DNA from: a virus
Taxonomy: Duplodnaviria; Heunggongvirae; Uroviricota; Caudoviricetes
Virus record (IMG/VR): IMGVR_UViG_2711768002_000013
Reading direction: 5' to 3' (one strand)
Length of the DNA: 53,159 nucleotides
Shown here: positions 1 through 53,159 of the stretch, one piece after another
How positions within the stretch are numbered: the first letter of the stretch is position 1
Layout of the letters: the number at the start of each line of letters is the position of its first letter
Translations under genes and position numbers: made by a program
Notes under the pieces: model-generated
Told to the model about the DNA's origin: nothing
Databases searched by the model: none
What the model saw: only the letters and a program-made list of their open reading frames with translations

Positions 1-1236
1 CTACGATAACCGCGCATTCAACATGGCTACCTGTTCGTCGTTCATGTCATCAATCCACATACCGTAAATTTCATACACCATCTGCGCAGTTTCATGCCCC
101 ATCTGGCTGGCTATAAACGCCGGGTTCGCTCCTGCCGTCAACAGCCAGCAGGCAAAAGTATGCCGCGTATGGTACGGATTACGGCGGCGAATACCAGCAC
201 GTTTTACTGCTGCATTCCATCTCGCACCCAAACTGCTTACCGAGTAATAAGGTTTCTGTTTTCCGTTACACACTCTGGGCATGAAAACAAAATGCAGTTT
301 TTGCTTTTCGGTTCTGCCGTACTCCCGATGATAAAAAGTGATTTCGCTTTTGCGATGATGCCCGGTCAGTTTGTATTGCTCCTTCAGTGCTTCAAGAGCA
401 GGCTGCAGTAGTGTTACCGTCCGGATCCCCGCATTTGTTTTTGGGGGACCGAACATATCCAGTATCGTCAGGTTTCTTCTGACATTCACAACTCCCTTCT
501 CGAAATCCACATCCTCCCACGCCAGAGCAGCCAGTTCCCCGTGACGAAGCCCGGAGTATACGGCAAATTTCCACAAGTTCTGGCTCTGTCCTTTTTCACT
601 TTCCATTAATGCATTGAATTCTGTTTTAGATAACGGGTCAGGCTTTATTCTGTTTCTCTGTAATTTCTTTACTCCTTCAAATGGTTTGGTTGATATAAAT
701 CCCGACTGATACGCAAAACGTAACAACGAACAGAGCAGGGCGATATAGTTATCAACTGTGCGCACGGTTCTTCCTTTTTTGTTGGATCTTGGATTATCCA
801 GGTAAAGCGTTTCTCCATGCAGCAGTTCATTCCGGTAGTTTAAGATATCGCTATAACGAATATGCGATATCGGAGTACTCTCACAAATTATTATCCTGAG
901 TGTTTTTAATTGTGATTTCGTTTTCTTCATTGTGTTTGTTGTTAACTCTGTTTCTTTAATTTTTGTCCAGATATCACAAAGCTCCCCGAACGTTTTTATG
1001 ACCCTCGTTGTCACCATTTTTGCCCCAGTGCTGGACTGGGGAAAACGTCTTAAATACTCAAACTCACCGGAATTGATTTCATGAACTATCAACGCTCTTA
1101 AATTCCCGGCTTTTTTAATGTTACTGTTAGTAACCTCCCAGCCTTTCAATGTTTCCCGACATCGTTTTCCTCGAAACATGAACCAGATGCGAATGTATTT
1201 ACCTCGAATCTCGACACCTGTTGGTAATTTAGACAT
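1..1236 (-). CDS. intR: Tyrosine integrase, Rac IntR-like
   Basis: 411-aa ORF; C-terminal tyrosine-recombinase catalytic region (..NPYHTRHTFA.., ..GHETAQMVYEIY..); size and N-terminus match what I recall of Rac IntR; xis-like gene immediately upstream on the same strand. Confidence 0.85.
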   Translation of the reverse strand: MSKLPTGVEIRGKYIRIWFMFRGKRCRETLKGWEVTNSNIKKAGNLRALIVHEINSGEFEYLRRFPQSSTGAKMVTTRVIKTFGELCDIWTKIKETELTTNTMKKTKSQLKTLRIIICESTPISHIRYSDILNYRNELLHGETLYLDNPRSNKKGRTVRTVDNYIALLCSLLRFAYQSGFISTKPFEGVKKLQRNRIKPDPLSKTEFNALMESEKGQSQNLWKFAVYSGLRHGELAALAWEDVDFEKGVVNVRRNLTILDMFGPPKTNAGIRTVTLLQPALEALKEQYKLTGHHRKSEITFYHREYGRTEKQKLHFVFMPRVCNGKQKPYYSVSSLGARWNAAVKRAGIRRRNPYHTRHTFACWLLTAGANPAFIASQMGHETAQMVYEIYGMWIDDMNDEQVAMLNARLS

Positions 1237-1237
1237 A

Positions 1238-1453
1238 TCATGAGTCTTTGATAAACTGATTTATCTTTGGATAGTTATACCAGATAATCCCTCGCTTACT
1301 GTCTGGCTTCCCTAAAGGAGATACTCGTTTGAAGTGGAAGCCTTCCACCCAACAGTTCTGGCGGTATGCTTCAATTTGTCTGGCCCCCAGACCAGTGCGA
1401 AGCATCAGGCCGTATTCAACCATCCACTCTTCATTAAAGATTACTTGTGCCAT
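1238..1453 (-). CDS. xisR: Excisionase-like protein (71 aa from internal Met MAQVIF)
   Basis: Small ORF directly upstream of int on the same strand; position and size typical of Xis; the listed 79-aa ORF is an upstream extension. Confidence 0.6.
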
Positions 1454-1552
1454 CGCATCACCTCTGGCAGGCGCCAATGTTAGACTTAAATTGACGCCCG
1501 ATGTTGATTATTAATAATCAGCTATGAAGTTTTAATTTGAATACAATGCAAT

Positions 1553-1741
1553 TCACGAGGACTGAAGTTTCTCGCAATTAAAATTTATCAGTTTTACTTT
1601 CTGCTCTCTGGAAACGCCTGCTTCTTTTTTACCTGAGAGCATTTTTTCGCATTCTGATTTCGTTAGTTTAGATTTTGAATATCTTGTCCAGTTAGTAGGA
1701 GTGCCACCTTCCTTTTCAATAGTGGCGGTAATTTTATACAT
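1553..1741 (-). CDS. ydaC: Small DUF1187-like protein, YdaC-like
   Basis: 62-aa ORF starting MYKITATIEKEG; its ATG overlaps the ancestral TAA of the ralR frame; the listed 86-aa ORF is an upstream in-frame extension. Confidence 0.5.
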   Translation of the reverse strand: MYKITATIEKEGGTPTNWTRYSKSKLTKSECEKMLSGKKEAGVSREQKVKLINFNCEKLQSS

Positions 1742-1928
1742 GAACACCTCCATTATTATTTCCAGTGGTTCGTTTATTTCATCGTTCGAGTGCTTCTTTT
1801 TCACTTCCACCATAACCGGTTCGGGATTCGCATCCGTTACACTTCGCTCGGTAATATCCTGAAATGGCTTTCACCGTTACTGATGGACAACCACAAAATG
1901 GACATGGTTTAACATTGTCATATCTCAT
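1734..1928 (-). pseudogene. ralR: ralR-like restriction-alleviation / type I toxin gene with premature TGA
   Basis: Manual translation from ATG 1928: MRYDNVKPCPFCGCPSVTVKAISGYYRAKCNGCESRTGYGGSEKEALER then TGA at 1779..1781; frame stays open for 14 more codons (NKRTTGNNNGGVHV) to TAA 1734..1736 overlapping the ydaC start; intact length would be 64 aa. Confidence 0.5.
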
Positions 1929-1983
1929 AATTTTTCTCATAAAAATATTTCAAGTTGGCGGTGCATTACACCGCCAGGCTGAA

Positions 1984-2793
1984 TTATTCCTCTGAATTAT
2001 CGATTACACTGTATTCCCCGGTTAATACAGAGGAATCTGCAGGATCGATTGTCAGTGGTTCCTTTTCATCCATTGATACTGCACGCTGGATCTCAATTGA
2101 TACGGGCAGATATTTGAACAGGCGACGAATAGCCGTTTTCTTTGCCATTTCTTCCCAGTGAGTTACCCACGGCCCGTTATTACCAGCTTTACTCTGGCTG
2201 CGCACCAGCTCAATCTGTTTGCGCGTCATAACTTCAAACTGAGTACCTCCGTCTTTCAGTCTTGCGACAGCATAGACGTGGGTAACAGGGGCATCTTCGT
2301 TTTCTCCTGGGCGGTGTATTAACTTTTCATCAAGGCCAAATTCGAAATTAAACTCGTCACCTTCACGGACAACACGGGCTGACAGGCTGGCGATTTGACC
2401 TGAACGGCGAGCCAGATCAATCATGCCGCGATAGCCAATGATTAGCTGAACGTTTTTTTTACCGCTCTTTTCGTTTTTATTACCAAAAGGCAGTAAATAT
2501 GCATGACCGAGGGCGCTACCGGGCTCAAGTCCGAGCTGTGAACACTGTACGATTGCACTGACAAAACTCATAGTGTCACAGTTTCCTAACGCCGGAACTT
2601 TACGAATTTCTGTGGTGGCGATACGGATCATACGTTCAGCCGTCATATGGCGTGGAAGAGCTGCTGCCAGTTGCTCTTTCATTGATGGCTGGTTAATAAA
2701 ACTAATCACGTCGTTATTTTTAATTGCTGCTGGTGCACGGTTTCCCTGAGTTTTTTGCAGATCGGCTTTTGCGATTGGTGGTTGCTTAGTCAT
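1984..2793 (-). CDS. recT: Recombinase RecT (single-strand annealing protein)
   Basis: 269 aa from internal Met [13 protein letters not shown]; matches the RecT sequence I recall; start overlaps the recE stop by 8 nt. Confidence 0.9.
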
Positions 2794-5386
2794 TTGCATA
2801 TTCCTTAGCCCAGCGGGGCAGTGATAACGTCTTAATAGCTGGCCATTCATCGGTATTGAGGCAGTCAGCCAGGGTTCGCAGATTGCGGTGATATTCCAGC
2901 TGACCTGCCAGTTTTGCTTCTTCGCCCATCATGAAAATTTCAACCGGATAACGTCCGCATTCAATAGTTGTGCTGGCAACCAGAAAAACGAAAGTTGGCT
3001 GCACTCCAAACTGTGCTTCATAACCGTCACTGTAGAATGCATCCTGAACGTGATAGCGGTAGTCGTAATAAGCGGTTTTGAATCGTTGAATATCCGCCGT
3101 AGTTTTCACGTCCATGATCCAGTGAAATTCAGGGATAATTTTGTCCGGACGGCACCGACACAAAATTGCTGTTTCAGGATCTTCCCAGTAAATTGATGAT
3201 TCAGCGTGTCCGGCGCTTTCAACAAGCCATTGCCCCAGCGGCAAAGCCATAACGCTCTGATACATGAGTTCAATTTTCCGGCCTTCTTCGGCAGTGATAA
3301 CCGTTTTTCCTGTGCTTGCGCATTCCCTCAGAAACGCTTTCTCTTCTTCTTTTCCGGAGTTTGTCCGGCGGTTAAATTCAGGTGCTACGATAAAGCGGTT
3401 ACTGAATTCTTCCGGCTCAAGTACCCGGCAGTGGAAAGCGGTTCCTAAATCGAGCGTTTTTGTCTTTGTGGTGTCCACGGGGGCATTTTTACGCCACAAA
3501 TACAGTGCCGGAGTATCAGCAATGTCATCGAGCTGAGACTTACTGACACCGGGACCCGCGTGGTAATTCTCATTCGAAATTCCGTAATAAATACCTGGCT
3601 CTATGTCTTCTACGATTACGGGATCTGCGACTTCGCCAGTTTCATCACTGCAATCGCGATGCGGATCGCTGCCAGCATTCTCATTGTGCGGATGTTCAGC
3701 GCCTTCCATTTCCTCCGGATCATTTTCCTTAGCTTCAACCTGACTCTCTTCATCGAATGTTTCCTGGTATGTTGCGTCGCCCATCACCGCACCACAGTCA
3801 GGGCAGTTATCCCCGCCAGTCTGGCCGCAGGCATTGCAGGCTATTTCCGGTTCCTGTTGCACTACTGGCTCAGGTTGATTCATATCCGGGCTGGTTTTTT
3901 CCGTTTCTGGCTGGTTCTGGTACACACAATCGCGAGTCTGGATCCCCTTTACCCATTTCGGATCGTTCGGGTCGCTAATTCCGTCAACAAATTCACCACG
4001 TGATGCAGCAAGCAATTTATCGGCATCGACAGGATTTTTTGATGGAATGTTTTTCCGGGCTTCATGGAGTTCTGCCCGCAGTTCCTGATATTTCGCATCA
4101 ACAGAATTTACCTGTGACTGAGCATCCAGCGGCTGCGTGTCCTGATGATGTTCAGTTGCGTCCGGTTCCATTGTTTCAGCCTCTCCCTGTTCAACTGCCG
4201 TTGTTCCAGATGGTTGCGGTTTTTCTTCATCATCCTGTTTTCCTTCTTCTGTTACTCGCTGCGGCATCGGGGCAGAGGAGCGACCGCAGGCAATATCCAC
4301 GATTTCCGGATCAGGGTTGGCATGATCGGTTTCAGTCAGTACTTTGTTCAGATATTCAGTGACGTGCGCGGGGATGACCTCGATCCCAATTGGTGCTTCT
4401 TTTACGGACGCAACCACGATGGCGCGGGAATAATCCAGCCCGCCAGGCATGGTGATGAATTTGTCGCGGAAAACAGAAAAGGGCGGTTTATTTTCAGCGA
4501 TAATTTCCTCAATGCGTTTAGCGTGTGCCGGATGAAGGTTATAGATGTCCAGATCCATTGAACGGGCCAGTACGCCAGTGGCTACGTCCCGCGCCAGTGA
4601 CGTCAGATCGTGTACGAAACCTTCGCCGCGATCGGTGAGGTTTCCGCCGCCAGCATTAGCACCGGAAGCCGTGCGAGTGATGTGTGAAACACGATTACCC
4701 TTCATCCACTCTTTTGTCAGCAGTCCTCGATCGGTGTAGTCAGCGTTCAGGTATGCTTCGAAAAAAGCAGTTATCAGTCCCAGGTTTGAATTACCAGGAT
4801 TAGGGAAAACTTTGTCAGTGTCACGAACCAGTTTGTGGAGTTCGCGAATTTCCAGCGGGTCGAGCAGGCTGGTTTTGTGGGAAACAGCCAGGGCAGTAAC
4901 AGCCGGTAGTTCTTCAGCCCGAGCAATGTGTAATGCCTGGAGTCCGTCGCGTGAAACGTGCGTTACCGGTTTTTCGCTGCCGTGTTGAGCAAGCCAACGA
5001 ATGGGCAGTTCCTGGCCAGAAATTGGGAGTAGCATATTCTCCTCAATCTCAGGCATGTCTTCGCCGTTGACGTTGGTATTGCCTTGATAGTGAGCGTTGT
5101 CTGGTGCTGCTCCCGGTTTTAGTTCCCATGTCATGGAGTCTTTGCTGAGTTGATAGCGTTCACTCCAGGTAAAATCGATCTCACCTTCAGCGGGCAGGTC
5201 ATTAACGACAGGAAAATTCGTGGCAACAGCTTTAAAATAGCTGCTCAGTTTTTTACCTGACTTAACGATCAGGTAGTCCAGAGTGGCACAGGTCGATTCA
5301 AAATCGTTGCTTGCCCACAGGACGACGTCAGGTTCACCGGATGATTTTTTCGCTTTCCGTAACAGGAAGAGTGGTTTTGTGCTCAT
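2786..5386 (-). CDS. recE: Exodeoxyribonuclease VIII RecE
   Basis: 866-aa ORF, same length as K-12 RecE; directly upstream of recT on the same strand. Confidence 0.9.
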
Positions 5387-5487
5387 TGTTTTTTAACCTC
5401 AACTCAGATTAAAATTCGTTTTGTTCAGTGAATGATCTTGCCGGATACACACTGTTCATAGCCTGCGCCATACGCAGGCTATTTCTT

Positions 5488-5763
5488 TCAGATTTCACCT
5501 TTTAATTTCATTGCAATTAGAGTTGCCAGAAATTCGGCTTTTTTTTCTGCGGGCAGATTCTTTCCGATATGCACCAGGCACATTTTTTTGACACCTTCAT
5601 CAAGTGTTTTTACGTTGCCTGATGGACCATCGATATCAACCACAGTGAATGGGGTTTCTTTATTTTCTGTTTTAATTACGTAGCCAATGCGCTTTCCTTC
5701 CAGATTCACCTCGTGAACAATGTCATCGGTAGTTACAACAGTGGCTTCATAATTGGTAATCAT
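5488..5763 (-). CDS. racC: RacC-like small protein (91 aa from internal Met MITNYEATVV)
   Basis: ORF position between recE and ydaE/kilR as in Rac; 91 aa from the internal start. Confidence 0.5.
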   Translation of the reverse strand: MITNYEATVVTTDDIVHEVNLEGKRIGYVIKTENKETPFTVVDIDGPSGNVKTLDEGVKKMCLVHIGKNLPAEKKAEFLATLIAMKLKGEI

Positions 5764-5837
5764 GTTTTTCTCCTTAATTAAGGTTGAGCGAATACCTGCC
5801 ATTTCTGGCATAAATTCAGTTTCGAATAGTCAATTAA

Positions 5838-6008
5838 TTAAAGTTCATGTGCCATCTGGTCTTTTTCGGCACAAGCTTCACTGCAATATTTTCTCGGTTC
5901 GTCTTTTGATAAAATCCCGTGCATGAAGTGAAGCATTCTTTCAATAGCTTTGCTTTCTTCAACGTCTTTTTTGCAAAGGTGGTAAGCACATTTTATTTTC
6001 TTAGTCAT
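5838..6008 (-). CDS. ydaE: YdaE-like Cys-rich small protein (56 aa)
   Basis: Not in the ORF track (below 60 aa); manual translation [56 protein letters not shown]; ATG overlaps the kilR stop (TGATG). Confidence 0.5.
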   Translation of the reverse strand: MTKKIKCAYHLCKKDVEESKAIERMLHFMHGILSKDEPRKYCSEACAEKDQMAHEL

Positions 6009-6229
6009 CACCATGACTCCGCCTTTACAGGTAAACCATCACGACCGAGGAAGACTTTAATCATGCGGTCAGTAATGCATGTTTTTGTGGTCAGGTTACG
6101 AATATATAGTTTTCGCTTTTTAATATTGTTTGCCGAGGCAATATATGTCCGGCCTTCATGAAGAACATAATCGCCAGGAGTCACACACTGACGTGGTATT
6201 TCATCAGTTCCGAAGTGATGTGCAATCAT
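6008..6229 (-). CDS. kilR: KilR, FtsZ-inhibiting killing protein
   Basis: 73 aa from internal Met [38 protein letters not shown]; matches the KilR sequence and length I recall. Confidence 0.75.
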
Positions 6230-6670
6230 AATTATCTCCATTTTTACAAATGAACTTTGTTGATGCGGTGCCTGGTGCCTCCAGGTGACTGCAACCAGTT
6301 AACAATTACAGTCGGCTTTCCCACCCAAACCAATAAGGACTAACATGACTTTTAACTGTGCCACGTGCGCTTAGCCGCATTCACCGCATCACAAAATTCA
6401 CTTTAAAAAGGGCGGACATCAGCCGAACTTCAAGAAAAAAACTGATGCCGCCAGGACTACACACAGCAATGTCGTTATTTACAACCGGAGGCGCACTCCC
6501 ACCATTTAAATTTAACAGACAAGACCGACTCTTTATGGATATCGGAAATGCGCCTTCGTGTTGTGCCCGGTTTTATTTCACCACCTCCGGGCTTCGGTGG
6601 TCTCGGCTATACCCCTACAGCGAGAGCTTGTGTTAACATTTCAATACCCTTACAGTTGAGAGTTATTGAT

Positions 6671-7159
6671 ATGTTGGATGTATTTACTCCATTGTTGAAA
6701 CTTTTTGCTAACGAGCCACTCGAAATACTTATGTATACGATTATCATTTTTGGTCTCACTCTCTGGCTGATACCGAAAGAGTTTACTGTCGCATTCAATG
6801 CTTATACTGAAATACCTTGGCTCTTTCAGATTATCGTTTTTGCCTTTTCTTTCGTGGTCGCCATTTCCTTCTCAAGATTGCGAGCACATATTCAAAAGCA
6901 TTATTCATTACTACCAGAGCAACGAGTATTGCTTCGTTTATCTGAGAAAGAAATCGCTGTATTTAAAGATTTCCTTAAAACAGGAAATCTTATTATCACT
7001 TCTCCTTGCCGTAACCCGGTTATGAAAAAATTAGAACGGAAGGGCATCATTCAACATCAGAGTGATAGCGCAAACTGTTCTTATTATCTCGTCACCGAAA
7101 AATACTCCCATTTTATGAAGTTATTCTGGAACAGCAGGAGTAGACGTTTTAATCGTTAG
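6671..7159 (+). CDS. sieB: Superinfection exclusion protein B
   Basis: 162 aa from MLDVFTPLLKLFANEPLE with hydrophobic segments; GAGAG Shine-Dalgarno upstream of ATG 6671; the listed 203-aa ORF is an upstream extension. Confidence 0.75.
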   Translation: MLDVFTPLLKLFANEPLEILMYTIIIFGLTLWLIPKEFTVAFNAYTEIPWLFQIIVFAFSFVVAISFSRLRAHIQKHYSLLPEQRVLLRLSEKEIAVFKDFLKTGNLIITSPCRNPVMKKLERKGIIQHQSDSANCSYYLVTEKYSHFMKLFWNSRSRRFNR

Positions 7160-7311
7160 CTTACTGTGTGCTTCTCCAACCATCGGCGCGCACCAGTTTC
7201 GGTTTTAAATGTTTTGCTTTTGGTATACGTCATGGCAGTGAACGTTCCATCCTGGTTGGGGAACACGCCGCACACCAGGGATTCGTTGTTGCCGAGGTCG
7301 ATTTTTTGCAT
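7156..7311 (-). CDS. ydaF: YdaF-like small protein (51 aa)
   Basis: Not in the ORF track; manual translation MQKIDLGNNESLVCGVFPNQDGTFTAMTYTKSKTFKTETGARRWLEKHTVS; stop overlaps the 3' end of sieB. Confidence 0.5.
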   Translation of the reverse strand: MQKIDLGNNESLVCGVFPNQDGTFTAMTYTKSKTFKTETGARRWLEKHTVS

Positions 7312-7321
7312 TTTGCGAATC

Positions 7322-7456
7322 TCACATCTTGTTGCTGTGTATAGCGACTTCTGCCTGCCAGAGATCCCAGTCGTTGCTGCGTAAAGCCTGCACAGCCTGG
7401 TTGTAAGTGATACCGCAACAATCCATCAAATACTGAACTACTTCGTAATGCACCAT
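7322..7456 (-). CDS. ydaG: YdaG-like small protein (44 aa)
   Basis: Internal Met of the listed 60-aa ORF gives MVHYEVVQYLMDCCGITYNQAVQALRSNDWDLWQAEVAIHSNKM. Confidence 0.5.
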   Translation of the reverse strand: MVHYEVVQYLMDCCGITYNQAVQALRSNDWDLWQAEVAIHSNKM

Positions 7457-7624
7457 CTTATCTCTCCCCTTAACGCCGGGTGGCGGAACTGAAACCTGCT
7501 GCACTGCAAAATCTGAACCCTGCCGTCATGTTCATACGCCTCGGGCTGGCTACTTAACCCCTGACCACTGCCTGGTAACTCGAAGTATTGCCCTGCGTTC
7601 TGTGGGGCGGGGTGGGTTGGTAGG

Positions 7625-7680
7625 TATATAATGTACTTTGTGTTCATTGATGTAAAGTACTATAAGTACATTTTGTGTGT
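7625..7680. promoter_or_regulatory. Leftward operator/promoter region (OL-like) downstream of the repressor gene
   Basis: ATGTACTT at 7631..7638 and its inverted copy AAGTACAT at 7664..7671, AGTACT palindrome at 7656..7661, adjacent TATATA; the same ATGTACT motif recurs on the other side of the repressor gene. Confidence 0.4.
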
Positions 7681-7746
7681 AAAAAAATGAGATGGGATAA
7701 AGTGAAGCACAAACCCGGAGGGGGACGCTACCGGATTTATGCTGGT

Positions 7747-8184
7747 TTAAGAGGCTTTTTGTTTTTTCTTTCGTGCTAGCTCTTCGTAAATTGCATTGTA
7801 CTTCTGTTTTTTCTCCTCAAGAGTTTTTAAAAGTTCATCTGTCTCACTGTCAGGGAGCTCGTCCAGAAGGTCAATGATGATTTTTTGTCTTGGATTTAAC
7901 TCCTGATAGAAACGTACCTGTCCACTTTCTTCTGTATCCTCTCCCAAAAGATAGGTTGGTGTTGTTCCAATGAGTGTTGCTAATTCCCTTAATTTCTCTC
8001 GGCGAGGAATTGTTTCGCCATTAAACCATTTGCTAACCGCTTTTGGTGTTAATTTCATTCGACGGGCAATTTCTGCCTGCCTTCCATGTTGTTCATAACC
8101 AGCGTTTTCACAGGCTAGCGCAAGCCTACTGGCGAACTCTTTACGCGCTTTATCTTCATGAACCATAAGTTCAATGATATTCAC
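7747..8184 (-). CDS. Prophage repressor, XRE-family HTH, no peptidase domain (RacR-like)
   Basis: HTH segment GRQAEIARRMKLTPKAVSKWFNGETIP; divergent from a cro-like gene; no S24 autocleavage domain; start uncertain (GTG 8184 or ATG 8166). Confidence 0.75.
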   Translation of the reverse strand: MNIIELMVHEDKARKEFASRLALACENAGYEQHGRQAEIARRMKLTPKAVSKWFNGETIPRREKLRELATLIGTTPTYLLGEDTEESGQVRFYQELNPRQKIIIDLLDELPDSETDELLKTLEEKKQKYNAIYEELARKKKQKAS

Positions 8185-8245
8185 TCTTGAATGTACTGTC
8201 AGTTCTGTTATAGCATGTACTCAAAGTTCACATTGTGAGGGTGAT
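8178..8245. promoter_or_regulatory. Divergent promoter/operator region between repressor and cro-like gene (OR-like)
   Basis: ATTCA-CTCT-TGAAT inverted repeat at 8178..8191; direct ATGTACT repeats at 8191..8197 and 8215..8221; near-palindrome TCACATTGTGA before the ydaS Shine-Dalgarno. Confidence 0.45.
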
Positions 8246-8500
8246 ATGAACCAGAAAACACTTGAAGATGTAATCAAAACTGTTCGCGTTTCTGTTGTGG
8301 CCGACGTTTGTGGTGTCAGCCAAAGAGCAATCTACAAATGGATGGATAACGGAAAATTGCCTCGCACAGAATATACCGGCGAAACAAATTACGCTGAAAA
8401 AATCGCTCATGCATCAAACGGATTATTTTCTGCTGATGTAATTTTAACTATTGGCAGAAATAAAACTACTACGAAAAAGCTGATGGGAGTTGATTCATGA
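8246..8500 (+). CDS. ydaS: Cro-like HTH regulator
   Basis: 84 aa from MNQKTLEDVIKTVRVSVVADVCGVSQRAIYKWMDNGKLP (HTH); GAGGG Shine-Dalgarno before ATG 8246; divergent from the repressor gene. Confidence 0.7.
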   Translation: MNQKTLEDVIKTVRVSVVADVCGVSQRAIYKWMDNGKLPRTEYTGETNYAEKIAHASNGLFSADVILTIGRNKTTTKKLMGVDS

Positions 8501-8919
8501 AAATCAAGCATGAGCACATCGAGTCAGTGTTGTTAGCCCTGGCAGCCGAAAAAGGGCAGGCATGGGTAGCCAATGCCATTACTGAAGAATATCTGCGCCA
8601 GGGGGGCGGCGAATTGCCCCTGGTACCAGGCAAGGACTGGAATAATCAGCAGAATATCTATCACCGTTGGTTGAAAGGTGAAACGAAAACGCAAAGAGAA
8701 AAAATTCAGAAGCTGATCCCAGCAATTCTGGCAATCCTTCCGCGCGAGCTGCGTCACCGACTCTGCATCTTCGATACCCTGGAACGCCGTGCATTACTGG
8801 CGGCGCAGGAAGCGTTAAGTACGGCAATTGATGCGCATGATGATGCAGTCCAAGCCGTTTACCGGAAAGCGCATTTCAGCGGCGGCGGGTCTTCCGACGA
8901 TTCTGTCATTGTTCATTAA
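8497..8919 (+). CDS. ydaT: CII-like regulator / toxic protein YdaT
   Basis: 140-aa ORF overlapping the ydaS stop; size and position as Rac YdaT. Confidence 0.65.
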   Translation: MKIKHEHIESVLLALAAEKGQAWVANAITEEYLRQGGGELPLVPGKDWNNQQNIYHRWLKGETKTQREKIQKLIPAILAILPRELRHRLCIFDTLERRALLAAQEALSTAIDAHDDAVQAVYRKAHFSGGGSSDDSVIVH

Positions 8920-8931
8920 GCAAAAGTTTCC

Positions 8932-9789
8932 ATGCTGTTTGTGCTTATTCTAAGCCACCGGGCAGCATCATACGGGGCAATTATGGCCGCATTACCATAC
9001 ATGCAACTGTACATAGCTGATTACCTGGCTGACACCATGCATTTGTCAGCAGAGGAGCATGGTGCGTATTTGTTGCTGATGTTCAATTACTGGCAAACAG
9101 GAAAGCCAATACCTAAAAACAGGCTGGCAAAAATTGCCCGTCTGACTAACGAGCGATGGGCTGATGTTGAACCATCCTTGCAGGAGTTTTTTTGCGATAA
9201 CGGCGAGGAATGGGTGCATCTTCGGATTGAGGAAGATCTGGCATCAGTCAGGGAAAAATTAACCAAAAAATCAGCCGCAGGAAAAGCATCTGTTCAGGCC
9301 AGAAGAAGCAGAAAGGAAGCAGATGTTCAAACAAAACAAGAGAGAAATTTAACAGGTGTTCAAACAGATGTTGAAGTGGTGTTTGAACATGATGTCAACA
9401 CAAAGGCAACTAATAAAGATACAGATAAAGATCTAAAAACAGATCCCCCCCTAAATCCCCCCCGGGGGAATCGAGGTGTCAAAAAGTTTGACCCTCTGGA
9501 TATTGCTTTGCCGAACTGGATTTCTGTCTCGCTTTGGCGTGAGTGGGTTGAATTTCGCCAGGCATTGCGAAAACCGATTCGAACGGAGCAGGGCGCTAAC
9601 GGGGCGATACGGGAGCTGGAAAAATTCCGCCAGCAGGGTTTTTCACCTGAGCAGGTGATTCGACACAGCATCGCCAATGAATACCAGGGCTTGTTCGCGC
9701 CGAAAGGTGTTCGACCTGAGACGTTACTCCGACAGGTTAACACCGTCTCGTTACCGGATAGTGCGATCCCGCCAGGCTTCAGGGGGTAA
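8932..9789 (+). CDS. ydaU: Replication initiation protein (DUF1376 N-terminal domain), YdaU-like
   Basis: 285 aa; N-terminal YIADYLADTMHLSAEEHGAYLLLMFNYW motif region; contains an internal iteron cluster; followed by the dnaC-like gene; start could be the internal Met. Confidence 0.7.
   Translation: MLFVLILSHRAASYGAIMAALPYMQLYIADYLADTMHLSAEEHGAYLLLMFNYWQTGKPIPKNRLAKIARLTNERWADVEPSLQEFFCDNGEEWVHLRIEEDLASVREKLTKKSAAGKASVQARRSRKEADVQTKQERNLTGVQTDVEVVFEHDVNTKATNKDTDKDLKTDPPLNPPRGNRGVKKFDPLDIALPNWISVSLWREWVEFRQALRKPIRTEQGANGAIRELEKFRQQGFSPEQVIRHSIANEYQGLFAPKGVRPETLLRQVNTVSLPDSAIPPGFRG
9320..9401. repeat. Iteron-like repeat cluster, candidate replication origin inside ydaU
   Basis: TGTTCAAACA at 9324..9333 and 9358..9367 (direct) and 9380..9389 (inverted), with degenerate copies GATGTTGAAG and GATGTCAACA, followed by an AT-rich stretch at 9405..9440. 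Confidence 0.5.
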
Positions 9790-9795
9790 CTGACC

Positions 9796-10542
9796 ATGAA
9801 AAATATTGCGACAGGCGACGTTCTTGAACGTATCCGCAGACTGGCCCCGTCACATGTAACCGCGCCATTCAAGACGGTAGCGGAGTGGCGCGAGTGGCAA
9901 CTTTCCGAAGGCCAGAAACGTTGTGAGGAGATCAACCGTCAGAATCGTCAGTTGCGGGTGGAAAAAATTCTGAATCGCTCTGGCATCCAGCCATTGCACC
10001 GCAAATGCTCGTTTTCGAATTACCAGGTGCAGAACGAAGCGCAGCGATACGCGTTGAGTCAGGCGAAATCCATCGCTGATGAACTGATGACCGGGTGTAC
10101 AAATTTTGCGTTCAGCGGAAAACCTGGTACCGGGAAGAACCACTTAGCGGCAGCTATCGGGAATCGCCTGCTGAAAGACGGTCAGACAGTGATTGTGGTT
10201 ACCGTGGCTGATGTTATGAGTGCCCTGCACGCCAGCTATGACGATGGGCAGTCAGGCGAAAAATTTTTGCGGGAACTATGCGAAGTGGATCTGCTGGTTC
10301 TTGATGAAATTGGCATTCAGCGCGAGACGAAAAACGAGCAGGTGGTGCTGCACCAGATTGTTGATCGCCGGACAGCGTCGATGCGCAGCGTGGGGATGCT
10401 GACAAACCTGAACTATGAGGCCATGAAAACATTGCTCGGCGAGCGGATTATGGATCGCATGACCATGAACGGCGGGCGATGGGTGAATTTTAACTGGGAG
10501 AGCTGGCGTCCGAATGTCGTCCAGCCAGGAATTGAGAAGTAA
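9796..10542 (+). CDS. ydaV: DnaC-like helicase loader (AAA+ ATPase)
   Basis: 248 aa; Walker [16 protein letters not shown], Walker [10 protein letters not shown]; directly downstream of the initiator gene. Confidence 0.85.
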
Positions 10543-10564
10543 TTTTTACCGGGAGGAAATTTTT

Positions 10565-11326
10565 ATGGAGACTGTTTTTGACGCACTGAAAGCAATGGGA
10601 AAAGCCACATCCATAGAACTTGCTGCGCGACTTGATATCAGTCGTGAAGAAGTGCTGAACGAACTATGGGAACTGAAAAAAGCTGGTTTCGTTGATAAAA
10701 GCGCGTACACCTGGCGTGTGGCTGATAACAACGTTCAGCAGGAACAGCCAATGCAGGCAGAACTGCCGGAAGAAACCACCACGGCAACTGTAGTGAAAAT
10801 CTCAGAGTGCGATTTAACCGCGACGATTGAACAACGCGGACCACAAACGGCGGATGAACTGGCTACGCTGTTCGGTACAACATCCCGCAAAGTTGCTTCA
10901 ACGCTGGCAATGGCAATCAGCAAAGGACGCCTGATTCGCGTAAACCAGAACAGTAAATTTCGTTACTGCATGCCGGGCGATAATTTACCAGCAGAGCCGA
11001 AAGCTGCATCGGTAGCGGAAACTGATGGTAAAGCCTTTCCTCAGCCAGCCGGTGTTGCGTTACCAGTACAGGAAGCGGCAACACAGGAAGATATTAAAAC
11101 AGAAACTGTGGCGGACATTGTGCAGTCGCTGCCATCGTTTACTGAAACGCAAGCGGATGACCTAGTTTTACCATCGCTGCATATGGCAAACCGCGAACTG
11201 CGTCGGGCGAAAAATCATGTCCAGAAGTGGGAGCGAGTCTGCGCCGCGCTGCGGGAGCTGAACAAGCACCGGGATATTGTCCGACAGATTGTCGATTCCT
11301 CCAGTCGTATTGTGTCGGAAAAGTGA
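10565..11326 (+). CDS. ydaW: YdaW-like protein with N-terminal winged-helix-like segment
   Basis: ATG 10565 preceded by GGGAGGAAA; begins [30 protein letters not shown]. Confidence 0.5.
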
Positions 11327-11341
11327 TTGCCGGAGGCGCTT

Positions 11342-11758
11342 ATGGCAAAAGTTTTTACACAGGAAGAGCGTGAAAAAATTAAGGAGCAGGTTGTTGAGTT
11401 GGTACGCCAGAGTGGGCGCGAGACGTTAAGGCAACTGGAGGCCAAGACAGGTGCGACAAGATATCTGATGAGCATTCTTGCCAGAGAGTTGGTTGCCAGT
11501 GGCGATGTATACAACTCTGGCTATGGGTTATTCCCGTCTGAACAGGCTCGTAAGGATTGGAAAAACGCCCGCAAAAAACTATCCAGGGCAAAGGTGAAAA
11601 AAACGGTTGTGGTTGATCCTGACCTTATCTGGTCATTACCAGACGGAGAAATACGCCGCTATGACAGGCGTCAGAACATAATCTGTCGCGAGTGCCGGAA
11701 GAGTGAAGTTATGAAACGTGTACTGGCATTTTATCAAGGAAATCTTCGGTATTTATAG
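11342..11758 (+). CDS. Hypothetical phage protein
   Basis: ATG 11342 with GGAGG 5 nt upstream; 138 aa; no recognisable motif. Confidence 0.4.
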   Translation: MAKVFTQEEREKIKEQVVELVRQSGRETLRQLEAKTGATRYLMSILARELVASGDVYNSGYGLFPSEQARKDWKNARKKLSRAKVKKTVVVDPDLIWSLPDGEIRRYDRRQNIICRECRKSEVMKRVLAFYQGNLRYL

Positions 11759-11896
11759 ACGTTACTAGATCAAAGAGCATTAGTTCATATGTAAATTGAC
11801 ATTTTTCTGGCACAGGGGAGAGCTAGCGTGGTTGTCCGCTTTGTGCCAATAGCGGACATTGCTGGCTCATGGTATGTTAGTTTAAGGAGGCAGGTT

Positions 11897-12919
11897 ATGC
11901 CCTGTATTTCGCTGTGGTATAATAGTTGCGCAATTGATACAAGGGAGCGTTACATCGTGAAAATTGTTTTCGAGGTTAATGGAAAGAAAGTTCCACTAAA
12001 ATCTTTAAAATACATAAGCAAAAAAGATCAACTCGAAGTAATGAAAAACTGGTTCTTTGAAAACTTTGAAGATCCGGCAAATGCTTGTCCGTATGAAAGT
12101 AGAGAAGGTGGCTATGCTTACATATATGGCGGGCCGTATGATGCGAGCGAAGAACTACAATCCATCTTCGGTCAATATGTTAAATCTGAGTATATTGAGG
12201 AATTAGTAGATGAATTACAAACACAATGTTTTGACTGGTCTGGAAACTCAAATAATATAGATGATTGGTACGATGATGATATCTACGACGCTGTAACGTC
12301 TTCCGGTAATCCGTATTTAAAATTCATTGATAATATCGATAAAATAAAAAAACTTGCAAAAGATAAAACTGAACAACAGCAAAAAAACCACTTGCTTAGT
12401 TTGCTCTACACGAATGTTATTACAGCTTTGGAAACGCTTTATGTTGAGCTATTCATTAATTCTATAGAGAAAGATGATGTCTACATAGCCAATTGTATAG
12501 AAAAAGGTAAGACTGAATTTAAAGTAAGCAAAGATATTGCTGCGTTGCCTTTCAAGGGTGAACCCATCGAGAAAATTAGGGGAGAGCTAATCAGGTCAAT
12601 CAAGGAACACTTGATCAGTGCAAGCTGGCATAGCACTAAAAAGGTAATCGACCGCTATGAAGCTACATTCGATATAAAAGTACAAAAAGACTGTCCGATA
12701 GAAGCTATTGAATTGGCAACCCTCAATCGAAATCACTTAGTGCATCGTGGTGGAAAGGATAAAGAAGGGAACCTCGTAGTGATTACAGACCAGGATCTTG
12801 AAACGCTGATTGAAAATGCATCGAACCTGGCAATTATGCTCTACAACAGTTTAAATGTAGCAACGAATAAAACCACCATTTTGCAACCAGATGACAAACC
12901 GTTCATTCATGAATTTTAA
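11897..12919 (+). CDS. Hypothetical protein of AT-rich cargo cassette (gene 1); weak HEPN-like R-x4-H motif
   Basis: Perfect Shine-Dalgarno AAGGAGG 6 nt before ATG 11897; 340 aa; visibly AT-rich compared with neighbours; C-terminal NRNHLVHRG; in-frame GTG 11957 with AAGGGAG is an alternative start. Confidence 0.6.
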   Translation: MPCISLWYNSCAIDTRERYIVKIVFEVNGKKVPLKSLKYISKKDQLEVMKNWFFENFEDPANACPYESREGGYAYIYGGPYDASEELQSIFGQYVKSEYIEELVDELQTQCFDWSGNSNNIDDWYDDDIYDAVTSSGNPYLKFIDNIDKIKKLAKDKTEQQQKNHLLSLLYTNVITALETLYVELFINSIEKDDVYIANCIEKGKTEFKVSKDIAALPFKGEPIEKIRGELIRSIKEHLISASWHSTKKVIDRYEATFDIKVQKDCPIEAIELATLNRNHLVHRGGKDKEGNLVVITDQDLETLIENASNLAIMLYNSLNVATNKTTILQPDDKPFIHEF

Positions 12920-12934
12920 TAGCGCAGGTCATAC

Positions 12935-13936
12935 ATGGATATTCGCACACGAAAGACAAAATTTTTAGAGTCGTTAGATTCAACTGAAGTGATACGCAAA
13001 GCAGTAAGTCTCGCTATAGATTGCATTATTGATAATCATAATAGTAATGAAGATACCCCCTTAGTTATTACCAGCTATGATGATCTCTGTAGAATCCAGG
13101 TGCTAAATTATGTACAGGAGTTTTGCGAAGCTGCATTCCCTGATATGGATGAATATTACTTTAGTCCTAACATACTTCGCATCAACGGCAAGACTAGTGA
13201 AGAAGCTTGTATTAACTTAATTAAACTCTTAAGAAGTACAAAAGGCATGCTATTCTGGTCCGATGCCCCATCGTGGTTCGCTAGCCTCCCCGACGGATTA
13301 TTCCATGTTGTTAACATTGATCAAAAAATCGTTACTCGCGGCCTTAATAAGAAAAACTCTAAGCCGACAATAATCAATAAAGATTACAGTGTAGATACAC
13401 TACTATCAGAGCTATTTTTGAATGGCGCACACATGGAGCAACCCAACGTACACAACGTTTCTGAGGGAAACATGAAGTTCTATGATGAATGCCATGCTGG
13501 ATTAATCAGACCAATACCCGCTCCAATAGGCGCGTCATACGATGAAGAGATCACAATTAATTCTCCAGATTGGCAAAAGCTCGCGTGTGTAGCTTTACGC
13601 CGCTATCAGTCGAAGGAATGTCATGACGGAATGCAATGGGATACAACCGATCATGGTTGGACTGATGTAATCGCGTATCCATTCGTCGAAGAAATACAAT
13701 CAATGGATAATAGTGGTTATCGACAATGTTTAGTTGGGCTGGTCACAATAAACAATTCAAATGCAAATTCTCCGTACCTATCTACCGTTTGGATACATCC
13801 ATTTTATCGCAGGAGAGGGTTATTAAGTAAGTTATGGCCAAAATTACAAGAGTTATATGGAAGTAACTTCGAAATTGAGCGACCTAATGAAAATATGAAA
13901 GCATTTCTGAAAAGTGCGAAACACGCAGATTACTAA
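12935..13936 (+). CDS. Hypothetical protein of AT-rich cargo cassette (gene 2); possible GNAT-like C-terminus
   Basis: 333-aa ORF 15 nt after gene 1, same strand and base composition; C-terminal VWIHPFYRRRGLLSKLW resembles an acetyltransferase motif A, but weakly. Confidence 0.55.
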   Translation: MDIRTRKTKFLESLDSTEVIRKAVSLAIDCIIDNHNSNEDTPLVITSYDDLCRIQVLNYVQEFCEAAFPDMDEYYFSPNILRINGKTSEEACINLIKLLRSTKGMLFWSDAPSWFASLPDGLFHVVNIDQKIVTRGLNKKNSKPTIINKDYSVDTLLSELFLNGAHMEQPNVHNVSEGNMKFYDECHAGLIRPIPAPIGASYDEEITINSPDWQKLACVALRRYQSKECHDGMQWDTTDHGWTDVIAYPFVEEIQSMDNSGYRQCLVGLVTINNSNANSPYLSTVWIHPFYRRRGLLSKLWPKLQELYGSNFEIERPNENMKAFLKSAKHADY

Positions 13937-14113
13937 TTTATGAATCAGTCTGTGGAGTTAGGGTTGGTGTGAACAAGTAGGGTAAGAGCCTCAACGTGAT
14001 GCTATGCCGACCTGCTCCCTGAGAATTCACACAGAAGGCTGCTAGCAATGTCTGCAGATCGCTCAAAGCGGACTAAAATGTTGGCTTGTTTCTGACTTAG
14101 AGCATTTAAGGAA

Positions 14114-14338
14114 GTGCTGGTGGTGACTGGTTGTTGTGTTCCATTTCTACAGAATAAAATCACAGAAACTATACCCAATAGTTGTATTGAATCACTGACG
14201 AGACAGCCTCATATTTATCAGGACTGGTGTGCGTCTAATACAGGGGGTTGTCGTGCTGGTTCTCAAATGTGCGCTGGCTATTGCGGCTGTAATGGCAATT
14301 TATTGTCTTGCTGTTGTTCTTATGGAGCGGCTTTCTGA
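14114..14338 (+). CDS. Cys-rich small ORF (13 Cys in 74 codons), speculative
   Basis: AAGGAAG immediately upstream of GTG codons at 14114/14120/14123; C-terminal GGCRAGSQMCAGYCGCNGNLLSCCCSYGAAF; may be a chance ORF. Confidence 0.2.
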   Translation: MLVVTGCCVPFLQNKITETIPNSCIESLTRQPHIYQDWCASNTGGCRAGSQMCAGYCGCNGNLLSCCCSYGAAF

Positions 14339-14497
14339 TTGATTACATACTGGCTAGAAAAAAGGTGTTACCTTGGTTTATCTTTGTCCGGCAAGGTGCG
14401 CTCATTAATCTTAAGTAAATTTATTGCTCAAGTATTCAGATTACTTCTTATGGTTGAAGTCTCCTGTCAATGTAGAACCAATATATTTACAAAAATG

Positions 14498-14530
14498 AGA
14501 CCCGTCGGGGATAGCCCTGCCGGGTCTGAC
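14498..14530 (-). terminator. Possible intrinsic terminator downstream of the YeaR-like gene
   Basis: GACCCG..CGGGTC stem with a 16-nt loop; T-run on the minus strand immediately 3' of it. Confidence 0.3.
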
Positions 14531-14556
14531 TGTTAAAGCATTTTTAATATGATCAT

Positions 14557-14895
14557 CTATTTTTTGGTGCTATAGACTTTTTCGCCCGAAAAGTCTGGAG
14601 CGACCCAAAAGTTAATATTAAACTGAGCATCATCGCTTAGTTCAACACGGTGCCAGTATTGTGGTGGGCTTGTTGCAAAAGCGCCAGCATTAATGACTAC
14701 TTTTATCTCCGGTTCAGTAGCATTCTCATCAGTAAAACCATAATATGTTACAGTGCCTTCCATTACGCACAACTGCCCAAAAACACCTGCTGCTGTATTA
14801 TGATGTGTTAATAACGCTGAAGGTACGTTCTCTTTTGTGAAGAACGGAGTTGAGCGTTTGATTACCCAATCTTTAGGAATTCTCTTGTGTGTCAT
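14557..14895 (-). CDS. Small DUF1971 / YeaR-like protein
   Basis: ATG 14895 preceded by GGAGGAGG; 112 aa; RSTPFFTKENVP..YYGFTDENATEPE..YWHRVE..FNINFWVAPD pattern resembles YeaR-family proteins as I recall them. Confidence 0.45.
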   Translation of the reverse strand: MTHKRIPKDWVIKRSTPFFTKENVPSALLTHHNTAAGVFGQLCVMEGTVTYYGFTDENATEPEIKVVINAGAFATSPPQYWHRVELSDDAQFNINFWVAPDFSGEKVYSTKK

Positions 14896-15708
14896 AACCA
14901 CCTCCTCCAAAACATGCATTAAAAATGCATCTTTTGGAGGGTTATGTCAAGCTGTTATGAAACACATAATTGATATGTTGATTAGAGGAGAAGATAGAAT
15001 AAATATGGTTGTTTTTCGTATAACTATTTGTTTTACTTTTAGTTTATGCATTCTGTGTGTTAGGAATAAGTTATTAAAGTTTAATCAAAAAATCTCGATG
15101 TAGTCCACATAGATTACTGTTACTGAACCTTATTGTGTGTATTAGTTGTGTTCTGAAATTTCAGCTTAATTATTTATGATGTATTTTTTAACGATAAATA
15201 TTTTCCCAGGATACCTTTACTGTGTATATAAATAAATTATATACGCATAAATAATGTAAAGGCGTCCTTTTAGATATATCTTATCAAATGTTAATGACTT
15301 GAGTGGGAAATATGATTCCAGCAACTTATCATGTGGCTACTTTATAAAAATAATGCCCATATAAAACAACAAGCGAAAAGGATTACGGATAAAAAAGGAG
15401 CGAGATGTGCGAACTTGTTATTTTCCATGTTTAACCACCTTAAATAATTGATGATGACGGGATGATTGCATCTGTAATGCTTTTATTGAAATGTTATGAT
15501 AAAAAAGAACTTTTGCATAACATTAAAATGTAATTTATCTAATCGTTTTTAATAATAAGTGTCGTATTTCTATCCTTGTACCAGCTATTTGATATGTAGT
15601 GTTTGTTCATGCTATGTGGGGCTTTACACCATAGCCAGTTTATTTATACTTTATTCGTCAGCCTGAACAACTGGCATCTGCTGCGCTGCGCCATCGAGAG
15701 ATTGAGAA

Positions 15709-16308
15709 ATGGCGCATATACAACTGGTCAAACAAACCTCTTCTGGTTTACTTCTCCCGGCGACGCCGGAGAGTTGCGATTTTCTGCATCAAATCAAAAT
15801 AGGTGAGTGGATACACGCAGACTTTAAGCGTGTGCGTAACTACGCATTCCACAAGCGTTTTTTCAAACTCCTGCAACTGGGATTCGATTACTGGACTCCG
15901 GTCGGTGGGGCGATCACGCCTCGCGAACGAGAACTGCTGTCTGGTTTCGTTGATTACCTGTGCGAATCAGTTGGTCGGGAACACACGCCAGCCCTGAGTG
16001 ATGCCGCAGAGCAATACCTTAACACCGTTGCGACTCGTAGAACCCGGGATACGGCGTTGCTAAAGTCGTTTGAGGCTTTCCGCGAGTGGGTAACCATTCA
16101 GGCCGGATTTTACACCGAGCATATTTATCCGGACGGTAGCCGTGGGCGTCGGGCAAAATCCATCGCTTTTGCGAATATGGACGAAGTCGAGTTTCAGCAG
16201 GTTTATAAATCTGTACTGAATGTGCTGTGGAACTGGATTCTGTTCCGTAAATTCTCCTCTCAGGAGGAAGTTGAAAATGTGGCCGCACAACTACTGGAGT
16301 TTGCGTAA
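15709..16308 (+). CDS. Nin-region phage protein (DUF1367-like)
   Basis: 199-aa ORF upstream of the ybcO-like and Q-like genes; preceded by a ~600-bp AT-rich noncoding region. Confidence 0.45.
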   Translation: MAHIQLVKQTSSGLLLPATPESCDFLHQIKIGEWIHADFKRVRNYAFHKRFFKLLQLGFDYWTPVGGAITPRERELLSGFVDYLCESVGREHTPALSDAAEQYLNTVATRRTRDTALLKSFEAFREWVTIQAGFYTEHIYPDGSRGRRAKSIAFANMDEVEFQQVYKSVLNVLWNWILFRKFSSQEEVENVAAQLLEFA

Positions 16309-16598
16309 TGGTGAATTTACGTAAAGCGGCTAAAGGCCAGATGTGCCAGATCAGAATCCCTGGCTACTGCAATCACAATCCCGAAACCTCTGTGCTGGCG
16401 CATTACAGGCTGGCGGGGACGTGCGGAACAGCGACAAAACCACATGATATGCAGGCGGCGATAGCCTGTAGCTCATGCCACGATCTAATCGACGGGCGGG
16501 TAAAAACCAGCGATTACACCAAAGAAGAATTGCGCCTGATGCATGCTGAAGGGGTTTTTCGCACACAAGAAATCTGGAGAAAGAAAGGTCATTTATGA
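16308..16598 (+). CDS. YbcO-like Cys-rich putative nuclease (DUF1364)
   Basis: 96 aa with CQIRIPGYC...CSSCHD cysteine cluster; start overlaps the upstream stop. Confidence 0.55.
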   Translation: MVNLRKAAKGQMCQIRIPGYCNHNPETSVLAHYRLAGTCGTATKPHDMQAAIACSSCHDLIDGRVKTSDYTKEELRLMHAEGVFRTQEIWRKKGHL

Positions 16599-17137
16599 TT
16601 TACCCAACGAATACAGGAAAAAGCGGAGAACACCTTCGCCTCACCACGCTGGAAAGTGTCTGGATTCAGGGAAAACTACGTATGTGGGGGCGCTGGTCGT
16701 ATATTGGCGGTGGCAGGTCAGGGAATATGTTCAATCAGTTGTTGGCATCCAAAAAACTGACGAAAACAGCCATTAATGAAGCCCTGCGCAGAATGAAAAA
16801 AGCGGGAATAGAGAAAGCTGAGCTGGAAGCGTTTTTGCGAGAGATGATCAACGGCAAGCAAAAGAGCTGGCTGGCGCATTGTACTGATGCAGAGGCGTTA
16901 TGTATTGATCGAGTCATAAGTGAGGTGCTGGCAGAGCATCCAGGATTGATTTGCATTCTCCGGCAACGCTATGAAGGGCGGGGGATGACTAAGCGCAAAA
17001 TGGCTGAATTGCTAAATGATGCACACCCAGAGTGGTGTTTTAGCACATGCGAAAAACGGATTGCTAATTGGTTAGCTGTTGCTGAGTATGCCCTATATAT
17101 TCCCATGCGTGAATCATTTGCTGAGAAAATGGCTTGA
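16595..17137 (+). CDS. Putative late-gene antiterminator Q-like protein
   Basis: 180 aa with Cys pairs (HCTDAEALC, WCFSTCEKR); last gene before an intrinsic terminator and the lysis region, as for Q/pR'/tR'. Confidence 0.5.
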   Translation: MIYPTNTGKSGEHLRLTTLESVWIQGKLRMWGRWSYIGGGRSGNMFNQLLASKKLTKTAINEALRRMKKAGIEKAELEAFLREMINGKQKSWLAHCTDAEALCIDRVISEVLAEHPGLICILRQRYEGRGMTKRKMAELLNDAHPEWCFSTCEKRIANWLAVAEYALYIPMRESFAEKMA

Positions 17138-17217
17138 TTTCTTACGTATAAACTGCTTCAATTTTGCTATGCTTCGCAAAGCTGTATCGCGAGGCGGATT
17201 GCAGACATGGACATCGT

Positions 17218-17244
17218 AAAAAAACCGCTTAATGCGGTTTTTTT
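17218..17244 (+). terminator. Intrinsic terminator (tR'-like) downstream of the Q-like gene
   Basis: AAACCGC-TTAAT-GCGGTTT hairpin followed by a T7 run. Confidence 0.6.
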
Positions 17245-17564
17245 ACGTCAGGAAAGCAGGGGAGAATGCTGCTAGTTGGGCAACTGGTCTTTCTGCTCCA
17301 AATTATAACAGAGACCAGTTATAGTTTCGGTGCTGTGTTTTTTTTACAATATTGTGATAACACATTGCTGGCGGGAGTTTTGATATTTCTTGGCAGGGGC
17401 TGATGATGCGTTATCCTGATGTCGTCAACTCATATAAAATGAGATGAGAGATCATTGCAGGGTGGTTTGTAATTCGCTGTTTAGCGGGACAATATGTTGT
17501 CTGATACAAGACACCCGACGCCTCAGATTACTATAATAAAGACGAAGCATCCTTTGTATTGACC

Positions 17565-17590
17565 AACCGCCTGTTTAGGCGGTTCTTTTT
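17565..17590 (+). terminator. Second intrinsic terminator in the Q-to-lysis spacer
   Basis: AACCGCC-TGTTTA-GGCGGTT hairpin followed by CTTTTT. Confidence 0.55.
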
Positions 17591-18122
17591 GGGCTGGTTT
17601 ATTGTATGCCAAATGATTATTAAAAAGGTTGTGTTAATAACAAGATCCGAAATAATATGCCTGCATATTTTTATCTTGCTTATATTCTGCATATTGTGCA
17701 TAGCAGGCTCATCCCTGCAATCAAAACTGTATGATGAGTATTTTTTGTTTTCCTTTTTTCCAGTCATCTGATGATGACCTGCTTCTTTTTAATCCGGATC
17801 GACATCAGTTTTTTAAGATAATTCCTGCGAGTTATATGCATAAATGCCACAAACTCCGCATTTTATGTGGTTGGGAGTTGCCGGGCGCGCAGTGAGTTTG
17901 CTAAGAAAACTCCTGCATGGTGAATCCCCCTGTGCGGTGGGGTGATACCATTAACCTTTTCTGTCGCCGACAGGTATCACGAACATTTTGTTCACCGGGA
18001 GGCACCCGGCACCATGCACTTCAATAGATTCTCTCCACATTATGGATATTCTTTCAGAATATCCCACGCAGACTTTGTGTAAATGTTAACAAATGTGCGT
18101 TTTATTTGATCTGATTCGCTGT

Positions 18123-18152
18123 TTGAGCGTCCAAAACAACGGTATATATAAT
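18123..18152 (+). promoter_or_regulatory. sigma70-type promoter for the lipoprotein cassette
   Basis: -35 TTGAGC (18123..18128), 18-nt spacer, -10 TATAAT (18147..18152); GAGGAAA Shine-Dalgarno before ATG 18182. Confidence 0.5.
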
Positions 18153-18181
18153 CCTTTACTATATGACATATGTGAGGAAAA

Positions 18182-18610
18182 ATGGGTTTTCGTAGCGCAT
18201 CAATTCTTACGTTGATTATTAGTGGGATTATTATCGGGTGCACTGATGCTGTATCGACAAATTATCATGACCGTACATCATATTACTCCGATAAAGCAAT
18301 AGAGACACAGTATGTGAGTTCATCTGAACGTACTTCTGATGTTAGTGAGGATATCCGTCTGTATGCCCATCAAATCAAGAGCGCCATCGAAAAACAGTTC
18401 GGGGATGCGAGTAAGTATTCAGGAAAAGAGTGTACACTGAGAATGCATATGGCCCCGAATGGCCTTCTACTGGAGGTTAAAAGAGAAAGTGGAGACCTCG
18501 ATTTATGTCGTGAAGCGATGAATGCGATAAAGAATGCTGATATACCTGCCCCCCCTTCGCCGGAAGTATATAAAGTATTTCAAAATGGGGTGCTGGATTT
18601 TAAACCCTGA
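18182..18610 (+). CDS. Lipoprotein with TolA C-terminal (domain III)-like domain
   Basis: Signal peptide with lipobox IIGC; C-terminal YAHQIKSAIEKQFGDASKYSGKECTLRMHMAPNGLLLEVKRESGDLDLCREAMNAIKNADIPAPPSPEVYKVFQNGVLDFKP closely resembles the TolA C-terminus as I recall it, including two Cys. Confidence 0.7.
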   Translation: MGFRSASILTLIISGIIIGCTDAVSTNYHDRTSYYSDKAIETQYVSSSERTSDVSEDIRLYAHQIKSAIEKQFGDASKYSGKECTLRMHMAPNGLLLEVKRESGDLDLCREAMNAIKNADIPAPPSPEVYKVFQNGVLDFKP

Positions 18611-18760
18611 TATTTATTGTTTTGTAATAAACGGTTTCGGCTTAGGTTTGTTCTGACACAGCTACGGCACTGAGCTAAATTTAGCGGATAGTCAGCTCTG
18701 AGCCAGTGGCGGACGTAACAACTACTATTGCTGAGATTTTAATGGATTGAGGAGCAAGAA

Positions 18761-19156
18761 GTGGGATTAAAGAAAATCGTTATGTTGACTTTTTGGGTCG
18801 GTTTTGTTGCGGGATGCACACCTTTACACCCTTCAGATTGCCACAAAACTACTGCTACAGGTAGTTGCAGTTCAGGACGCTGGGATGATCAGGATGAATG
18901 GGGGGCGCAAGCGCGGGGAATCAGAGCTGCAATTAATGCCAAACTTGATGAGCCGCATAACTGGAAAGGGAAAAAATGCAGGTTGCATATGGAATTCTCT
19001 CAGGATGGCACGGCGTTAAAAATATCTACCAGTAACGGTGATAAAGCCTATTGCGAAGCGATAAAGTCCGCAGCTCATAAAGCCAAATTTCCGGCCTTCA
19101 ACAATCCGGAAGTCTACAGAGATTTTCAGAAATCTGGCTTTGACATGCGAGGTTAG
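18761..19156 (+). CDS. Paralogous lipoprotein with divergent TolA-domain-III-like C-terminus
   Basis: GTG start after GAGGAG; lipobox VAGC; C-terminal KKCRLHMEFSQDGTALKISTSNGDKAYCEAIKSAAHKAKFPAFNNPEVYRDFQKSGF aligns with the upstream paralogue and TolA. Confidence 0.65.
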   Translation: MGLKKIVMLTFWVGFVAGCTPLHPSDCHKTTATGSCSSGRWDDQDEWGAQARGIRAAINAKLDEPHNWKGKKCRLHMEFSQDGTALKISTSNGDKAYCEAIKSAAHKAKFPAFNNPEVYRDFQKSGFDMRG

Positions 19157-19281
19157 CTCTTCAATTACTATATCTCATTCATAGCAAACTGACAGATTTG
19201 ATGATGTTCTATATACGAAACCTGTGATGTCAAGTCTGAGCTAATACAAATAAACATAATATCAGAGAAATACATTTTATT

Positions 19282-19304
19282 AGCTCGCTACGGCGAGCTT
19301 TTTA
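19282..19304 (+). terminator. Intrinsic terminator closing the lipoprotein cassette
   Basis: AGCTCGC-TACG-GCGAGCT hairpin followed by TTTTTA. Confidence 0.6.
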
Positions 19305-19407
19305 TATTGCATCGTCTCCAGCATATATATCAATTAAGGCTCTGATTGATGTGTCTGAAAGCCTACACATAATAACTATGCCATCCGTTCCGTGCGGAGG
19401 TGAGGCT

Positions 19408-19623
19408 ATGAAATCCATGGACAAAATTTCAACAGGCATTGCCTACGGCACCTCCGCAGGCAGTGCTGGCTACTGGTTTTTACAGTTGCTCGATAGAGTA
19501 ACTCCGTCACAGTGGGCTGCAATCGGTGTGCTGGGTAGTCTGGTATTTGGCCTGCTGACGTACCTGACAAACCTTTATTTCAAGATTAAAGAAGATAAGC
19601 GCAAGGCTGCGAGAGGTGAATAA
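19408..19623 (+). CDS. Pinholin, phage 21 S-type, with dual start
   Basis: [29 protein letters not shown]...; Met1 and Met4 starts (19408 and 19417); GGAGGTGAGG Shine-Dalgarno; followed by a SAR endolysin. Confidence 0.85.
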
Positions 19624-20120
19624 TGCCTCCATCATTACGAAAAGTCGTTGCTGCTGCTATTGGTGGCGGAGCAATTGCTATAGCATCAGTGTTAATCACT
19701 GGCCCAAGTGGTAACGATGGTCTGGAAGGTGTCAGCTACATACCATACAAAGATATTGTTGGTGTATGGACTGTATGTCACGGGCATACAGGAAAAGACA
19801 TCATGCTCGGTAAAACGTATACCAAAGCAGAATGCAAAACACTCTTGAATAAAGACCTTGCCACTGTCGCCAGACAAATTAACCCGTACATCAAAGTCGA
19901 TATACCGGAAACAACGCGCGGCGCTCTTTACTCATTCGTTTACAACGTGGGTGCTGGCAATTTCAGAACATCGACGCTTCTTCGCAAAATAAACCAGGGC
20001 GATATCAAAGGCGCATGTGATCAGCTACGTCGCTGGACATATGCTGGCGGTAAGCAATGGAAAGGTCTCATGACTCGTCGTGAGATTGAGCGTGAAATCT
20101 GTTTGTGGGGTCAGCAATGA
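19623..20120 (+). CDS. SAR endolysin (T4-lysozyme-like muramidase), R21-like
   Basis: 165 aa; N-terminal Gly/Ala-rich SAR segment [18 protein letters not shown]; catalytic E..D..T region [17 protein letters not shown]; TAATG overlap with the holin stop. Confidence 0.85.
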
Positions 20121-20581
20121 ACAGAGTAACCGCGATTATCTCCGCTCTGGTTATCTGCATCATCGTCTGCCTGTCATGGGCTGTTAATCATTACCGTGAT
20201 AACGCCATTACCTACAAAGCCCAGCGCGACAAAAATGCCAGAGAACTGAAGCTGGCGAACGCGGCAATTACTGACATGCAGATGCGTCAGCGTGATGTTG
20301 CTGCGCTCGATGCAAAATACACGAAGGAGTTAGCTGATGCGAAAGCTGAAAATGATGCTCTGCGTGATGATGTTGCCGCTGGTCGTCGTCGGTTGCACAT
20401 CAAAGCAGTCTGTCAGTCAGTGCGTGAAGCCACCACCGCCTCCGGCGTGGATAATGCAGCCTCCCCCCGACTGGCAGACACCGCTGAACGGGATTATTTC
20501 ACCCTCCGGGAACGACTGGTAATGATGCAGGCCCAACTTGAAGGTGCTCAGCAATACATAACCGAGCAGTGTTTAAAGTAA
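20117..20581 (+). CDS. Rz-like inner-membrane spanin
   Basis: ATG 20117 overlaps the endolysin stop (ATGA); N-terminal TM segment then coiled coil; Rz1 embedded in the +1 frame. Confidence 0.8.
20337..20522 (+). CDS. Rz1-like outer-membrane lipoprotein spanin
   Basis: Embedded [27 protein letters not shown] with lipobox and proline-rich tail ([15 protein letters not shown]). Confidence 0.75.
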
Positions 20582-20718
20582 AATCTTAACTACAATATGA
20601 TTCATTTTGATGATTGTTTCATAAGGAACAGTGAAGTAAGATCTAAGAGGAGTTAAATTTTATACAGTATAATCATAATATTGCAGCAAGGTGGTTATAA
20701 TTGAAAGAATATTTAGAT

Positions 20719-22176
20719 ATGAATACATCTCATGTAAGAGTTGTTACTCATATGTGTGGGTTCCTGGTTTGGCTCTATAGTCTTTCAATGTTGCCACCAA
20801 TGGTTGTAGCATTGTTTTATAAAGAAAAAAGCCTGTTCGTTTTCTTTATAACTTTCGTTATATTTTTTTGCATTGGTGGCGGAGCGTGGTATACAACTAA
20901 GAAATCTGGCATTCAATTACGTACCCGTGATGGGTTTATTATAATTGTAATGTTTTGGATTTTGTTTTCTGTTATTAGTGCATTCCCTTTATGGATTGAC
21001 TCAGAACTTAATTTAACGTTCATTGATGCTCTGTTTGAAGGGGTTTCTGGAATAACAACAACAGGAGCAACTGTAATTGATGATGTTAGTTCATTACCTC
21101 GGGCATATTTGTACTATCGGTCACAGTTAAATTTTATAGGTGGTTTAGGAGTTATTGTTCTGGCGGTTGCAGTATTGCCATTATTGGGTATTGGTGGTGC
21201 AAAGCTTTATCAGTCAGAAATGCCGGGGCCATTTAAGGATGACAAACTCACTCCCCGCCTGGCCGATACGTCACGGACACTGTGGATAACTTATTCTTTA
21301 TTAGGTATTGCTTGTATTGTCTGTTATAGACTTGCAGGAATGCCTTTGTTTGATGCTATTTGTCACGGGATTTCCACAGTTTCGCTTGGTGGTTTCTCAA
21401 CTCATAGCGAGAGTATCGGATATTTTAATAACTATTTGGTTGAGCTGGTGGCTGGTTCTTTTTCCCTGCTATCGGCTTTCAACTTCACTCTTTGGTATAT
21501 TGTTATTAGCAGAAAAACGATAAAACCTTTAATCAGAGATATTGAACTTCGTTTCTTTCTGTTAATAGCCTTAGGGGTGATCATTGTTACCTCTTTCCAG
21601 GTCTGGCATATAGGTATGTATGACTTGCATGGAAGTTTTATTCATTCGTTTTTTCTTGCCAGCTCCATGCTCACTGATAATGGTTTAGCTACGCAGGATT
21701 ATGCAAACTGGCCCACGCACACGATAGTGTTTTTGCTGTTGTCAAGTTTCTTTGGGGGATGTATAGGTTCAACCTGTGGTGGAATTAAGTCACTTCGATT
21801 TCTTATACTTTTCAAACAAAGCAAACACGAGATAAATCAGCTTTCTCATCCCAGAGCGTTGTTGAGTGTAAATGTAGGAGGGAAGATAGTTACAGATCGT
21901 GTAATGAGGTCTGTATGGAGTTTCTTTTTTCTTTATACTCTCTTCACGGTGTTTTTTATACTGGTGTTAAATGGTATGGGATATGATTTTCTTACATCAT
22001 TTGCAACAGTGGCTGCATGTATTAATAATATGGGATTAGGTTTTGGGGCTACTGCATCGTCATTCGGAGTGCTTAATGACATTGCAAAATATTTAATGTG
22101 CATAGCTATGATTCTTGGTCGCCTTGAAATTTATCCTGTTATTATATTGTTTTCAGGTTTTTTTTGGCGCTCCTAA
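20719..22176 (+). CDS. trkG: TrkH/TrkG-family potassium uptake protein
   Basis: 485 aa from ATG 20719; multi-pass membrane protein; AT-rich; position after the lysis genes as trkG in Rac. Confidence 0.85.
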   Translation: MNTSHVRVVTHMCGFLVWLYSLSMLPPMVVALFYKEKSLFVFFITFVIFFCIGGGAWYTTKKSGIQLRTRDGFIIIVMFWILFSVISAFPLWIDSELNLTFIDALFEGVSGITTTGATVIDDVSSLPRAYLYYRSQLNFIGGLGVIVLAVAVLPLLGIGGAKLYQSEMPGPFKDDKLTPRLADTSRTLWITYSLLGIACIVCYRLAGMPLFDAICHGISTVSLGGFSTHSESIGYFNNYLVELVAGSFSLLSAFNFTLWYIVISRKTIKPLIRDIELRFFLLIALGVIIVTSFQVWHIGMYDLHGSFIHSFFLASSMLTDNGLATQDYANWPTHTIVFLLLSSFFGGCIGSTCGGIKSLRFLILFKQSKHEINQLSHPRALLSVNVGGKIVTDRVMRSVWSFFFLYTLFTVFFILVLNGMGYDFLTSFATVAACINNMGLGFGATASSFGVLNDIAKYLMCIAMILGRLEIYPVIILFSGFFWRS

Positions 22177-22313
22177 TATATGGCTGATTTATAATTGTGA
22201 GTTTAATATTATGTTGACTCACTCATTGATCCAATACCTAACTTTACCAGCAACACCTCCGCCCCCAGTAGCACTGGCTGCTGGGGTGCGTTTTATTCAT
22301 AAAGCAAGGCTGT

Positions 22314-23102
22314 ATGAGCGAGAAATTAAAGATAGTCTATCGCCCATTACAAGAATTGTCACCGTATGCGCACAACGCCAGGACGCACAGTACTGAGCAG
22401 GTGGCACAACTGGTAGAAAGTATTAAGCAATTCGGCTGGACTAATCCGGTGCTGATTGACGAAAAGGGCGAAATTATTGCGGGTCACGGTCGTGTTATGG
22501 CGGCTGAAATGCTCAAAATGGATTCTGTTCCGGTCATTGTTCTGTCTGGCCTGACGGATGAGCAGAAAAAGGCGTACCGCCTGGCAGATAATCGCCTGCC
22601 GATGAATGCTGGCTGGGATGAAGATCTGTTGCGGATGGAGCTGTCGGACCTAATCAATGCTGATTTTGATGTCTCCCTGACAGGCTTCATCCCGGCAGAA
22701 ATTGATGAACTGTTGACGGATGTTTTGCCCGGTACAGGAAATGAGGAGGAGCCGTATACGACGAAAATTGATACGCCTGTTTATGAGCCGTCAGGCGGTA
22801 AACCGGATATCAGTGAACTGTACGACGATACGAAAACTCAGGAGCTGATCAGCCGGATACGTTCGGCGTCCCTTGATCCTGATATTGAGAAATTCCTCCT
22901 GTGTGCAGCAGAACGTCACACGGTGTTTAATTTCAGCAGAATTGCGGACTATTACGCTCATGCCCCCGCTGAAATTCAGTGCCTTTTCGAGGAGTCGGCG
23001 CTGGTGATCATTGATTATCAGCAGGCTATTGAAAATGGATTTGTCCGAATGACGCAGCGCATGGTGGAGATCATGCATGGCGGGGAGGAGGAATATGCGT
23101 GA
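22314..23102 (+). CDS. ParB-like nuclease domain protein
   Basis: 262 aa; N-terminal ParB/Srx-like motif region (..PVLIDEKGEIIAGHGRVMAA..); located just upstream of the terminase genes. Confidence 0.6.
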   Translation: MSEKLKIVYRPLQELSPYAHNARTHSTEQVAQLVESIKQFGWTNPVLIDEKGEIIAGHGRVMAAEMLKMDSVPVIVLSGLTDEQKKAYRLADNRLPMNAGWDEDLLRMELSDLINADFDVSLTGFIPAEIDELLTDVLPGTGNEEEPYTTKIDTPVYEPSGGKPDISELYDDTKTQELISRIRSASLDPDIEKFLLCAAERHTVFNFSRIADYYAHAPAEIQCLFEESALVIIDYQQAIENGFVRMTQRMVEIMHGGEEEYA

Positions 23103-24027
23103 TGATTTTTGCGCCTTTATTCTGACTCACGGGCGACCGGACAAAGTTCTGACTTACCGGACGTTGCGTCGTGCTGGCTATACCGGGAAAATTTTTATCG
23201 TTGTTGATGATGAAGATAAGACACGGCATCAGTACATGGCTGAATTTGGTGAACAGGTGCTGGTATTTTCCAAAGCCGATATTGCTAGTCGTTTTGACGA
23301 AGCCGATAATTTTAGTGACCGCCGCTCAATTTTTTACGCCCGTAATGCCTGTTTCGACCAGGCAAAACTGGTCGGGTGTAAATACTTCATTCAGCTCGAT
23401 GATGATTATCACGAGTTCCAGTTTCGGGTGGATCGCAACTATGACCAGGCCTATTTCCCGATAAGGAAACTGGATGAGATCCTTTCTGAAATGCTTGCGT
23501 ACTACGAATCAATACCTGCTCTTTCCATCGCTATGTCGCAGGGCGGGGATTTTCTTGGTGACAATGGCGGCCATGCTTCGTGGGTGAAACGCAAGGCAAT
23601 GAACAGCTTTATCTGTTCGGTTGATCGACCGTTCTCATTCATGGGGCGCATTAACGAGGATGTGAATACGTACACGAATCTCGGTCGCTGTGGTGAATTG
23701 TTTATGACGATCGGTGCTGTCCAGTTAGGGCAGAAACAGACGCAGAAAAACAGCGGCGGAATGACCGAGCTGTATCTGGATTCCGGAACCTACGTTAAAA
23801 GTTTTTACTCCGTCATGTATGCGCCGTCGTGCGTAAAAATCTCACTTATGGGTGCCAGTCATAAACGCATTCACCATCAGGTCACCTGGAACAACGCTGC
23901 AGTAAAAATCCTTCACGAAAAATACAGGAAGAAGACACCCTGCATATCAATGGGGGTGACAAATGATTCCGTATTCGAAAGTCGAGTCTCTGGCAGCGTG
24001 CCGGATGACTGCACAACAAATCGCTGA
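23095..24027 (+). CDS. Hypothetical protein with DxD-type acidic motif (IQLDDDYHEF)
   Basis: ATG 23095 preceded by GGAGGAGG; overlaps the ParB-like stop (ATGCGTGA); function not recognisable. Confidence 0.4.
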   Translation: MRDDFCAFILTHGRPDKVLTYRTLRRAGYTGKIFIVVDDEDKTRHQYMAEFGEQVLVFSKADIASRFDEADNFSDRRSIFYARNACFDQAKLVGCKYFIQLDDDYHEFQFRVDRNYDQAYFPIRKLDEILSEMLAYYESIPALSIAMSQGGDFLGDNGGHASWVKRKAMNSFICSVDRPFSFMGRINEDVNTYTNLGRCGELFMTIGAVQLGQKQTQKNSGGMTELYLDSGTYVKSFYSVMYAPSCVKISLMGASHKRIHHQVTWNNAAVKILHEKYRKKTPCISMGVTNDSVFESRVSGSVPDDCTTNR

Positions 24028-24214
24028 CGTTCTGGATGTTGATCTGAACCGACTGAAAGAAAATCGGGAAGCAATGACAGATTTTTATGCGGCCATCCGT
24101 AAGGGCAGAGCGAAAGGTGAAGCCGAGTTACGAGCGGCATTGTTTAAGCTTGCCAGAAAAGGGGATGCCTTTGCTCTGCGCGAACTACTCAGGGTGGATA
24201 AAAATCAGGACTAA
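23963..24214 (+). CDS. Small HTH-like protein upstream of terminase (speculative)
   Basis: ATG 23963 preceded by GGGGGTGA; 83 aa; overlaps the 3' end of the upstream ORF, so one of the two calls may be over-extended. Confidence 0.3.
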   Translation: MIPYSKVESLAACRMTAQQIADVLDVDLNRLKENREAMTDFYAAIRKGRAKGEAELRAALFKLARKGDAFALRELLRVDKNQD

Positions 24215-24217
24215 CTG

Positions 24218-25312
24218 ATGAGCAGACCGGACTGGGGGGCGTTGCAGCAGGAGTATATTGCTGAATACACCCGCTCCGGTATATCTCCGGTGGCATGGTG
24301 TGAAGCAAGGGGACTGAATTACGCAACAGCCCGTCGTTACATCAAAAAAACTCCGAAAAATGCGCAGACAGAAATGTGCAAAACTGCGCAAAAAAGTGCG
24401 CAGAAAAAATCTGCGCAGACTGCACAAAAGCGGAACGAAAAATCTCAGGAAAAAAAGCCAGTATTCGATGCGGGCCTGAATGAGGGCGACGCGGAGGAAT
24501 TTTCGTTCTGTCCCGATGAATTCGGCATTTCTGACCAGCAGGCTAAGTTTGCGATGCTTGTTGCTCAGGGTAAAAAGCCGACAGAGGCGTACCGACTAGC
24601 CGGTTATGAGGGGCAAGGTGCGACAGCTAACAGCAACGCCAGTCGTATGCTTAGAAATGCCAGGGTTTTTCGCGCTATCAGCTACTTCCGCAATCAGTAC
24701 CAGAAACGCTATACCGCAGACCTGGATTTACTAGTGAGTCAGTTGATGGCTATTGTCCTGGCCGACCCCAATCAGCTTGCACAATTTCGCCGTGTTAACT
24801 GCCGTTATTGCTGGGGCGAGAATCATCTCTACCAGTGGCGCGATATAGCAGAATTCGACAAGGCAGCGGCGCAGGCTTCCAGAGATGGCAAACCCGAACC
24901 GGAATATGGAGGCCTCGGCTTTGTTGATAACGCCATACCCAATCCGGACTGCCCGAAGTGCTGCGGTGAGGGAACGGGACAGCTTTATATGGCTGATACC
25001 ACTCTGCTTGATGGGGATGCGCGGCAATTATATGCAGGGGCAAAATTCGGAAAATTCGGCGTTGAGATCCTGCTGGAGGATAAGGCTGCCGCCCGGCGTG
25101 AATTGTTGCGTTTGTTTTCTGCTGGCGGGGCTTTATGTGCAGATAAGCGGCTACGGGAACTGGAAATTGAACGGCGCAGAATGGAAAACCAGAAGCTGCG
25201 CAAAGAGATCGAAACGGTGGAAGATAATGAACATCCCCAGCCTGTGGCGATCAATATTAATGTGGTTGATGCCAGAGTAAGGAGTGATGAAGATGATCTC
25301 TCCGACGCTTAA
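24218..25312 (+). CDS. Terminase small subunit
   Basis: 364 aa; N-terminal HTH-like region; YRLAGYEGQGATANSNASRMLRNARV resembles small-terminase motifs; precedes the large subunit. Confidence 0.65.
   Translation: MSRPDWGALQQEYIAEYTRSGISPVAWCEARGLNYATARRYIKKTPKNAQTEMCKTAQKSAQKKSAQTAQKRNEKSQEKKPVFDAGLNEGDAEEFSFCPDEFGISDQQAKFAMLVAQGKKPTEAYRLAGYEGQGATANSNASRMLRNARVFRAISYFRNQYQKRYTADLDLLVSQLMAIVLADPNQLAQFRRVNCRYCWGENHLYQWRDIAEFDKAAAQASRDGKPEPEYGGLGFVDNAIPNPDCPKCCGEGTGQLYMADTTLLDGDARQLYAGAKFGKFGVEILLEDKAAARRELLRLFSAGGALCADKRLRELEIERRRMENQKLRKEIETVEDNEHPQPVAININVVDARVRSDEDDLSDA
24361..24430 (+). repeat. Array of TGCGCAGA-like repeats inside terS (candidate pac or binding site)
   Basis: Six copies of TG(C/T)(G/A)CA(G/A/C)A at 24361, 24375, 24385, 24397, 24412 and 24421, spaced 9-15 bp. 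Confidence 0.4.
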
Positions 25313-26594
25313 TGTGCCTCAGGCGCGATTTCTTTCAATGCCCCATAAATTTAAAGCCTATATTGCTGGTTTTGGCTCGGGCAAAACATGGGTTGGGTGT
25401 GGCGGCATATGCAAGGGGATTTGGGAGCATCCAGGTATAAATCAGGGATATTTTGCGCCAACGTATCCCCAAATTCGCGATATTTTTTACCCTACAGTGG
25501 AAGAAGTTGCTGCTGACTGGGGATTGAACGTAAAAATTAATGAGGGAAATAAAGAGGTTCACTTTTATTACGGACGCCAGTATCGGGGAACCACTATCTG
25601 CAGATCGATGGAGAAGCCACAAACGATCGTCGGTTTCAAAATTGGTAATGCGTTGGTGGATGAACTGGACATTTTGCCGAAGGAAAAAGCCAGAACGGCG
25701 TGGCGCAAGATAATTGCACGTATGCGTTATAAGATTGATGGACTTCGCAACGGTATTGACGTTACAACCACGCCGGAAGGATTCAAATTTGTCTACGAGC
25801 AGTTTGTTAAAGCCGTGCGTGAAAAAACAGAGCTGGCCTCACTGTATGGTCTGGTGCAGGCATCTACTTTCGATAATGAAAAGAACCTGCCAGCAGATTA
25901 CATTCCTTCGCTTCTTGAATCATACCCTCCAGAGCTGATTAAAGCCTATCTTCGAGGACAGTTTACTAACCTGACAAGTGGTACTGTTTACCATCAGTTT
26001 GACCGGAAACTGAATAATTGCGAAGAAGTGGAGCAGCCAGGGGAGCCGATTTATATTGGGATGGATTTTAACGTTGGAAAGATGGCGGGAATCGTCCATG
26101 TGCTGCGTTTGGGGCTTCCATGTGCGGTAACTGAAATCATCAATGCCTACGATACGCCGGATATGATCCGCATCATTAAAGAACGCTTCTGGCTGTATGA
26201 TGGGAATGATTACCGGAAAGTGAGGGAAATTTATATTTATCCAGATGCTTCCGGGGATTCCAGAAAATCAAGTAACGCAAGTACGACGGATATAGCCCAG
26301 CTTAAGCAGGCTGGTTTTAACGTTGTGGTGAACAGCTCGAACCCGCCAGTAAAAGATCGCGTTAACTCAATGAATGCAATGTTCTGCAATGCCAATGGTG
26401 AGCGTCGCTATAAAGTTAATGTGAAGCGTTGCCCGTTATATGCCGAATCTCTGGAGCAACAGGTCTGGGATGAGAAGGGGGAGCCTGATAAAAAATCTGG
26501 CAATGATCACCCGAATGATGCCGGAGGTTATTTCATCGTTAAGCAATTCCCTATTGTCAAACCGACCGGAAGAGTCACATCACTTCGGATTTAA
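25284..26594 (+). CDS. Terminase large subunit
   Basis: 436 aa; Walker A-like AGFGSGKT near the N-terminus; followed by the portal gene. Confidence 0.85.
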   Translation: MMKMISPTLNVPQARFLSMPHKFKAYIAGFGSGKTWVGCGGICKGIWEHPGINQGYFAPTYPQIRDIFYPTVEEVAADWGLNVKINEGNKEVHFYYGRQYRGTTICRSMEKPQTIVGFKIGNALVDELDILPKEKARTAWRKIIARMRYKIDGLRNGIDVTTTPEGFKFVYEQFVKAVREKTELASLYGLVQASTFDNEKNLPADYIPSLLESYPPELIKAYLRGQFTNLTSGTVYHQFDRKLNNCEEVEQPGEPIYIGMDFNVGKMAGIVHVLRLGLPCAVTEIINAYDTPDMIRIIKERFWLYDGNDYRKVREIYIYPDASGDSRKSSNASTTDIAQLKQAGFNVVVNSSNPPVKDRVNSMNAMFCNANGERRYKVNVKRCPLYAESLEQQVWDEKGEPDKKSGNDHPNDAGGYFIVKQFPIVKPTGRVTSLRI

Positions 26595-26596
26595 TT

Positions 26597-28003
26597 ATGG
26601 CTGATATATCAACACCCAACCTCGACTATAACGATATGCTGGAGGCGTGGGATATTAACGACGCACTGATGGGCGGTACGCTTGAAATGCGCAGGCAGGG
26701 GGAAAATTATCTCCCAAAATGGCCTAACGAAGATGAAGACGCTTATAAAAAACGCCTGTCTGTGGCTACGCTACTTCCTGTGTATGAAGAAAGCATCAAG
26801 CAAAATATTGGGCGCATATTTGCAGAGCCGACAGTATTGAGTGAGGAAACGCCGGCAAAAATCAGGGAATATGCAGAAAATATCGACATGGAGGGGAGCC
26901 GACTGGATGTGTGGGCGCAGCAATTTTTCAGCCTCGCATTTCAGTATGGTGTGGCACATGCGCTGGTGGACTATCCACGAACGGATATGAAAGAGATTCG
27001 GACAAAAGCCGATGAAAACGCGACCGGTGGTCGTCCGTACGTTACGATGCTGAATCCACGCCAGGTTATTGGATGGAAATCGAAAGTTGAAAAAGGGAAA
27101 GTTGTTCTCACTGATTTGCGTATAAAAGAGGTCATCATTATTGATGGTGATGATTTCGGGCAGAAGAAGGTGGAGCAGATCCGCCATATTATGCCCCGTC
27201 GAGTTGAAATTTATCGACGTAGCGAAGGCACTAATGGCGAATCTGTCTGGACGCTTCATGAGTCATGGAATACCAGCCGTGATGATATTCCTCTGGTAAC
27301 ACTGTACACGAAGAAAACAGGATTTATGCGTGGTACACCGCCATTGCTTAATCTTGGCTTGCTGAATATCAAGCACTGGCAAAGCCAGAGCGAGCAGGAC
27401 AATATTCTTCATGTTGCCCGCGTTCCATTGCTGGTGGCCTACGGGCTGGACAGGAATGAAGAACTGACGGTTGGTGCATCCACCGCTACGATTTTTGAGG
27501 ACAGAACAAAAAATGGCCTCGAATATGTTGAACATAGTGGCGCAGCGATAGAATCTGGCGAAACATCACTTGAGAAGCTGGAAAATCAGATGCGTCATGC
27601 CGGCGCTAAACTTCTGCGTGCTGAAAATACATCCACCAAATCTGTTGATCAGACTAATGAAGAGCGAATGCAGGAAAACTCGCCGCTTTATACAATGGCG
27701 AACTCCCTCGAAGATGCCCTCGATAATATTCTCCAGATAATGGCGGAATGGATCGGAGAGAGTTGCGGTGGCAATGTGGATGTGCGCACTGAACTGGATG
27801 TATCTGCCCAGGTGTTTGACTCATCCTCCGCGCTGGCTGTTCAGTCATTGCGTCAGGGCGGTGATATACGTCAGATTGATGCGGTTCGGGTGTTGCAGGC
27901 GTTGAAATTTATCGATCAGGATTCCCGTCCAGAGGAAGTGATCGATGAATTAAAAAATCAGAGTGTAATGCTGATGGAAATCAATGATGCAAACCGTGAA
28001 TGA
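26597..28003 (+). CDS. Portal protein
   Basis: 468-aa ORF immediately after terL; size and position typical. Confidence 0.8.
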   Translation: MADISTPNLDYNDMLEAWDINDALMGGTLEMRRQGENYLPKWPNEDEDAYKKRLSVATLLPVYEESIKQNIGRIFAEPTVLSEETPAKIREYAENIDMEGSRLDVWAQQFFSLAFQYGVAHALVDYPRTDMKEIRTKADENATGGRPYVTMLNPRQVIGWKSKVEKGKVVLTDLRIKEVIIIDGDDFGQKKVEQIRHIMPRRVEIYRRSEGTNGESVWTLHESWNTSRDDIPLVTLYTKKTGFMRGTPPLLNLGLLNIKHWQSQSEQDNILHVARVPLLVAYGLDRNEELTVGASTATIFEDRTKNGLEYVEHSGAAIESGETSLEKLENQMRHAGAKLLRAENTSTKSVDQTNEERMQENSPLYTMANSLEDALDNILQIMAEWIGESCGGNVDVRTELDVSAQVFDSSSALAVQSLRQGGDIRQIDAVRVLQALKFIDQDSRPEEVIDELKNQSVMLMEINDANRE

Positions 28004-29099
28004 ACGGCTGCGTGATGAATCAATTGCTCATGCAGTCTGGATATCCCGCTATAGCACTGGCGTGGCTGCCAGAATGGTGAAAATACTGAATGACAGCGAT
28101 GCGGAACTTACTGCTCGCCTGCTGATAGCACTGGACAGCCTCGATCCAGGTAGTTTTACCGTTAAGCGCCTGGAGTCACTTCTGGCGAGCGTCAGAGAGG
28201 TTAACCGCACTGCTATTAACAGCATGTTTACCAGTCTCTCCGGAGAGCTGAACGAGCTGGCAATTTATGAGGCTGGTTATCAGTTAAGTCTGTTTGATTC
28301 TATGCTACCTGATTTTGTTGCTGATGTTCACCCTCTGGTTGGTATCTCTCCTGATGCACTTTATGCCGCTGCAATGGCGCGACCATTCCAGGGACGACTG
28401 CTCAGTGAGTGGGCCTCAGATCTTGAGGCGGATCGGCTCAGACGCATAACAAATACAGTGCGTCAGGGTTTTTTGCTGGGGGATACCAATGAGCAGATCG
28501 CAAGAAAAATTCGGGGACATGTCAGTAAGGGATTTCAGGATGGTGCATTGCAGATGAGCCGGGCTAATGCGGCCAGCATTGCAAAAACAGCGGTTGGACA
28601 TCTTGCTGCTACTGCCCGTGAGAGTTTTGCCAGCGCGAATAATGATTTGATTAAGGGTAAGCAATGGTTATCAACGCTTGATAATCGTACTACGCCACAA
28701 TGTCGAATCAGGGATCGCCTCAAATATACGCTGAATAATAAACCTGTAGGTCACAGCGTGCCTTATTTGCAGGGGCCGGGAAAAATTCATTTCTGCTGCC
28801 GCTCAACGGAAACGTTCATTCTGAAATCAGCGAAGGAACTGGGTATTGATGTTCGCGATATTTCCCCGGCTGAGCGGGCCAGCATGGATGGCGTGGTGGC
28901 CGGAGATACAACCTACAGGGAATGGTTTTTGCGTCAGCCTTACACCAGACAAAAACAGATTGTGGGGGAAAGCCGAGCAAAGCTGATTCGGGATGGTGGT
29001 ATGTCGCCAGATGAATTTTACACCGATAAAGGCGAATGGCTGACGCTGAAGCAGCTCCGTGAGCGTGATGCACAGGTATTCAGAAAAGCAGGGATTTAA
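27984..29099 (+). CDS. Head morphogenesis protein (minor head protein)
   Basis: 371-aa ORF overlapping the portal stop; canonical position. Confidence 0.65.
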   Translation: MMQTVNERLRDESIAHAVWISRYSTGVAARMVKILNDSDAELTARLLIALDSLDPGSFTVKRLESLLASVREVNRTAINSMFTSLSGELNELAIYEAGYQLSLFDSMLPDFVADVHPLVGISPDALYAAAMARPFQGRLLSEWASDLEADRLRRITNTVRQGFLLGDTNEQIARKIRGHVSKGFQDGALQMSRANAASIAKTAVGHLAATARESFASANNDLIKGKQWLSTLDNRTTPQCRIRDRLKYTLNNKPVGHSVPYLQGPGKIHFCCRSTETFILKSAKELGIDVRDISPAERASMDGVVAGDTTYREWFLRQPYTRQKQIVGESRAKLIRDGGMSPDEFYTDKGEWLTLKQLRERDAQVFRKAGI

Positions 29100-29117
29100 A
29101 TAAATCATTTATTACAA

Positions 29118-29142
29118 CAGGCTACCTTCGGGTGGCCTTTTT
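29118..29142 (+). terminator. Intrinsic terminator-like hairpin within the late operon
   Basis: AGGCTACC-TTCG-GGTGGCCT stem (one G-U pair) followed by a T6 run. Confidence 0.5.
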
Positions 29143-29203
29143 TATTGCTGCGATCCGGATGGTGAGCAGCGTAACTGTCGGAAGACTTAAACCAGGTACT
29201 AAT

Positions 29204-29968
29204 ATGAAACTGAAAACGGTCGAGATTAACGGAAAACAATACGCAGAAATTGATACTGCTGGCCTGCCAGTTTATGTGCACGACGATGGTAAAGAAATTG
29301 GCTTCGATGCACCGCTGGCGACAAAAAAAATTACAGAGCTTAATGGCGAGGCAAAAAATCATCGCCTGGCTAAAGAAGCTGCAGAGGAAAAACTGGCTAA
29401 GTTTGCCGCTATCGAAGACCCGAAGAAGGCGATCGAGGCACTGGAAATGCTGTCAAAAATCGACCAGAAAAAGCTGCTCGATGCGGGACAGGTTGACCAG
29501 GTTAAGGCAGAAATTACGAAAAATTTTCAGCAGCAATTAGATGAAGAAAAGCAACGCTCTCAGATGCTGGAGAAGCAGCTTTACGATTCTATGATTGGCG
29601 GTAGTTTTGCGGGTTCAAAATATATTGCCGATAAAATTGCGATCCCGGCAGATTTATTACAAGCCCGCTTCGGGCAGGCATTCAAAGTGGAAGAAGGGAG
29701 GATCGTTGCTTATGACGCTTCCGGCAACAAAATTTATTCCCGCGCGAAGCCTGGCGAACTGGCGCAGTTTGATGAGGCGCTGGAGTTCCTTGTCGAAAAT
29801 TACCCTCAGAAAGACTACATCCTGAAAGCCAGTGGCAACAATGGCGGCGGCTCCCGTCCGACACAGCATGATATTGGTCAGAAAACGATGAAACGCTCTG
29901 CTTTTGATGCACTGGATGTTGCAGGTAAGCAAAACGCATTGAAAGACGGTATCACAATCGTTGATTAA
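29204..29968 (+). CDS. Scaffolding protein (coiled-coil)
   Basis: ATG 29204; charged alpha-helical, coiled-coil-like sequence; directly upstream of the major capsid gene. Confidence 0.6.
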   Translation: MKLKTVEINGKQYAEIDTAGLPVYVHDDGKEIGFDAPLATKKITELNGEAKNHRLAKEAAEEKLAKFAAIEDPKKAIEALEMLSKIDQKKLLDAGQVDQVKAEITKNFQQQLDEEKQRSQMLEKQLYDSMIGGSFAGSKYIADKIAIPADLLQARFGQAFKVEEGRIVAYDASGNKIYSRAKPGELAQFDEALEFLVENYPQKDYILKASGNNGGGSRPTQHDIGQKTMKRSAFDALDVAGKQNALKDGITIVD

Positions 29969-30066
29969 CACATTTGTCAGCTTCCGGATGGGAGCTGGTG
30001 TCAGGGCTGGATAGCTCATTACTCCATCTATTCACAATTACGCAAATTTTTAAGGAATATTTAATT

Positions 30067-31206
30067 ATGGCTGGAAATACCCTGACCGGGTTGATCCCGA
30101 CTATTTATACCGCCCTGGATGTTGTATCCCGTGAGCAGGTAGGTTTTATCCCTGCGGTAGCAAAAAACGCAAAAGCTGACGCCGCAGCAAAAGATCAGAC
30201 GGTAACCGCGCCAGTTGCGCCTGAGGCGAAAACCGAAGATATCGTACCGGGGCCGTCAGCTCCGAATACCGGTGATCAAAATATTGGCACTGTTGATGTA
30301 AAAATTACTAAATCCAAAATGGCACCGGTTAAATGGAATGGTGAAGAACAACTGGCTCTTGGCCCTTCAGGGACTTACAACACCATTCTGGCTGATCAGT
30401 TCAAGCAGGCTTTTCGCGCCCTTGCAAACGAGGTTGAGGCTGATCTTGGTGCGTTGTATTTCGGTGCTTCCCGCGCCGTGGGAACCGCAGGGACAACGCC
30501 GTTTGGTGTTAAAGATGATCTTTCTGATGCTGCTCTGGCTCGTCAGGTTCTGGAGGATAACGGCGCACCGACAACCGATCTGCAGATGGTGCTTGGCTCC
30601 ACTGCCATTGCTAATTTGCGCGGAAAACAGTCTGTATTGTTTAAAGTGAATGAATCCGGCACTGAACAGCTACTGCGTGAGGGCGTGTTGGGGCGTCTGG
30701 AGGGATTCAATATTCACAGTTCGGCAGGTGTGAAACGAGCGCCAAAGGTTGCTGCAACTGGTTATCTCGTGAATGGAGAGAAAAAAGAAGGCGATGTTCT
30801 TATTTCCATTGATACTGGTTCGGGGAGTATTTCTGCAGGTCAGATTGTTACGTTCGCTGGTGATCCGAATCAGTATGTTGTGGCAGCAGCGACCAGCAAT
30901 CTGATTACTCTTGCAGCGCCCGGACTGCGTCAGGATCTGGCCGATGATACTGCCATCACAGTTGTTGGGGCCTTTACTGCAAATATGGCGTTTGATCGCA
31001 ACGCGTTTCTGCTGGCATCCCGTACTCCGGCAATGCCGGAAGGTGGCGATAATGCTGATGATGTAATGAATGTTACGGACCCGATTTCAGGGATTACGTT
31101 CCAGATTGCACTGTATCGTCAGTATCGCCAGGTGCGCTATGAAGTTGGACTGGCATGGGGTGTTTCATCAGTGAAGCCGGCACATGGTTGTCTGATTCTT
31201 GGTTAA
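30067..31206 (+). CDS. Major capsid protein
   Basis: ATG 30067 with AAGGAA Shine-Dalgarno; 379 aa; followed by a strong terminator hairpin. Confidence 0.8.
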   Translation: MAGNTLTGLIPTIYTALDVVSREQVGFIPAVAKNAKADAAAKDQTVTAPVAPEAKTEDIVPGPSAPNTGDQNIGTVDVKITKSKMAPVKWNGEEQLALGPSGTYNTILADQFKQAFRALANEVEADLGALYFGASRAVGTAGTTPFGVKDDLSDAALARQVLEDNGAPTTDLQMVLGSTAIANLRGKQSVLFKVNESGTEQLLREGVLGRLEGFNIHSSAGVKRAPKVAATGYLVNGEKKEGDVLISIDTGSGSISAGQIVTFAGDPNQYVVAAATSNLITLAAPGLRQDLADDTAITVVGAFTANMAFDRNAFLLASRTPAMPEGGDNADDVMNVTDPISGITFQIALYRQYRQVRYEVGLAWGVSSVKPAHGCLILG

Positions 31207-31216
31207 ACATTCAAAC

Positions 31217-31237
31217 GGGGCTTCGGCCCCATTTTTA
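31217..31237 (+). terminator. Intrinsic terminator after the major capsid gene
   Basis: GGGGC-TTCG-GCCCC perfect stem followed by ATTTTTA. Confidence 0.6.
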
Positions 31238-31248
31238 ATGGGGGGCAT

Positions 31249-31425
31249 ATGGCCGGATTAACTAAAGAGCAAAGAGCACAGCGTGAAGCCGCACAAAAAA
31301 CGCAAATTGAGTTAGTGGTTATGGTGACCGATTATCAGATGTTTCCCGGCGCACCAACTATCGCTAATGTTCATCCTGATGAAGTTGACAACTGGAAGGC
31401 TATGGGCTGGAAAACTCAGGAGTAA
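31249..31425 (+). CDS. Small head-region ORF (58 aa), speculative
   Basis: Not in the ORF track; ATG 31249 preceded by GGGGGG; translation MAGLTKEQRAQREAAQKTQIELVVMVTDYQMF...KAMGWKTQE. Confidence 0.35.
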   Translation: MAGLTKEQRAQREAAQKTQIELVVMVTDYQMFPGAPTIANVHPDEVDNWKAMGWKTQE

Positions 31426-31428
31426 CAC

Positions 31429-31824
31429 ATGATCACTTACGTGACCTGTGATGACGTTGATAATGCGTTTGGGAACGCCTGGACGAGTGAGAACGCTAAA
31501 AATAAAGCTGTTTTAATGGCTAATGCCTGGCTTAATGGCTTCAACCTGAAAATTAACCCATCCCGTATTCCGGAAGAGGTAAAACTTGCGGGAGCATATG
31601 CAGCCAGAATTGCCTCATTCGGTAAGTTGTTTCAGCAGAAAAATGATTCTGGCGTTGTTATCAGTAAAGCCGTGTCGGCTGACGGGGTCAGTGTATCGAA
31701 ATCATTTTCTGAGTTGCCAGCAAACAGCACTGCATTGCTTGAACCCGATTTACAGCTTGCGATAGCACTGCTGAAACCGTACGGACTTAGTCGCTCACAA
31801 GTCAGGGTTGTGAGGGGGGGATAA
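31429..31824 (+). CDS. Head-tail connector / head completion protein
   Basis: 131-aa ORF in a run of tightly coupled genes between capsid and major tail. Confidence 0.55.
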   Translation: MITYVTCDDVDNAFGNAWTSENAKNKAVLMANAWLNGFNLKINPSRIPEEVKLAGAYAARIASFGKLFQQKNDSGVVISKAVSADGVSVSKSFSELPANSTALLEPDLQLAIALLKPYGLSRSQVRVVRGG

Positions 31825-32207
31825 TGGGGCTTCGTGAAGAGATTCAGTCAGAGGTTGCCGCTGCTTTTGATGAGGATTTAGCGGACGCCGTGAGTGATTT
31901 TTCTGGTTCTTACGTTACGCACCGGCACTGGGATCCTGTGACGGAAACTGGCGGCGAATCAACCGCAATCTATACCGGGCGAGGCGTGTTGACACGTTAT
32001 AAGCTGGGCAGAATTGATGGGATTAATATTTTGCATGGTGACCTTAAATTAACCGCTCTGGTATGCGAGGTTACGGATAAACCAGCTGTCGACCATATTA
32101 TTGAGATTTATGATCCTGTATCAAGGCAGTTACAACGATACGAGGTAATTACAGCAAGTGTAGATCCTTCCGCATCAGTTTACTCTATCCAGTTAAGGAG
32201 AGCGTAA
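31824..32207 (+). CDS. Head-tail joining protein
   Basis: 127-aa ORF; start overlaps the upstream stop (TAATG). Confidence 0.55.
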   Translation: MGLREEIQSEVAAAFDEDLADAVSDFSGSYVTHRHWDPVTETGGESTAIYTGRGVLTRYKLGRIDGINILHGDLKLTALVCEVTDKPAVDHIIEIYDPVSRQLQRYEVITASVDPSASVYSIQLRRA

Positions 32208-32588
32208 ATGGCAAAGGCATGGGATATAGAACCGTCAATATTTGCCGGGATGATTGAGGAAGATGTAGGGCTGAAGATTCGCTACATCGCTATGCAGATT
32301 CTTACTGCTATTGATATTGCTGCTCCGGTTGATACCGGACGTTTCAGAAATAACAACCTGGTGTCGTTACAGCATCCCGATTTTGGTATATCTGATAACG
32401 TGGATCCGAACGGTACGATTGCTGTTCAGCGTGGGATCGGGGTTATTTCGAAAGCTGCAAATTACGGGGTTATTTATATCCAGAATAACCTTCCTTATGC
32501 AGAGGCTCTTGAAAACGGTCATTCACAACAAGCGCCAACTGGCGTGTATGCCAACGCTTTTCATGGTGTTTTACAGGCTTACAAATGA
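32208..32588 (+). CDS. Tail completion protein
   Basis: 126-aa ORF in the head-tail joining block. Confidence 0.5.
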   Translation: MAKAWDIEPSIFAGMIEEDVGLKIRYIAMQILTAIDIAAPVDTGRFRNNNLVSLQHPDFGISDNVDPNGTIAVQRGIGVISKAANYGVIYIQNNLPYAEALENGHSQQAPTGVYANAFHGVLQAYK

Positions 32589-32977
32589 AGTTTACTGAAA
32601 TCAGAAATACGGTTATTTCCAGAATGACGGCACAGACGATTATTGATGGAAAAGACGTATTGTATCCGAACGGGCCAACGTTCGATCCTTCCGGTAAGTT
32701 AATCTGGGCGCGGTTAAGTAATATTCCCGGGCAGGCTGGAGTTAATGAAATTGGCGCGGGGCCGGTTGTTTATCGCACGGGGATAATCATTATTCAGTTA
32801 TTTGTCCCCGCAGGTTCTGGTTCAAAACTCATTACTGAGACAGCCGATAAATTGCGGGAACTGTTTGAGTTTCAGGATGACGATCGTCTCAGTTACCAGG
32901 CTGTTTCCTCAATAGCCGTTGGCGAAAAGAATGGCTGGTTCCAGCTTAATCTTCAAATTCCATATCGCGCGCTCTAG
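32585..32977 (+). CDS. Tail terminator-like protein
   Basis: 130-aa ORF overlapping the upstream stop; precedes the major tail gene. Confidence 0.5.
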   Translation: MKFTEIRNTVISRMTAQTIIDGKDVLYPNGPTFDPSGKLIWARLSNIPGQAGVNEIGAGPVVYRTGIIIIQLFVPAGSGSKLITETADKLRELFEFQDDDRLSYQAVSSIAVGEKNGWFQLNLQIPYRAL

Positions 32978-33003
32978 CGCAATTAATGACATAGGAGGCT
33001 CCT

Positions 33004-33966
33004 GTGAGTTCAGGTGCAAAGGTTATCTCGGCATTTATCCGGGAGACGGTTGCAGGCACTACGCCAGCAAGTGGTGACTGGAGTTTATTAAAACGCACAA
33101 GCTGGGGAGTAAAACCCACCCAGAATAAAGGCGAAAATAATGAGATTGGTGGCTCCCGGATGGCTCAGGGGGCGACGCCTGGCACTGTGGATGTCGGCGG
33201 TGATGTTGGTACCAAATTTCGCTGGGGTCAACATGATGATTTTCTTGCATCCTGTTTCGGCGCGGAATGGTCAGGCGATTCTCTGACAATGGGGAATGAG
33301 CGAATAACATTTTCTCTGGCGACCTATGCGTCCGATGTCGGAATTGCCTCTGTCGTCAGAGGAGCGCAGGTTGGCTCATGGAAAATGCAGATCCCTAACG
33401 ACGGCGATATTACAGCGACCGTAACCTTTGCCGGACTGGACTGGGAATCAAAGGCCGATGATACGAATTTTATCAAAGGCGAACCTGTGGATAGTGCAGG
33501 AAAGCTACGTTATTCGTTTAAGGAGGTTTCAGCAGTAAGCCTGAATGGTGTTGCCGGAGGTAACGGTTTTTGTATCGACAGTTTTGATATTCAGTTCGAT
33601 AACAAACTCCAGACACAGCGTTGTATCGGGACTGGCTCGCCTTATGCAGGAGCAAATATTCCGACTACTTTTACACCGTCCGGTACGGTGACGCTTTCAT
33701 GGTCTAAAGCCGCGTGGGAAATCTGGAGTAAAACACTGACTGGAGAAACAGTTCCGTTCAGCTTCACGCTTTCGAATGGAGAGGGGGCATACACTTTCAG
33801 TTTCCCGAAGGTTCAGGTGTCAGGTGAATGGCCTGATGGGGGTAATAGCGACATTATCCAGGTTCAATTGAGCATTACCGCAGCAGATGAAGCACCTACG
33901 ATAACCAGAAAAAAAAATTCCCCGGCTGCCGTGATCGCAAAAGCCAGTGCTGAGGCGATTAGTTGA
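33004..33966 (+). CDS. Major tail protein
   Basis: GTG start after AGGAGG; 320 aa; immediately upstream of the G/G-T chaperone pair. Confidence 0.7.
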   Translation: MSSGAKVISAFIRETVAGTTPASGDWSLLKRTSWGVKPTQNKGENNEIGGSRMAQGATPGTVDVGGDVGTKFRWGQHDDFLASCFGAEWSGDSLTMGNERITFSLATYASDVGIASVVRGAQVGSWKMQIPNDGDITATVTFAGLDWESKADDTNFIKGEPVDSAGKLRYSFKEVSAVSLNGVAGGNGFCIDSFDIQFDNKLQTQRCIGTGSPYAGANIPTTFTPSGTVTLSWSKAAWEIWSKTLTGETVPFSFTLSNGEGAYTFSFPKVQVSGEWPDGGNSDIIQVQLSITAADEAPTITRKKNSPAAVIAKASAEAIS

Positions 33967-34014
33967 TTTTCCGTTATTCCTCCTGTGGTACTGCCCTACA
34001 GGGGGACGCATTGA

Positions 34015-34476
34015 ATGAGGTTATGGATGTTTATTCTTAATCAGAAAATTATCATTGGTGGAGAACGCTGGTTTACGCCAATGAAGGACTTAAAACCTGT
34101 AGACGGGTTAAAACTGTTGGTGGCAAGCAGCGATAACGATCAGTATCGCTCCCGTAATGCATTAATCCGTCGCCACATTGAGAAAATGGATGCCAGTTTG
34201 CACGTCGGAACGAAGGAGTTTGATATTTCAAAGGTTTCCGAGGTGGATTCTGTTGATGATTTACTCATTGATAATGCCGCTCGTTATCTGCTGAAAGACT
34301 GGAAAGGGGTTGGTGAACTGGTTAATGGTGTTGAGGTTGCACTGGAATATACGGCAGAACGAGGGATCGCGCTGCTTAAGCAGAATCCAGAGTTGTACTG
34401 GCAGATCCTTGCAGAAGCAGCCAGCATCGCCCAGGGTAAAGAGCAGCAGAAGCAGGATACGATAAAAAAGCCATAG
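34015..34476 (+). CDS. Tail assembly chaperone (lambda G-like)
   Basis: 153-aa ORF ending just after an A-AAA-AAG slippery heptamer; followed by an open -1 frame. Confidence 0.7.
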   Translation: MRLWMFILNQKIIIGGERWFTPMKDLKPVDGLKLLVASSDNDQYRSRNALIRRHIEKMDASLHVGTKEFDISKVSEVDSVDDLLIDNAARYLLKDWKGVGELVNGVEVALEYTAERGIALLKQNPELYWQILAEAASIAQGKEQQKQDTIKKP

Positions 34477-34784
34477 CTGCCCAGCGGTGGTTATCGGAGT
34501 TCGGGGGAGAAAGGGGGGAAAAGGCAAGATGGAAGCGAGAAAAACTCAGGTTGCCACCGATACCGGAACCAGAAATAGACCCGGTGCTTAAGGAGTTGTT
34601 GTACGCCTATTCGGTAATATCCCGTGCCCGACGTTATGCTGGAATGGCTGGGGTGCCTTTGCCTTTATCTCTGACAGAGATAAATGAATATTTAGCCACT
34701 CATCCGGTATTGATTGAGCGCGATGAATTTGAAGCAGTGATCTTTGCACTGGATGACCAGTATTTTCAGGAGCAGTGTGTGTAG
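34015..34784 (+). CDS. Tail assembly chaperone G-T fusion (via -1 frameshift at 34464..34470)
   Basis: The -1 frame after the slippery site reads KKAIAAQRWLSEFGGERGEKARWKREKLRLPPIPEPEIDPVLKELL... to stop at 34784; position immediately upstream of the tape measure gene. Confidence 0.55.
34464..34470 (+). other. Programmed -1 ribosomal frameshift site (slippery heptamer A AAA AAG)
   Basis: In G frame ATA AAA AAG CCA TAG; the -1 frame is open from the heptamer to 34784. Confidence 0.6.
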
Positions 34785-34949
34785 TTGTTAATTACGTACA
34801 CTCTGTTACAGAGATGTGATGGTGTCTTTAATTAAATCGATGATGCTCCTGGAGAAAAGCATTGCGTGGCCTCGTAATCGCTATATCTACTATTATGTCG
34901 CCTGAAACCCACTTCGCGGTGGGTTTTTTGTTGTCAGGAGTTTTAATAA

Positions 34950-37900
34950 ATGGCAGAGCAAACCTCGCGTCTCGCAATAATTATTGATAGCACTGGAGCG
35001 AAAAATAATGCTGACAATCTGACCTCCTCATTAGTCAAAATGACGCAGGCTGGGGAAACTGCTGCAAATAGCGCAGGGAAAGTGACTAAGGCAACAGAAG
35101 ATGAGAAGAACGCGCTCGCAAAATTAAAAGCAGCTATTGATCCAGTTGGTGCCGCAATTGATACTGTCGGTCGACGCTATTCTGAATTAAAGAAATTTTT
35201 CGATAAAGGGCTTATTGATAAAGAAGAATATGAATTTCTTGTCCGTAAACTTAATGAAACCACAGAGGAATTGAGCGGGGTTGCGCAAGCGCAGAGAGAA
35301 GCCGAGAAGGCCGGAAAACTTGCTGCCGCCCAGCAGGAAGCGCAGGCTCAGGCCTTTCAAAGAATGCTGGACAAGATCGACCCTCTGGCTGCGGCGCTAA
35401 GAAATCTTGAACAACAGCATGATGAACTTAATGCTGCGTTTGCATCCGGGAAAATAAATGGTTCTCAGTTTGAGAATTATAGCCGAAAAATACAGGAAAC
35501 ACGGCGAGAGCTTACCGGAGAGGCTCAGGCAGAGCGAGAAGCAGCAAAAGCGCATGATGAACAGGTTGTTGCTTTGCAACGTCTGATTGCTCAACTTGAT
35601 CCTGTCGGAACTGCTTTTAATCGTCTGGTAGAACAACAGAAACAGCTCAATGAAGCAAAAGCTAAGGGGATGCTTTCTCCTGAAATGTATGAGGAGCTTT
35701 CTGGAAAACTTCGTGCTATGCGGAGTGAGCTTGAGGTTACTCAATCACAATTAAGCAAAACCGGAATGTCGGCAAAACAAACGGCTTTTGCTATGCGCAT
35801 GTTGCCTGTACAAATGACGGATATTGTTGTTGGGTTGTCCACTGGTCAGTCGCCATTTATGGTGTTAATGCAGCAGGGCGGCCAGCTAAAAGATATGTTC
35901 GGTGGGATTGGCCCGGCGATCAAAGGTGTAGGTTCTTATGTGCTGGGATTAATTAATCCTTTTACCCTGGCCGCAGCAGCCGTTGGGGTCTTAGGACTGG
36001 CTTACTATAAAGGCTCTCAGGAGCAGGACGAATTTAATAAATCTCTTATTCTTACCGGAAATCAGTTGGGGACAACCAGCGGGCAATTGGGCGATATAGC
36101 TCAACGTGCCGGGAATGCGGCTGATTCGACAACTGGTGCTGCGGCGGCAGTATTAAATCAGCTTGTGCGTTCGGGAAAGGTAGCGAGCAGTTCGCTGGAG
36201 CAAGTGACGACAGCGATAGTAAAAACGAGCGAAGTAACAGGAATATCAACCGAACAACTGGTTAATGACTTCAATGAAATTGCAAAGGATCCTGTCAGTG
36301 CCATATCAAAACTTAATGATCAGTACCATTTTCTGACACTTGCGACTTATAACCAGATTAAGGCGCTACAGGATGAAGGGAACCAGCAGGAGGCCGCCCG
36401 CATTGCGACAGAAGAATACTCATCCTCAATGATCCAGCGCACCAACCAGATTAAAGAAAATCTTGGTTATCTTGAGACTGCATGGAAAGCTGTCGCAGAC
36501 TCCGCAAAATGGGCATGGGATTCCATGCTGGATATTGGCCGTGAGGCCTCCCTTGATCAAAAAATCTCAGATGTTCTCCGTCAAATTGATGAAATAGAAA
36601 AAAATACCCGACCCGGAGTTTTCGGGTTAGGTGGCATTGGAGATGGCGGAGCTCAAAATAAAAGGCTGGCACGATTAAAGCAGCAATTGGGCGTACTTCA
36701 AGCAGAAAAAATTGCTCAGGACGTACTAAATTCATCAATAAACGATTACAACAAGCGACAACAGGAAGGAATTGAACTCAGACAGAGAGCAGATGCCTTT
36801 TCAAAACAATATCAGACCCGGGAGCAGCAGAGAGCTAGTGAACTTGCAAAACTGGAAAAGCTAAAGAATCAGTATTCAAAGGAAGAATATAATAATCTTA
36901 TCGCTCAAATAAATGAGCGTTATAAAGATCCAAAGCAACCAAAGGCGAAAGGTTATTCTGATGATGCAGCCCAACGAATGATTGATCATCTGAATCAACA
37001 GAATGCGTTACTAAGTTCACAAGCTGAGTTGACCGTTAAATTAAGTTCCTCTGAACAGGAACTGGTTAAGTGGCGTCAGCGGATTGCCGACCTAGAGTCA
37101 CGACCATCATCGAAATTAACCCAGGATCAGAAATCGCTTCTCTTACACCGGGAAGAAATAACCACGTTGATGGAGAAAAATGTTGCGATTGAAAAAAATA
37201 ACAGGCTAATCAAGGAATCCGCCGAAATAACAGCATGGCGTGATTCATTGCAGGCTTCGATTGATAATCGTCAGCAGGGGTATGATATTCAGATTGCTGG
37301 TTATGGGGTTGGCGATAAAAATCAGCAACGCCAGCAGGAATTACTGCGGATTGAACATGGATATAACAATCAGCGTCTGCAACTTGAACGTGACTATGCA
37401 GATAAATCCCGTGGAATGTCAGATCATGTTTTTCAAGAGAAAATGCAGGCTCTGAATGATGCTCTGGAACGGGAAAAAGAAATTGTCAGACAGAAAAACG
37501 AGCAGCTCGATATTCAGGCAGGAGACTGGGTTAGTGGTGCCTCCCAGGGATTCAATAACTGGCTGGATGACACTAAGGATATCAGTGAGCAGATAAAATC
37601 AACCACGACTCAGATGTTTGATGGGATGACCGATGCGCTGGGTGATTTTGTCACGACAGGCAAGGCAAATTTTCGTTCTTTCGCTACTTCCGTGATTTCG
37701 GATCTTAGTCGAATAGCATTAAAGGCTTCAATTACTGGGATTTTCGACAGCATTAGTAACAGTTCTTCTGGGGGGATTTTAGGAACTATCGGGAGTGCTA
37801 TTAGTAAATTTATTCCGAATGCAAAGGGCGGTGTTTATGAGTCTCCGTCATTGAGCACGTATTCGAACGGTATTTATGATTCCCCGCAATTTTTTGCTTT

Positions 37901-38183
37901 TGCAAAAGGGGCTGGTGTTTTTGGTGAGGCTGGACCGGAAGCCATTATGCCATTAACACGAACTTCCGATGGTTCTCTTGGTGTCAGAGCTATTAATAGT
38001 AAAAGTGGTAATGGAGGCGGAGATATTACCTATGCCCCTGTATACCAAATCACTATTCAAAATGACGGCCAGAATGGAGAGATTGGCCCTCAGGCAATAA
38101 AAGCACTTATGGGGATGGTTGATCAGCGGGTGCAGGGCAATCTGTTAAATATGCGACGTGATGGGGGAATGTTAAGTGGCTAA
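34950..38183 (+). CDS. Tail tape measure protein
   Basis: 1077 aa, long coiled-coil-rich protein; AGGAG Shine-Dalgarno; canonical position. Confidence 0.9.
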
Positions 38184-38514
38184 TACGGAAGAATTTCACT
38201 GGTTACCAGAGGATGGAATGAAAACAGAAAATAAACCATCGATAAAAACTGTAAGATTTGGTGATGGTTATGAGCAACGAAGTCCAAATGGACTTAATCA
38301 TTCTCTGCGCGTTTTCACCTGTGATTTCAAAGTTGAGGCGAATGAACGTGATTCATTTGAAAAATTTTTAGCCCGGCATGAAGGCTATAAATCTTTTTTT
38401 TGGCGCCCGCCGGGTATTAACAGAAAAATCAGAGTGGTGTGTCGAACGTGGTCAGCGACAGAACATATCACCTATACCGATTTTTCGTGTCAGTTTGACG
38501 AAGTGGTGATCTGA
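38176..38514 (+). CDS. Minor tail protein (lambda M-like)
   Basis: 112-aa ORF overlapping the tape measure stop; start uncertain (GTG 38176 or ATG 38218). Confidence 0.65.
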
Positions 38515-39212
38515 TGCAGGACATACAACAGGAAACGCTGAATGAATGCATTCGTGCGGAGCAGTCGGCCAGCGTGGTGCTCTGGGAAATCGACCTGACC
38601 GAGGTAGGCGGGGATCGCTACTTTTTCTGCAATGAGCAGAACGAGAAAGGAGAGTCTGTCACCTGGCAGAGTCGGCAGTATCAGGCCTATCCCATTCAGG
38701 GGAGTGGATTTGAGATGAACGGCAAAGGTGCCAGTGCAAGGCCAACGCTGAAAGTCTCTAATCTGCACGGCATGGTCACCGGGATGGCGGAAGACCTGCA
38801 GAGTCTGGTCGGCGGAACGGTGGTCAGGCGTAAGGTTTACGCCCGTTTTCTGGATGCGGTGAACTTCGTCAACGGAAACAGTGACGCCGATCCGGAGCAG
38901 GAGGTGATCAGCCGCTGGCGTATTGAGCAGTGCAGCGAACTGAGCGCGGTCAGTGCCTCCTTTGTACTGTCCACGCCGACGGAAACGGACGGCGCTGTTT
39001 TTCCGGGGCGCATCATGCTTGCTAATACCTGCACCTGGACCTATCGCGGTGATGAGTGCGGTTATCACGGTCCGGCTGTCGCGGATGAATATGACCAGCC
39101 AACGTCCGATATCACGAAGGATAAATGCAGCAAATGCCTGAGCGGTTGTAAGTTCCGCAATAACGTCGGCAACTTTGGCGGCTTCCTTTCCATTAACAAA
39201 CTTTCGCAGTAA
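38514..39212 (+). CDS. Minor tail protein (lambda L-like)
   Basis: 232 aa, same length as lambda L; Cys cluster near the C-terminus. Confidence 0.75.
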   Translation: MQDIQQETLNECIRAEQSASVVLWEIDLTEVGGDRYFFCNEQNEKGESVTWQSRQYQAYPIQGSGFEMNGKGASARPTLKVSNLHGMVTGMAEDLQSLVGGTVVRRKVYARFLDAVNFVNGNSDADPEQEVISRWRIEQCSELSAVSASFVLSTPTETDGAVFPGRIMLANTCTWTYRGDECGYHGPAVADEYDQPTSDITKDKCSKCLSGCKFRNNVGNFGGFLSINKLSQ

Positions 39213-39217
39213 ATCCC

Positions 39218-39961
39218 ATGACACAGACAGAATCAGCGATTCTGGCGCACGCCCGGCGATGTGCGCCAGCGGAGTCGTGCGGCTTCGTGGTGAGAACACC
39301 GGAGGGGGAAAGATATTTTCCCTGCGTGAATATTTCCGGTGAGCCGGAGGAGTATTTCCGGATGGCTCCGGAAGACTGGCTGCAGGCAGAGATGCAGGGT
39401 GAGATTGTGGCGCTGGTCCACAGCCACCCCGGTGGTCTGCCCTGGCTGAGTGAGGCCGACCGGCGGCTGCAGGTGCAGAGTGATTTGTCGTGGTGGCTGG
39501 TCTGCCGCGGGGCGATTCACAAGTTCCGCTGTGTGCCGCATCTCACCGGGCGGCGCTTTGAGCACGGGGTGACGGACTGTTACACGCTGTTCCGGGACGC
39601 TTACCATCTGGCGGGAATTGAGATGCCAGATTTTCATCGTGAGGACGACTGGTGGCGTAATGGTCAGAATCTCTATCTGGATAATCTGGAGGCTACAGGG
39701 CTGTATCAGGTGCCGTTGTCAACGGCGCAGCCGGGCGATGTGCTGCTGTGCTGTTTTGGTTCATCGGTGCCGAATCATGCCGCCATTTACTGTGGTGACG
39801 GCGAGCTGCTGCACCATATTCCTGAACAACTGAGCAAACGAGAGAGGTATACCGACAAATGGCAGCGACGCACACACTCCCTCTGGCGTCACCGGGCATG
39901 GCACGCATCTGCCTTTACGGGGATTTGCAGCGATTTGGCCGCCGCATCGACCTTCGTGTGA
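39218..39961 (+). CDS. Tail assembly protein K-like (JAB/MPN plus NlpC/P60 motifs)
   Basis: HSHPGG...SEAD JAMM-like motif and DCYTLFRDAY..H Cys/His region. Confidence 0.75.
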   Translation: MTQTESAILAHARRCAPAESCGFVVRTPEGERYFPCVNISGEPEEYFRMAPEDWLQAEMQGEIVALVHSHPGGLPWLSEADRRLQVQSDLSWWLVCRGAIHKFRCVPHLTGRRFEHGVTDCYTLFRDAYHLAGIEMPDFHREDDWWRNGQNLYLDNLEATGLYQVPLSTAQPGDVLLCCFGSSVPNHAAIYCGDGELLHHIPEQLSKRERYTDKWQRRTHSLWRHRAWHASAFTGICSDLAAASTFV

Positions 39962-50511: not shown

Positions 50512-50559
50512 CACTGTATTTGTATACAGTATTATTTTTAACTGTATGGATAAACAGTG
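50512..50559. promoter_or_regulatory. Two tandem LexA (SOS) boxes in the int-dinI intergenic region
   Basis: CACTGTATTTGTATACAGTA (50512..50531) and AACTGTATGGATAAACAGTG (50540..50559), both CTGT-N8-ACAG with AT-rich spacers. Confidence 0.7.
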
Positions 50560-51657
50560 TCAAGAGGTCTTATTTCTGCTCCTTTGGAGTTCTTCAAAAC
50601 GATTATGTAAAGATTTCGGATACAGTTCGGTATATACCTGCCATAGCACGTTTAATGAACGATGCCCTGTAACCTGAGCGACTTCCTCAATACTAAAACC
50701 AGCCTCAAATAAGCGACTTGCCCCTTCTCTACGCAAATCATGGTATCTCAGATCTTTAATACCTAATTTGCTTCTTACCCTCTGAAATCCTGCGGTAACA
50801 GAAGTGCTGTTATATGGAAAAATGAATTCTGATTTTTTGGGTTGTCGCTGGACGATATCCCAGGCTTCCCCAAGCAAGGCAACTTTCATATGGTTGCCTT
50901 CCTTTTTACGTGGATCTTTCCTGTCTCTTACTAGTATAGATTTTTGTTCCTGGTCGAGATCTTCCCATCGTAACCGGCATACTTCTCCGATTCGCATACA
51001 GGACCACACAGAAAATTTGAGGATATCAACGAACGGAATTTTTGAGCATTTATGAGTAGATCGTTGTTGAAGGCCTTCAATGAGCATGTTCAGTTCATCA
51101 GATGCTGGTCTACGATTACGACGGTTTGATTTACCAATCAAACCGAGTTTAAGTAGATATGGACGAGCGCTTTTCGCCGGGTTTGATGTGTAATTGATTC
51201 CGTATACAGGTTTTGCCGCATCCAGAACACTGCCAAGATAACTAACATCGTGGCTGACTGTTGCTGGGCCTGCACCAGCGTTGTTTCTTAGCCTGCAATG
51301 TTCAATTACGTCATTTTCTGTCAGTTCAGATAGTTTGATCGCGGAGATGTCACTATCCATAAGCAGTTCCAGCACATATCTTTTAGTACGGCCTGCTTTA
51401 CCTCCGGCATTTGGGTCATTTAAATATTTGTGTAGTAAGTCACGGACTGTAAGTCCGTCAACAGCATTTGATGATGGAATGCCATATAGATCTAATTCCA
51501 TCACTTTCTGTGCGCCCCATGTTTTGGCATGAGCATGTTTAGGGAATGTTTTGCTTTCCCTGTAAGTGATAACACCTTTTTCTTTGATAATCACATTACA
51601 GCGATAGCGTGGTGTGCCATCGGATTTTAGTCGTTTCTCTATGTTATAGTACGCCAT
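50560..51657 (-). CDS. Tyrosine integrase adjacent to the dusA 5' end
   Basis: 365 aa with tyrosine-recombinase region (..RYHDLRREGASRLFEAGFSIEEVAQVTGHRSLNVLWQVY..); start 88 bp from and divergent to dusA. Confidence 0.85.
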   Translation of the reverse strand: MAYYNIEKRLKSDGTPRYRCNVIIKEKGVITYRESKTFPKHAHAKTWGAQKVMELDLYGIPSSNAVDGLTVRDLLHKYLNDPNAGGKAGRTKRYVLELLMDSDISAIKLSELTENDVIEHCRLRNNAGAGPATVSHDVSYLGSVLDAAKPVYGINYTSNPAKSARPYLLKLGLIGKSNRRNRRPASDELNMLIEGLQQRSTHKCSKIPFVDILKFSVWSCMRIGEVCRLRWEDLDQEQKSILVRDRKDPRKKEGNHMKVALLGEAWDIVQRQPKKSEFIFPYNSTSVTAGFQRVRSKLGIKDLRYHDLRREGASRLFEAGFSIEEVAQVTGHRSLNVLWQVYTELYPKSLHNRFEELQRSRNKTS

Positions 51658-51745
51658 TACACGACCTCGTTATTTCGGGTTCCCATAAAGCGTGGGAACC
51701 TGTGCGGGAACCTAACGCGAGAAAAATAGCCTGAAATGTTCAAAA

Positions 51746-52783
51746 ATGCACGATAATCCTGAAACACAGAAAACTAATCAAACCAGCGTGATGCCTGAAA
51801 AAACTGGCGCTTACTGGAGTTCTCGGTTTAGCATTGCTCCTATGCTCGACTGGACGGACAGACATTGCCGCTATTTCTTGCGTCTGCTTTCCCGCAATAC
51901 GTTGCTGTATACCGAAATGGTGACCACAGGGGCGATTATTCACGGTAAAGGTGATTACCTGGCGTACAGTGAAGAAGAACATCCGGTAGCGTTGCAACTC
52001 GGCGGTAGCGATCCGGCGGCGCTGGCACAGTGTGCGAAGCTGGCAGAAGCGCGTGGATATGATGAGATCAACCTGAATGTCGGCTGCCCGTCTGACCGGG
52101 TGCAGAACGGCATGTTTGGTGCGTGTCTGATGGGTAATGCGCAGCTGGTTGCCGACTGCGTGAAAGCGATGCGCGATGTGGTGTCGATTCCAGTGACGGT
52201 GAAAACGCGTATTGGCATCGATGACCAGGACAGCTATGAATTTCTCTGCGATTTCATCAACACCGTTTCCGGCAAAGGCGAGTGTGAGATGTTTATCATC
52301 CACGCACGTAAAGCCTGGCTTTCGGGGTTAAGCCCGAAAGAAAACCGTGAAATCCCGCCACTCGATTATCCGCGTGTGTATCAACTGAAGCGTGACTTTC
52401 CGCATCTGACAATGTCGATTAACGGTGGTATCAAGTCGCTGGAAGAGGCCAAAGCACACCTGCAACATATGGATGGCGTGATGGTCGGGCGCGAGGCGTA
52501 TCAGAATCCGGGTATTCTGGCGGCGGTAGACCGGGAGATCTTTGGTTCCTCGGATACCGATGCCGATCCGGTGGCGGTAGTGCGCGCCATGTATCCGTAC
52601 ATTGAGCGTGAACTCAGCCAGGGGACGTATCTCGGCCATATTACCCGGCATATGTTGGGCTTGTTCCAGGGTATTCCTGGCGCGCGGCAGTGGCGGCGTT
52701 ATTTAAGTGAAAATGCCCATAAAGCGGGTGCAGACATTAATGTGCTGGAACACGCGCTCAAACTGGTGGCGGATAAGCGTTAA
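51746..52783 (+). CDS. dusA: tRNA-dihydrouridine synthase A
   Basis: 345-aa ORF with Dus-family motifs (..[16 protein letters not shown].., ..[10 protein letters not shown].., ..VTVKTRIG..); pspG follows as in the E. coli chromosome. Confidence 0.9.
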
Positions 52784-52814
52784 CTTTTCACCAAAAAGTA
52801 GTCAAATTCACCAC

Positions 52815-52841
52815 GCCCTGCGCACCGTCGCGGGGCGTTTT
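52815..52841 (+). terminator. Intrinsic terminator after dusA
   Basis: GCCCTGCG-CACCGT-CGCGGGGC stem followed by GTTTT. Confidence 0.5.
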
Positions 52842-52865
52842 GCTGTTAAATCAATAGATTATTTT

Positions 52866-52881
52866 TGGCATGATTCTTGTA
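52866..52881 (+). promoter_or_regulatory. Possible sigma54-type promoter upstream of pspG
   Basis: TGGCAT-N5-TTGTA approximates the -24/-12 consensus TGGCAC-N5-TTGCA; about 35 nt upstream of the pspG ATG. Confidence 0.35.
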
Positions 52882-52916
52882 ATGCCAGCAAGAGATTTCA
52901 TATTTGGGAGAGCATC

Positions 52917-53159
52917 ATGCTGGAACTACTTTTTGTGATTGGCTTTTTTGTCATGCTGATGGTCACCGGCGTTTCGTTGCTGGGCATTATCGCCGCGCTG
53001 GTTGTGGCGACGGCCATTATGTTCCTCGGCGGTATGCTGGCATTGATGATTAAGTTGCTGCCGTGGTTACTACTGGCGATTGCGGTGGTGTGGGTTATTA
53101 AGGCGATTAAAGCACCAAAAGTGCCGAAATATCAGCGTTATGACCGCTGGCGTTACTAA
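52917..53159 (+). CDS. pspG: Phage shock protein G
   Basis: 80-aa hydrophobic protein MLELLFVIGFFVMLMVTGVSLLGIIAALVV...; GGGAGAG Shine-Dalgarno; stop is the last codon of the window. Confidence 0.85.
   Translation: MLELLFVIGFFVMLMVTGVSLLGIIAALVVATAIMFLGGMLALMIKLLPWLLLAIAVVWVIKAIKAPKVPKYQRYDRWRY

What the first reader, a model, noticed from the sequence alone, without database searches (positions are those of the whole stretch)
1734..1928. ralR-like gene interrupted by an in-frame TGA
Seen: a Cys-rich ORF (CPFCGC...CNGC) stops at TGA 1779..1781 after 49 codons, yet the frame continues for 14 codons to a TAA that overlaps the start of the next gene, the typical coupled arrangement. Established: RalR of Rac is a ~64-aa restriction-alleviation protein and a DNase toxin of a type I toxin-antitoxin pair. 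Inference: a single TGG-to-TGA nonsense change truncates the toxin; together with the lom and stf frameshifts this suggests early prophage decay, or sequencing error.
Basis: partly seen in the sequence, partly recalled or inferred. Interest (0 to 1): 0.45.

Follow-up and report, generated by a model that had tools for sequence, protein, structure and literature searches.

The report
Common nonsense allele of toxin RalR
The Rac-type prophage toxin gene ralR here carries a real, inherited Trp50-to-stop mutation found in about 310 complete E. coli genomes; it removes the most conserved motif of the protein, so the toxin is probably dead while its antitoxin RNA RalA is intact, which is ordinary gene decay.

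Summary
On the minus strand, ralR (ATG 1928) runs 49 codons to TGA at 1781..1779. The frame then stays open for 14 codons (NKRTTGNNNGGVHV) to TAA 1736..1734, which overlaps the ATG of ydaC/DUF1187. K-12 has TGG (Trp50) at this position.

It is not a sequencing error. The exact 61-mer around the TGA occurs in 310 of 5426 complete E. coli genomes, including O157:H7, O26, O111, O103 and dog and human isolates. The six carriers I sampled share one prophage haplotype at the ttcA site. The allele therefore predates this prophage copy.

It very probably inactivates the toxin:
- W50, N51 and R53 are as invariant as the four zinc-binding cysteines in 80 distant Lar-family proteins, and none of those proteins ends before position 54.
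- Published mutagenesis found that changes at residues 49, 51 and 52 lower toxicity, and that K52Q has no DNase activity.

The antitoxin sRNA RalA (1557..1735, +) and its 16-nt pairing site are intact. NCBI still names the 49-aa product RalR rather than flagging a pseudogene.

Low-level UGA readthrough by tRNA-Trp would rebuild the exact wild-type protein. This is untested.

Interest is low: this is a known system with a common null or leaky allele.

The parts
1779..1928 (-). Truncated ralR (lar) coding sequence: 49 codons plus TGA. An in-frame upstream ATG at 1940 would give a 53-aa form.
   Evidence: PGAP annotates the same interval in strain E2865 as RalR, WP_001443846.1.
1779..1781 (-). 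Nonsense codon TGA replacing TGG (Trp50). On the + strand it reads tca, and base 1779 is T where intact alleles have C.
1734..1778 (-). Orphaned 3' end of ancestral ralR: 14 codons (NKRTTGNNNGGVHV) plus TAA. It also carries the GGAGG ribosome-binding site (1751..1747) and the start of ydaC.
   Evidence: It is identical to K-12 across this stretch.
1791..1806 (-). 16-nt site in ralR mRNA (AAGUGAAAAAGAAGCA) that pairs with RalA. It lies 9 nt upstream of the TGA.
   Evidence: Repeat found. Identical to K-12. Defined experimentally in PMC4041452.
1557..1735 (+). RalA antitoxin sRNA, full length (179/179 model positions), antisense to ydaC and convergent with ralR.
   Evidence: Rfam RF02694, 225.1 bits (gathering score 170), E = 1e-54.
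1619..1634 (+). 16-nt element of RalA (UGCUUCUUUUUUACCU) complementary to ralR mRNA.
   Evidence: PMC4041452.
1553..1741 (-). ydaC / DUF1187 (rcbA) ORF, 62 aa. Its ATG overlaps the ancestral ralR stop.
   Evidence: Pfam PF06688, 132 bits. PGAP annotation in carriers.

Best explanation
This is the RalR/RalA type I toxin-antitoxin locus of a Rac-type lambdoid prophage integrated at ttcA. It carries a real, inherited nonsense allele, ralR W50* (TGG>TGA).

In the six carriers sampled the mutation sits on one prophage haplotype, which fits a single origin. That haplotype is now spread across many E. coli backgrounds.

Translation ends after R49. The product keeps the four-cysteine zinc ribbon but loses the last turn of its only helix and the invariant WN(K/R)R motif. 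The truncated protein is therefore most likely non-toxic and DNase-dead.

The antitoxin sRNA RalA and its pairing site remain intact, leaving an effectively orphan antitoxin. ydaC downstream has its own ribosome-binding site.

Shown: the allele, its frequency, its haplotype, motif conservation and RalA integrity. Inferred: loss of toxin activity.
For: Allele and frequency:
- The allele is shown.
- The 61-mer with TGA is 100% identical in 310 complete genomes. The CGA-TGG version is in 123 and the K-12 AGA-TGG version in 1142.
- The full 501 bp are identical in O26, O111 and O103 strains and in clinical isolates.
- The exact 49-aa protein is on at least 1000 contigs.

Single haplotype:
- Six carriers from four countries show 0 differences from the window over 1553-1940 and 0-2 in recT. 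K-12-type loci show 4-5 and 3-13.
- The chromosomal TtcA protein allele differs among carriers.

Loss of function:
- W50 is present in 80/80, N51 in 79/80 and R53 in 80/80 distant Lar-family representatives. None ends before position 54.
- The invariant alignment columns are C9, F11, C12, C30, C33, W50, N51 and R53.
- The AlphaFold model has its helix at 43-52 and a disordered tail at 54-64.
- Pfam coverage drops from profile positions 2-58 to 2-52 of 58.
- Guo et al. 2014 (PMC4041452) report that changes at residues 14, 37, 39, 49, 51 and 52 reduce toxicity and that purified K52Q does not cut DNA.

Antitoxin intact.
Against: - No experiment has tested the 49-aa product. It keeps the zinc ribbon and could retain some activity or binding.
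- PGAP and NCBIfam still score it as RalR (126.9 bits against a cutoff of 113) and do not mark it as a pseudogene.
- The conservation test used hits found with a profile that contains the WNxR motif, so the sample is somewhat biased toward proteins that have it.
- UGA is leaky in E. coli, so some full-length protein is probably still made.
- 'Single origin' rests on six sampled carriers, not on a full phylogeny.
Confidence: 0.78

Rival explanations
1. Leaky-stop attenuation. The UGA is read through at a low rate by Trp-tRNA(Trp). Because the lost codon was Trp, readthrough rebuilds exactly wild-type 64-aa RalR. The locus would then be a down-tuned toxin-antitoxin pair, heterogeneous between cells, rather than a dead one.
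For: - The 14 downstream codons and the TAA are untouched.
- UGA readthrough in E. coli K-12 reporters is about 2% at 37 C and about 4% at 25 C. It is set by competition between Trp-tRNA(Trp) and RF2 (PMC10570021).
- RalA and its target site are kept.
Against: - The intact tail is equally explained by the youth of the allele and by the ydaC ribosome-binding site and start that lie in it.
- Nothing downstream of the UGA looks like a stimulatory structure (z = 0.22).
- Readthrough figures come from K-12 reporters, not from this sequence context or these strains.
- There is no sign that selection maintains the arrangement.
Confidence: 0.12
2. The 49-aa protein is still functional, as a toxin, as the restriction-alleviation factor Lar, or in a new role. 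On this reading the shorter form is simply a valid natural isoform.
For: - It passes the curated RalR and Lar model cutoffs.
- It is annotated as a normal gene in RefSeq.
- It is common: 310 genomes.
- It keeps all four cysteines.
Against: - It lacks W50, N51 and R53, which are invariant in the family.
- It lacks K52, whose substitution abolishes DNase activity, and changes at 49, 51 and 52 lower toxicity (PMC4041452).
- No distant homologue is this short.
- Being common is expected for a neutral or beneficial toxin-null allele on a spreading prophage.
Confidence: 0.08
3. Sequencing or assembly error at base 1779.
For: The window also contains frameshifted lom and stf.
Against: - Identical sequence occurs in 310 finished genomes from many laboratories and platforms and in three deposited prophage records.
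- The lom and stf lesions are 62-bp and 49-bp deletions, not base-call errors.
Confidence: 0.01
4. Programmed recoding of UGA as selenocysteine.
For: There is an in-frame TGA with an open frame after it.
Against: - The 3' sequence is identical to that of TGG alleles, so no SECIS element has co-evolved.
- The fold of the downstream RNA is no better than shuffled sequence (-8.3 kcal/mol, z = 0.22).
- The position is an invariant Trp in the family.
Confidence: 0.01

Closest known systems
RalR/RalA type I toxin-antitoxin system of the E. coli K-12 Rac prophage (Guo et al. 2014, PMC4041452); RalR is the same protein as Lar (Pfam PF14354, NCBIfam NF007260)
   Same: - Same locus and gene order: intR-xisR-ydaC/RalA-ralR-recT-recE at ttcA.
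- 48 of 49 translated codons are identical in DNA, and all 49 in protein.
- RalA is full length.
- The 16-nt pairing elements are identical.
   Different: Codon 50 is TGA instead of TGG, so the product lacks residues 50-64, including WNKR. Minor differences are the synonymous R49 change, one T fewer in the run upstream of the start, and a 62-aa rather than 69-aa ydaC.
Inactivated chromosomal type I toxins, for example the hok-like genes of E. coli K-12, which Guo et al. cite as mostly inactive
   Same: A toxin gene on a chromosome or prophage is disabled by mutation while the locus and its RNA partner persist.
   Different: Here the lesion is a single nonsense codon at a Trp position rather than an IS insertion or rearrangement. 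The toxin is a soluble zinc-ribbon DNase, not a membrane peptide. The comparison rests on the literature and was not tested here.
Natural leaky UGA stops decoded by tRNA-Trp in E. coli (reporter and nudL readthrough, PMC10570021)
   Same: A UGA codon is followed by an open in-frame extension, and Trp is the residue inserted on readthrough.
   Different: There is no evidence that readthrough happens or matters at this site. It is a mutational stop inside a conserved domain, not a native gene end.

Membership tests
RalR / Lar family (PF14354, TIGR03655, NF007260) | Sequence match above the curated cutoffs | tested here: met
   For the 49-aa product: PF14354 39 bits (cutoff 28.6); NF007260 126.9 bits (cutoff 113) and TIGR03655 40.3 bits (cutoff 39.6).
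RalR / Lar family (PF14354, TIGR03655, NF007260) | Four-cysteine zinc ribbon (CPFCG ... CxxC) | tested here: met
   C9, C12, C30 and C33 are present. These columns are invariant in the family.
RalR / Lar family (PF14354, TIGR03655, NF007260) | C-terminal helix ending in the invariant W-N-(K/R)-R motif | tested here: not met
   A stop replaces W50. The motif is present in 80/80 (W), 79/80 (N) and 80/80 (R) of distant members. It is still encoded in frame but lies after the stop.
RalR / Lar family (PF14354, TIGR03655, NF007260) | Domain complete (profile covered to its end) | tested here: not met
NF007260 positions 1-49 of 64.
RalR / Lar family (PF14354, TIGR03655, NF007260) | DNase activity and toxicity on overexpression, or restriction alleviation | not testable with these tools
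   Only indirect evidence: K52Q is inactive and changes at residues 49, 51 and 52 reduce toxicity in K-12 RalR (PMC4041452).
RalR/RalA type I toxin-antitoxin locus | Adjacent, convergently transcribed RalA sRNA | tested here: met
   RF02694, 225.1 bits, positions 1-179 of 179, at 1557..1735 on the + strand.
RalR/RalA type I toxin-antitoxin locus | 16-nt complementarity between RalA and the ralR coding region (11 contiguous pairs) | tested here: met
   1619-1634 pairs with 1791-1806. Both are identical to K-12 and match the elements defined in PMC4041452.
RalR/RalA type I toxin-antitoxin locus | A functional toxin that RalA and Hfq must repress | not testable with these tools
   Predicted not met because of the truncation. 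Needs a toxicity assay.
Selenocysteine or programmed UGA recoding | Stable stem-loop (SECIS-like) just 3' of the UGA, co-evolved with the UGA | tested here: not met
   Minimum free energy -8.3 kcal/mol, z = 0.22 against shuffles. The 3' sequence is identical to TGG alleles.

The most novel reading that the evidence does not exclude
The TGA at a Trp codon may act as a natural 'dimmer' rather than a kill switch. tRNA-Trp readthrough of UGA would rebuild exactly wild-type RalR at a few percent of normal output, unevenly between cells. Carriers would then keep a weak, stochastic DNase toxin still under RalA control, and this attenuated state, not a null, would be what spread with the prophage.
Probability: 0.07. 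Interest if true: 0.5.

Novelty: already known. Interest (0 to 1): 0.12.

Why it matters
- Annotation: RefSeq names the 49-aa product as the RalR toxin without a pseudogene flag. Surveys that count toxin-antitoxin systems in pathogenic E. coli (O157:H7, O26, O111, O103) therefore probably over-count a functional RalR by roughly one locus in six.
- Biology: this is one more case of a prophage toxin being disarmed while its RNA antitoxin persists. The disarmed version has still spread across host backgrounds.
- There is nothing here that would surprise a specialist.

Tried and rejected
- Sequencing error: rejected by the genome census.
- Selenocysteine or structured recoding signal: rejected.
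- Solved-structure relatives, sought to explain the role of the C-terminus: no sequence hit in the PDB. Foldseek gave only weak generic zinc-ribbon matches such as eIF2-beta, ELOF1 and RPC10-like proteins, all with E above 0.05. These are uninformative about DNase chemistry.
- O145:H28 'CGA TGG' allele as the direct ancestor: only partly valid. It matches the 61-mer, but it sits on a divergent prophage backbone with a different RecT family and 29-32 differences in 388 bp.
- Literature search for a description of this truncated allele: none found.
- Phage records carrying the allele: these are prophages predicted in clinical isolates, not sequenced virions. They say nothing about inducibility.
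- The word-indexed protein search returned only close relatives. The exhaustive profile search was needed to reach distant ones.

Full report
**Observation**

The region lies at the left end of a lambdoid prophage. The gene order, all on the minus strand, is intR (1..1236), xisR, ydaC/DUF1187, ralR, recT (from 1984) and recE (to 5386).

Translating 1940..1734 on the minus strand gives MRKIMRYDNVKPCPFCGCPSVTVKAISGYYRAKCNGCESRTGYGGSEKEALER*NKRTTGNNNGGVHV*. Counted from the K-12 start (ATG 1928), this is:
- 49 codons, then TGA at 1781..1779;
- 14 more in-frame codons;
- TAA at 1736..1734, overlapping the ydaC ATG (1741..1739).

**Identity**

- The 49-aa product matches Pfam Lar_restr_allev (PF14354).
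- It matches the NCBIfam RalR equivalog NF007260 at 126.9 bits against a cutoff of 113.
- The downstream ORF is DUF1187.
- Rfam finds a full-length RalA antitoxin sRNA at 1557..1735 on the + strand (225 bits against a gathering score of 170).
- The two 16-nt elements through which RalA pairs with ralR mRNA are present at 1619-1634 and 1791-1806. They are identical to those of K-12 and fit the elements defined by Guo et al. 2014 (PMC4041452).
- In the mRNA the TGA lies 9 nt downstream of the pairing site, so it does not touch it.

**The lesion**

Against K-12 MG1655 the coding sequence differs only by AGA>CGA (R49, synonymous) and TGG>TGA (W50stop). The 14 orphaned codons are unchanged. They also contain the GGAGG ribosome-binding site (1751..1747) and the start of ydaC, read directly.

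**Not an error, and not private to this copy**

Counts in 5426 complete E. coli genomes for the 61-mer centred on the codon:

| Allele | Genomes at 100% identity |
|---|---|
| CGA-TGA (this window) | 310 |
| CGA-TGG | 123 |
| AGA-TGG (K-12 type) | 1142 |

- About 1872 genomes have the locus, so roughly one locus in six carries the stop.
- Carriers include O157:H7, O26, O111 and O103 strains and unrelated dog and human isolates.
- The exact 49-aa protein is recorded on at least 1000 contigs.
- PGAP annotates it as RalR (WP_001443846.1), not as a pseudogene.

Six carriers from the USA, South Korea, China and Algeria were compared with the window:
- 0 differences across 1553-1940 and 0-2 in recT;
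- K-12-type loci differ at 4-5 and 3-13 positions over the same segments.

The carriers' chromosomal TtcA proteins are of two different alleles. The TGA therefore sits on one prophage haplotype that occurs in different host backgrounds. This fits a single origin followed by spread with the prophage or by recombination. It rests on a small sample, not on a phylogeny.

**Consequence for the protein**

- An exhaustive profile search found 2391 family members.
- Among 80 single-domain representatives from clusters below 50% identity, aligned to K-12 RalR, W50 is present in 80/80, N51 in 79/80, K/R52 in 62/80 and R53 in 80/80. None ends before position 54.
- A second alignment gives C9, F11, C12, C30, C33, W50, N51 and R53 as the only invariant columns.
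- Close relatives in Salmonella and Citrobacter keep RWN(K/R)R while the tail beyond it varies.
- An AlphaFold model of an intact homologue (pLDDT 78) has a beta-hairpin (17-22, 25-30), a single helix at 43-52 and a disordered tail at 54-64. The stop therefore removes the last helical turn and the conserved motif.
- Guo et al. report that random mutations lowering toxicity mapped to residues 14, 37, 39, 49, 51 and 52, and that purified K52Q did not cut DNA.

Taken together, loss of toxin and DNase activity is the most likely outcome. This is an inference; nobody appears to have tested this allele. One caveat applies to the conservation sample: it was collected with a profile that includes the motif.

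**Rivals**

- Sequencing error is excluded by the census.
- Selenocysteine recoding is excluded. The downstream RNA folds no better than shuffled sequence and is identical to TGG alleles.
- A still-functional short isoform cannot be formally excluded, but it conflicts with the invariance and the mutational data.
- The most interesting remaining possibility is leakiness. UGA is read by Trp-tRNA(Trp) in competition with RF2, at about 2-4% in K-12 reporters (PMC10570021). Here that would regenerate the exact wild-type protein. Whether it happens at this site and whether it matters is untested.

**Relation to 'prophage decay'**

- lom (44051-44588) and stf (44647-47432) are indeed out of frame in this window.
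- Against strain A38 the causes are a 62-bp deletion near 44355 and a 49-bp deletion near 45562.
- No complete genome matches window 44000-46100, which contains both, better than 99.5% in three pieces.

These look like lesions specific to this copy or to a rare lineage. The ralR stop is an old, widely shared allele found next to intact int, xis, recT and recE. The three lesions should not be read as one decay episode.

**Verdict**

This is a known system (RalR/RalA of Rac-type prophages) carrying a common, already catalogued but functionally uncharacterised nonsense allele. It is very probably a toxin-null with an orphan antitoxin. Interest is low. The practical point is that databases label the truncated product as a normal RalR toxin.

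Noticed in passing
window 44051-44588 (lom), near 44355: lom is split into two ORFs by a 62-bp deletion relative to the intact lom of E. coli A38 (NZ_CP028738.1). It is a real deletion, not a homopolymer slip. No complete genome in the collection matched the surrounding stretch (44000-46100) at 100%.
   Followed up: partly
window 44647-47432 (stf), near 45562: The side tail fibre gene is frameshifted by a 49-bp deletion inside the Ala/Ser-rich repeat region relative to strain A38. After the deletion the first ORF runs on in a wrong, Pro/Arg-rich frame.
   Followed up: partly
database proteins P0040 and P0043 (E. coli); corresponds to window 1619-1634 and 1791-1806: Some E. coli genomes encode RalR-YdaC fusion proteins (...GGSEKEA|GVSREQKVK...). 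The junction is what a deletion between the two 16-nt direct repeats that also mediate RalA pairing would give. This would be another independent way the toxin gets destroyed.
   Followed up: no
database proteins P0031 and P0034: Other lesions hit the same part of RalR. One is a W50S substitution (a cluster of 26 member sequences). The other is a frameshift after T54. Together they suggest recurrent loss or alteration of the C-terminal motif.
   Followed up: no
window 1553-1741 (ydaC/DUF1187) and base 1555: K-12 ydaC (rcbA) is 69 aa because of one base change at the position equivalent to window 1555. This window, O145:H28 RM12581 and strain H9 all have a TGA there, giving 62 aa. Between this window and O145:H28, 4 of the 6 changed ydaC codons are synonymous. 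That hints the ORF is translated, although Guo et al. 2014 concluded it makes no protein. Every such change also alters RalA.
   Followed up: partly
window 1-1236 (intR): The integrase gene differs at 9 positions from the six other TGA carriers sampled, although the adjacent xis-ydaC-ralR segment is identical. This indicates a mosaic or recombinant left end.
   Followed up: no
window 1941-1950 (T run upstream of ralR): There is one T fewer than in K-12 in the T run just upstream of the alternative ATG at 1940. The effect on ralR expression is unknown.
   Followed up: no

Follow-up and report, generated by a model that had tools for sequence, protein, structure and literature searches.

The replication origin of bacteriophage lambda and of the Stx phages lies in the middle of the initiator gene O, between the coding regions of a DNA-binding N-domain and a loader-interacting C-domain. 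Within it, dyad-symmetric sites for the initiator form an array, and a tract whose top strand is rich in A comes next; the surrounding genes are ordered cro/cII, initiator and helicase loader. In lambda, two iterons adjoining the AT-rich tract suffice in vitro, and Stx phages carry extra distal iterons that arose by in-frame duplication (PMC7466680). The same layout is seen at the locus described here, where the sites for the initiator are predicted.

A second point of reference is the Rac prophage of Escherichia coli, in which genetic work had revealed an origin, oriJ, by the late 1970s. An active oriJ has been reported for Rac (PMC3945230), and oriJ plasmids have also been the subject of study (reference 62 in PMC11014345); according to one paper, Rac is 'defective for replication' (PMC11014345). 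A search of the literature with the iteron sequence of the present locus returned unrelated primers only, and a paper on the replication region of Stx phages made no mention of Rac or iterons. In the literature within our reach, which did not include Potrykus et al. 2000, we found no description of oriJ at the nucleotide level; that study reportedly may have mapped oriJ.

In this study, we analysed a stretch of 53,159 bases of viral DNA (the window) and examined a repeat cluster within its ydaU gene. We propose, with a probability of roughly 0.8, that positions 9324–9446, with a weak extension to 9284, constitute the replication origin of a Rac-type prophage and the nucleotide-level counterpart of the genetically defined oriJ. 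This proposal is based on the repeat statistics, the unstable tract, the lambda-like position, natural mosaics, family-wide repeats and frozen codons. An earlier sequence-only reading had claimed a prophage replication origin made of iterons and an AT-rich region inside the initiator gene, and the claim is supported at the level of sequence.

Genomic setting and domains of YdaU

The repeat cluster belongs to the early-right operon of a Rac-type lambdoid prophage of E. coli, and the 951 bases surrounding it showed 100% identity to several E. coli chromosomes, for example that of O26:H11 strain 11368, in which the RefSeq labels of the stretch are ydaT, ydaU ('YdaU family protein') and ydaV ('ATP-binding protein'). 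Positions 9200–9520 differed by one base from ydaU of the cryptic prophage Rac of K-12 MG1655, and the order racR, ydaS, ydaT, ydaU, ydaV and ydaW was that of K-12 Rac (Table 1). In NC_000913, ydaU is located between recE and trkG, in the early-right part of Rac expected for oriJ; we take the recE–trkG interval, given in older literature, to be the map position of oriJ. No rep_origin feature is present within Rac in RefSeq NC_000913. The immunity and early region upstream of ydaU is presumed to be the source of rightward transcription through the origin. Directly downstream of ydaU is ydaV, as expected for a loader gene following an initiator gene, and this Rac-type loader is DnaC/IstB-like, unlike lambda P.

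Table 1. Features in and around the ydaU gene (positions in the window)
Feature	Position	Strand	Evidence or remarks
racR-like repressor	7747–8184	-	Pfam HTH_3, HTH_17 and YdaT_toxin across the 7747–8919 region; gene order as in K-12 Rac
ydaS-like HTH gene	8174–8500	+	
ydaT	8497–8919	+	
ydaU, putative replication initiator	8983–9789	+	RefSeq YdaU family protein; Pfam DUF1376; PHROG
DUF1376 N-terminal domain, predicted winged helix, proposed iteron-binding domain	8995–9243	+	
Possible auxiliary iteron-like site in N-domain coding sequence (GCTGATGTTGAACCA at 9160–9174)	9148–9180		Repeat family D2; frozen codons
Weak distal repeat unit (TGTTCAGGCC at 9291–9300)	9284–9316		Repeat family D1, 33-33-12 spacing
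Iteron array	9324–9402		Perfect copies 9324–9333, 9357–9366 and 9380–9389; half or degenerate copies 9369–9378 and 9392–9401
A+T-rich tract, top strand A-rich, proposed DNA-unwinding element	9403–9446		Minimum of GC and of 40-mer stability within the module
ATCCCCCCCTAAATCCCCCCCGGGGG, two C7 runs, boundary between N-domain/origin module and C-terminal module	9443–9468		Direct repeat D10; recombination junctions
DnaT-like C-terminal domain of YdaU, proposed helicase/loader-recruiting module	9559–9789	+	phmmer against PDB
ydaV, DnaC/IstB-like AAA+ helicase loader	9796–10542	+	Pfam IstB_IS21 E = 1.7e-20, Bac_DnaA E = 7e-9; PHROG 50 'DnaC-like helicase loader'
ydaW	10514–11326		ORF

The mechanical open reading frame and the RefSeq start both give ydaU an extent of 8932–9789 (285 aa). 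The conserved start is, however, probably the ATG at 8983 (MAALPYMQLY...) rather than 8932, because the homologues all begin at MAALPYMQLY; GGGG at 8974–8977 precedes this ATG. Residues 22–104 of the 285-aa frame belong to the Pfam family DUF1376 (PF07120), with E = 2.7e-26 and 92.2 bits against a cut-off of 30.1. The structure model, for which the alignment depth was provided by homologous proteins, mostly from gene fragments, predicted a winged helix for the N-domain, like the DNA-binding domains of initiators, and the best-fitting structural match of the model among prokaryotic initiators was the plasmid initiator RepA_N (4pta). At the other end of YdaU, residues 210–285 matched the DnaT chains 2ru8 and 9zbt in a phmmer search against PDB (E 0.003–0.01), and the tail VNTVSxPDSxIPPGFRG was common to YdaU and DnaT, indicating a DnaT-like character of the C-terminal 75 residues.

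YdaU thus differs from lambda O in both of its domains: a Pfam search gave DUF1376 only, with no match to a lambda O family, and the C-terminus is DnaT-like. The PHROG labels on YdaU include 'primosomal protein', and the label 'replication initiation O-like' matched residues 112–259 only, corresponding to the linker and C-part. In the reachable literature we found no demonstration of DNA binding by YdaU. To our knowledge, DUF1376 is still listed as a domain of unknown function and the DUF1376/YdaU family is uncharacterised.

Repeat array and adjoining A+T-rich tract

Exact copies of TGTTCAAACA were detected at 9324 (+), 9357 (+) and 9380 (-), all within 66 bp, and these were the sole three copies in the window, compared with 0.15 expected; none of 100 shuffles reached three. 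The cluster of perfect 10-mers, two direct and one inverted, that had been noticed in the sequence-only reading was therefore confirmed, as were the degenerate copies near it, identified here as TGTTGAAGTG at 9369–9378 and TGTCAACACA at 9392–9401 together with a weaker one at 9291. Copies with up to two mismatches were not enriched over the window (62 found against 68.6 expected), indicating that the signal of the cluster is purely local. Since TGTTCAAACA is a dyad of the form TGTT-NN-AACA, the 'direct' and 'inverted' copies differ in the central dinucleotide only. TGTTNNAACA was likewise restricted to the same three sites in the whole window. At the level of sequence, three perfect TGTT-NN-AACA sites and two to three partial ones thus form a dyad-repeat array of the ori-lambda type.

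The starts of the sites were 33, 33, 12, 11 and 12 bp apart, corresponding to three helical turns or one, with the proximal sites (12, 11 and 12 bp) about one turn apart. A longer repeat, AAnCAGaTGTTcAA, was found at 9284, 9317, 9350 and 9362, at intervals of 33, 33 and 12, and the weak distal unit is probably the first of three 33-nt units that arose by in-frame duplication, as did the extra distal iterons of the Stx phages. Against the reading as an origin stand the shortness of the repeats (10 bp, compared with 18 bp in lambda) and the presence of only three perfect copies; the spacing also differs, being 11–12 bp here and ~20–24 bp in lambda. A further copy similar to GCTGATGTTGAACCA, the possible auxiliary site, was observed at 9075–9089.

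The repeats are located in the linker between the DUF1376 domain and the DnaT-like C-domain. Counted from the start at 8983, they occupy nt 342–420 of the gene, whereas the annotated lambda iterons occupy nt 349–433 of O. The lambdoid layout claimed earlier, with repeats inside a putative initiator gene, accordingly holds, and at nearly the position of the lambda O iterons.

Immediately after the repeats, the GC content fell to a minimum of 0.28 in a 60-nt window (9380–9439) and of 0.25 in a 40-nt window at 9400. Among the 40-mers of 8400–10600, that at 9407–9446 was the least stable, with a dG of −43.3 against a window mean of −53.9 (sd 4.7), placing it within the most unstable 1.2% of the window. 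The AT-rich stretch described in the earlier note is therefore real, and an A+T-rich region adjoins the repeats as in ori-lambda, unwinding itself being predicted. The same note had placed the whole element at 9320–9401; the cluster is indeed there, but the element runs ~45 bp further, to about 9446. The bottom strand of the tract reads GATCTGTTTTTAG / GATCTTTATCTGT, which resembles the oriC 13-mer with two to three mismatches to what we take to be its consensus, and two GATC sites are present in the tract. Such GATC and 13-mer-like units distinguish this predicted unwinding tract from that of ori-lambda. In relatives, its homologue is the AATAAAGATACAGATACAGATCTAAAAGA tract with frozen codons described below.

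Several other kinds of element were considered and rejected for the repeats. For an origin dependent on DnaA boxes or of the plasmid Rep type, no TTATNCACA with one mismatch or fewer was detected in 8932–9789, and the repeats are intragenic. A known RNA family was not indicated by Rfam. Neither an internal promoter nor a convincing terminator was found at the repeats; there was no promoter-like site, and only weak terminator-like sites elsewhere. An operator shared with the immunity region was dismissed, the motif being absent there.

The inverted copies might instead form an mRNA hairpin that controls the translation or stability of ydaU-ydaV. In an RNA fold of 9310–9450, positions 9323–9333 paired with 9380–9390 (MFE −25.8 kcal/mol, z = −2.6), but any inverted repeat pairs automatically, and no Rfam family matched. 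A hairpin would leave unexplained the direct phased copies and the codon-frozen (GATACA)n or A-rich tract, and relatives carry tandem palindromic units rather than one conserved stem. We therefore regard a hairpin function as very improbable.

The repeats could also be sites for another protein or purpose, such as autoregulation of ydaU-ydaV, a host factor or a partition-like site, with the origin elsewhere in the prophage. In favour of this, YdaU is a predicted rather than an observed binder, and a short conserved 9-mer triplet occurs elsewhere, in ydaW. However, neither the immunity region nor the rest of the 53 kb contains the motif, and it co-varies with the N-domain of the initiator and not with neighbouring regulators. 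The repeats are moreover followed by an unwinding-prone tract, and ydaU has no DnaA box. These observations leave such an alternative use of the sites a small chance.

Codon usage, natural mosaics and the DUF1376 family

We aligned 26 diverged genes by codon and compared the columns with a conserved, degenerate amino acid, the domain columns serving as the internal control. In 81 columns of the domain and the basic stretch, the fraction of the top codon was 0.56 and the normalised entropy was 0.79, while in 21 columns of the iterons and the DT tract these values were 0.95 and 0.10, respectively (Mann–Whitney p = 8e-11 for 26 genes, which are related, so that p is not exact). The frozen codons were R=CGT, S=TCA, T=ACG, V=GTT and P=CCG over the iterons, and D=GAT and T=ACA over the tract, in 92–100% of sequences. 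The frozen tract after the iterons reads (GATACA)n, whereas synonymous codons were scrambled in the domain. Freezing of synonymous codons over the iterons and (GATACA)n indicates selection on the DNA and not on the peptide. A second, smaller frozen patch was detected at alignment columns 58–68, corresponding to 9148–9180 in the window, where the possible auxiliary site GCTGATGTTGAACCA is located (top-codon fraction 0.90 against 0.56, p = 7e-5).

These data bear on the possibility that the repeats reflect a peptide motif (xVQT / STGV) repeated in a disordered linker between the domains, with no function at the DNA level. Both the 33-nt and the 12-nt units keep the reading frame, and the short peptides that they encode are similar (DVQT and GVQT, for example), as such a motif would require. 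The inverted copy, however, encodes the unrelated residues VFEH, the amino acids at spacer positions vary freely, and the freezing of synonymous codons over the repeats contrasts with their scrambling in the domain, which is strongly conserved. A purely peptide-level origin of the repeats is accordingly highly unlikely.

A sensitive DNA search of phage records indicated that ydaU is a mosaic gene with a junction just past the AT-rich tract. Rac-SA53 shares gene nt 1–507, including the N-domain and the iterons, but its C-domain is different (Pfam DnaT) and its next gene encodes a lambda-P-like loader. Rac-SA53 retains both proximal perfect copies unchanged, and its distal iteron is TATTCAAAAA. 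Conversely, phages 666R9 and Rac-442/2 share nt 485–858, encoding the C-domain, together with the DnaC-like ydaV, while their N-domain is unrelated to that of YdaU (no Pfam match; PHROG 'replication initiation protein'). At the same position in the linker, these two phages carry a different repeat, GGTAACGC/GCGTTAC, in about five copies of both orientations, followed by an A-rich tract and then the same CCCCCTAAATCCCCC junction. The mosaics thus indicate that the repeats travel with the N-domain and the loader with the C-domain. This assignment of iteron specificity to the N-domain and of loader specificity to the C-domain is correlative and comes from natural mosaics; it is also the classical logic of lambda O and P, the paradigm described for lambda (PMC7466680).

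The distal iteron at 9324 may be dispensable, because it is mutated in Rac-SA53 and carries a C-to-A change in 7 of 80 E. coli prophage copies; these population variants were taken from a viral-contig scan with the N-domain, with matches of 96–100% identity. The proximal iterons are best conserved, as in ori-lambda, which matches the in vitro sufficiency of the two AT-proximal iterons of lambda (PMC7466680).

From the mosaics it could be argued that the conserved stretch is a module-boundary linker, that is, a homology patch for recombination between N- and C-modules, and not an origin. The homology breakpoints of Rac-SA53 and 666R9 are at gene nt 485–507, right after the stretch, the sequence of E. 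coli population variants changes over near 9423 or 9446, and the tract is nearly identical across genera with unrelated flanking C-modules. Set against this are the invariant dyad-symmetric sites at 11-bp phasing among freely varying spacers, a pattern expected of a protein-binding footprint. In the alignment, invariant iteron cores alternate with freely varying spacer nucleotides, which argues for a binding footprint over a recently exchanged block. In addition, the repeats found at this position differ in more distant members of the family, and the unrelated N-domain brings its own repeats. We therefore consider a mere recombination linker improbable; the recombination boundary is best regarded as an additional property of this site, compatible with the role as an origin by analogy with lambda ori, which is also a module boundary.

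A tblastn search with the DUF1376 domain yielded 31 phage records, out of which twelve phages from other genera were chosen. The DUF1376 gene followed cro/cII-like regulators in all twelve, and in seven the next gene bore a replication-related annotation: DnaC-like or P-like loader, protein with a DnaA-like domain, P-loop NTPase or DnaB-type helicase. Most of the twelve phages had short repeats of their own just past the domain, followed by a simple or A-rich tract: CGTTCAACG / CGTTGAACG repeats in Pseudomonas phages, three copies of TTCAACGGGCGTT in a Methylophilaceae phage, and GCAAATGCA-type repeats in Rhizobium, Acetobacter and Acinetobacter phages.

A scan of species-representative genomes identified 80 loci with identities of 100–41%; the locus search used a 7-sequence alignment, a 13-sequence alignment being too diverse. 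An array ...AACGnnCGTTCAACGnnCGTTGAnnnnCCGTTTGAAC...CAACnAATAAAGATACAGATACAGATCTAAAAGA..., with half-sites at 11-bp phasing and unrelated C-terminal modules, was shared across Citrobacter, Enterobacter, Kluyvera, Klebsiella, Pantoea, Serratia, Rahnella, Pseudomonas, Methylococcaceae, Propionivibrio and Frateuria. The conserved core of the present array, 9357–9402, corresponds to the family-wide array CGTTCAACG..CGTTGA..CCGTTTGAAC..CAACG with its 11-bp phasing, and by sequence comparison 9357–9446 is the TGTT-type version of the family-wide array.

The position of repeats was examined in 88 DUF1376 loci as a binned profile of the recurrence of an 8-mer within 60 nt, positions being counted from the domain start. 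Recurrence was observed at 0.060 of positions in the 300–399 nt bin (at least one in 67 of the 88 loci) and at 0.036 in the 400–499 nt bin (56 of 88), against about 0.005 in background bins (about 20 of 88). Short repeats were thus enriched ~10-fold at 300–500 nt into the gene, often with 11-bp phasing, and a secondary peak was detected at 100–199 nt. An alternative statistic, the single best cluster per locus, gave 17 of 80, with ties that bias toward upstream positions. Downstream genes fell into DnaC-like (17), P-like (7), DnaB (4) and SF2 helicase (3) clusters, which were associated with the C-terminal module (ARI 0.51). The compared loci are phylogenetically related, and p-values therefore overstate their independence.

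Proposed mechanism and implications

Taken together, the iterons of ydaU are most likely oriJ. We propose the following model for their function. Upon loss of the RacR repressor, rightward transcription would express ydaS, ydaT, ydaU and ydaV and traverse the origin, and this transcription may activate it. The N-terminal winged-helix DUF1376 domain of YdaU is the presumed binder of the TGTT-NN-AACA iterons; because these are about one helical turn apart, the bound proteins would lie on one face of the DNA, forming an O-some-like nucleoprotein complex. Stress from the YdaU complex would then open the adjoining A+T-rich tract at 9403–9446, and the DnaT-like C-domain of YdaU would bring in the host DnaB together with the DnaC-like loader YdaV.

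In some respects the locus resembles the iteron origins of theta plasmids (pSC101, P1, F, R6K and RK2, with winged-helix Rep), namely in its short helix-phased repeats, its AT-rich tract with 13-mer-like units and its winged-helix initiator, the binder predicted here, whose best structural match among initiators was noted above. Unlike those origins, the present one is inside the coding sequence of the initiator, its gene lacks a DnaA box, its iterons are much shorter, and YdaU has a DnaT-like recruiting domain with a dedicated loader gene next to it. Primosome adaptors of the DnaD/DnaB(Bsu)/DnaT type, in contrast, are recruited by DnaA or PriA and recognise no iterons of their own, whereas a specific repeat array co-varies with the N-domain here. 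The kind of element is a textbook one, the lambda paradigm built from non-homologous parts, and no concept is changed by it.

The generalisation to the DUF1376 family may be new. The sequence comparisons argue for DUF1376 as an origin-binding initiator domain. Beyond this, the balance tips modestly towards DUF1376/YdaU proteins being a large unrecognised class of phage and prophage initiators, with a winged-helix N-domain, exchangeable C-modules and an origin always in the gene just past the domain. Within this tentative class, the origins would consist of 11-bp-phased dyad iterons followed by a simple-sequence unwinding tract such as (GATACA)n. The type would be CGTT-S-AACG / TGTT-NN-AACA in loci of gamma- and beta-proteobacteria (Enterobacteriaceae, Pseudomonas, Methylococcaceae and others). 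Many alphaproteobacterial loci would have GCAATGC-type iterons, and Acinetobacter phages forms related to these. Across genera, conservation would then be stricter for the origin DNA than for the protein reading it.

The nucleotide coordinates make oriJ directly testable, and the segment together with ydaU and ydaV would be a candidate minimal replicon. The segment is also a marker for judging the replication capacity of Rac-like prophages in pathogenic E. coli, and frozen synonymous codons within a gene are a general marker of a DNA element embedded in coding sequence. If the family-wide proposal is true, DUF1376 would gain a function, and the origins of many prophages could be located from sequence alone, giving a rule for finding origins in hundreds of prophages.

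Variant and unannotated DUF1376 loci

In five prophage loci from Pseudomonas, Kosakonia and Phytobacter (L114, L115, L122, L123 and L125), a different insert, rather than iterons, comes after the DUF1376 N-domain. It reads GYVYFI..KIGYSKNPW.RLSELR; from its sequence, it looks like a T5orf172/GIY-YIG-like domain. The in-gene repeat array was absent from these five variant loci. In Pseudomonas phage PfAn1 (L086), the tblastn match to DUF1376 fell in a feature-free stretch of the GenBank record, which carries no annotation of the gene, and this stretch (2501–3188) was found to contain an intact DUF1376 ORF that carries both iterons and a (GATACA)n tract. In the enrichment profile (recurrence of 8-mers within 60 nt), the −1100 to −1001 bin shows a background spike that originated from an unrelated tandem array in the Rhizobiales isolate AFS057535 (L162, ~900–1000), in which CGTGCCAGC occurs six times at a spacing of exactly 18 nt; the DUF1376 match lies 1,000–1,100 nt further downstream.

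Start codon of ydaU and organization of ydaW

Both the annotation and the mechanical ORF place the start of ydaU at ATG 8932 (285 aa), upstream of which no Shine-Dalgarno-like sequence was found. All homologues, including annotated phage genes, begin with MAALPYMQLY, equivalent to ATG 8983 in the window, and GGGG is located ahead of this codon at 8974–8977. These features suggest that the true start is probably downstream of the annotated one.

The ydaW ORF, which matches DUF1627 and, weakly, an HTH-type domain, shares 29 nt with the 3′ end of ydaV in a different frame (10514–10542). Its repeat triplet, with alternating orientation and a spacing of ~37 nt, is kept in Rac-SA53 (L002) and 666R9 (L003).

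Repeats within the ydaU coding sequence

Repeats in ydaU and ydaW
Feature	Sequence	Position	Location
Iteron-like copy	GCTGATGTTCAATTA	9075–9089	ydaU N-domain coding sequence
Iteron-like copy	GCTGATGTTGAACCA	within 9148–9180	ydaU N-domain coding sequence
12-nt direct repeat with two C7 homopolymer runs	ATCCCCCCC TAA ATCCCCCCC GGGGG	9443–9468	ydaU coding sequence
9-mer and near-copies, three in total	TTACCAGCA	10985 (+), 11023 (−), 11060 (+)	ydaW, 10985–11068

The repeat with C7 runs coincides exactly with the module junction of ydaU, between the N-domain/origin module and the C-terminal module. Some E. coli prophage copies (L009 and L010) deviate in this unit, which may therefore be liable to slippage or copy-number change.

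Across the family, synonymous codons are also frozen in a second patch, AACGACCGTTGG..GTTGAA..TCGTTG, with which the second iteron-like copy coincides. This copy may represent an auxiliary initiator site, with the main array approximately 200 bp further downstream.

Follow-up and report, generated by a model that had tools for sequence, protein, structure and literature searches.

The closest described system is DS-33 (working name "GNAT"), reported in the DefensePredictor study (Science 2026, doi 10.1126/science.adv7924, PMC13092281) and taken from an E. coli strain of the DefensePredictor collection. It is scored there as defensive (TRUE in Table S6), and the WT system lowered the plating of phages T7, T3, Bas67, and Bas26 by about 2 to 6 logs. 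The log10 reductions in the two replicates (Table S7) were 3.78 and 2.60 for T7, 3.30 and 2.40 for T3, 4.0 and 1.98 for Bas67, and 5.0 and 5.9 for Bas26. When gene 1 was deleted, the values fell to between -0.48 and 0.54 for all five phages of the mutant panel, and the R258A substitution abolished defense as well (-0.30 to 0.78 for all five phages). The deletion of gene 2 left reductions of 4.78 and 4.30 for T7, 3.30 and 3.30 for T3, 4.0 and 3.30 for Bas67, and 5.0 and 4.9 for Bas26. Plaque data are given for DS-33 with no mechanism, and the system goes undiscussed in the main text; in the accessible text and tables of that article, neither an RNase activity nor an RNA target, a trigger, or an abortive phenotype is reported for it.

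We compared this system with a two-gene cassette in a stretch of 53,159 nucleotides of viral DNA (IMG/VR record IMGVR_UViG_2711768002_000013), referred to below as the window. An earlier note, made from the sequence alone, had described two adjoining ORFs there and guessed that they formed an anti-phage or toxin-type two-component system of no assignable family. Both ORFs were found on the plus strand at the claimed place, the first opening at 11897 or 11957 and the second encoding 333 aa (Table 1). The product of gene 1 was identical to the DS-33 sequence in Table S8 of PMC13092281 at 320/320 positions and that of gene 2 at 332/333 positions, the difference being P289 here and L289 in the published protein. 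The homologue of DS-33 protein B (WP_000354965.1) is gene 2, which lies directly downstream in the same orientation, and gene order and spacing agree with those of DS-33. Judged by protein identity, the cassette is the anti-phage system DS-33, and as a system it is already known, having been predicted, cloned, and shown to be protective in 2026 (PMC13092281). The anti-phage guess is therefore supported, since an identical gene 1 with a gene 2 one residue off was shown to be defensive (PMC13092281). A family can also be named: besides DS-33 itself, the domains are HEPN/RES-NTD1 plus RiboL-PSP-HEPN in gene 1 and GNAT in gene 2. Apart from residue 289, the window copy differs from the tested one in that it lies in a Rac-like prophage. 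A full-text search with both WP accessions retrieved no paper, and the match was found only inside supplementary tables.

Table 1. Features of the DS-33 cassette in the window (positions are those of the whole stretch)
Feature	Position	Strand	Description	Basis or remark
Mobile cassette unit	11834..14073	+	Both genes with their promoter region and ~137 nt of 3'-flanking sequence	blastn against loci of other genera and contexts
Putative extended -10 promoter element	11915..11923	+	TGGTATAAT	Read from aligned loci
Shine-Dalgarno sequence for the GTG start	11941..11947	+	AAGGGAG	9 nt before GTG 11957
Gene 1 (DS-33A)	11957..12919	+	320 aa, RefSeq WP_014639476.1; HEPN/RES-NTD1 and RiboL-PSP-type HEPN	100% identity to tested DS-33A
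HEPN/RES N-terminal domain 1 (PF18870)	12032..12232	+	aa 26-92	Pfam matches of homologues; sub-threshold in the window protein
HEPN domain	12359..12880	+	~aa 135-308	
Predicted catalytic motif	12728..12748	+	R258-N-H-L-V-H263-R264 (RNHLVH)	Invariance; published loss of function of R258A
Gene 2 (DS-33B)	12935..13936	+	333 aa, RefSeq WP_000354966.1; N-terminal alpha/beta domain (aa 1-~170) and GNAT-fold domain (~176-330)	
P289 codon	13799..13801	+	In GNAT motif A (WIHPFYRRRG)	Sole residue differing from the tested allele (L289)

Taken as a whole, the explanation that we consider likely is that the DS-33 cassette is a self-promoted cargo pair (moron) in a Rac-like E. coli prophage, where it fills a variable slot flanked by the DUF977 (Ren-like) gene and the nin region, that gene 1 encodes a HEPN-type defense protein, predicted to be a nuclease, and that gene 2 is an accessory. 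The slot after the DUF977 gene is filled by other cargo in related phages, and in phage Evi it is occupied by an ordinary GNAT gene. When the window was compared by blastn with loci from other contexts (L004, L090, L091, L095, and L114), homology began at 11834-11842 and ended at 14007-14073; a wider common block, from 11332 to 14354, was shared with S88-type E. coli prophages. The two genes are co-oriented, separated by 15 nt, and placed with replication genes on one side and ninB on the other. Their lower GC content, judged by eye in the earlier note, was borne out by computation: it was 0.361 for gene 1 and 0.391 for gene 2, against 0.480 for the O-like gene, 0.527 for the DnaC-like gene, 0.499 for the DUF1627 gene, 0.472 for the DUF977 gene, 0.502 for ninB, and 0.467 for the whole window. 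GC3 was 0.35 to 0.36 in the cassette and 0.47 to 0.61 in the flanks. The low-GC stretch also extends past the cassette, to about 15708. No RNA family of Rfam was found within the cassette. In a phage DNA collection, the nucleotide search matched nothing but the first 100 nt, which lie upstream of the cassette, and tblastn found only relatives with 24 to 29% identity, in uncultured phage contigs.

The earlier note had read gene 1 as 340 aa preceded by a perfect AAGGAGG. This AAGGAGG does exist, at 11884-11890, 6 nt before ATG 11897, but the 340-aa reading is not conserved. In the family alignment, the proteins of homologues from other genera always start at the position of GTG 11957 (320 aa), with AAGGGAG or AAGGAGG ahead of it. 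The upstream ATG reads ATA in three loci (L097, L100, and L101), and in-frame stops lie 5' of the GTG in two others (L091 and L093). PGAP likewise called the 320-aa form, and in the FORC_081 locus, which is 100% identical, it used these coordinates. At the position of the AAGGGAG, six loci (L095, L097, L101, L102, L104, and L114) have AAGGAGG. Further upstream, most loci with both genes keep the putative extended -10 element as TGGTATAAT, TGGTACAAT, or TGATACAAT; TGTAAAAT or CGGTATAAT occurs in a few, and L103 is divergent. It is conserved even where the sequence upstream of it is entirely different (L102 and L104), and it lies downstream of both the AAGGAGG and ATG 11897. The start at ATG 11897 was dropped, as it is not conserved and lies upstream of the extended -10 element. 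By this comparison, the conserved GTG 11957 is the most likely start codon of gene 1. A scan for consensus promoters and terminators gave nothing significant in 11760-11957 or just 3' of gene 2; the putative extended -10 element was missed because it has no good -35 hexamer.

The gene 1 product has an alpha-helical HEPN fold, and its AF2 model had a pLDDT of 85.8. For the HEPN/RES-NTD1 family (PF18870), the window protein scored 21.8 to 22.2 bits against a cut-off of 27.4; all 31 aligned homologues matched at an E value of ≤0.01, and some remote relatives were above the cut-off (27.7 to 29.2 bits). The motifs EDP, P-Y, EGGY, and GGPY of this module were invariant or nearly so in the family alignment. 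The module is probably a regulatory or sensing part because it is fused elsewhere to differing nuclease or toxin domains, for example to PIN_8 in P0117. The RiboL-PSP-HEPN family (PF18735) gave no match to the window protein at an E value of ≤1 and was matched by 12 of the 31 aligned homologues, with a best E value of 9.9e-10. The earlier note had taken the R-x4-H motif for one that may occur by chance. This was not borne out by the family, in which 98 homologues, with identities down to 26%, all keep R258, H263, and R264. For both cassette proteins, NCBIfam gave no match, a PDB sequence search gave nothing useful, and the PADLOC models gave no convincing match (weakest E value, 0.01).

The gene 2 product shows a GNAT fold. 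All of its listed structural matches fall on the GNAT half, and the best of them are the protein-lysine acetyltransferases ATAT-2, ESCO1, HAT1, and MYST. Its score for Acetyltransf_1 (Pfam) was 19.9 bits, below the gathering score of 20.7, which was passed by 2 of 10 stand-alone relatives (24.2 and 21.1 bits). Motif A reads R292-R-R-G295-L-L, compared with Q/R-x-x-G-x-G/A, so the last position is Leu. The motif-A-like segment of the earlier note (HPFYRRRG) is present, and chance, which had been suspected here too, was not borne out: H288, P289, and R292 never vary among relatives with as little as 26% identity. Position 295 is variable in the family (G/R/K). P289 was invariant in both alignments of the family, one of 54 sequences (A4) and one of 20 sequences that included stand-alone relatives (A5), and it belongs to a set of just six residues that never vary in the wider gene 2 family. 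A 61-nt match around this codon found the window allele exactly in 209/209 complete E. coli genomes with the segment, and the P allele was found on at least 1000 contigs, compared with 31 for the L allele.

The cassette was carried by 205 of 5426 complete E. coli genomes, in Rac-like and Qin-like prophages, and the carriers include the extraintestinal pathogenic (ExPEC) reference strains S88, IHE3034, APEC O1, and UTI89. Both genes are annotated as "hypothetical protein" in these 205 genomes; the pairs can now be labeled DS-33A and DS-33B, with the 320-aa GTG start for gene 1. This patchy presence, the distinct composition, and the finding of the same 2.24-kb unit in unrelated contexts support the proposal that the cassette is horizontally acquired cargo. 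Among 80 gene 1 loci fetched from genomes, gene 2 was present at only 2, those at 98 to 100% identity, and the homologues of gene 1 at ≤76% identity were solitary. The solitary copies adjoin ApeA-like and AbiJ-NTD3 genes, or an integrase gene. The pair itself is flanked by Eleos and Gabija genes in L095, and in L102 it adjoins a dGTPase gene. Gene 2 relatives at ≤56% identity lack gene 1; in L117 the neighbor is an AAA_13/PDC-S06 ATPase gene, and in L113 a HigBA-like pair lies on one side and a Tse2-like toxin gene on the other. A relative at 86% identity (L098) is also without gene 1 and is two genes away from a XamI restriction enzyme gene. Each family is found mostly alone in defense islands or mobile elements, and the pair is one sub-clade that moves as a unit. 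The predicted nuclease family of gene 1 is mostly a one-gene system spread over many phyla, with the GNAT-like partner as a late, lineage-specific addition. The label of a two-component system was therefore not supported as worded, since the families are mostly found apart and the published deletions make gene 1 necessary and sufficient, and gene 2 dispensable, for the measured defense. On the other hand, the adjacent genes diverge jointly, from 100% down to 84% (gene 1) and 78% (gene 2) identity, and this joint divergence with lasting adjacency speaks for a functional tie.

By analogy with ApeA, HepS, DARNA/PD-T7-3, and PrrC, the HEPN domain of gene 1 would be a latent RNase. Infection would activate it, the activated DS-33A may cut RNA of the host, with tRNA anticodon loops as the likeliest target, and the resulting halt of translation would abort the infection. 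Gene 2 would be an accessory acquired by one gene 1 sub-clade, most likely a modulator that mildly damps the nuclease or, alternatively, a protein with a separate function outside the tested phage panel.

A reading that we hold to be rather unlikely is that two independent single-gene defense or conflict modules travel together, gene 2 having an anti-phage or phage-versus-phage activity of its own on phages outside the tested set, such as temperate lambdoid competitors, with no action on gene 1. Both families are indeed found alone in defense or mobile contexts, stand-alone GNAT-like relatives of gene 2 (~160 aa) are numerous, and the mutant panel consisted of only five phages, apparently those that the WT restricts (PMC13092281). 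However, the strain with gene 1 deleted was unprotected against all five, the DefensePredictor log-odds were low for gene 2 (1.08, versus 9.45 for gene 1; PMC13092281), and the 15-nt spacing and co-divergence suit a functional operon. The operon order, the tight spacing, and the co-divergence would also suit a toxin-regulator pair, in which the GNAT protein curbs the HEPN nuclease by acetylation or binding until infection lifts the curb. A parallel exists in the MNT antitoxin, which AMPylates HEPN toxins, and the structural likeness of gene 2 to protein-lysine acetyltransferases points the same way. Protection also rose when gene 2 was deleted, by 1.0 and 1.7 logs for T7 and by 1.0 and 0.5 logs for T5 in the two replicates, and in the second replicate by 1.3 logs for Bas67 and 0.9 logs for T3 (PMC13092281). 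This rise could nevertheless be an expression artifact, and the tested L289 allele may already be defective. Because the strain without gene 2 was viable with normal defense, gene 2 is no essential antitoxin, and a partner is missing from most homologues of gene 1, even from close ones (75 to 76% identity); we regard such a curb as unlikely. A classical toxin-antitoxin pair was rejected in view of that viability and of the usually solitary gene 1. It is very doubtful that gene 2 is unrelated cargo tied to gene 1 by history only, such as an acetyltransferase of small molecules or antibiotics from which the lysogen would profit: aminoglycoside and polyamine acetyltransferases are among its GNAT-fold matches and the GNAT gene of phage Evi fills the same slot, but it is distinguished from housekeeping GNATs by an unusual invariant signature (IRPIPAP, SPxWQK, and HPFxR) and by the conserved additional domain at its N terminus, and its solitary relatives sit in defense or toxin contexts.

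Within the preferred reading, a defense carried by gene 1 with gene 2 as an accessory, the published dispensability of gene 2 is less secure because the tested L289 allele is altered at a family-invariant residue, and gene 2 may matter more than the published deletion data suggest. On a rather unlikely reading, the natural P289 form could be an active component that acetylates or binds DS-33A and so sets its activation threshold, or that modifies a phage or host protein and widens the range of defense; the published dispensability would then reflect the rare L289 allele. In that case, acetyltransferase control of a HEPN defense would be seen for the first time in DS-33. The L289 allele is the one used in the sole published assay of the partner, and an acetyltransferase may therefore yet tune the HEPN nuclease.

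The likeness to other known systems is partial. Text searches of Anantharaman 2013 and Kaur 2020 found nothing on RiboL-PSP or GNAT. The GNAT toxins TacT, AtaT, and KacT resemble gene 2 in having a GNAT fold and in being encoded in mobile cassettes of two genes. These toxins are about 170 aa long and are paired with a small DNA-binding RHH antitoxin. Gene 2, in contrast, encodes 333 aa that include an additional domain, is not paired with such an antitoxin, and has no reported toxicity; a TacT-like toxin was rejected for this wrong size and wrong partner. In the HEPN-MNT (HepT/MntA) toxin-antitoxin systems, the partner is a nucleotidyltransferase instead of a GNAT-fold protein, and gene 1 is much larger and usually partnerless; no nucleotidyltransferase domain was found in gene 2 or the neighboring genes. 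PD-T4-2 (Vassallo et al. 2022, PMC9519451) is, like this cassette, a two-gene E. coli defense system, and a RiboL-PSP-type HEPN domain (PF18735) is present in its B protein. PD-T4-2_B is the best remote match of gene 1 in the DefensePredictor table (HHblits probability, 96.1; coverage, 0.55; PMC13092281). The partner in PD-T4-2 is a DUF262 protein (PMC10952713), whereas gene 2 has a GNAT fold, with no match to DUF262 in Pfam or PADLOC and no convincing match to the PADLOC model of PD-T4-2. PD-T4-2 was selected on T4, whereas DS-33 is active on T7-like phages and Bas26. Gene 1 also resembles the single-protein HEPN defenses ApeA, HepS (Gifsy-1 prophage), DARNA/PD-T7-3, and DS-11, in each of which an R-x4-H HEPN nuclease is fused to a noncatalytic domain that controls activation. 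HepS, ApeA, and DARNA cleave tRNA, and DARNA also defends against T3, T5, and T7 (DARNA preprint). The partner domains differ, being ApeA_NTD1 in ApeA, a Pds5-like C-terminal domain in DARNA, CBS in DS-11, and HEPN/RES-NTD1 in gene 1.

The two genes of the cassette are an already known anti-phage system, DS-33. In the DefensePredictor supplement (Science 2026, PMC13092281), WP_014639476.1 and WP_000354965.1 are listed together (NZ_QOWT01000046.1, 6922-8901); the system, cloned with 'GNAT' as its working name, was recorded as defensive (TRUE) and named DS-33. A comparison of the window with the printed DS-33 sequences (PMC13092281) showed identity at 320 of 320 residues for gene 1 and at 332 of 333 for gene 2. 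An earlier note, made without database searches, had proposed that the pair was horizontally acquired anti-phage cargo, and this proposal was right. DS-33 is not treated individually in the main text of PMC13092281, which puts the number of validated systems with HEPN domains at four, and PADLOC-DB (2023) contains no model of the system.

The contribution of each gene can be read from the two replicate plaque series published with the system.

Protection by DS-33 and its variants (Table S7, PMC13092281), as log10 reduction in plating, replicate 1/replicate 2
Construct	T7	T3	Bas67	Bas26	T5
Wild type	3.78/2.60	3.30/2.40	4.0/1.98	5.0/5.9	0.77/0.08
Gene 2 deleted	4.78/4.30	3.30/3.30	4.0/3.30	5.0/4.9	1.73/0.55
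Gene 1 deleted	0.08/-0.30	-0.48/0	0/-0.18	0.52/0.30	0.54/0.08
R258A	0.78/0.46	-0.30/0.30	0.52/0	0.74/0.43	0.37/0.30

According to these values, gene 1 and its HEPN arginine, R258, were necessary, and gene 1 was sufficient, for the measured defence (PMC13092281). Gene 2 was not required, and its loss tended to increase protection against T7-like phages. The present data thus do not support the idea, also put forward earlier, of a two-component system.

The one residue of gene 2 that differs, residue 289, is L in the published clone and P in the window, and it belongs to the GNAT motif-A segment WIHPFYRRRG. P289 was invariant in 54 full-length relatives of gene 2 and in 19 stand-alone ones (26-36% identity). 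All 209 complete E. coli genomes having the segment matched the P289 allele exactly over 61 nt, and in a large protein collection at least 1000 contigs carried the P allele, compared with 31 for the L allele. Because P289 is invariant and the L allele is rare, gene 2 as tested may have been impaired. Even so, when the L289 gene 2 was deleted, protection against T7 rose by 1.0 log in one replicate and 1.7 logs in the other (Table S7, PMC13092281). This shift may indicate that gene 2 is a weak modulator, it may be an expression artefact, or it may reflect an allele in which a stronger role of gene 2 is masked. The remaining interest of the cassette lies in this allele issue and in the GNAT partner.

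The predicted structure of the gene 2 product (pLDDT, 90.1; pTM, 0.82) comprises an alpha/beta domain covering about the first 170 residues, to which no relatives could be assigned, and a C-terminal GNAT fold. HAT1, MYST and ESCO1 ranked highest in Foldseek, and the protein fell narrowly below the Pfam Acetyltransf_1 cut-off (19.9 versus 20.7 bits). An exhaustive profile search also found the C-terminal half as stand-alone proteins of about 150 to 180 aa, among which only S210, W213, L282, H288, P289 and R292 were invariant.

For gene 1, the Shine-Dalgarno sequence described earlier was found ahead of the upstream ATG, but that start was not conserved; in other respects the earlier observation was essentially right. 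In all aligned homologues, from many genera, the protein begins at the position of the GTG, with MK(I/V)VF. This GTG was kept in the upstream DNA of 13 pair-carrying loci, with AAGGGAG or AAGGAGG 9 nt before it. The ATG position reads ATA in three comparison loci (L097, L100 and L101), in-frame stop codons separate it from the GTG in two others (L091 and L093), and PGAP calls the 320-aa form (WP_014639476.1). Between the two starts, TGGTATAAT or TGGTACAAT was conserved and resembles an extended -10 promoter element. Since it lies 3' of the Shine-Dalgarno sequence and the ATG, a transcript begun there would exclude both. A consensus promoter scan did not list this element.

The gene 1 protein gave a sub-threshold Pfam match to PF18870 (HEPN/RES N-terminal domain 1), which was matched by all 31 aligned homologues; 12 of the 31 matched PF18735 (RiboL-PSP-HEPN). 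Elsewhere, the N-terminal module forms fusions with a PIN_8 nuclease or with different C-terminal regions, an arrangement that fits a shared regulatory module with exchangeable effectors.

The window is a lambdoid prophage of E. coli, identified as Rac-like by its match to RalA, the RNA antitoxin in the type I toxin-antitoxin system RalR/RalA of the Rac prophage. Its early region encodes O-like, DnaC-like, DUF1627 and DUF977 (Ren-like) proteins and then NinB, and the two co-oriented ORFs of the cassette lie between the DUF977 gene and ninB. As had been judged by eye, the GC content was lower in gene 1 (0.361) and gene 2 (0.391) than in the four upstream genes (0.47-0.53) and ninB (0.50), and GC3 was 0.35-0.36 versus 0.47-0.61 in the flanks. 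Low GC extends downstream to about 15708; in S88-type prophages, hokD occupies the place of the tract from 14557.

Features in and around the cassette and elsewhere in the window
Feature	Position	Strand	Details
RalA match	1557-1735		Rfam RF02694, 225 bits
Gene 1 ORF	11828..12919	+	possible starts ATG 11897 or GTG 11957
Common DNA unit	11834-14073		
AAGGAGG	11884-11890		
Putative extended -10 element	11915-11923		
Gene 2 ORF	12935..13936	+	333 aa
Block 3' of gene 2	13937-14354		420 nt, 97% identity with S88-type prophages; no annotated gene
Cys-rich ORF in block	14114-14338		74 aa
Two weak terminator-like hairpins in block	14277-14331		
DUF1971 (TehB N-terminal-like) gene	14557-14919	-	PF09313, E 2.6e-26; in low-GC tract
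AT-rich stretch before ninB	14920-15708		~790 nt, GC 0.305; no convincing ORF
sRNA STnc100 match	17885-18071		Rfam, 86.6 bits
GC-rich tracts	38501-43000, 45001-46000		GC up to 0.56-0.62 versus window mean 0.467; composition unlike remaining prophage
Unusually strong AT skew	45-46 kb		+0.40 to +0.42
IS009 match	47775-47973		Rfam, 224.6 bits
AT-rich tract near right end	48001-49500		GC 0.30-0.35; possibly additional cargo

The position following the DUF977 gene is a hotspot for variable cargo in these lambdoid phages: it holds a 444-aa FRG-domain protein in phage Tritos (L126, 3742-5076) and an HTH-cupin regulator with a 142-aa GNAT in phage Evi (L127, 3561-4774). The cassette was present in 205 of 5426 complete E. 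coli genomes, annotated 'hypothetical protein' every time. The common DNA unit occurs in Rac-like and Qin-like prophages, beside a dGTPase gene (L102) and with ordinary chromosomal genes on either side. On a metagenome contig (L095, 529-10711), the cassette sits in a textbook defence island, flanked by Eleos LeoA and LeoBC (E 5e-164 and 4e-154) and the Gabija GajB helicase (E 2e-264). A protein pair 100% identical to that of E. coli, on a 3262-nt contig binned to a Collinsella sp. MAG (L003, JAIHTM010000277.1) most likely represents a mis-binned enterobacterial contig rather than a real actinobacterial copy.

The comparison of genomes is in line with the plaque data. Among 80 genome loci encoding gene 1 relatives, covering Acidobacteriota, Chloroflexota, cyanobacteria and many Proteobacteria, gene 2 was present in only the 2 at 98-100% identity; relatives at 76% (Aeromonas), 75% (Yersinia), 67% and 63% identity and all distant ones were solitary. 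The 75% homologue, in Yersinia alsatica (L006, 4338-5699), is head-to-head with an ApeA-like gene (ApeA_NTD1 plus Apea-HEPN), and both adjoin P2-like Ogr and portal genes, thus placing two different HEPN defence genes in one phage hotspot. Other solitary copies adjoin an AbiJ-NTD3 gene (L007) or an integrase (L008). Seen from gene 2, gene 1 lies immediately upstream of relatives with at least 73% identity, the exception being L098, in which the gene for a XamI restriction enzyme is two genes away from the gene 2 relative. Relatives with no more than 56% identity lack this upstream gene 1; they adjoin an AAA_13/PDC-S06 ATPase or are flanked by a HigBA-like pair on one side and a Tse2-like toxin on the other. 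The paired genes co-diverge from 100% down to 84% (gene 1) and 78% (gene 2).

Taken as a whole, the cassette is very probably a known defence system with a HEPN effector and an accessory GNAT. DS-33A would be a latent HEPN RNase, kept off by its N-terminal module until infection; once switched on, it would cleave RNA, halt translation and abort infection. Its targets may be tRNA anticodon loops, a detail held with much less confidence than the overall reading and suggested by analogy with ApeA, HepS, DARNA/PD-T7-3 and PrrC.

Follow-up and report, generated by a model that had tools for sequence, protein, structure and literature searches.

What might a prophage gain from two short lipoproteins that end in the C-terminal domain of TolA? 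The question is raised by a pair of adjacent genes that occupies the slot between Q and holin in a lambdoid prophage of the Rac type, in a window of 53,159 nucleotides (the whole stretch of DNA that was analysed; IMG/VR record IMGVR_UViG_2711768002_000013, Caudoviricetes).

Layout of the cassette

ORF1 (18182..18610, + strand) encodes a protein of 142 residues and is preceded by a Shine-Dalgarno sequence, GAGGA, at 18174-18178. ORF2 (18761..19156, +) encodes 131 residues from a GTG start (the codon is ATG in a plasmid homologue) behind AGGAG at 18750-18754. On the 5' side, and also on the + strand, lie the gene of a Q-like antiterminator of the DUF1133 family (16595..17137) and, directly 5' of the promoter-like site of the cassette, an STnc100 element (17885..18071; RF02076, 86.6 bits where the gathering score is 47), which has been described as an sRNA of prophages with a relationship to PasD (bioRxiv 10.64898/2026.05.13.724894). 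On the 3' side, again on the + strand, follow genes for an essD-type holin (19409..19624) and a lysozyme (19623-20120) and the spanin genes Rz (20105-20581) and Rz1 (20337-20522). The location between the Q-like gene and the lysis genes agrees with the original prediction and is confirmed by PGAP annotation of an identical genome.

The original prediction also endowed the cassette with its own terminator and its own near-consensus promoter. The terminator holds up. An intrinsic terminator at 19282..19309 (+), with a 7-bp GC-rich stem (AGCUCGC/GCGAGCU), a 4-nt loop and a U-run (hairpin at 19282-19299), forms the 3' end of the cassette, and its predicted folding is convincing (-13 kcal/mol, z -4.2; 0/200 shuffles fold equally well). 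The promoter is plausible and unproven: a σ70 promoter-like site (-35 TTGAGC, 18-nt spacer, -10 TATAAT) is present at 18123..18152 (+), ~30 nt 5' of ORF1, with 10 of 12 matches, but "near-consensus" proves not to be statistically exceptional, in that 11 sites of this quality are observed where 7.3 ± 2.9 are expected in shuffles, with no enrichment in the cassette region. A hairpin terminator was looked for between ORF1 and ORF2 and none was found, so the two genes are probably co-transcribed. A scan for LexA boxes near the cassette, as a link to SOS or colicin induction, also found none.

Two lipoproteins with TolA domain III

The signal peptides of ORF1 (residues 1-20, 18182-18241, +; MGFRSASILTLIISGIIIGC) and ORF2 (residues 1-19, +; MGLKKIVMLTFWVGFVAGC) each consist of an n-region with K/R, a hydrophobic core and a lipobox, IIGC ending at Cys20 in ORF1 and VAGC ending at Cys19 in ORF2, and both conform to the PROSITE PS51257-type definition of a lipoprotein signal (Cys at position 15-35). 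The lipobox Cys is invariant in two sets of aligned homologues (22 and 43); the two lipoproteins are present where they had been placed, lipoboxes included. Both proteins have Thr at +2, a position that is Asp in no homologue. Thr rather than Asp at +2 predicts sorting to the outer membrane (the +2 rule), which is where we infer that both products reside.

Comparisons of sequence, of profiles and of fold bear out in full that both proteins are lipoproteins with TolA domain III. The Pfam profile PF06519 (TolA C-terminal; gathering threshold 25 bits) scores 82.6 bits with ORF1 (E 2e-23) and 54.6 bits with ORF2 (E 1e-14). Residues 55-142 of ORF1 (18344-18607, +) align with residues 334-421 of E. 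coli TolA without gaps, 52 of 88 positions being identical (59%; phmmer E 5e-28), and this domain is nearer to E. coli TolA (52/86) than to any of ~150 family representatives. The TolAIII-like domain of ORF2 (residues 50-131, +) is more distant (27/88 identical to TolA, E 5e-9), and the two proteins are paralogues, as had been proposed (BLASTP 29% identity, E 2e-18). A Cys pair corresponding to C363 and C388 of TolA is found in both and is invariant across the alignments (a putative disulfide); the C-terminal resemblance to TolA, with this Cys pair, had been put forward with a string of identities, which agrees with the alignment of ORF1 and TolA. In AF2 models, residues 50-142 of ORF1 have block-mean pLDDT values of 85-97, and both proteins show the secondary-structure order H-H-E-E-H-H-E of the TolAIII α/β fold. 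The best Foldseek matches of these models are themselves TolAIII crystal structures: 2x9a_B for ORF1 (TM 0.96, rmsd 0.6 Å) and 3qdp for ORF2 (TM 0.92, rmsd 1.1 Å). Fold and Pfam family are thus common to ORF1, ORF2 and TolA domain III (PDB 1TOL, 1S62, 3QDP/3QDR, 2X9A). The original prediction had named sequence search and structure prediction as the proper comparisons with TolA domain III, and PF06519, phmmer and AF2/Foldseek all return matches. PHROG 5772, whose function is unannotated, also matches ORF1 (E 1.6e-62) and ORF2 (E 6.7e-65) over their full lengths.

The rest of TolA is missing. Domain I, the transmembrane anchor that couples to TolQ-TolR, is absent: the N-termini of ORF1 and ORF2 are signal peptides, with predicted cleavage at Cys20 and Cys19, respectively. 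Domain II, the long Ala/Lys-rich helix of a protein that totals ~350-430 residues, is absent also, and its place is taken by a linker of 30-34 residues that AF2 predicts to be disordered or to form a small hairpin. In ORF1 this linker is a disordered segment rich in Ser, Thr and Tyr (residues 21-54, +); in ORF2 (residues 20-49, +) it is a conserved Cys-containing motif, PLHPSxCHKTTATGSCSSGRWDDQDEWG. (The motif was considered as a colicin-type TolB box, core DG[ST]GWSSE with Asp, Ser/Thr, Trp and Glu essential, and rejected: SSGRWDDQDEWG aligns only at the Trp, and the positions of the essential Asp and Glu are not conserved; PMC2821528.) Models of full-length TolA are matched only over their last ~80-100 positions. 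With NF007065 the scores of ORF1 (107.8 bits) and ORF2 (53.7 bits) are both below the cut-off of 213; with TIGR02794 (cut-off 59.45) ORF1 is above it at 75.6 bits and ORF2 below it at 47.2 bits. It is because the TIGR02794 score exceeds its cut-off that PGAP labels ORF1 a tolA "pseudogene, missing N-terminus"; ORF2 is annotated with a truncated signal peptide. Lacking domains I and II, neither protein can be energised. Whereas TolA is driven from the inner membrane, the domain of ORF1 and ORF2 is predicted to hang from the outer membrane by virtue of a lipoprotein signal peptide; and whereas the gene of TolA lies in the tol-pal operon, the setting of tolQRA, tolB and pal is not found here, the two genes being located between the Q gene and the holin gene of a Rac prophage.

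How much of the ligand-binding capacity of TolA domain III might be retained? ColA binds the segment 375-LLDIKP-380 of TolA (PMC3365938), which reads LLEVKR in ORF1. The N1 domain of g3p, ColN and TolB bind strand β3 of TolA (residues 415-420) by backbone β-addition, for which D418 and K420 are critical (PMC4339652); TolAIII is also used by If1, an I-pilus filamentous phage (PDB 2x9a). This strand is APLDFKP in TolA and GVLDFKP in ORF1, so that LDFKP is identical. On alignment, the mapped surfaces for ColA and for g3p, ColN and TolB are kept in ORF1, almost intact: strand β3 (LDFKP) and the greater part of the ColA box are retained, along with the disulfide Cys pair. ORF2 has diverged at both (ALKIST in the ColA box, SGFDMRG in β3). 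With its more divergent surfaces, and as a type that Enterobacter and Citrobacter also carry stably in their chromosomes, ORF2 may do a different job from ORF1.

Prophages, plasmids and chromosomes

Of 5426 complete E. coli genomes, 771 (~14%), among them chicken, mouse and human isolates, have the exact cassette, 100% conserved; the Rac prophage of K-12 has lost it through a 9-kb deletion. A scan of viral contigs yielded identical E. coli copies only, which provide statistics of context and no added diversity. The holin allele is the same in all 80 prophage contigs with the cassette, whereas Q, lysozyme and Rz are variable; about half of these contigs, like mEp460_ev081 (the single cultured phage with the cassette in the phage collection), have the cassette beside different Q and lysis genes. 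In another type of prophage an ORF1-type gene alone fills the Q-to-holin slot, ~3 kb from the holin gene and with nanS-p between. Judged by these contexts, the cassette is moving as a module among lambdoid prophages. The slot that it fills is presumably also where stx lies in Stx phages.

A TolAIII-like ORF is also found on ~1300 plasmids, and short TolAIII lipoproteins related to ORF1 and ORF2 are encoded by I-complex and IncF plasmids and by small bacteriocin plasmids. On I-complex conjugative plasmids the gene lies 68 bp behind the relaxase gene. (Homologues thus lie on conjugative plasmids with pili that serve TolA-dependent filamentous phages as receptors.) Among bacteriocin plasmids, the carriers are Klebsiella plasmids of the cloacin type and Enterobacter plasmids coding for pore-formers. 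On one Klebsiella plasmid (NZ_CP092719.1), whose only LexA box is at the bacteriocin promoter, the TolAIII lipoprotein gene overlaps the gene of a secreted protein that consists of TonB_C only (the pair is at 6949-7682); here copies of both colicin import hubs stand next to each other. The ORF2 type is found on Shigella plasmids and, next to toxB, on the non-conjugative pO157; in Enterobacter kobei and Citrobacter amalonaticus it is present in single copy, and its surroundings in the chromosome are conserved and not those of a phage. Altogether, the short TolAIII lipoproteins form more than 50 distinct clusters at 50% identity, and a lipobox is present in at least 55 of 95 short family representatives. 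Full-text literature searches found no studies on them, and no match to ORF1 or ORF2 was found among the PADLOC-DB 2.0 defence models at E ≤ 1; the sole mention in the literature that came to light is of a Klebsiella cloacin-like plasmid with "TolA and TolB family proteins", noted in passing (PMC10269471).

What the cassette might do

The reading that we favour, with belief and doubt about evenly balanced, is that the cassette lipoproteins are decoys of the Tol translocon and confer tolerance to group A colicins and Tol-dependent phages. The cassette would then be an accessory, "moron"-type unit of the Rac-type lambdoid prophage. Its two products, both with a predicted anchorage on the periplasmic side of the outer membrane, would each display a copy of TolA domain III on a flexible linker, and would do so just under the porins, along the entry route of colicin translocation domains and g3p. 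What would be copied is a periplasmic hub, to which group A colicins (ColA, ColN and others), the g3p of Ff and If1, and TolB bind by β-strand addition. A ligand captured by the copy would be stuck in a dead-end complex that could not be energised, there being neither domain I for coupling to TolQR nor domain II to span the periplasm, and through competition with real TolA the lysogen would come to tolerate bacteriocins and phages that depend on Tol. ORF1 would serve as the close mimic of E. coli TolAIII, and ORF2, the paralogue that has diverged and that has a conserved Cys motif in addition, would probably have a different or wider range of ligands. Expression in lysogens, binding of ligands and a protective phenotype are all implied by this scheme and, for both proteins, we infer them.

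The decoy reading is strengthened by the retention in ORF1 of the mapped ColA and g3p/ColN/TolB surfaces, by the absence of the TolA domains that couple to TolQR, and by the occurrence of homologues on conjugative plasmids with pili that TolA-dependent filamentous phages use and on small plasmids for bacteriocins, where in one case a secreted TonB C-terminal domain is encoded in tandem. The promoter-like site and terminator, the modular travel, the invariant lipobox Cys and purifying selection lend it further support. On the other hand, the promoter is statistically undistinctive, pO157 carries the ORF2 type and yet is non-conjugative, and a copy of TolAIII should bind TolB too, which could be costly. 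The affinities bear on this last point: TolA binds ColN at ~1 µM and TolB at ~40 µM (PMC4339652), so a decoy could stop invaders at doses that barely disturb Tol-Pal.

The principle has artificial precedents. Periplasmic TolAIII, in work by Levengood-Freyermuth, Click and Webster (J Bacteriol, 1993), reportedly made E. coli colicin-tolerant and leaky. In such laboratory dominant-negatives, as with periplasmic C-terminal fragments of TonB, the uncoupled tip of a transducer titrates ligands and colicin tolerance results; these fragments are artificial and soluble, whereas ORF1 and ORF2 are natural, evolve under selection, are predicted to have a lipid anchor and have spread with prophages and plasmids. 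Cor (phi80/N15/HK022), Llp (T5) and TraT (F) are likewise small outer-membrane lipoproteins of mobile elements, and they block the entry of competitors, but they have no relationship to ORF1 and ORF2 in sequence or fold. Cor and Llp plug the outer-membrane receptor FhuA (Llp-FhuA is described in bioRxiv 10.64898/2026.03.26.714494), whereas ORF1 and ORF2 would imitate a periplasmic co-receptor. Colicin immunity proteins are plasmid-borne and protective as well, and the bacteriocin plasmids of Klebsiella and Enterobacter encode them together with TolAIII lipoproteins; an immunity protein, unrelated in sequence, neutralises one cognate toxic domain, whereas a TolAIII decoy would act broadly, at import.

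Other roles must be weighed. The constant linkage to one holin allele, with Q, lysozyme and Rz varying around it, and the place of the cassette in the late operon, directly 5' of the holin, lysozyme and spanin genes, count against decoys to the extent that they also fit a function in lysis. The TolAIII copies, if translated from the late transcript that depends on Q, would bind the N-terminus of TolB, whose binding strand LDFKP is identical in ORF1, and block TolA-TolB coupling; the outer membrane would be loosened (blebbing, vesicles, leakage) and lysis, or release of phage or cargo, would be aided. TolA β3 mutants that do not bind TolB do have a leaky tol phenotype (PMC4339652). We nevertheless regard modulation of Tol-Pal in the lytic cycle as unlikely, since the cassette has a promoter-like site and terminator of its own, the prophage already encodes complete spanins, the family extends to plasmids and chromosomes that are devoid of lysis genes, the lone ORF1-type gene is separated from its holin gene by ~3 kb and nanS-p, and TolA binds TolB weakly (~40 µM). 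Rather improbable, in our estimate, is that these are ordinary envelope lipoproteins with a physiological partner (linked, for example, to peptidoglycan or to Pal/TolB), mere passengers of mobile elements whose TolAIII fold is a generic β-addition module with no mimicry involved. For ORF2, with its diverged surfaces and stable, single-copy place in the chromosomes of E. kobei and C. amalonaticus, a housekeeping envelope role fits equally well as decoy function, and selection on it, including on the Cys-rich N-motif that is unrelated to TolA, is very strong and purifying; the existence of more than 50 clusters of such proteins also agrees with this. ORF1 is the difficulty, being nearest to the host's own TolAIII with the ligand strands kept, as is the strong enrichment of the family on plasmids and prophages, including bacteriocin plasmids with a TonB_C-only partner.

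A surface lipoprotein associated with virulence or interaction with the host, in the manner of lambda Bor or Lom, is suggested by the neighbourhood of toxB on pO157, by the Shigella plasmids and by the accessory-gene slot that the cassette fills; it is very improbable, for the domain is a periplasmic protein-binding module, profile searches revealed no similarity to any adhesin or serum-resistance family, and the cassette is present in ~14% of complete E. coli genomes, from chicken, mouse and human isolates alike. It is scarcely credible that the genes are non-functional remnants of a captured tolA, even with ORF1 called a pseudogene by PGAP and a protein of one-third the length of TolA scoring above the TIGR02794 cut-off. 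The ORFs are intact, and their Shine-Dalgarno sequences, signal peptides and lipoboxes are conserved across variants of 65-91% identity; the cassette is unchanged in 771 genomes; and dN/dS ratios indicate that both genes are under purifying selection. For ORF1, compared with a 66%-identical variant, dN/dS is 0.36 overall and 0.24 in the domain; for ORF2 it is 0.08-0.12 overall, 0.02-0.13 in the N-motif and 0.07 in the domain. The pseudogene reading of ORF1 and ORF2 was rejected on these ratios, on the conserved signal peptides and on architecture.

If the decoy reading is correct, protection would be achieved by imitating a periplasmic hub and not by masking a receptor or neutralising a toxin, and this would be a new layer of resistance, broad enough to cover many of the group A colicins together with every filamentous phage that depends on Tol. 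It would also spread horizontally (the 771 genomes and the ~1300 plasmids with related genes), and its effect would be invisible in K-12, from whose Rac prophage the cassette has been deleted. It would be relevant to therapeutics based on colicins or phages, to phage-display hosts and to the long-noted, frequent colicin "tolerance" of natural isolates, and would offer a simple and testable way into the question of how TolAIII tells TolB from parasitic ligands. More tentatively, and with doubt somewhat outweighing belief, short TolAIII lipoproteins, sometimes with secreted TonB C-terminal proteins, might constitute a large unrecognised class of "translocon decoys" on prophages, conjugative plasmids and bacteriocin plasmids that confers broad tolerance, at the step of import, to bacteriocins and phages dependent on Tol or Ton. 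Such a class would be the natural counterpart of the dominant-negative TolAIII of the laboratory and a possible explanation of the multi-colicin resistance that is widespread among wild enterobacteria. There is also a consequence for annotation, in that the treatment by PGAP of ORF1 as a pseudogene, and of ORF2 as a protein with a shortened signal peptide, is affected.

Two TolA domain III lipoproteins

ORF1 (18182-18610, + strand; 142 aa, ATG start, GAGGA 4 nt upstream) and ORF2 (18761-19156, + strand; 131 aa, GTG start, AGGAG 6 nt upstream) are paralogues (29% identity, E 2e-18) with lipoprotein signals, lying between a Q-like gene and the lysis genes, just as the original prediction described them. 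The GTG start of ORF2 has an in-frame stop just upstream and is replaced by ATG at the same codon in a plasmid homologue. Each N-terminus is a textbook lipoprotein signal (MGFRSASILTLIISGIIIGC in ORF1, MGLKKIVMLTFWVGFVAGC in ORF2), and alignments of 22 and of 43 homologues show the lipobox Cys to be invariant. The next residue is Thr, and Asp is found there in no homologue examined, so that, by the +2 rule of E. coli, both proteins are predicted to go to the outer membrane.

Both proteins pass the 25-bit cut-off of Pfam PF06519, the TolA C-terminal domain (ORF1 82.6 bits, ORF2 54.6 bits). In a search of PDB sequences, residues 55-142 of ORF1 align without gaps to E. coli TolA 334-421 (52/88 identical, E 5e-28), and ORF2 matches E. 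coli TolA at 27/88 identities (E 5e-9). In AF2 models the TolA domain III (TolAIII) has block-mean pLDDT of ~85-97; ORF1 is disordered up to residue 49, and a small hairpin of lower confidence precedes the domain of ORF2. In Foldseek the top hits of both models are crystal structures of TolAIII (2x9a_B for ORF1, TM 0.96, rmsd 0.6 Å; 3qdp for ORF2, TM 0.92, rmsd 1.1 Å), with TonB C-terminal domains ranking far behind for both. The alignment with TolAIII originally put forward is thus correct.

Neither protein is TolA proper: matches to full-length TolA models span only the last ~80-100 model positions, NF007065 scores are far below cut-off, the transmembrane anchor and domain II are absent from both, and the genes are located in a prophage. 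ORF1 does score above the TIGR02794 cut-off, and for this reason PGAP labels it (18350-18610, in identical genomes) 'tolA pseudogene, missing N-terminus'; its start for ORF2 is an internal ATG (18782) that removes the charged n-region of the signal peptide. These calls are annotation artefacts. Pseudogene status is unlikely for either gene, being contradicted by Nei-Gojobori dN/dS, which is 0.36 overall for ORF1 against a 66%-identical variant (0.24 in the TolAIII domain, 0.59 in the linker) and 0.08-0.12 for ORF2 against plasmid, Citrobacter and Enterobacter homologues (0.06-0.07 in the TolAIII domain, 0.02-0.13 in its N-terminal motif).

The cassette and its spread

Judged by sequence, the window is a Rac prophage, and a more complete one than that in K-12. 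The parts with a match in K-12 MG1655 are 1-7622, 8491-11014, 20137-22567 and 34125-35884; K-12 is without 11015-20136 (the nin region, Q, STnc100, the cassette, holin, lysozyme and the 5' part of Rz); most structural genes are also missing from its Rac. Since the flanks align and 11015-20136 is absent, K-12 must have lost Q, cassette, holin and lysozyme. The exact cassette is present in 771 of 5426 complete E. coli genomes.

The near-consensus promoter originally assigned to the cassette exists as a site (TTGAGC-18-TATAAT, 18123-18152, + strand; 10/12 matches), but sites as good as this one are equally common in shuffled sequence, and its function as a promoter is therefore only plausible. 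The terminator also ascribed to the cassette holds up as a convincing candidate (19282-19309, + strand; 7-bp GC-rich hairpin and U-run, -13 kcal/mol, z -4.2); a search for a further terminator between ORF1 and ORF2 found none. Upstream lie the Q-like gene (DUF1133; 16595-17137, + strand) and, directly before the promoter-like site, an STnc100 prophage sRNA element (Rfam RF02076; 17885-18071, + strand; 86.6 bits). Downstream are holin, lysozyme, Rz/Rz1 and then trkG.

The cassette recurs in the cultured phage mEp460_ev081, where the block in common with the window (17894-19624) begins at the 5' end of the STnc100 element and has another Q and another lysozyme on its two sides. Across 80 prophage contigs of IMG/VR, ORF1, ORF2, terminator and holin are always together; Q, lysozyme, Rz and trkG vary. 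An ORF1-type gene of 66% identity, which has no ORF2 with it, occupies the same Q-to-holin slot of a different lambdoid prophage, adjoining nanS-p.

Related genes are widespread. When a profile was run against 1.84 billion cluster representatives, 578 matched; among the best 150 of these, 95 are of 175 aa or less (at least 55 of the 95 with signal peptide and lipobox), and most have the canonical C-terminal strand FKNAxLDFK(P/L). Named members, the names being automatic only, are from Klebsiella, Enterobacter, Serratia, Hafnia and Dryocola. The ORF2 type sits stably in the chromosomes of Enterobacter kobei and Citrobacter amalonaticus, and ~600 E. coli and Shigella plasmids carry it. In I-complex plasmids (IncK/Z, IncB/O, IncI-gamma) it belongs to the backbone: the gene shares the strand of the relaxase gene, stands 68 bp beyond it and precedes trbC. 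Its neighbours on pO157 are the hok/psiA leading region on one side and toxB on the other. With ORF1 as tblastn query, a TolAIII-like ORF is found on 1300 plasmids.

Small bacteriocin plasmids provide the most telling settings. On Klebsiella ColRNAI plasmids, genes for a tRNase bacteriocin resembling cloacin, its immunity protein and a lysis protein are accompanied by one for a 123-aa TolAIII lipoprotein (…LLLTAC…, C-terminal end FKNAPLDFRP); this lipoprotein gene overlaps by 4 nt that of a 121-aa secreted protein consisting only of a TonB C-terminal domain (NZ_CP092719.1 6949-7682). Such genes are mentioned in passing only (PMC10269471). An Enterobacter pore-forming colicin plasmid encodes a 140-aa TolAIII lipoprotein (NZ_CP053695.1 990-1412). 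That a bacteriocin plasmid should have the tips of both colicin-import machines copied next to each other is difficult to account for other than by interference with import. On Klebsiella IncFIB/FII plasmids (NZ_CP070426.1 5229-6258) a gene for a 144-aa TolAIII-domain protein directly follows a thioredoxin-fold (DsbA/TraF-like) gene.

Ligand surfaces and possible function

The translocation domain of ColA binds TolA 375-LLDIKP-380 by β-addition (PMC3365938), where ORF1 has LLEVKR and ORF2 ALKIST. The opposite edge, strand β3 (A415-K420) with the first helix, is common to g3p-N1, ColN and the TolB N-terminus; backbone hydrogen bonds of D418 and K420 are essential, and TolA affinity is ~1 µM for ColN and ~40 µM for TolB (PMC4339652). 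Here ORF1 reads GVLDFKP against APLDFKP in TolA (LDFKP identical), and ORF2 SGFDMRG. The domain of ORF1 is closer to E. coli TolA (52/86) than to any of ~150 family representatives (best 49/86), so that ORF1 seems to mimic the host hub faithfully. ORF2 has diverged and carries in addition a strongly conserved motif, C-x-PLHPS-x-CHKTTATGSCSSGRWDDQDEWG (18818-18907, + strand; aa 20-49), which contains an extra Cys pair, is kept across genera and is predicted to form a small β-hairpin. Compared with the colicin-type TolB box DG[ST]GWSSE, the motif is not a TolB box.

With their anchors in the outer membrane's inner leaflet, the two proteins would present TolAIII on a ~30-residue linker just beneath the porins that admit colicin translocation domains and g3p. 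A ligand bound there would be trapped, since copies without domain I (the anchor coupling to TolQR) and domain II (the periplasm-spanning helix) could not transmit proton-motive force. Because invaders bind at ~1 µM and TolB at ~40 µM, protection might be had at expression barely disturbing Tol-Pal. The principle has a laboratory precedent in periplasmic TolAIII: cells containing it are reported, by Levengood-Freyermuth and colleagues in 1993, to be colicin-tolerant and leaky. For prophage and Col-plasmid copies the likely targets would be group A colicins of competitors; for conjugative-plasmid copies, the obvious ones would be Ff and If1, filamentous phages that are pilus-specific and have TolAIII as co-receptor (PDB 1TOL, 2X9A). 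Such proteins would be of one kind with the exclusion lipoproteins of other mobile elements, differing in that they would act by mimicking a periplasmic co-receptor.

The cassette could instead serve the lytic cycle, uncoupling TolA from TolB and so loosening the outer membrane, as its place in the late operon and strict linkage to one holin allele would suit; the separate terminator, the already complete spanins and the many non-phage settings of the family speak against this. ORF2, especially, might be just an ordinary envelope lipoprotein that acts with some partner, and a virulence role is unlikely for either protein. A literature search found no study of these proteins, and PADLOC has no model for them. 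The original proposal of a TolAIII decoy or Tol-Pal modulator is partly supported, fully as regards structure; comparative evidence strengthens the functional reading, which is inferred. The family is of interest as large, mobile, mis-annotated, missing from K-12 and directly testable.

Other features of the window

As in the Rac of K-12, the lysis genes are followed by trkG (20701-22176), whose markedly low GC (0.32-0.43) identifies it as the late region's second accessory insertion. Immediately past the Q stop codon is an A-run/CCGC…GCGG/T-run hairpin (17219-17246). Further along, a T-run hairpin comes within 30 nt after an AAGACA-18-TATAAT site (17508-17584). These features may serve Q as late-promoter and terminator elements. 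Near the right end two perfect LexA-box-like sites, CTGT-N8-ACAG, lie 12 nt apart (50514-50529 and 50542-50557), and with one mismatch allowed the window has more such motifs than expected (31 against 15.7).
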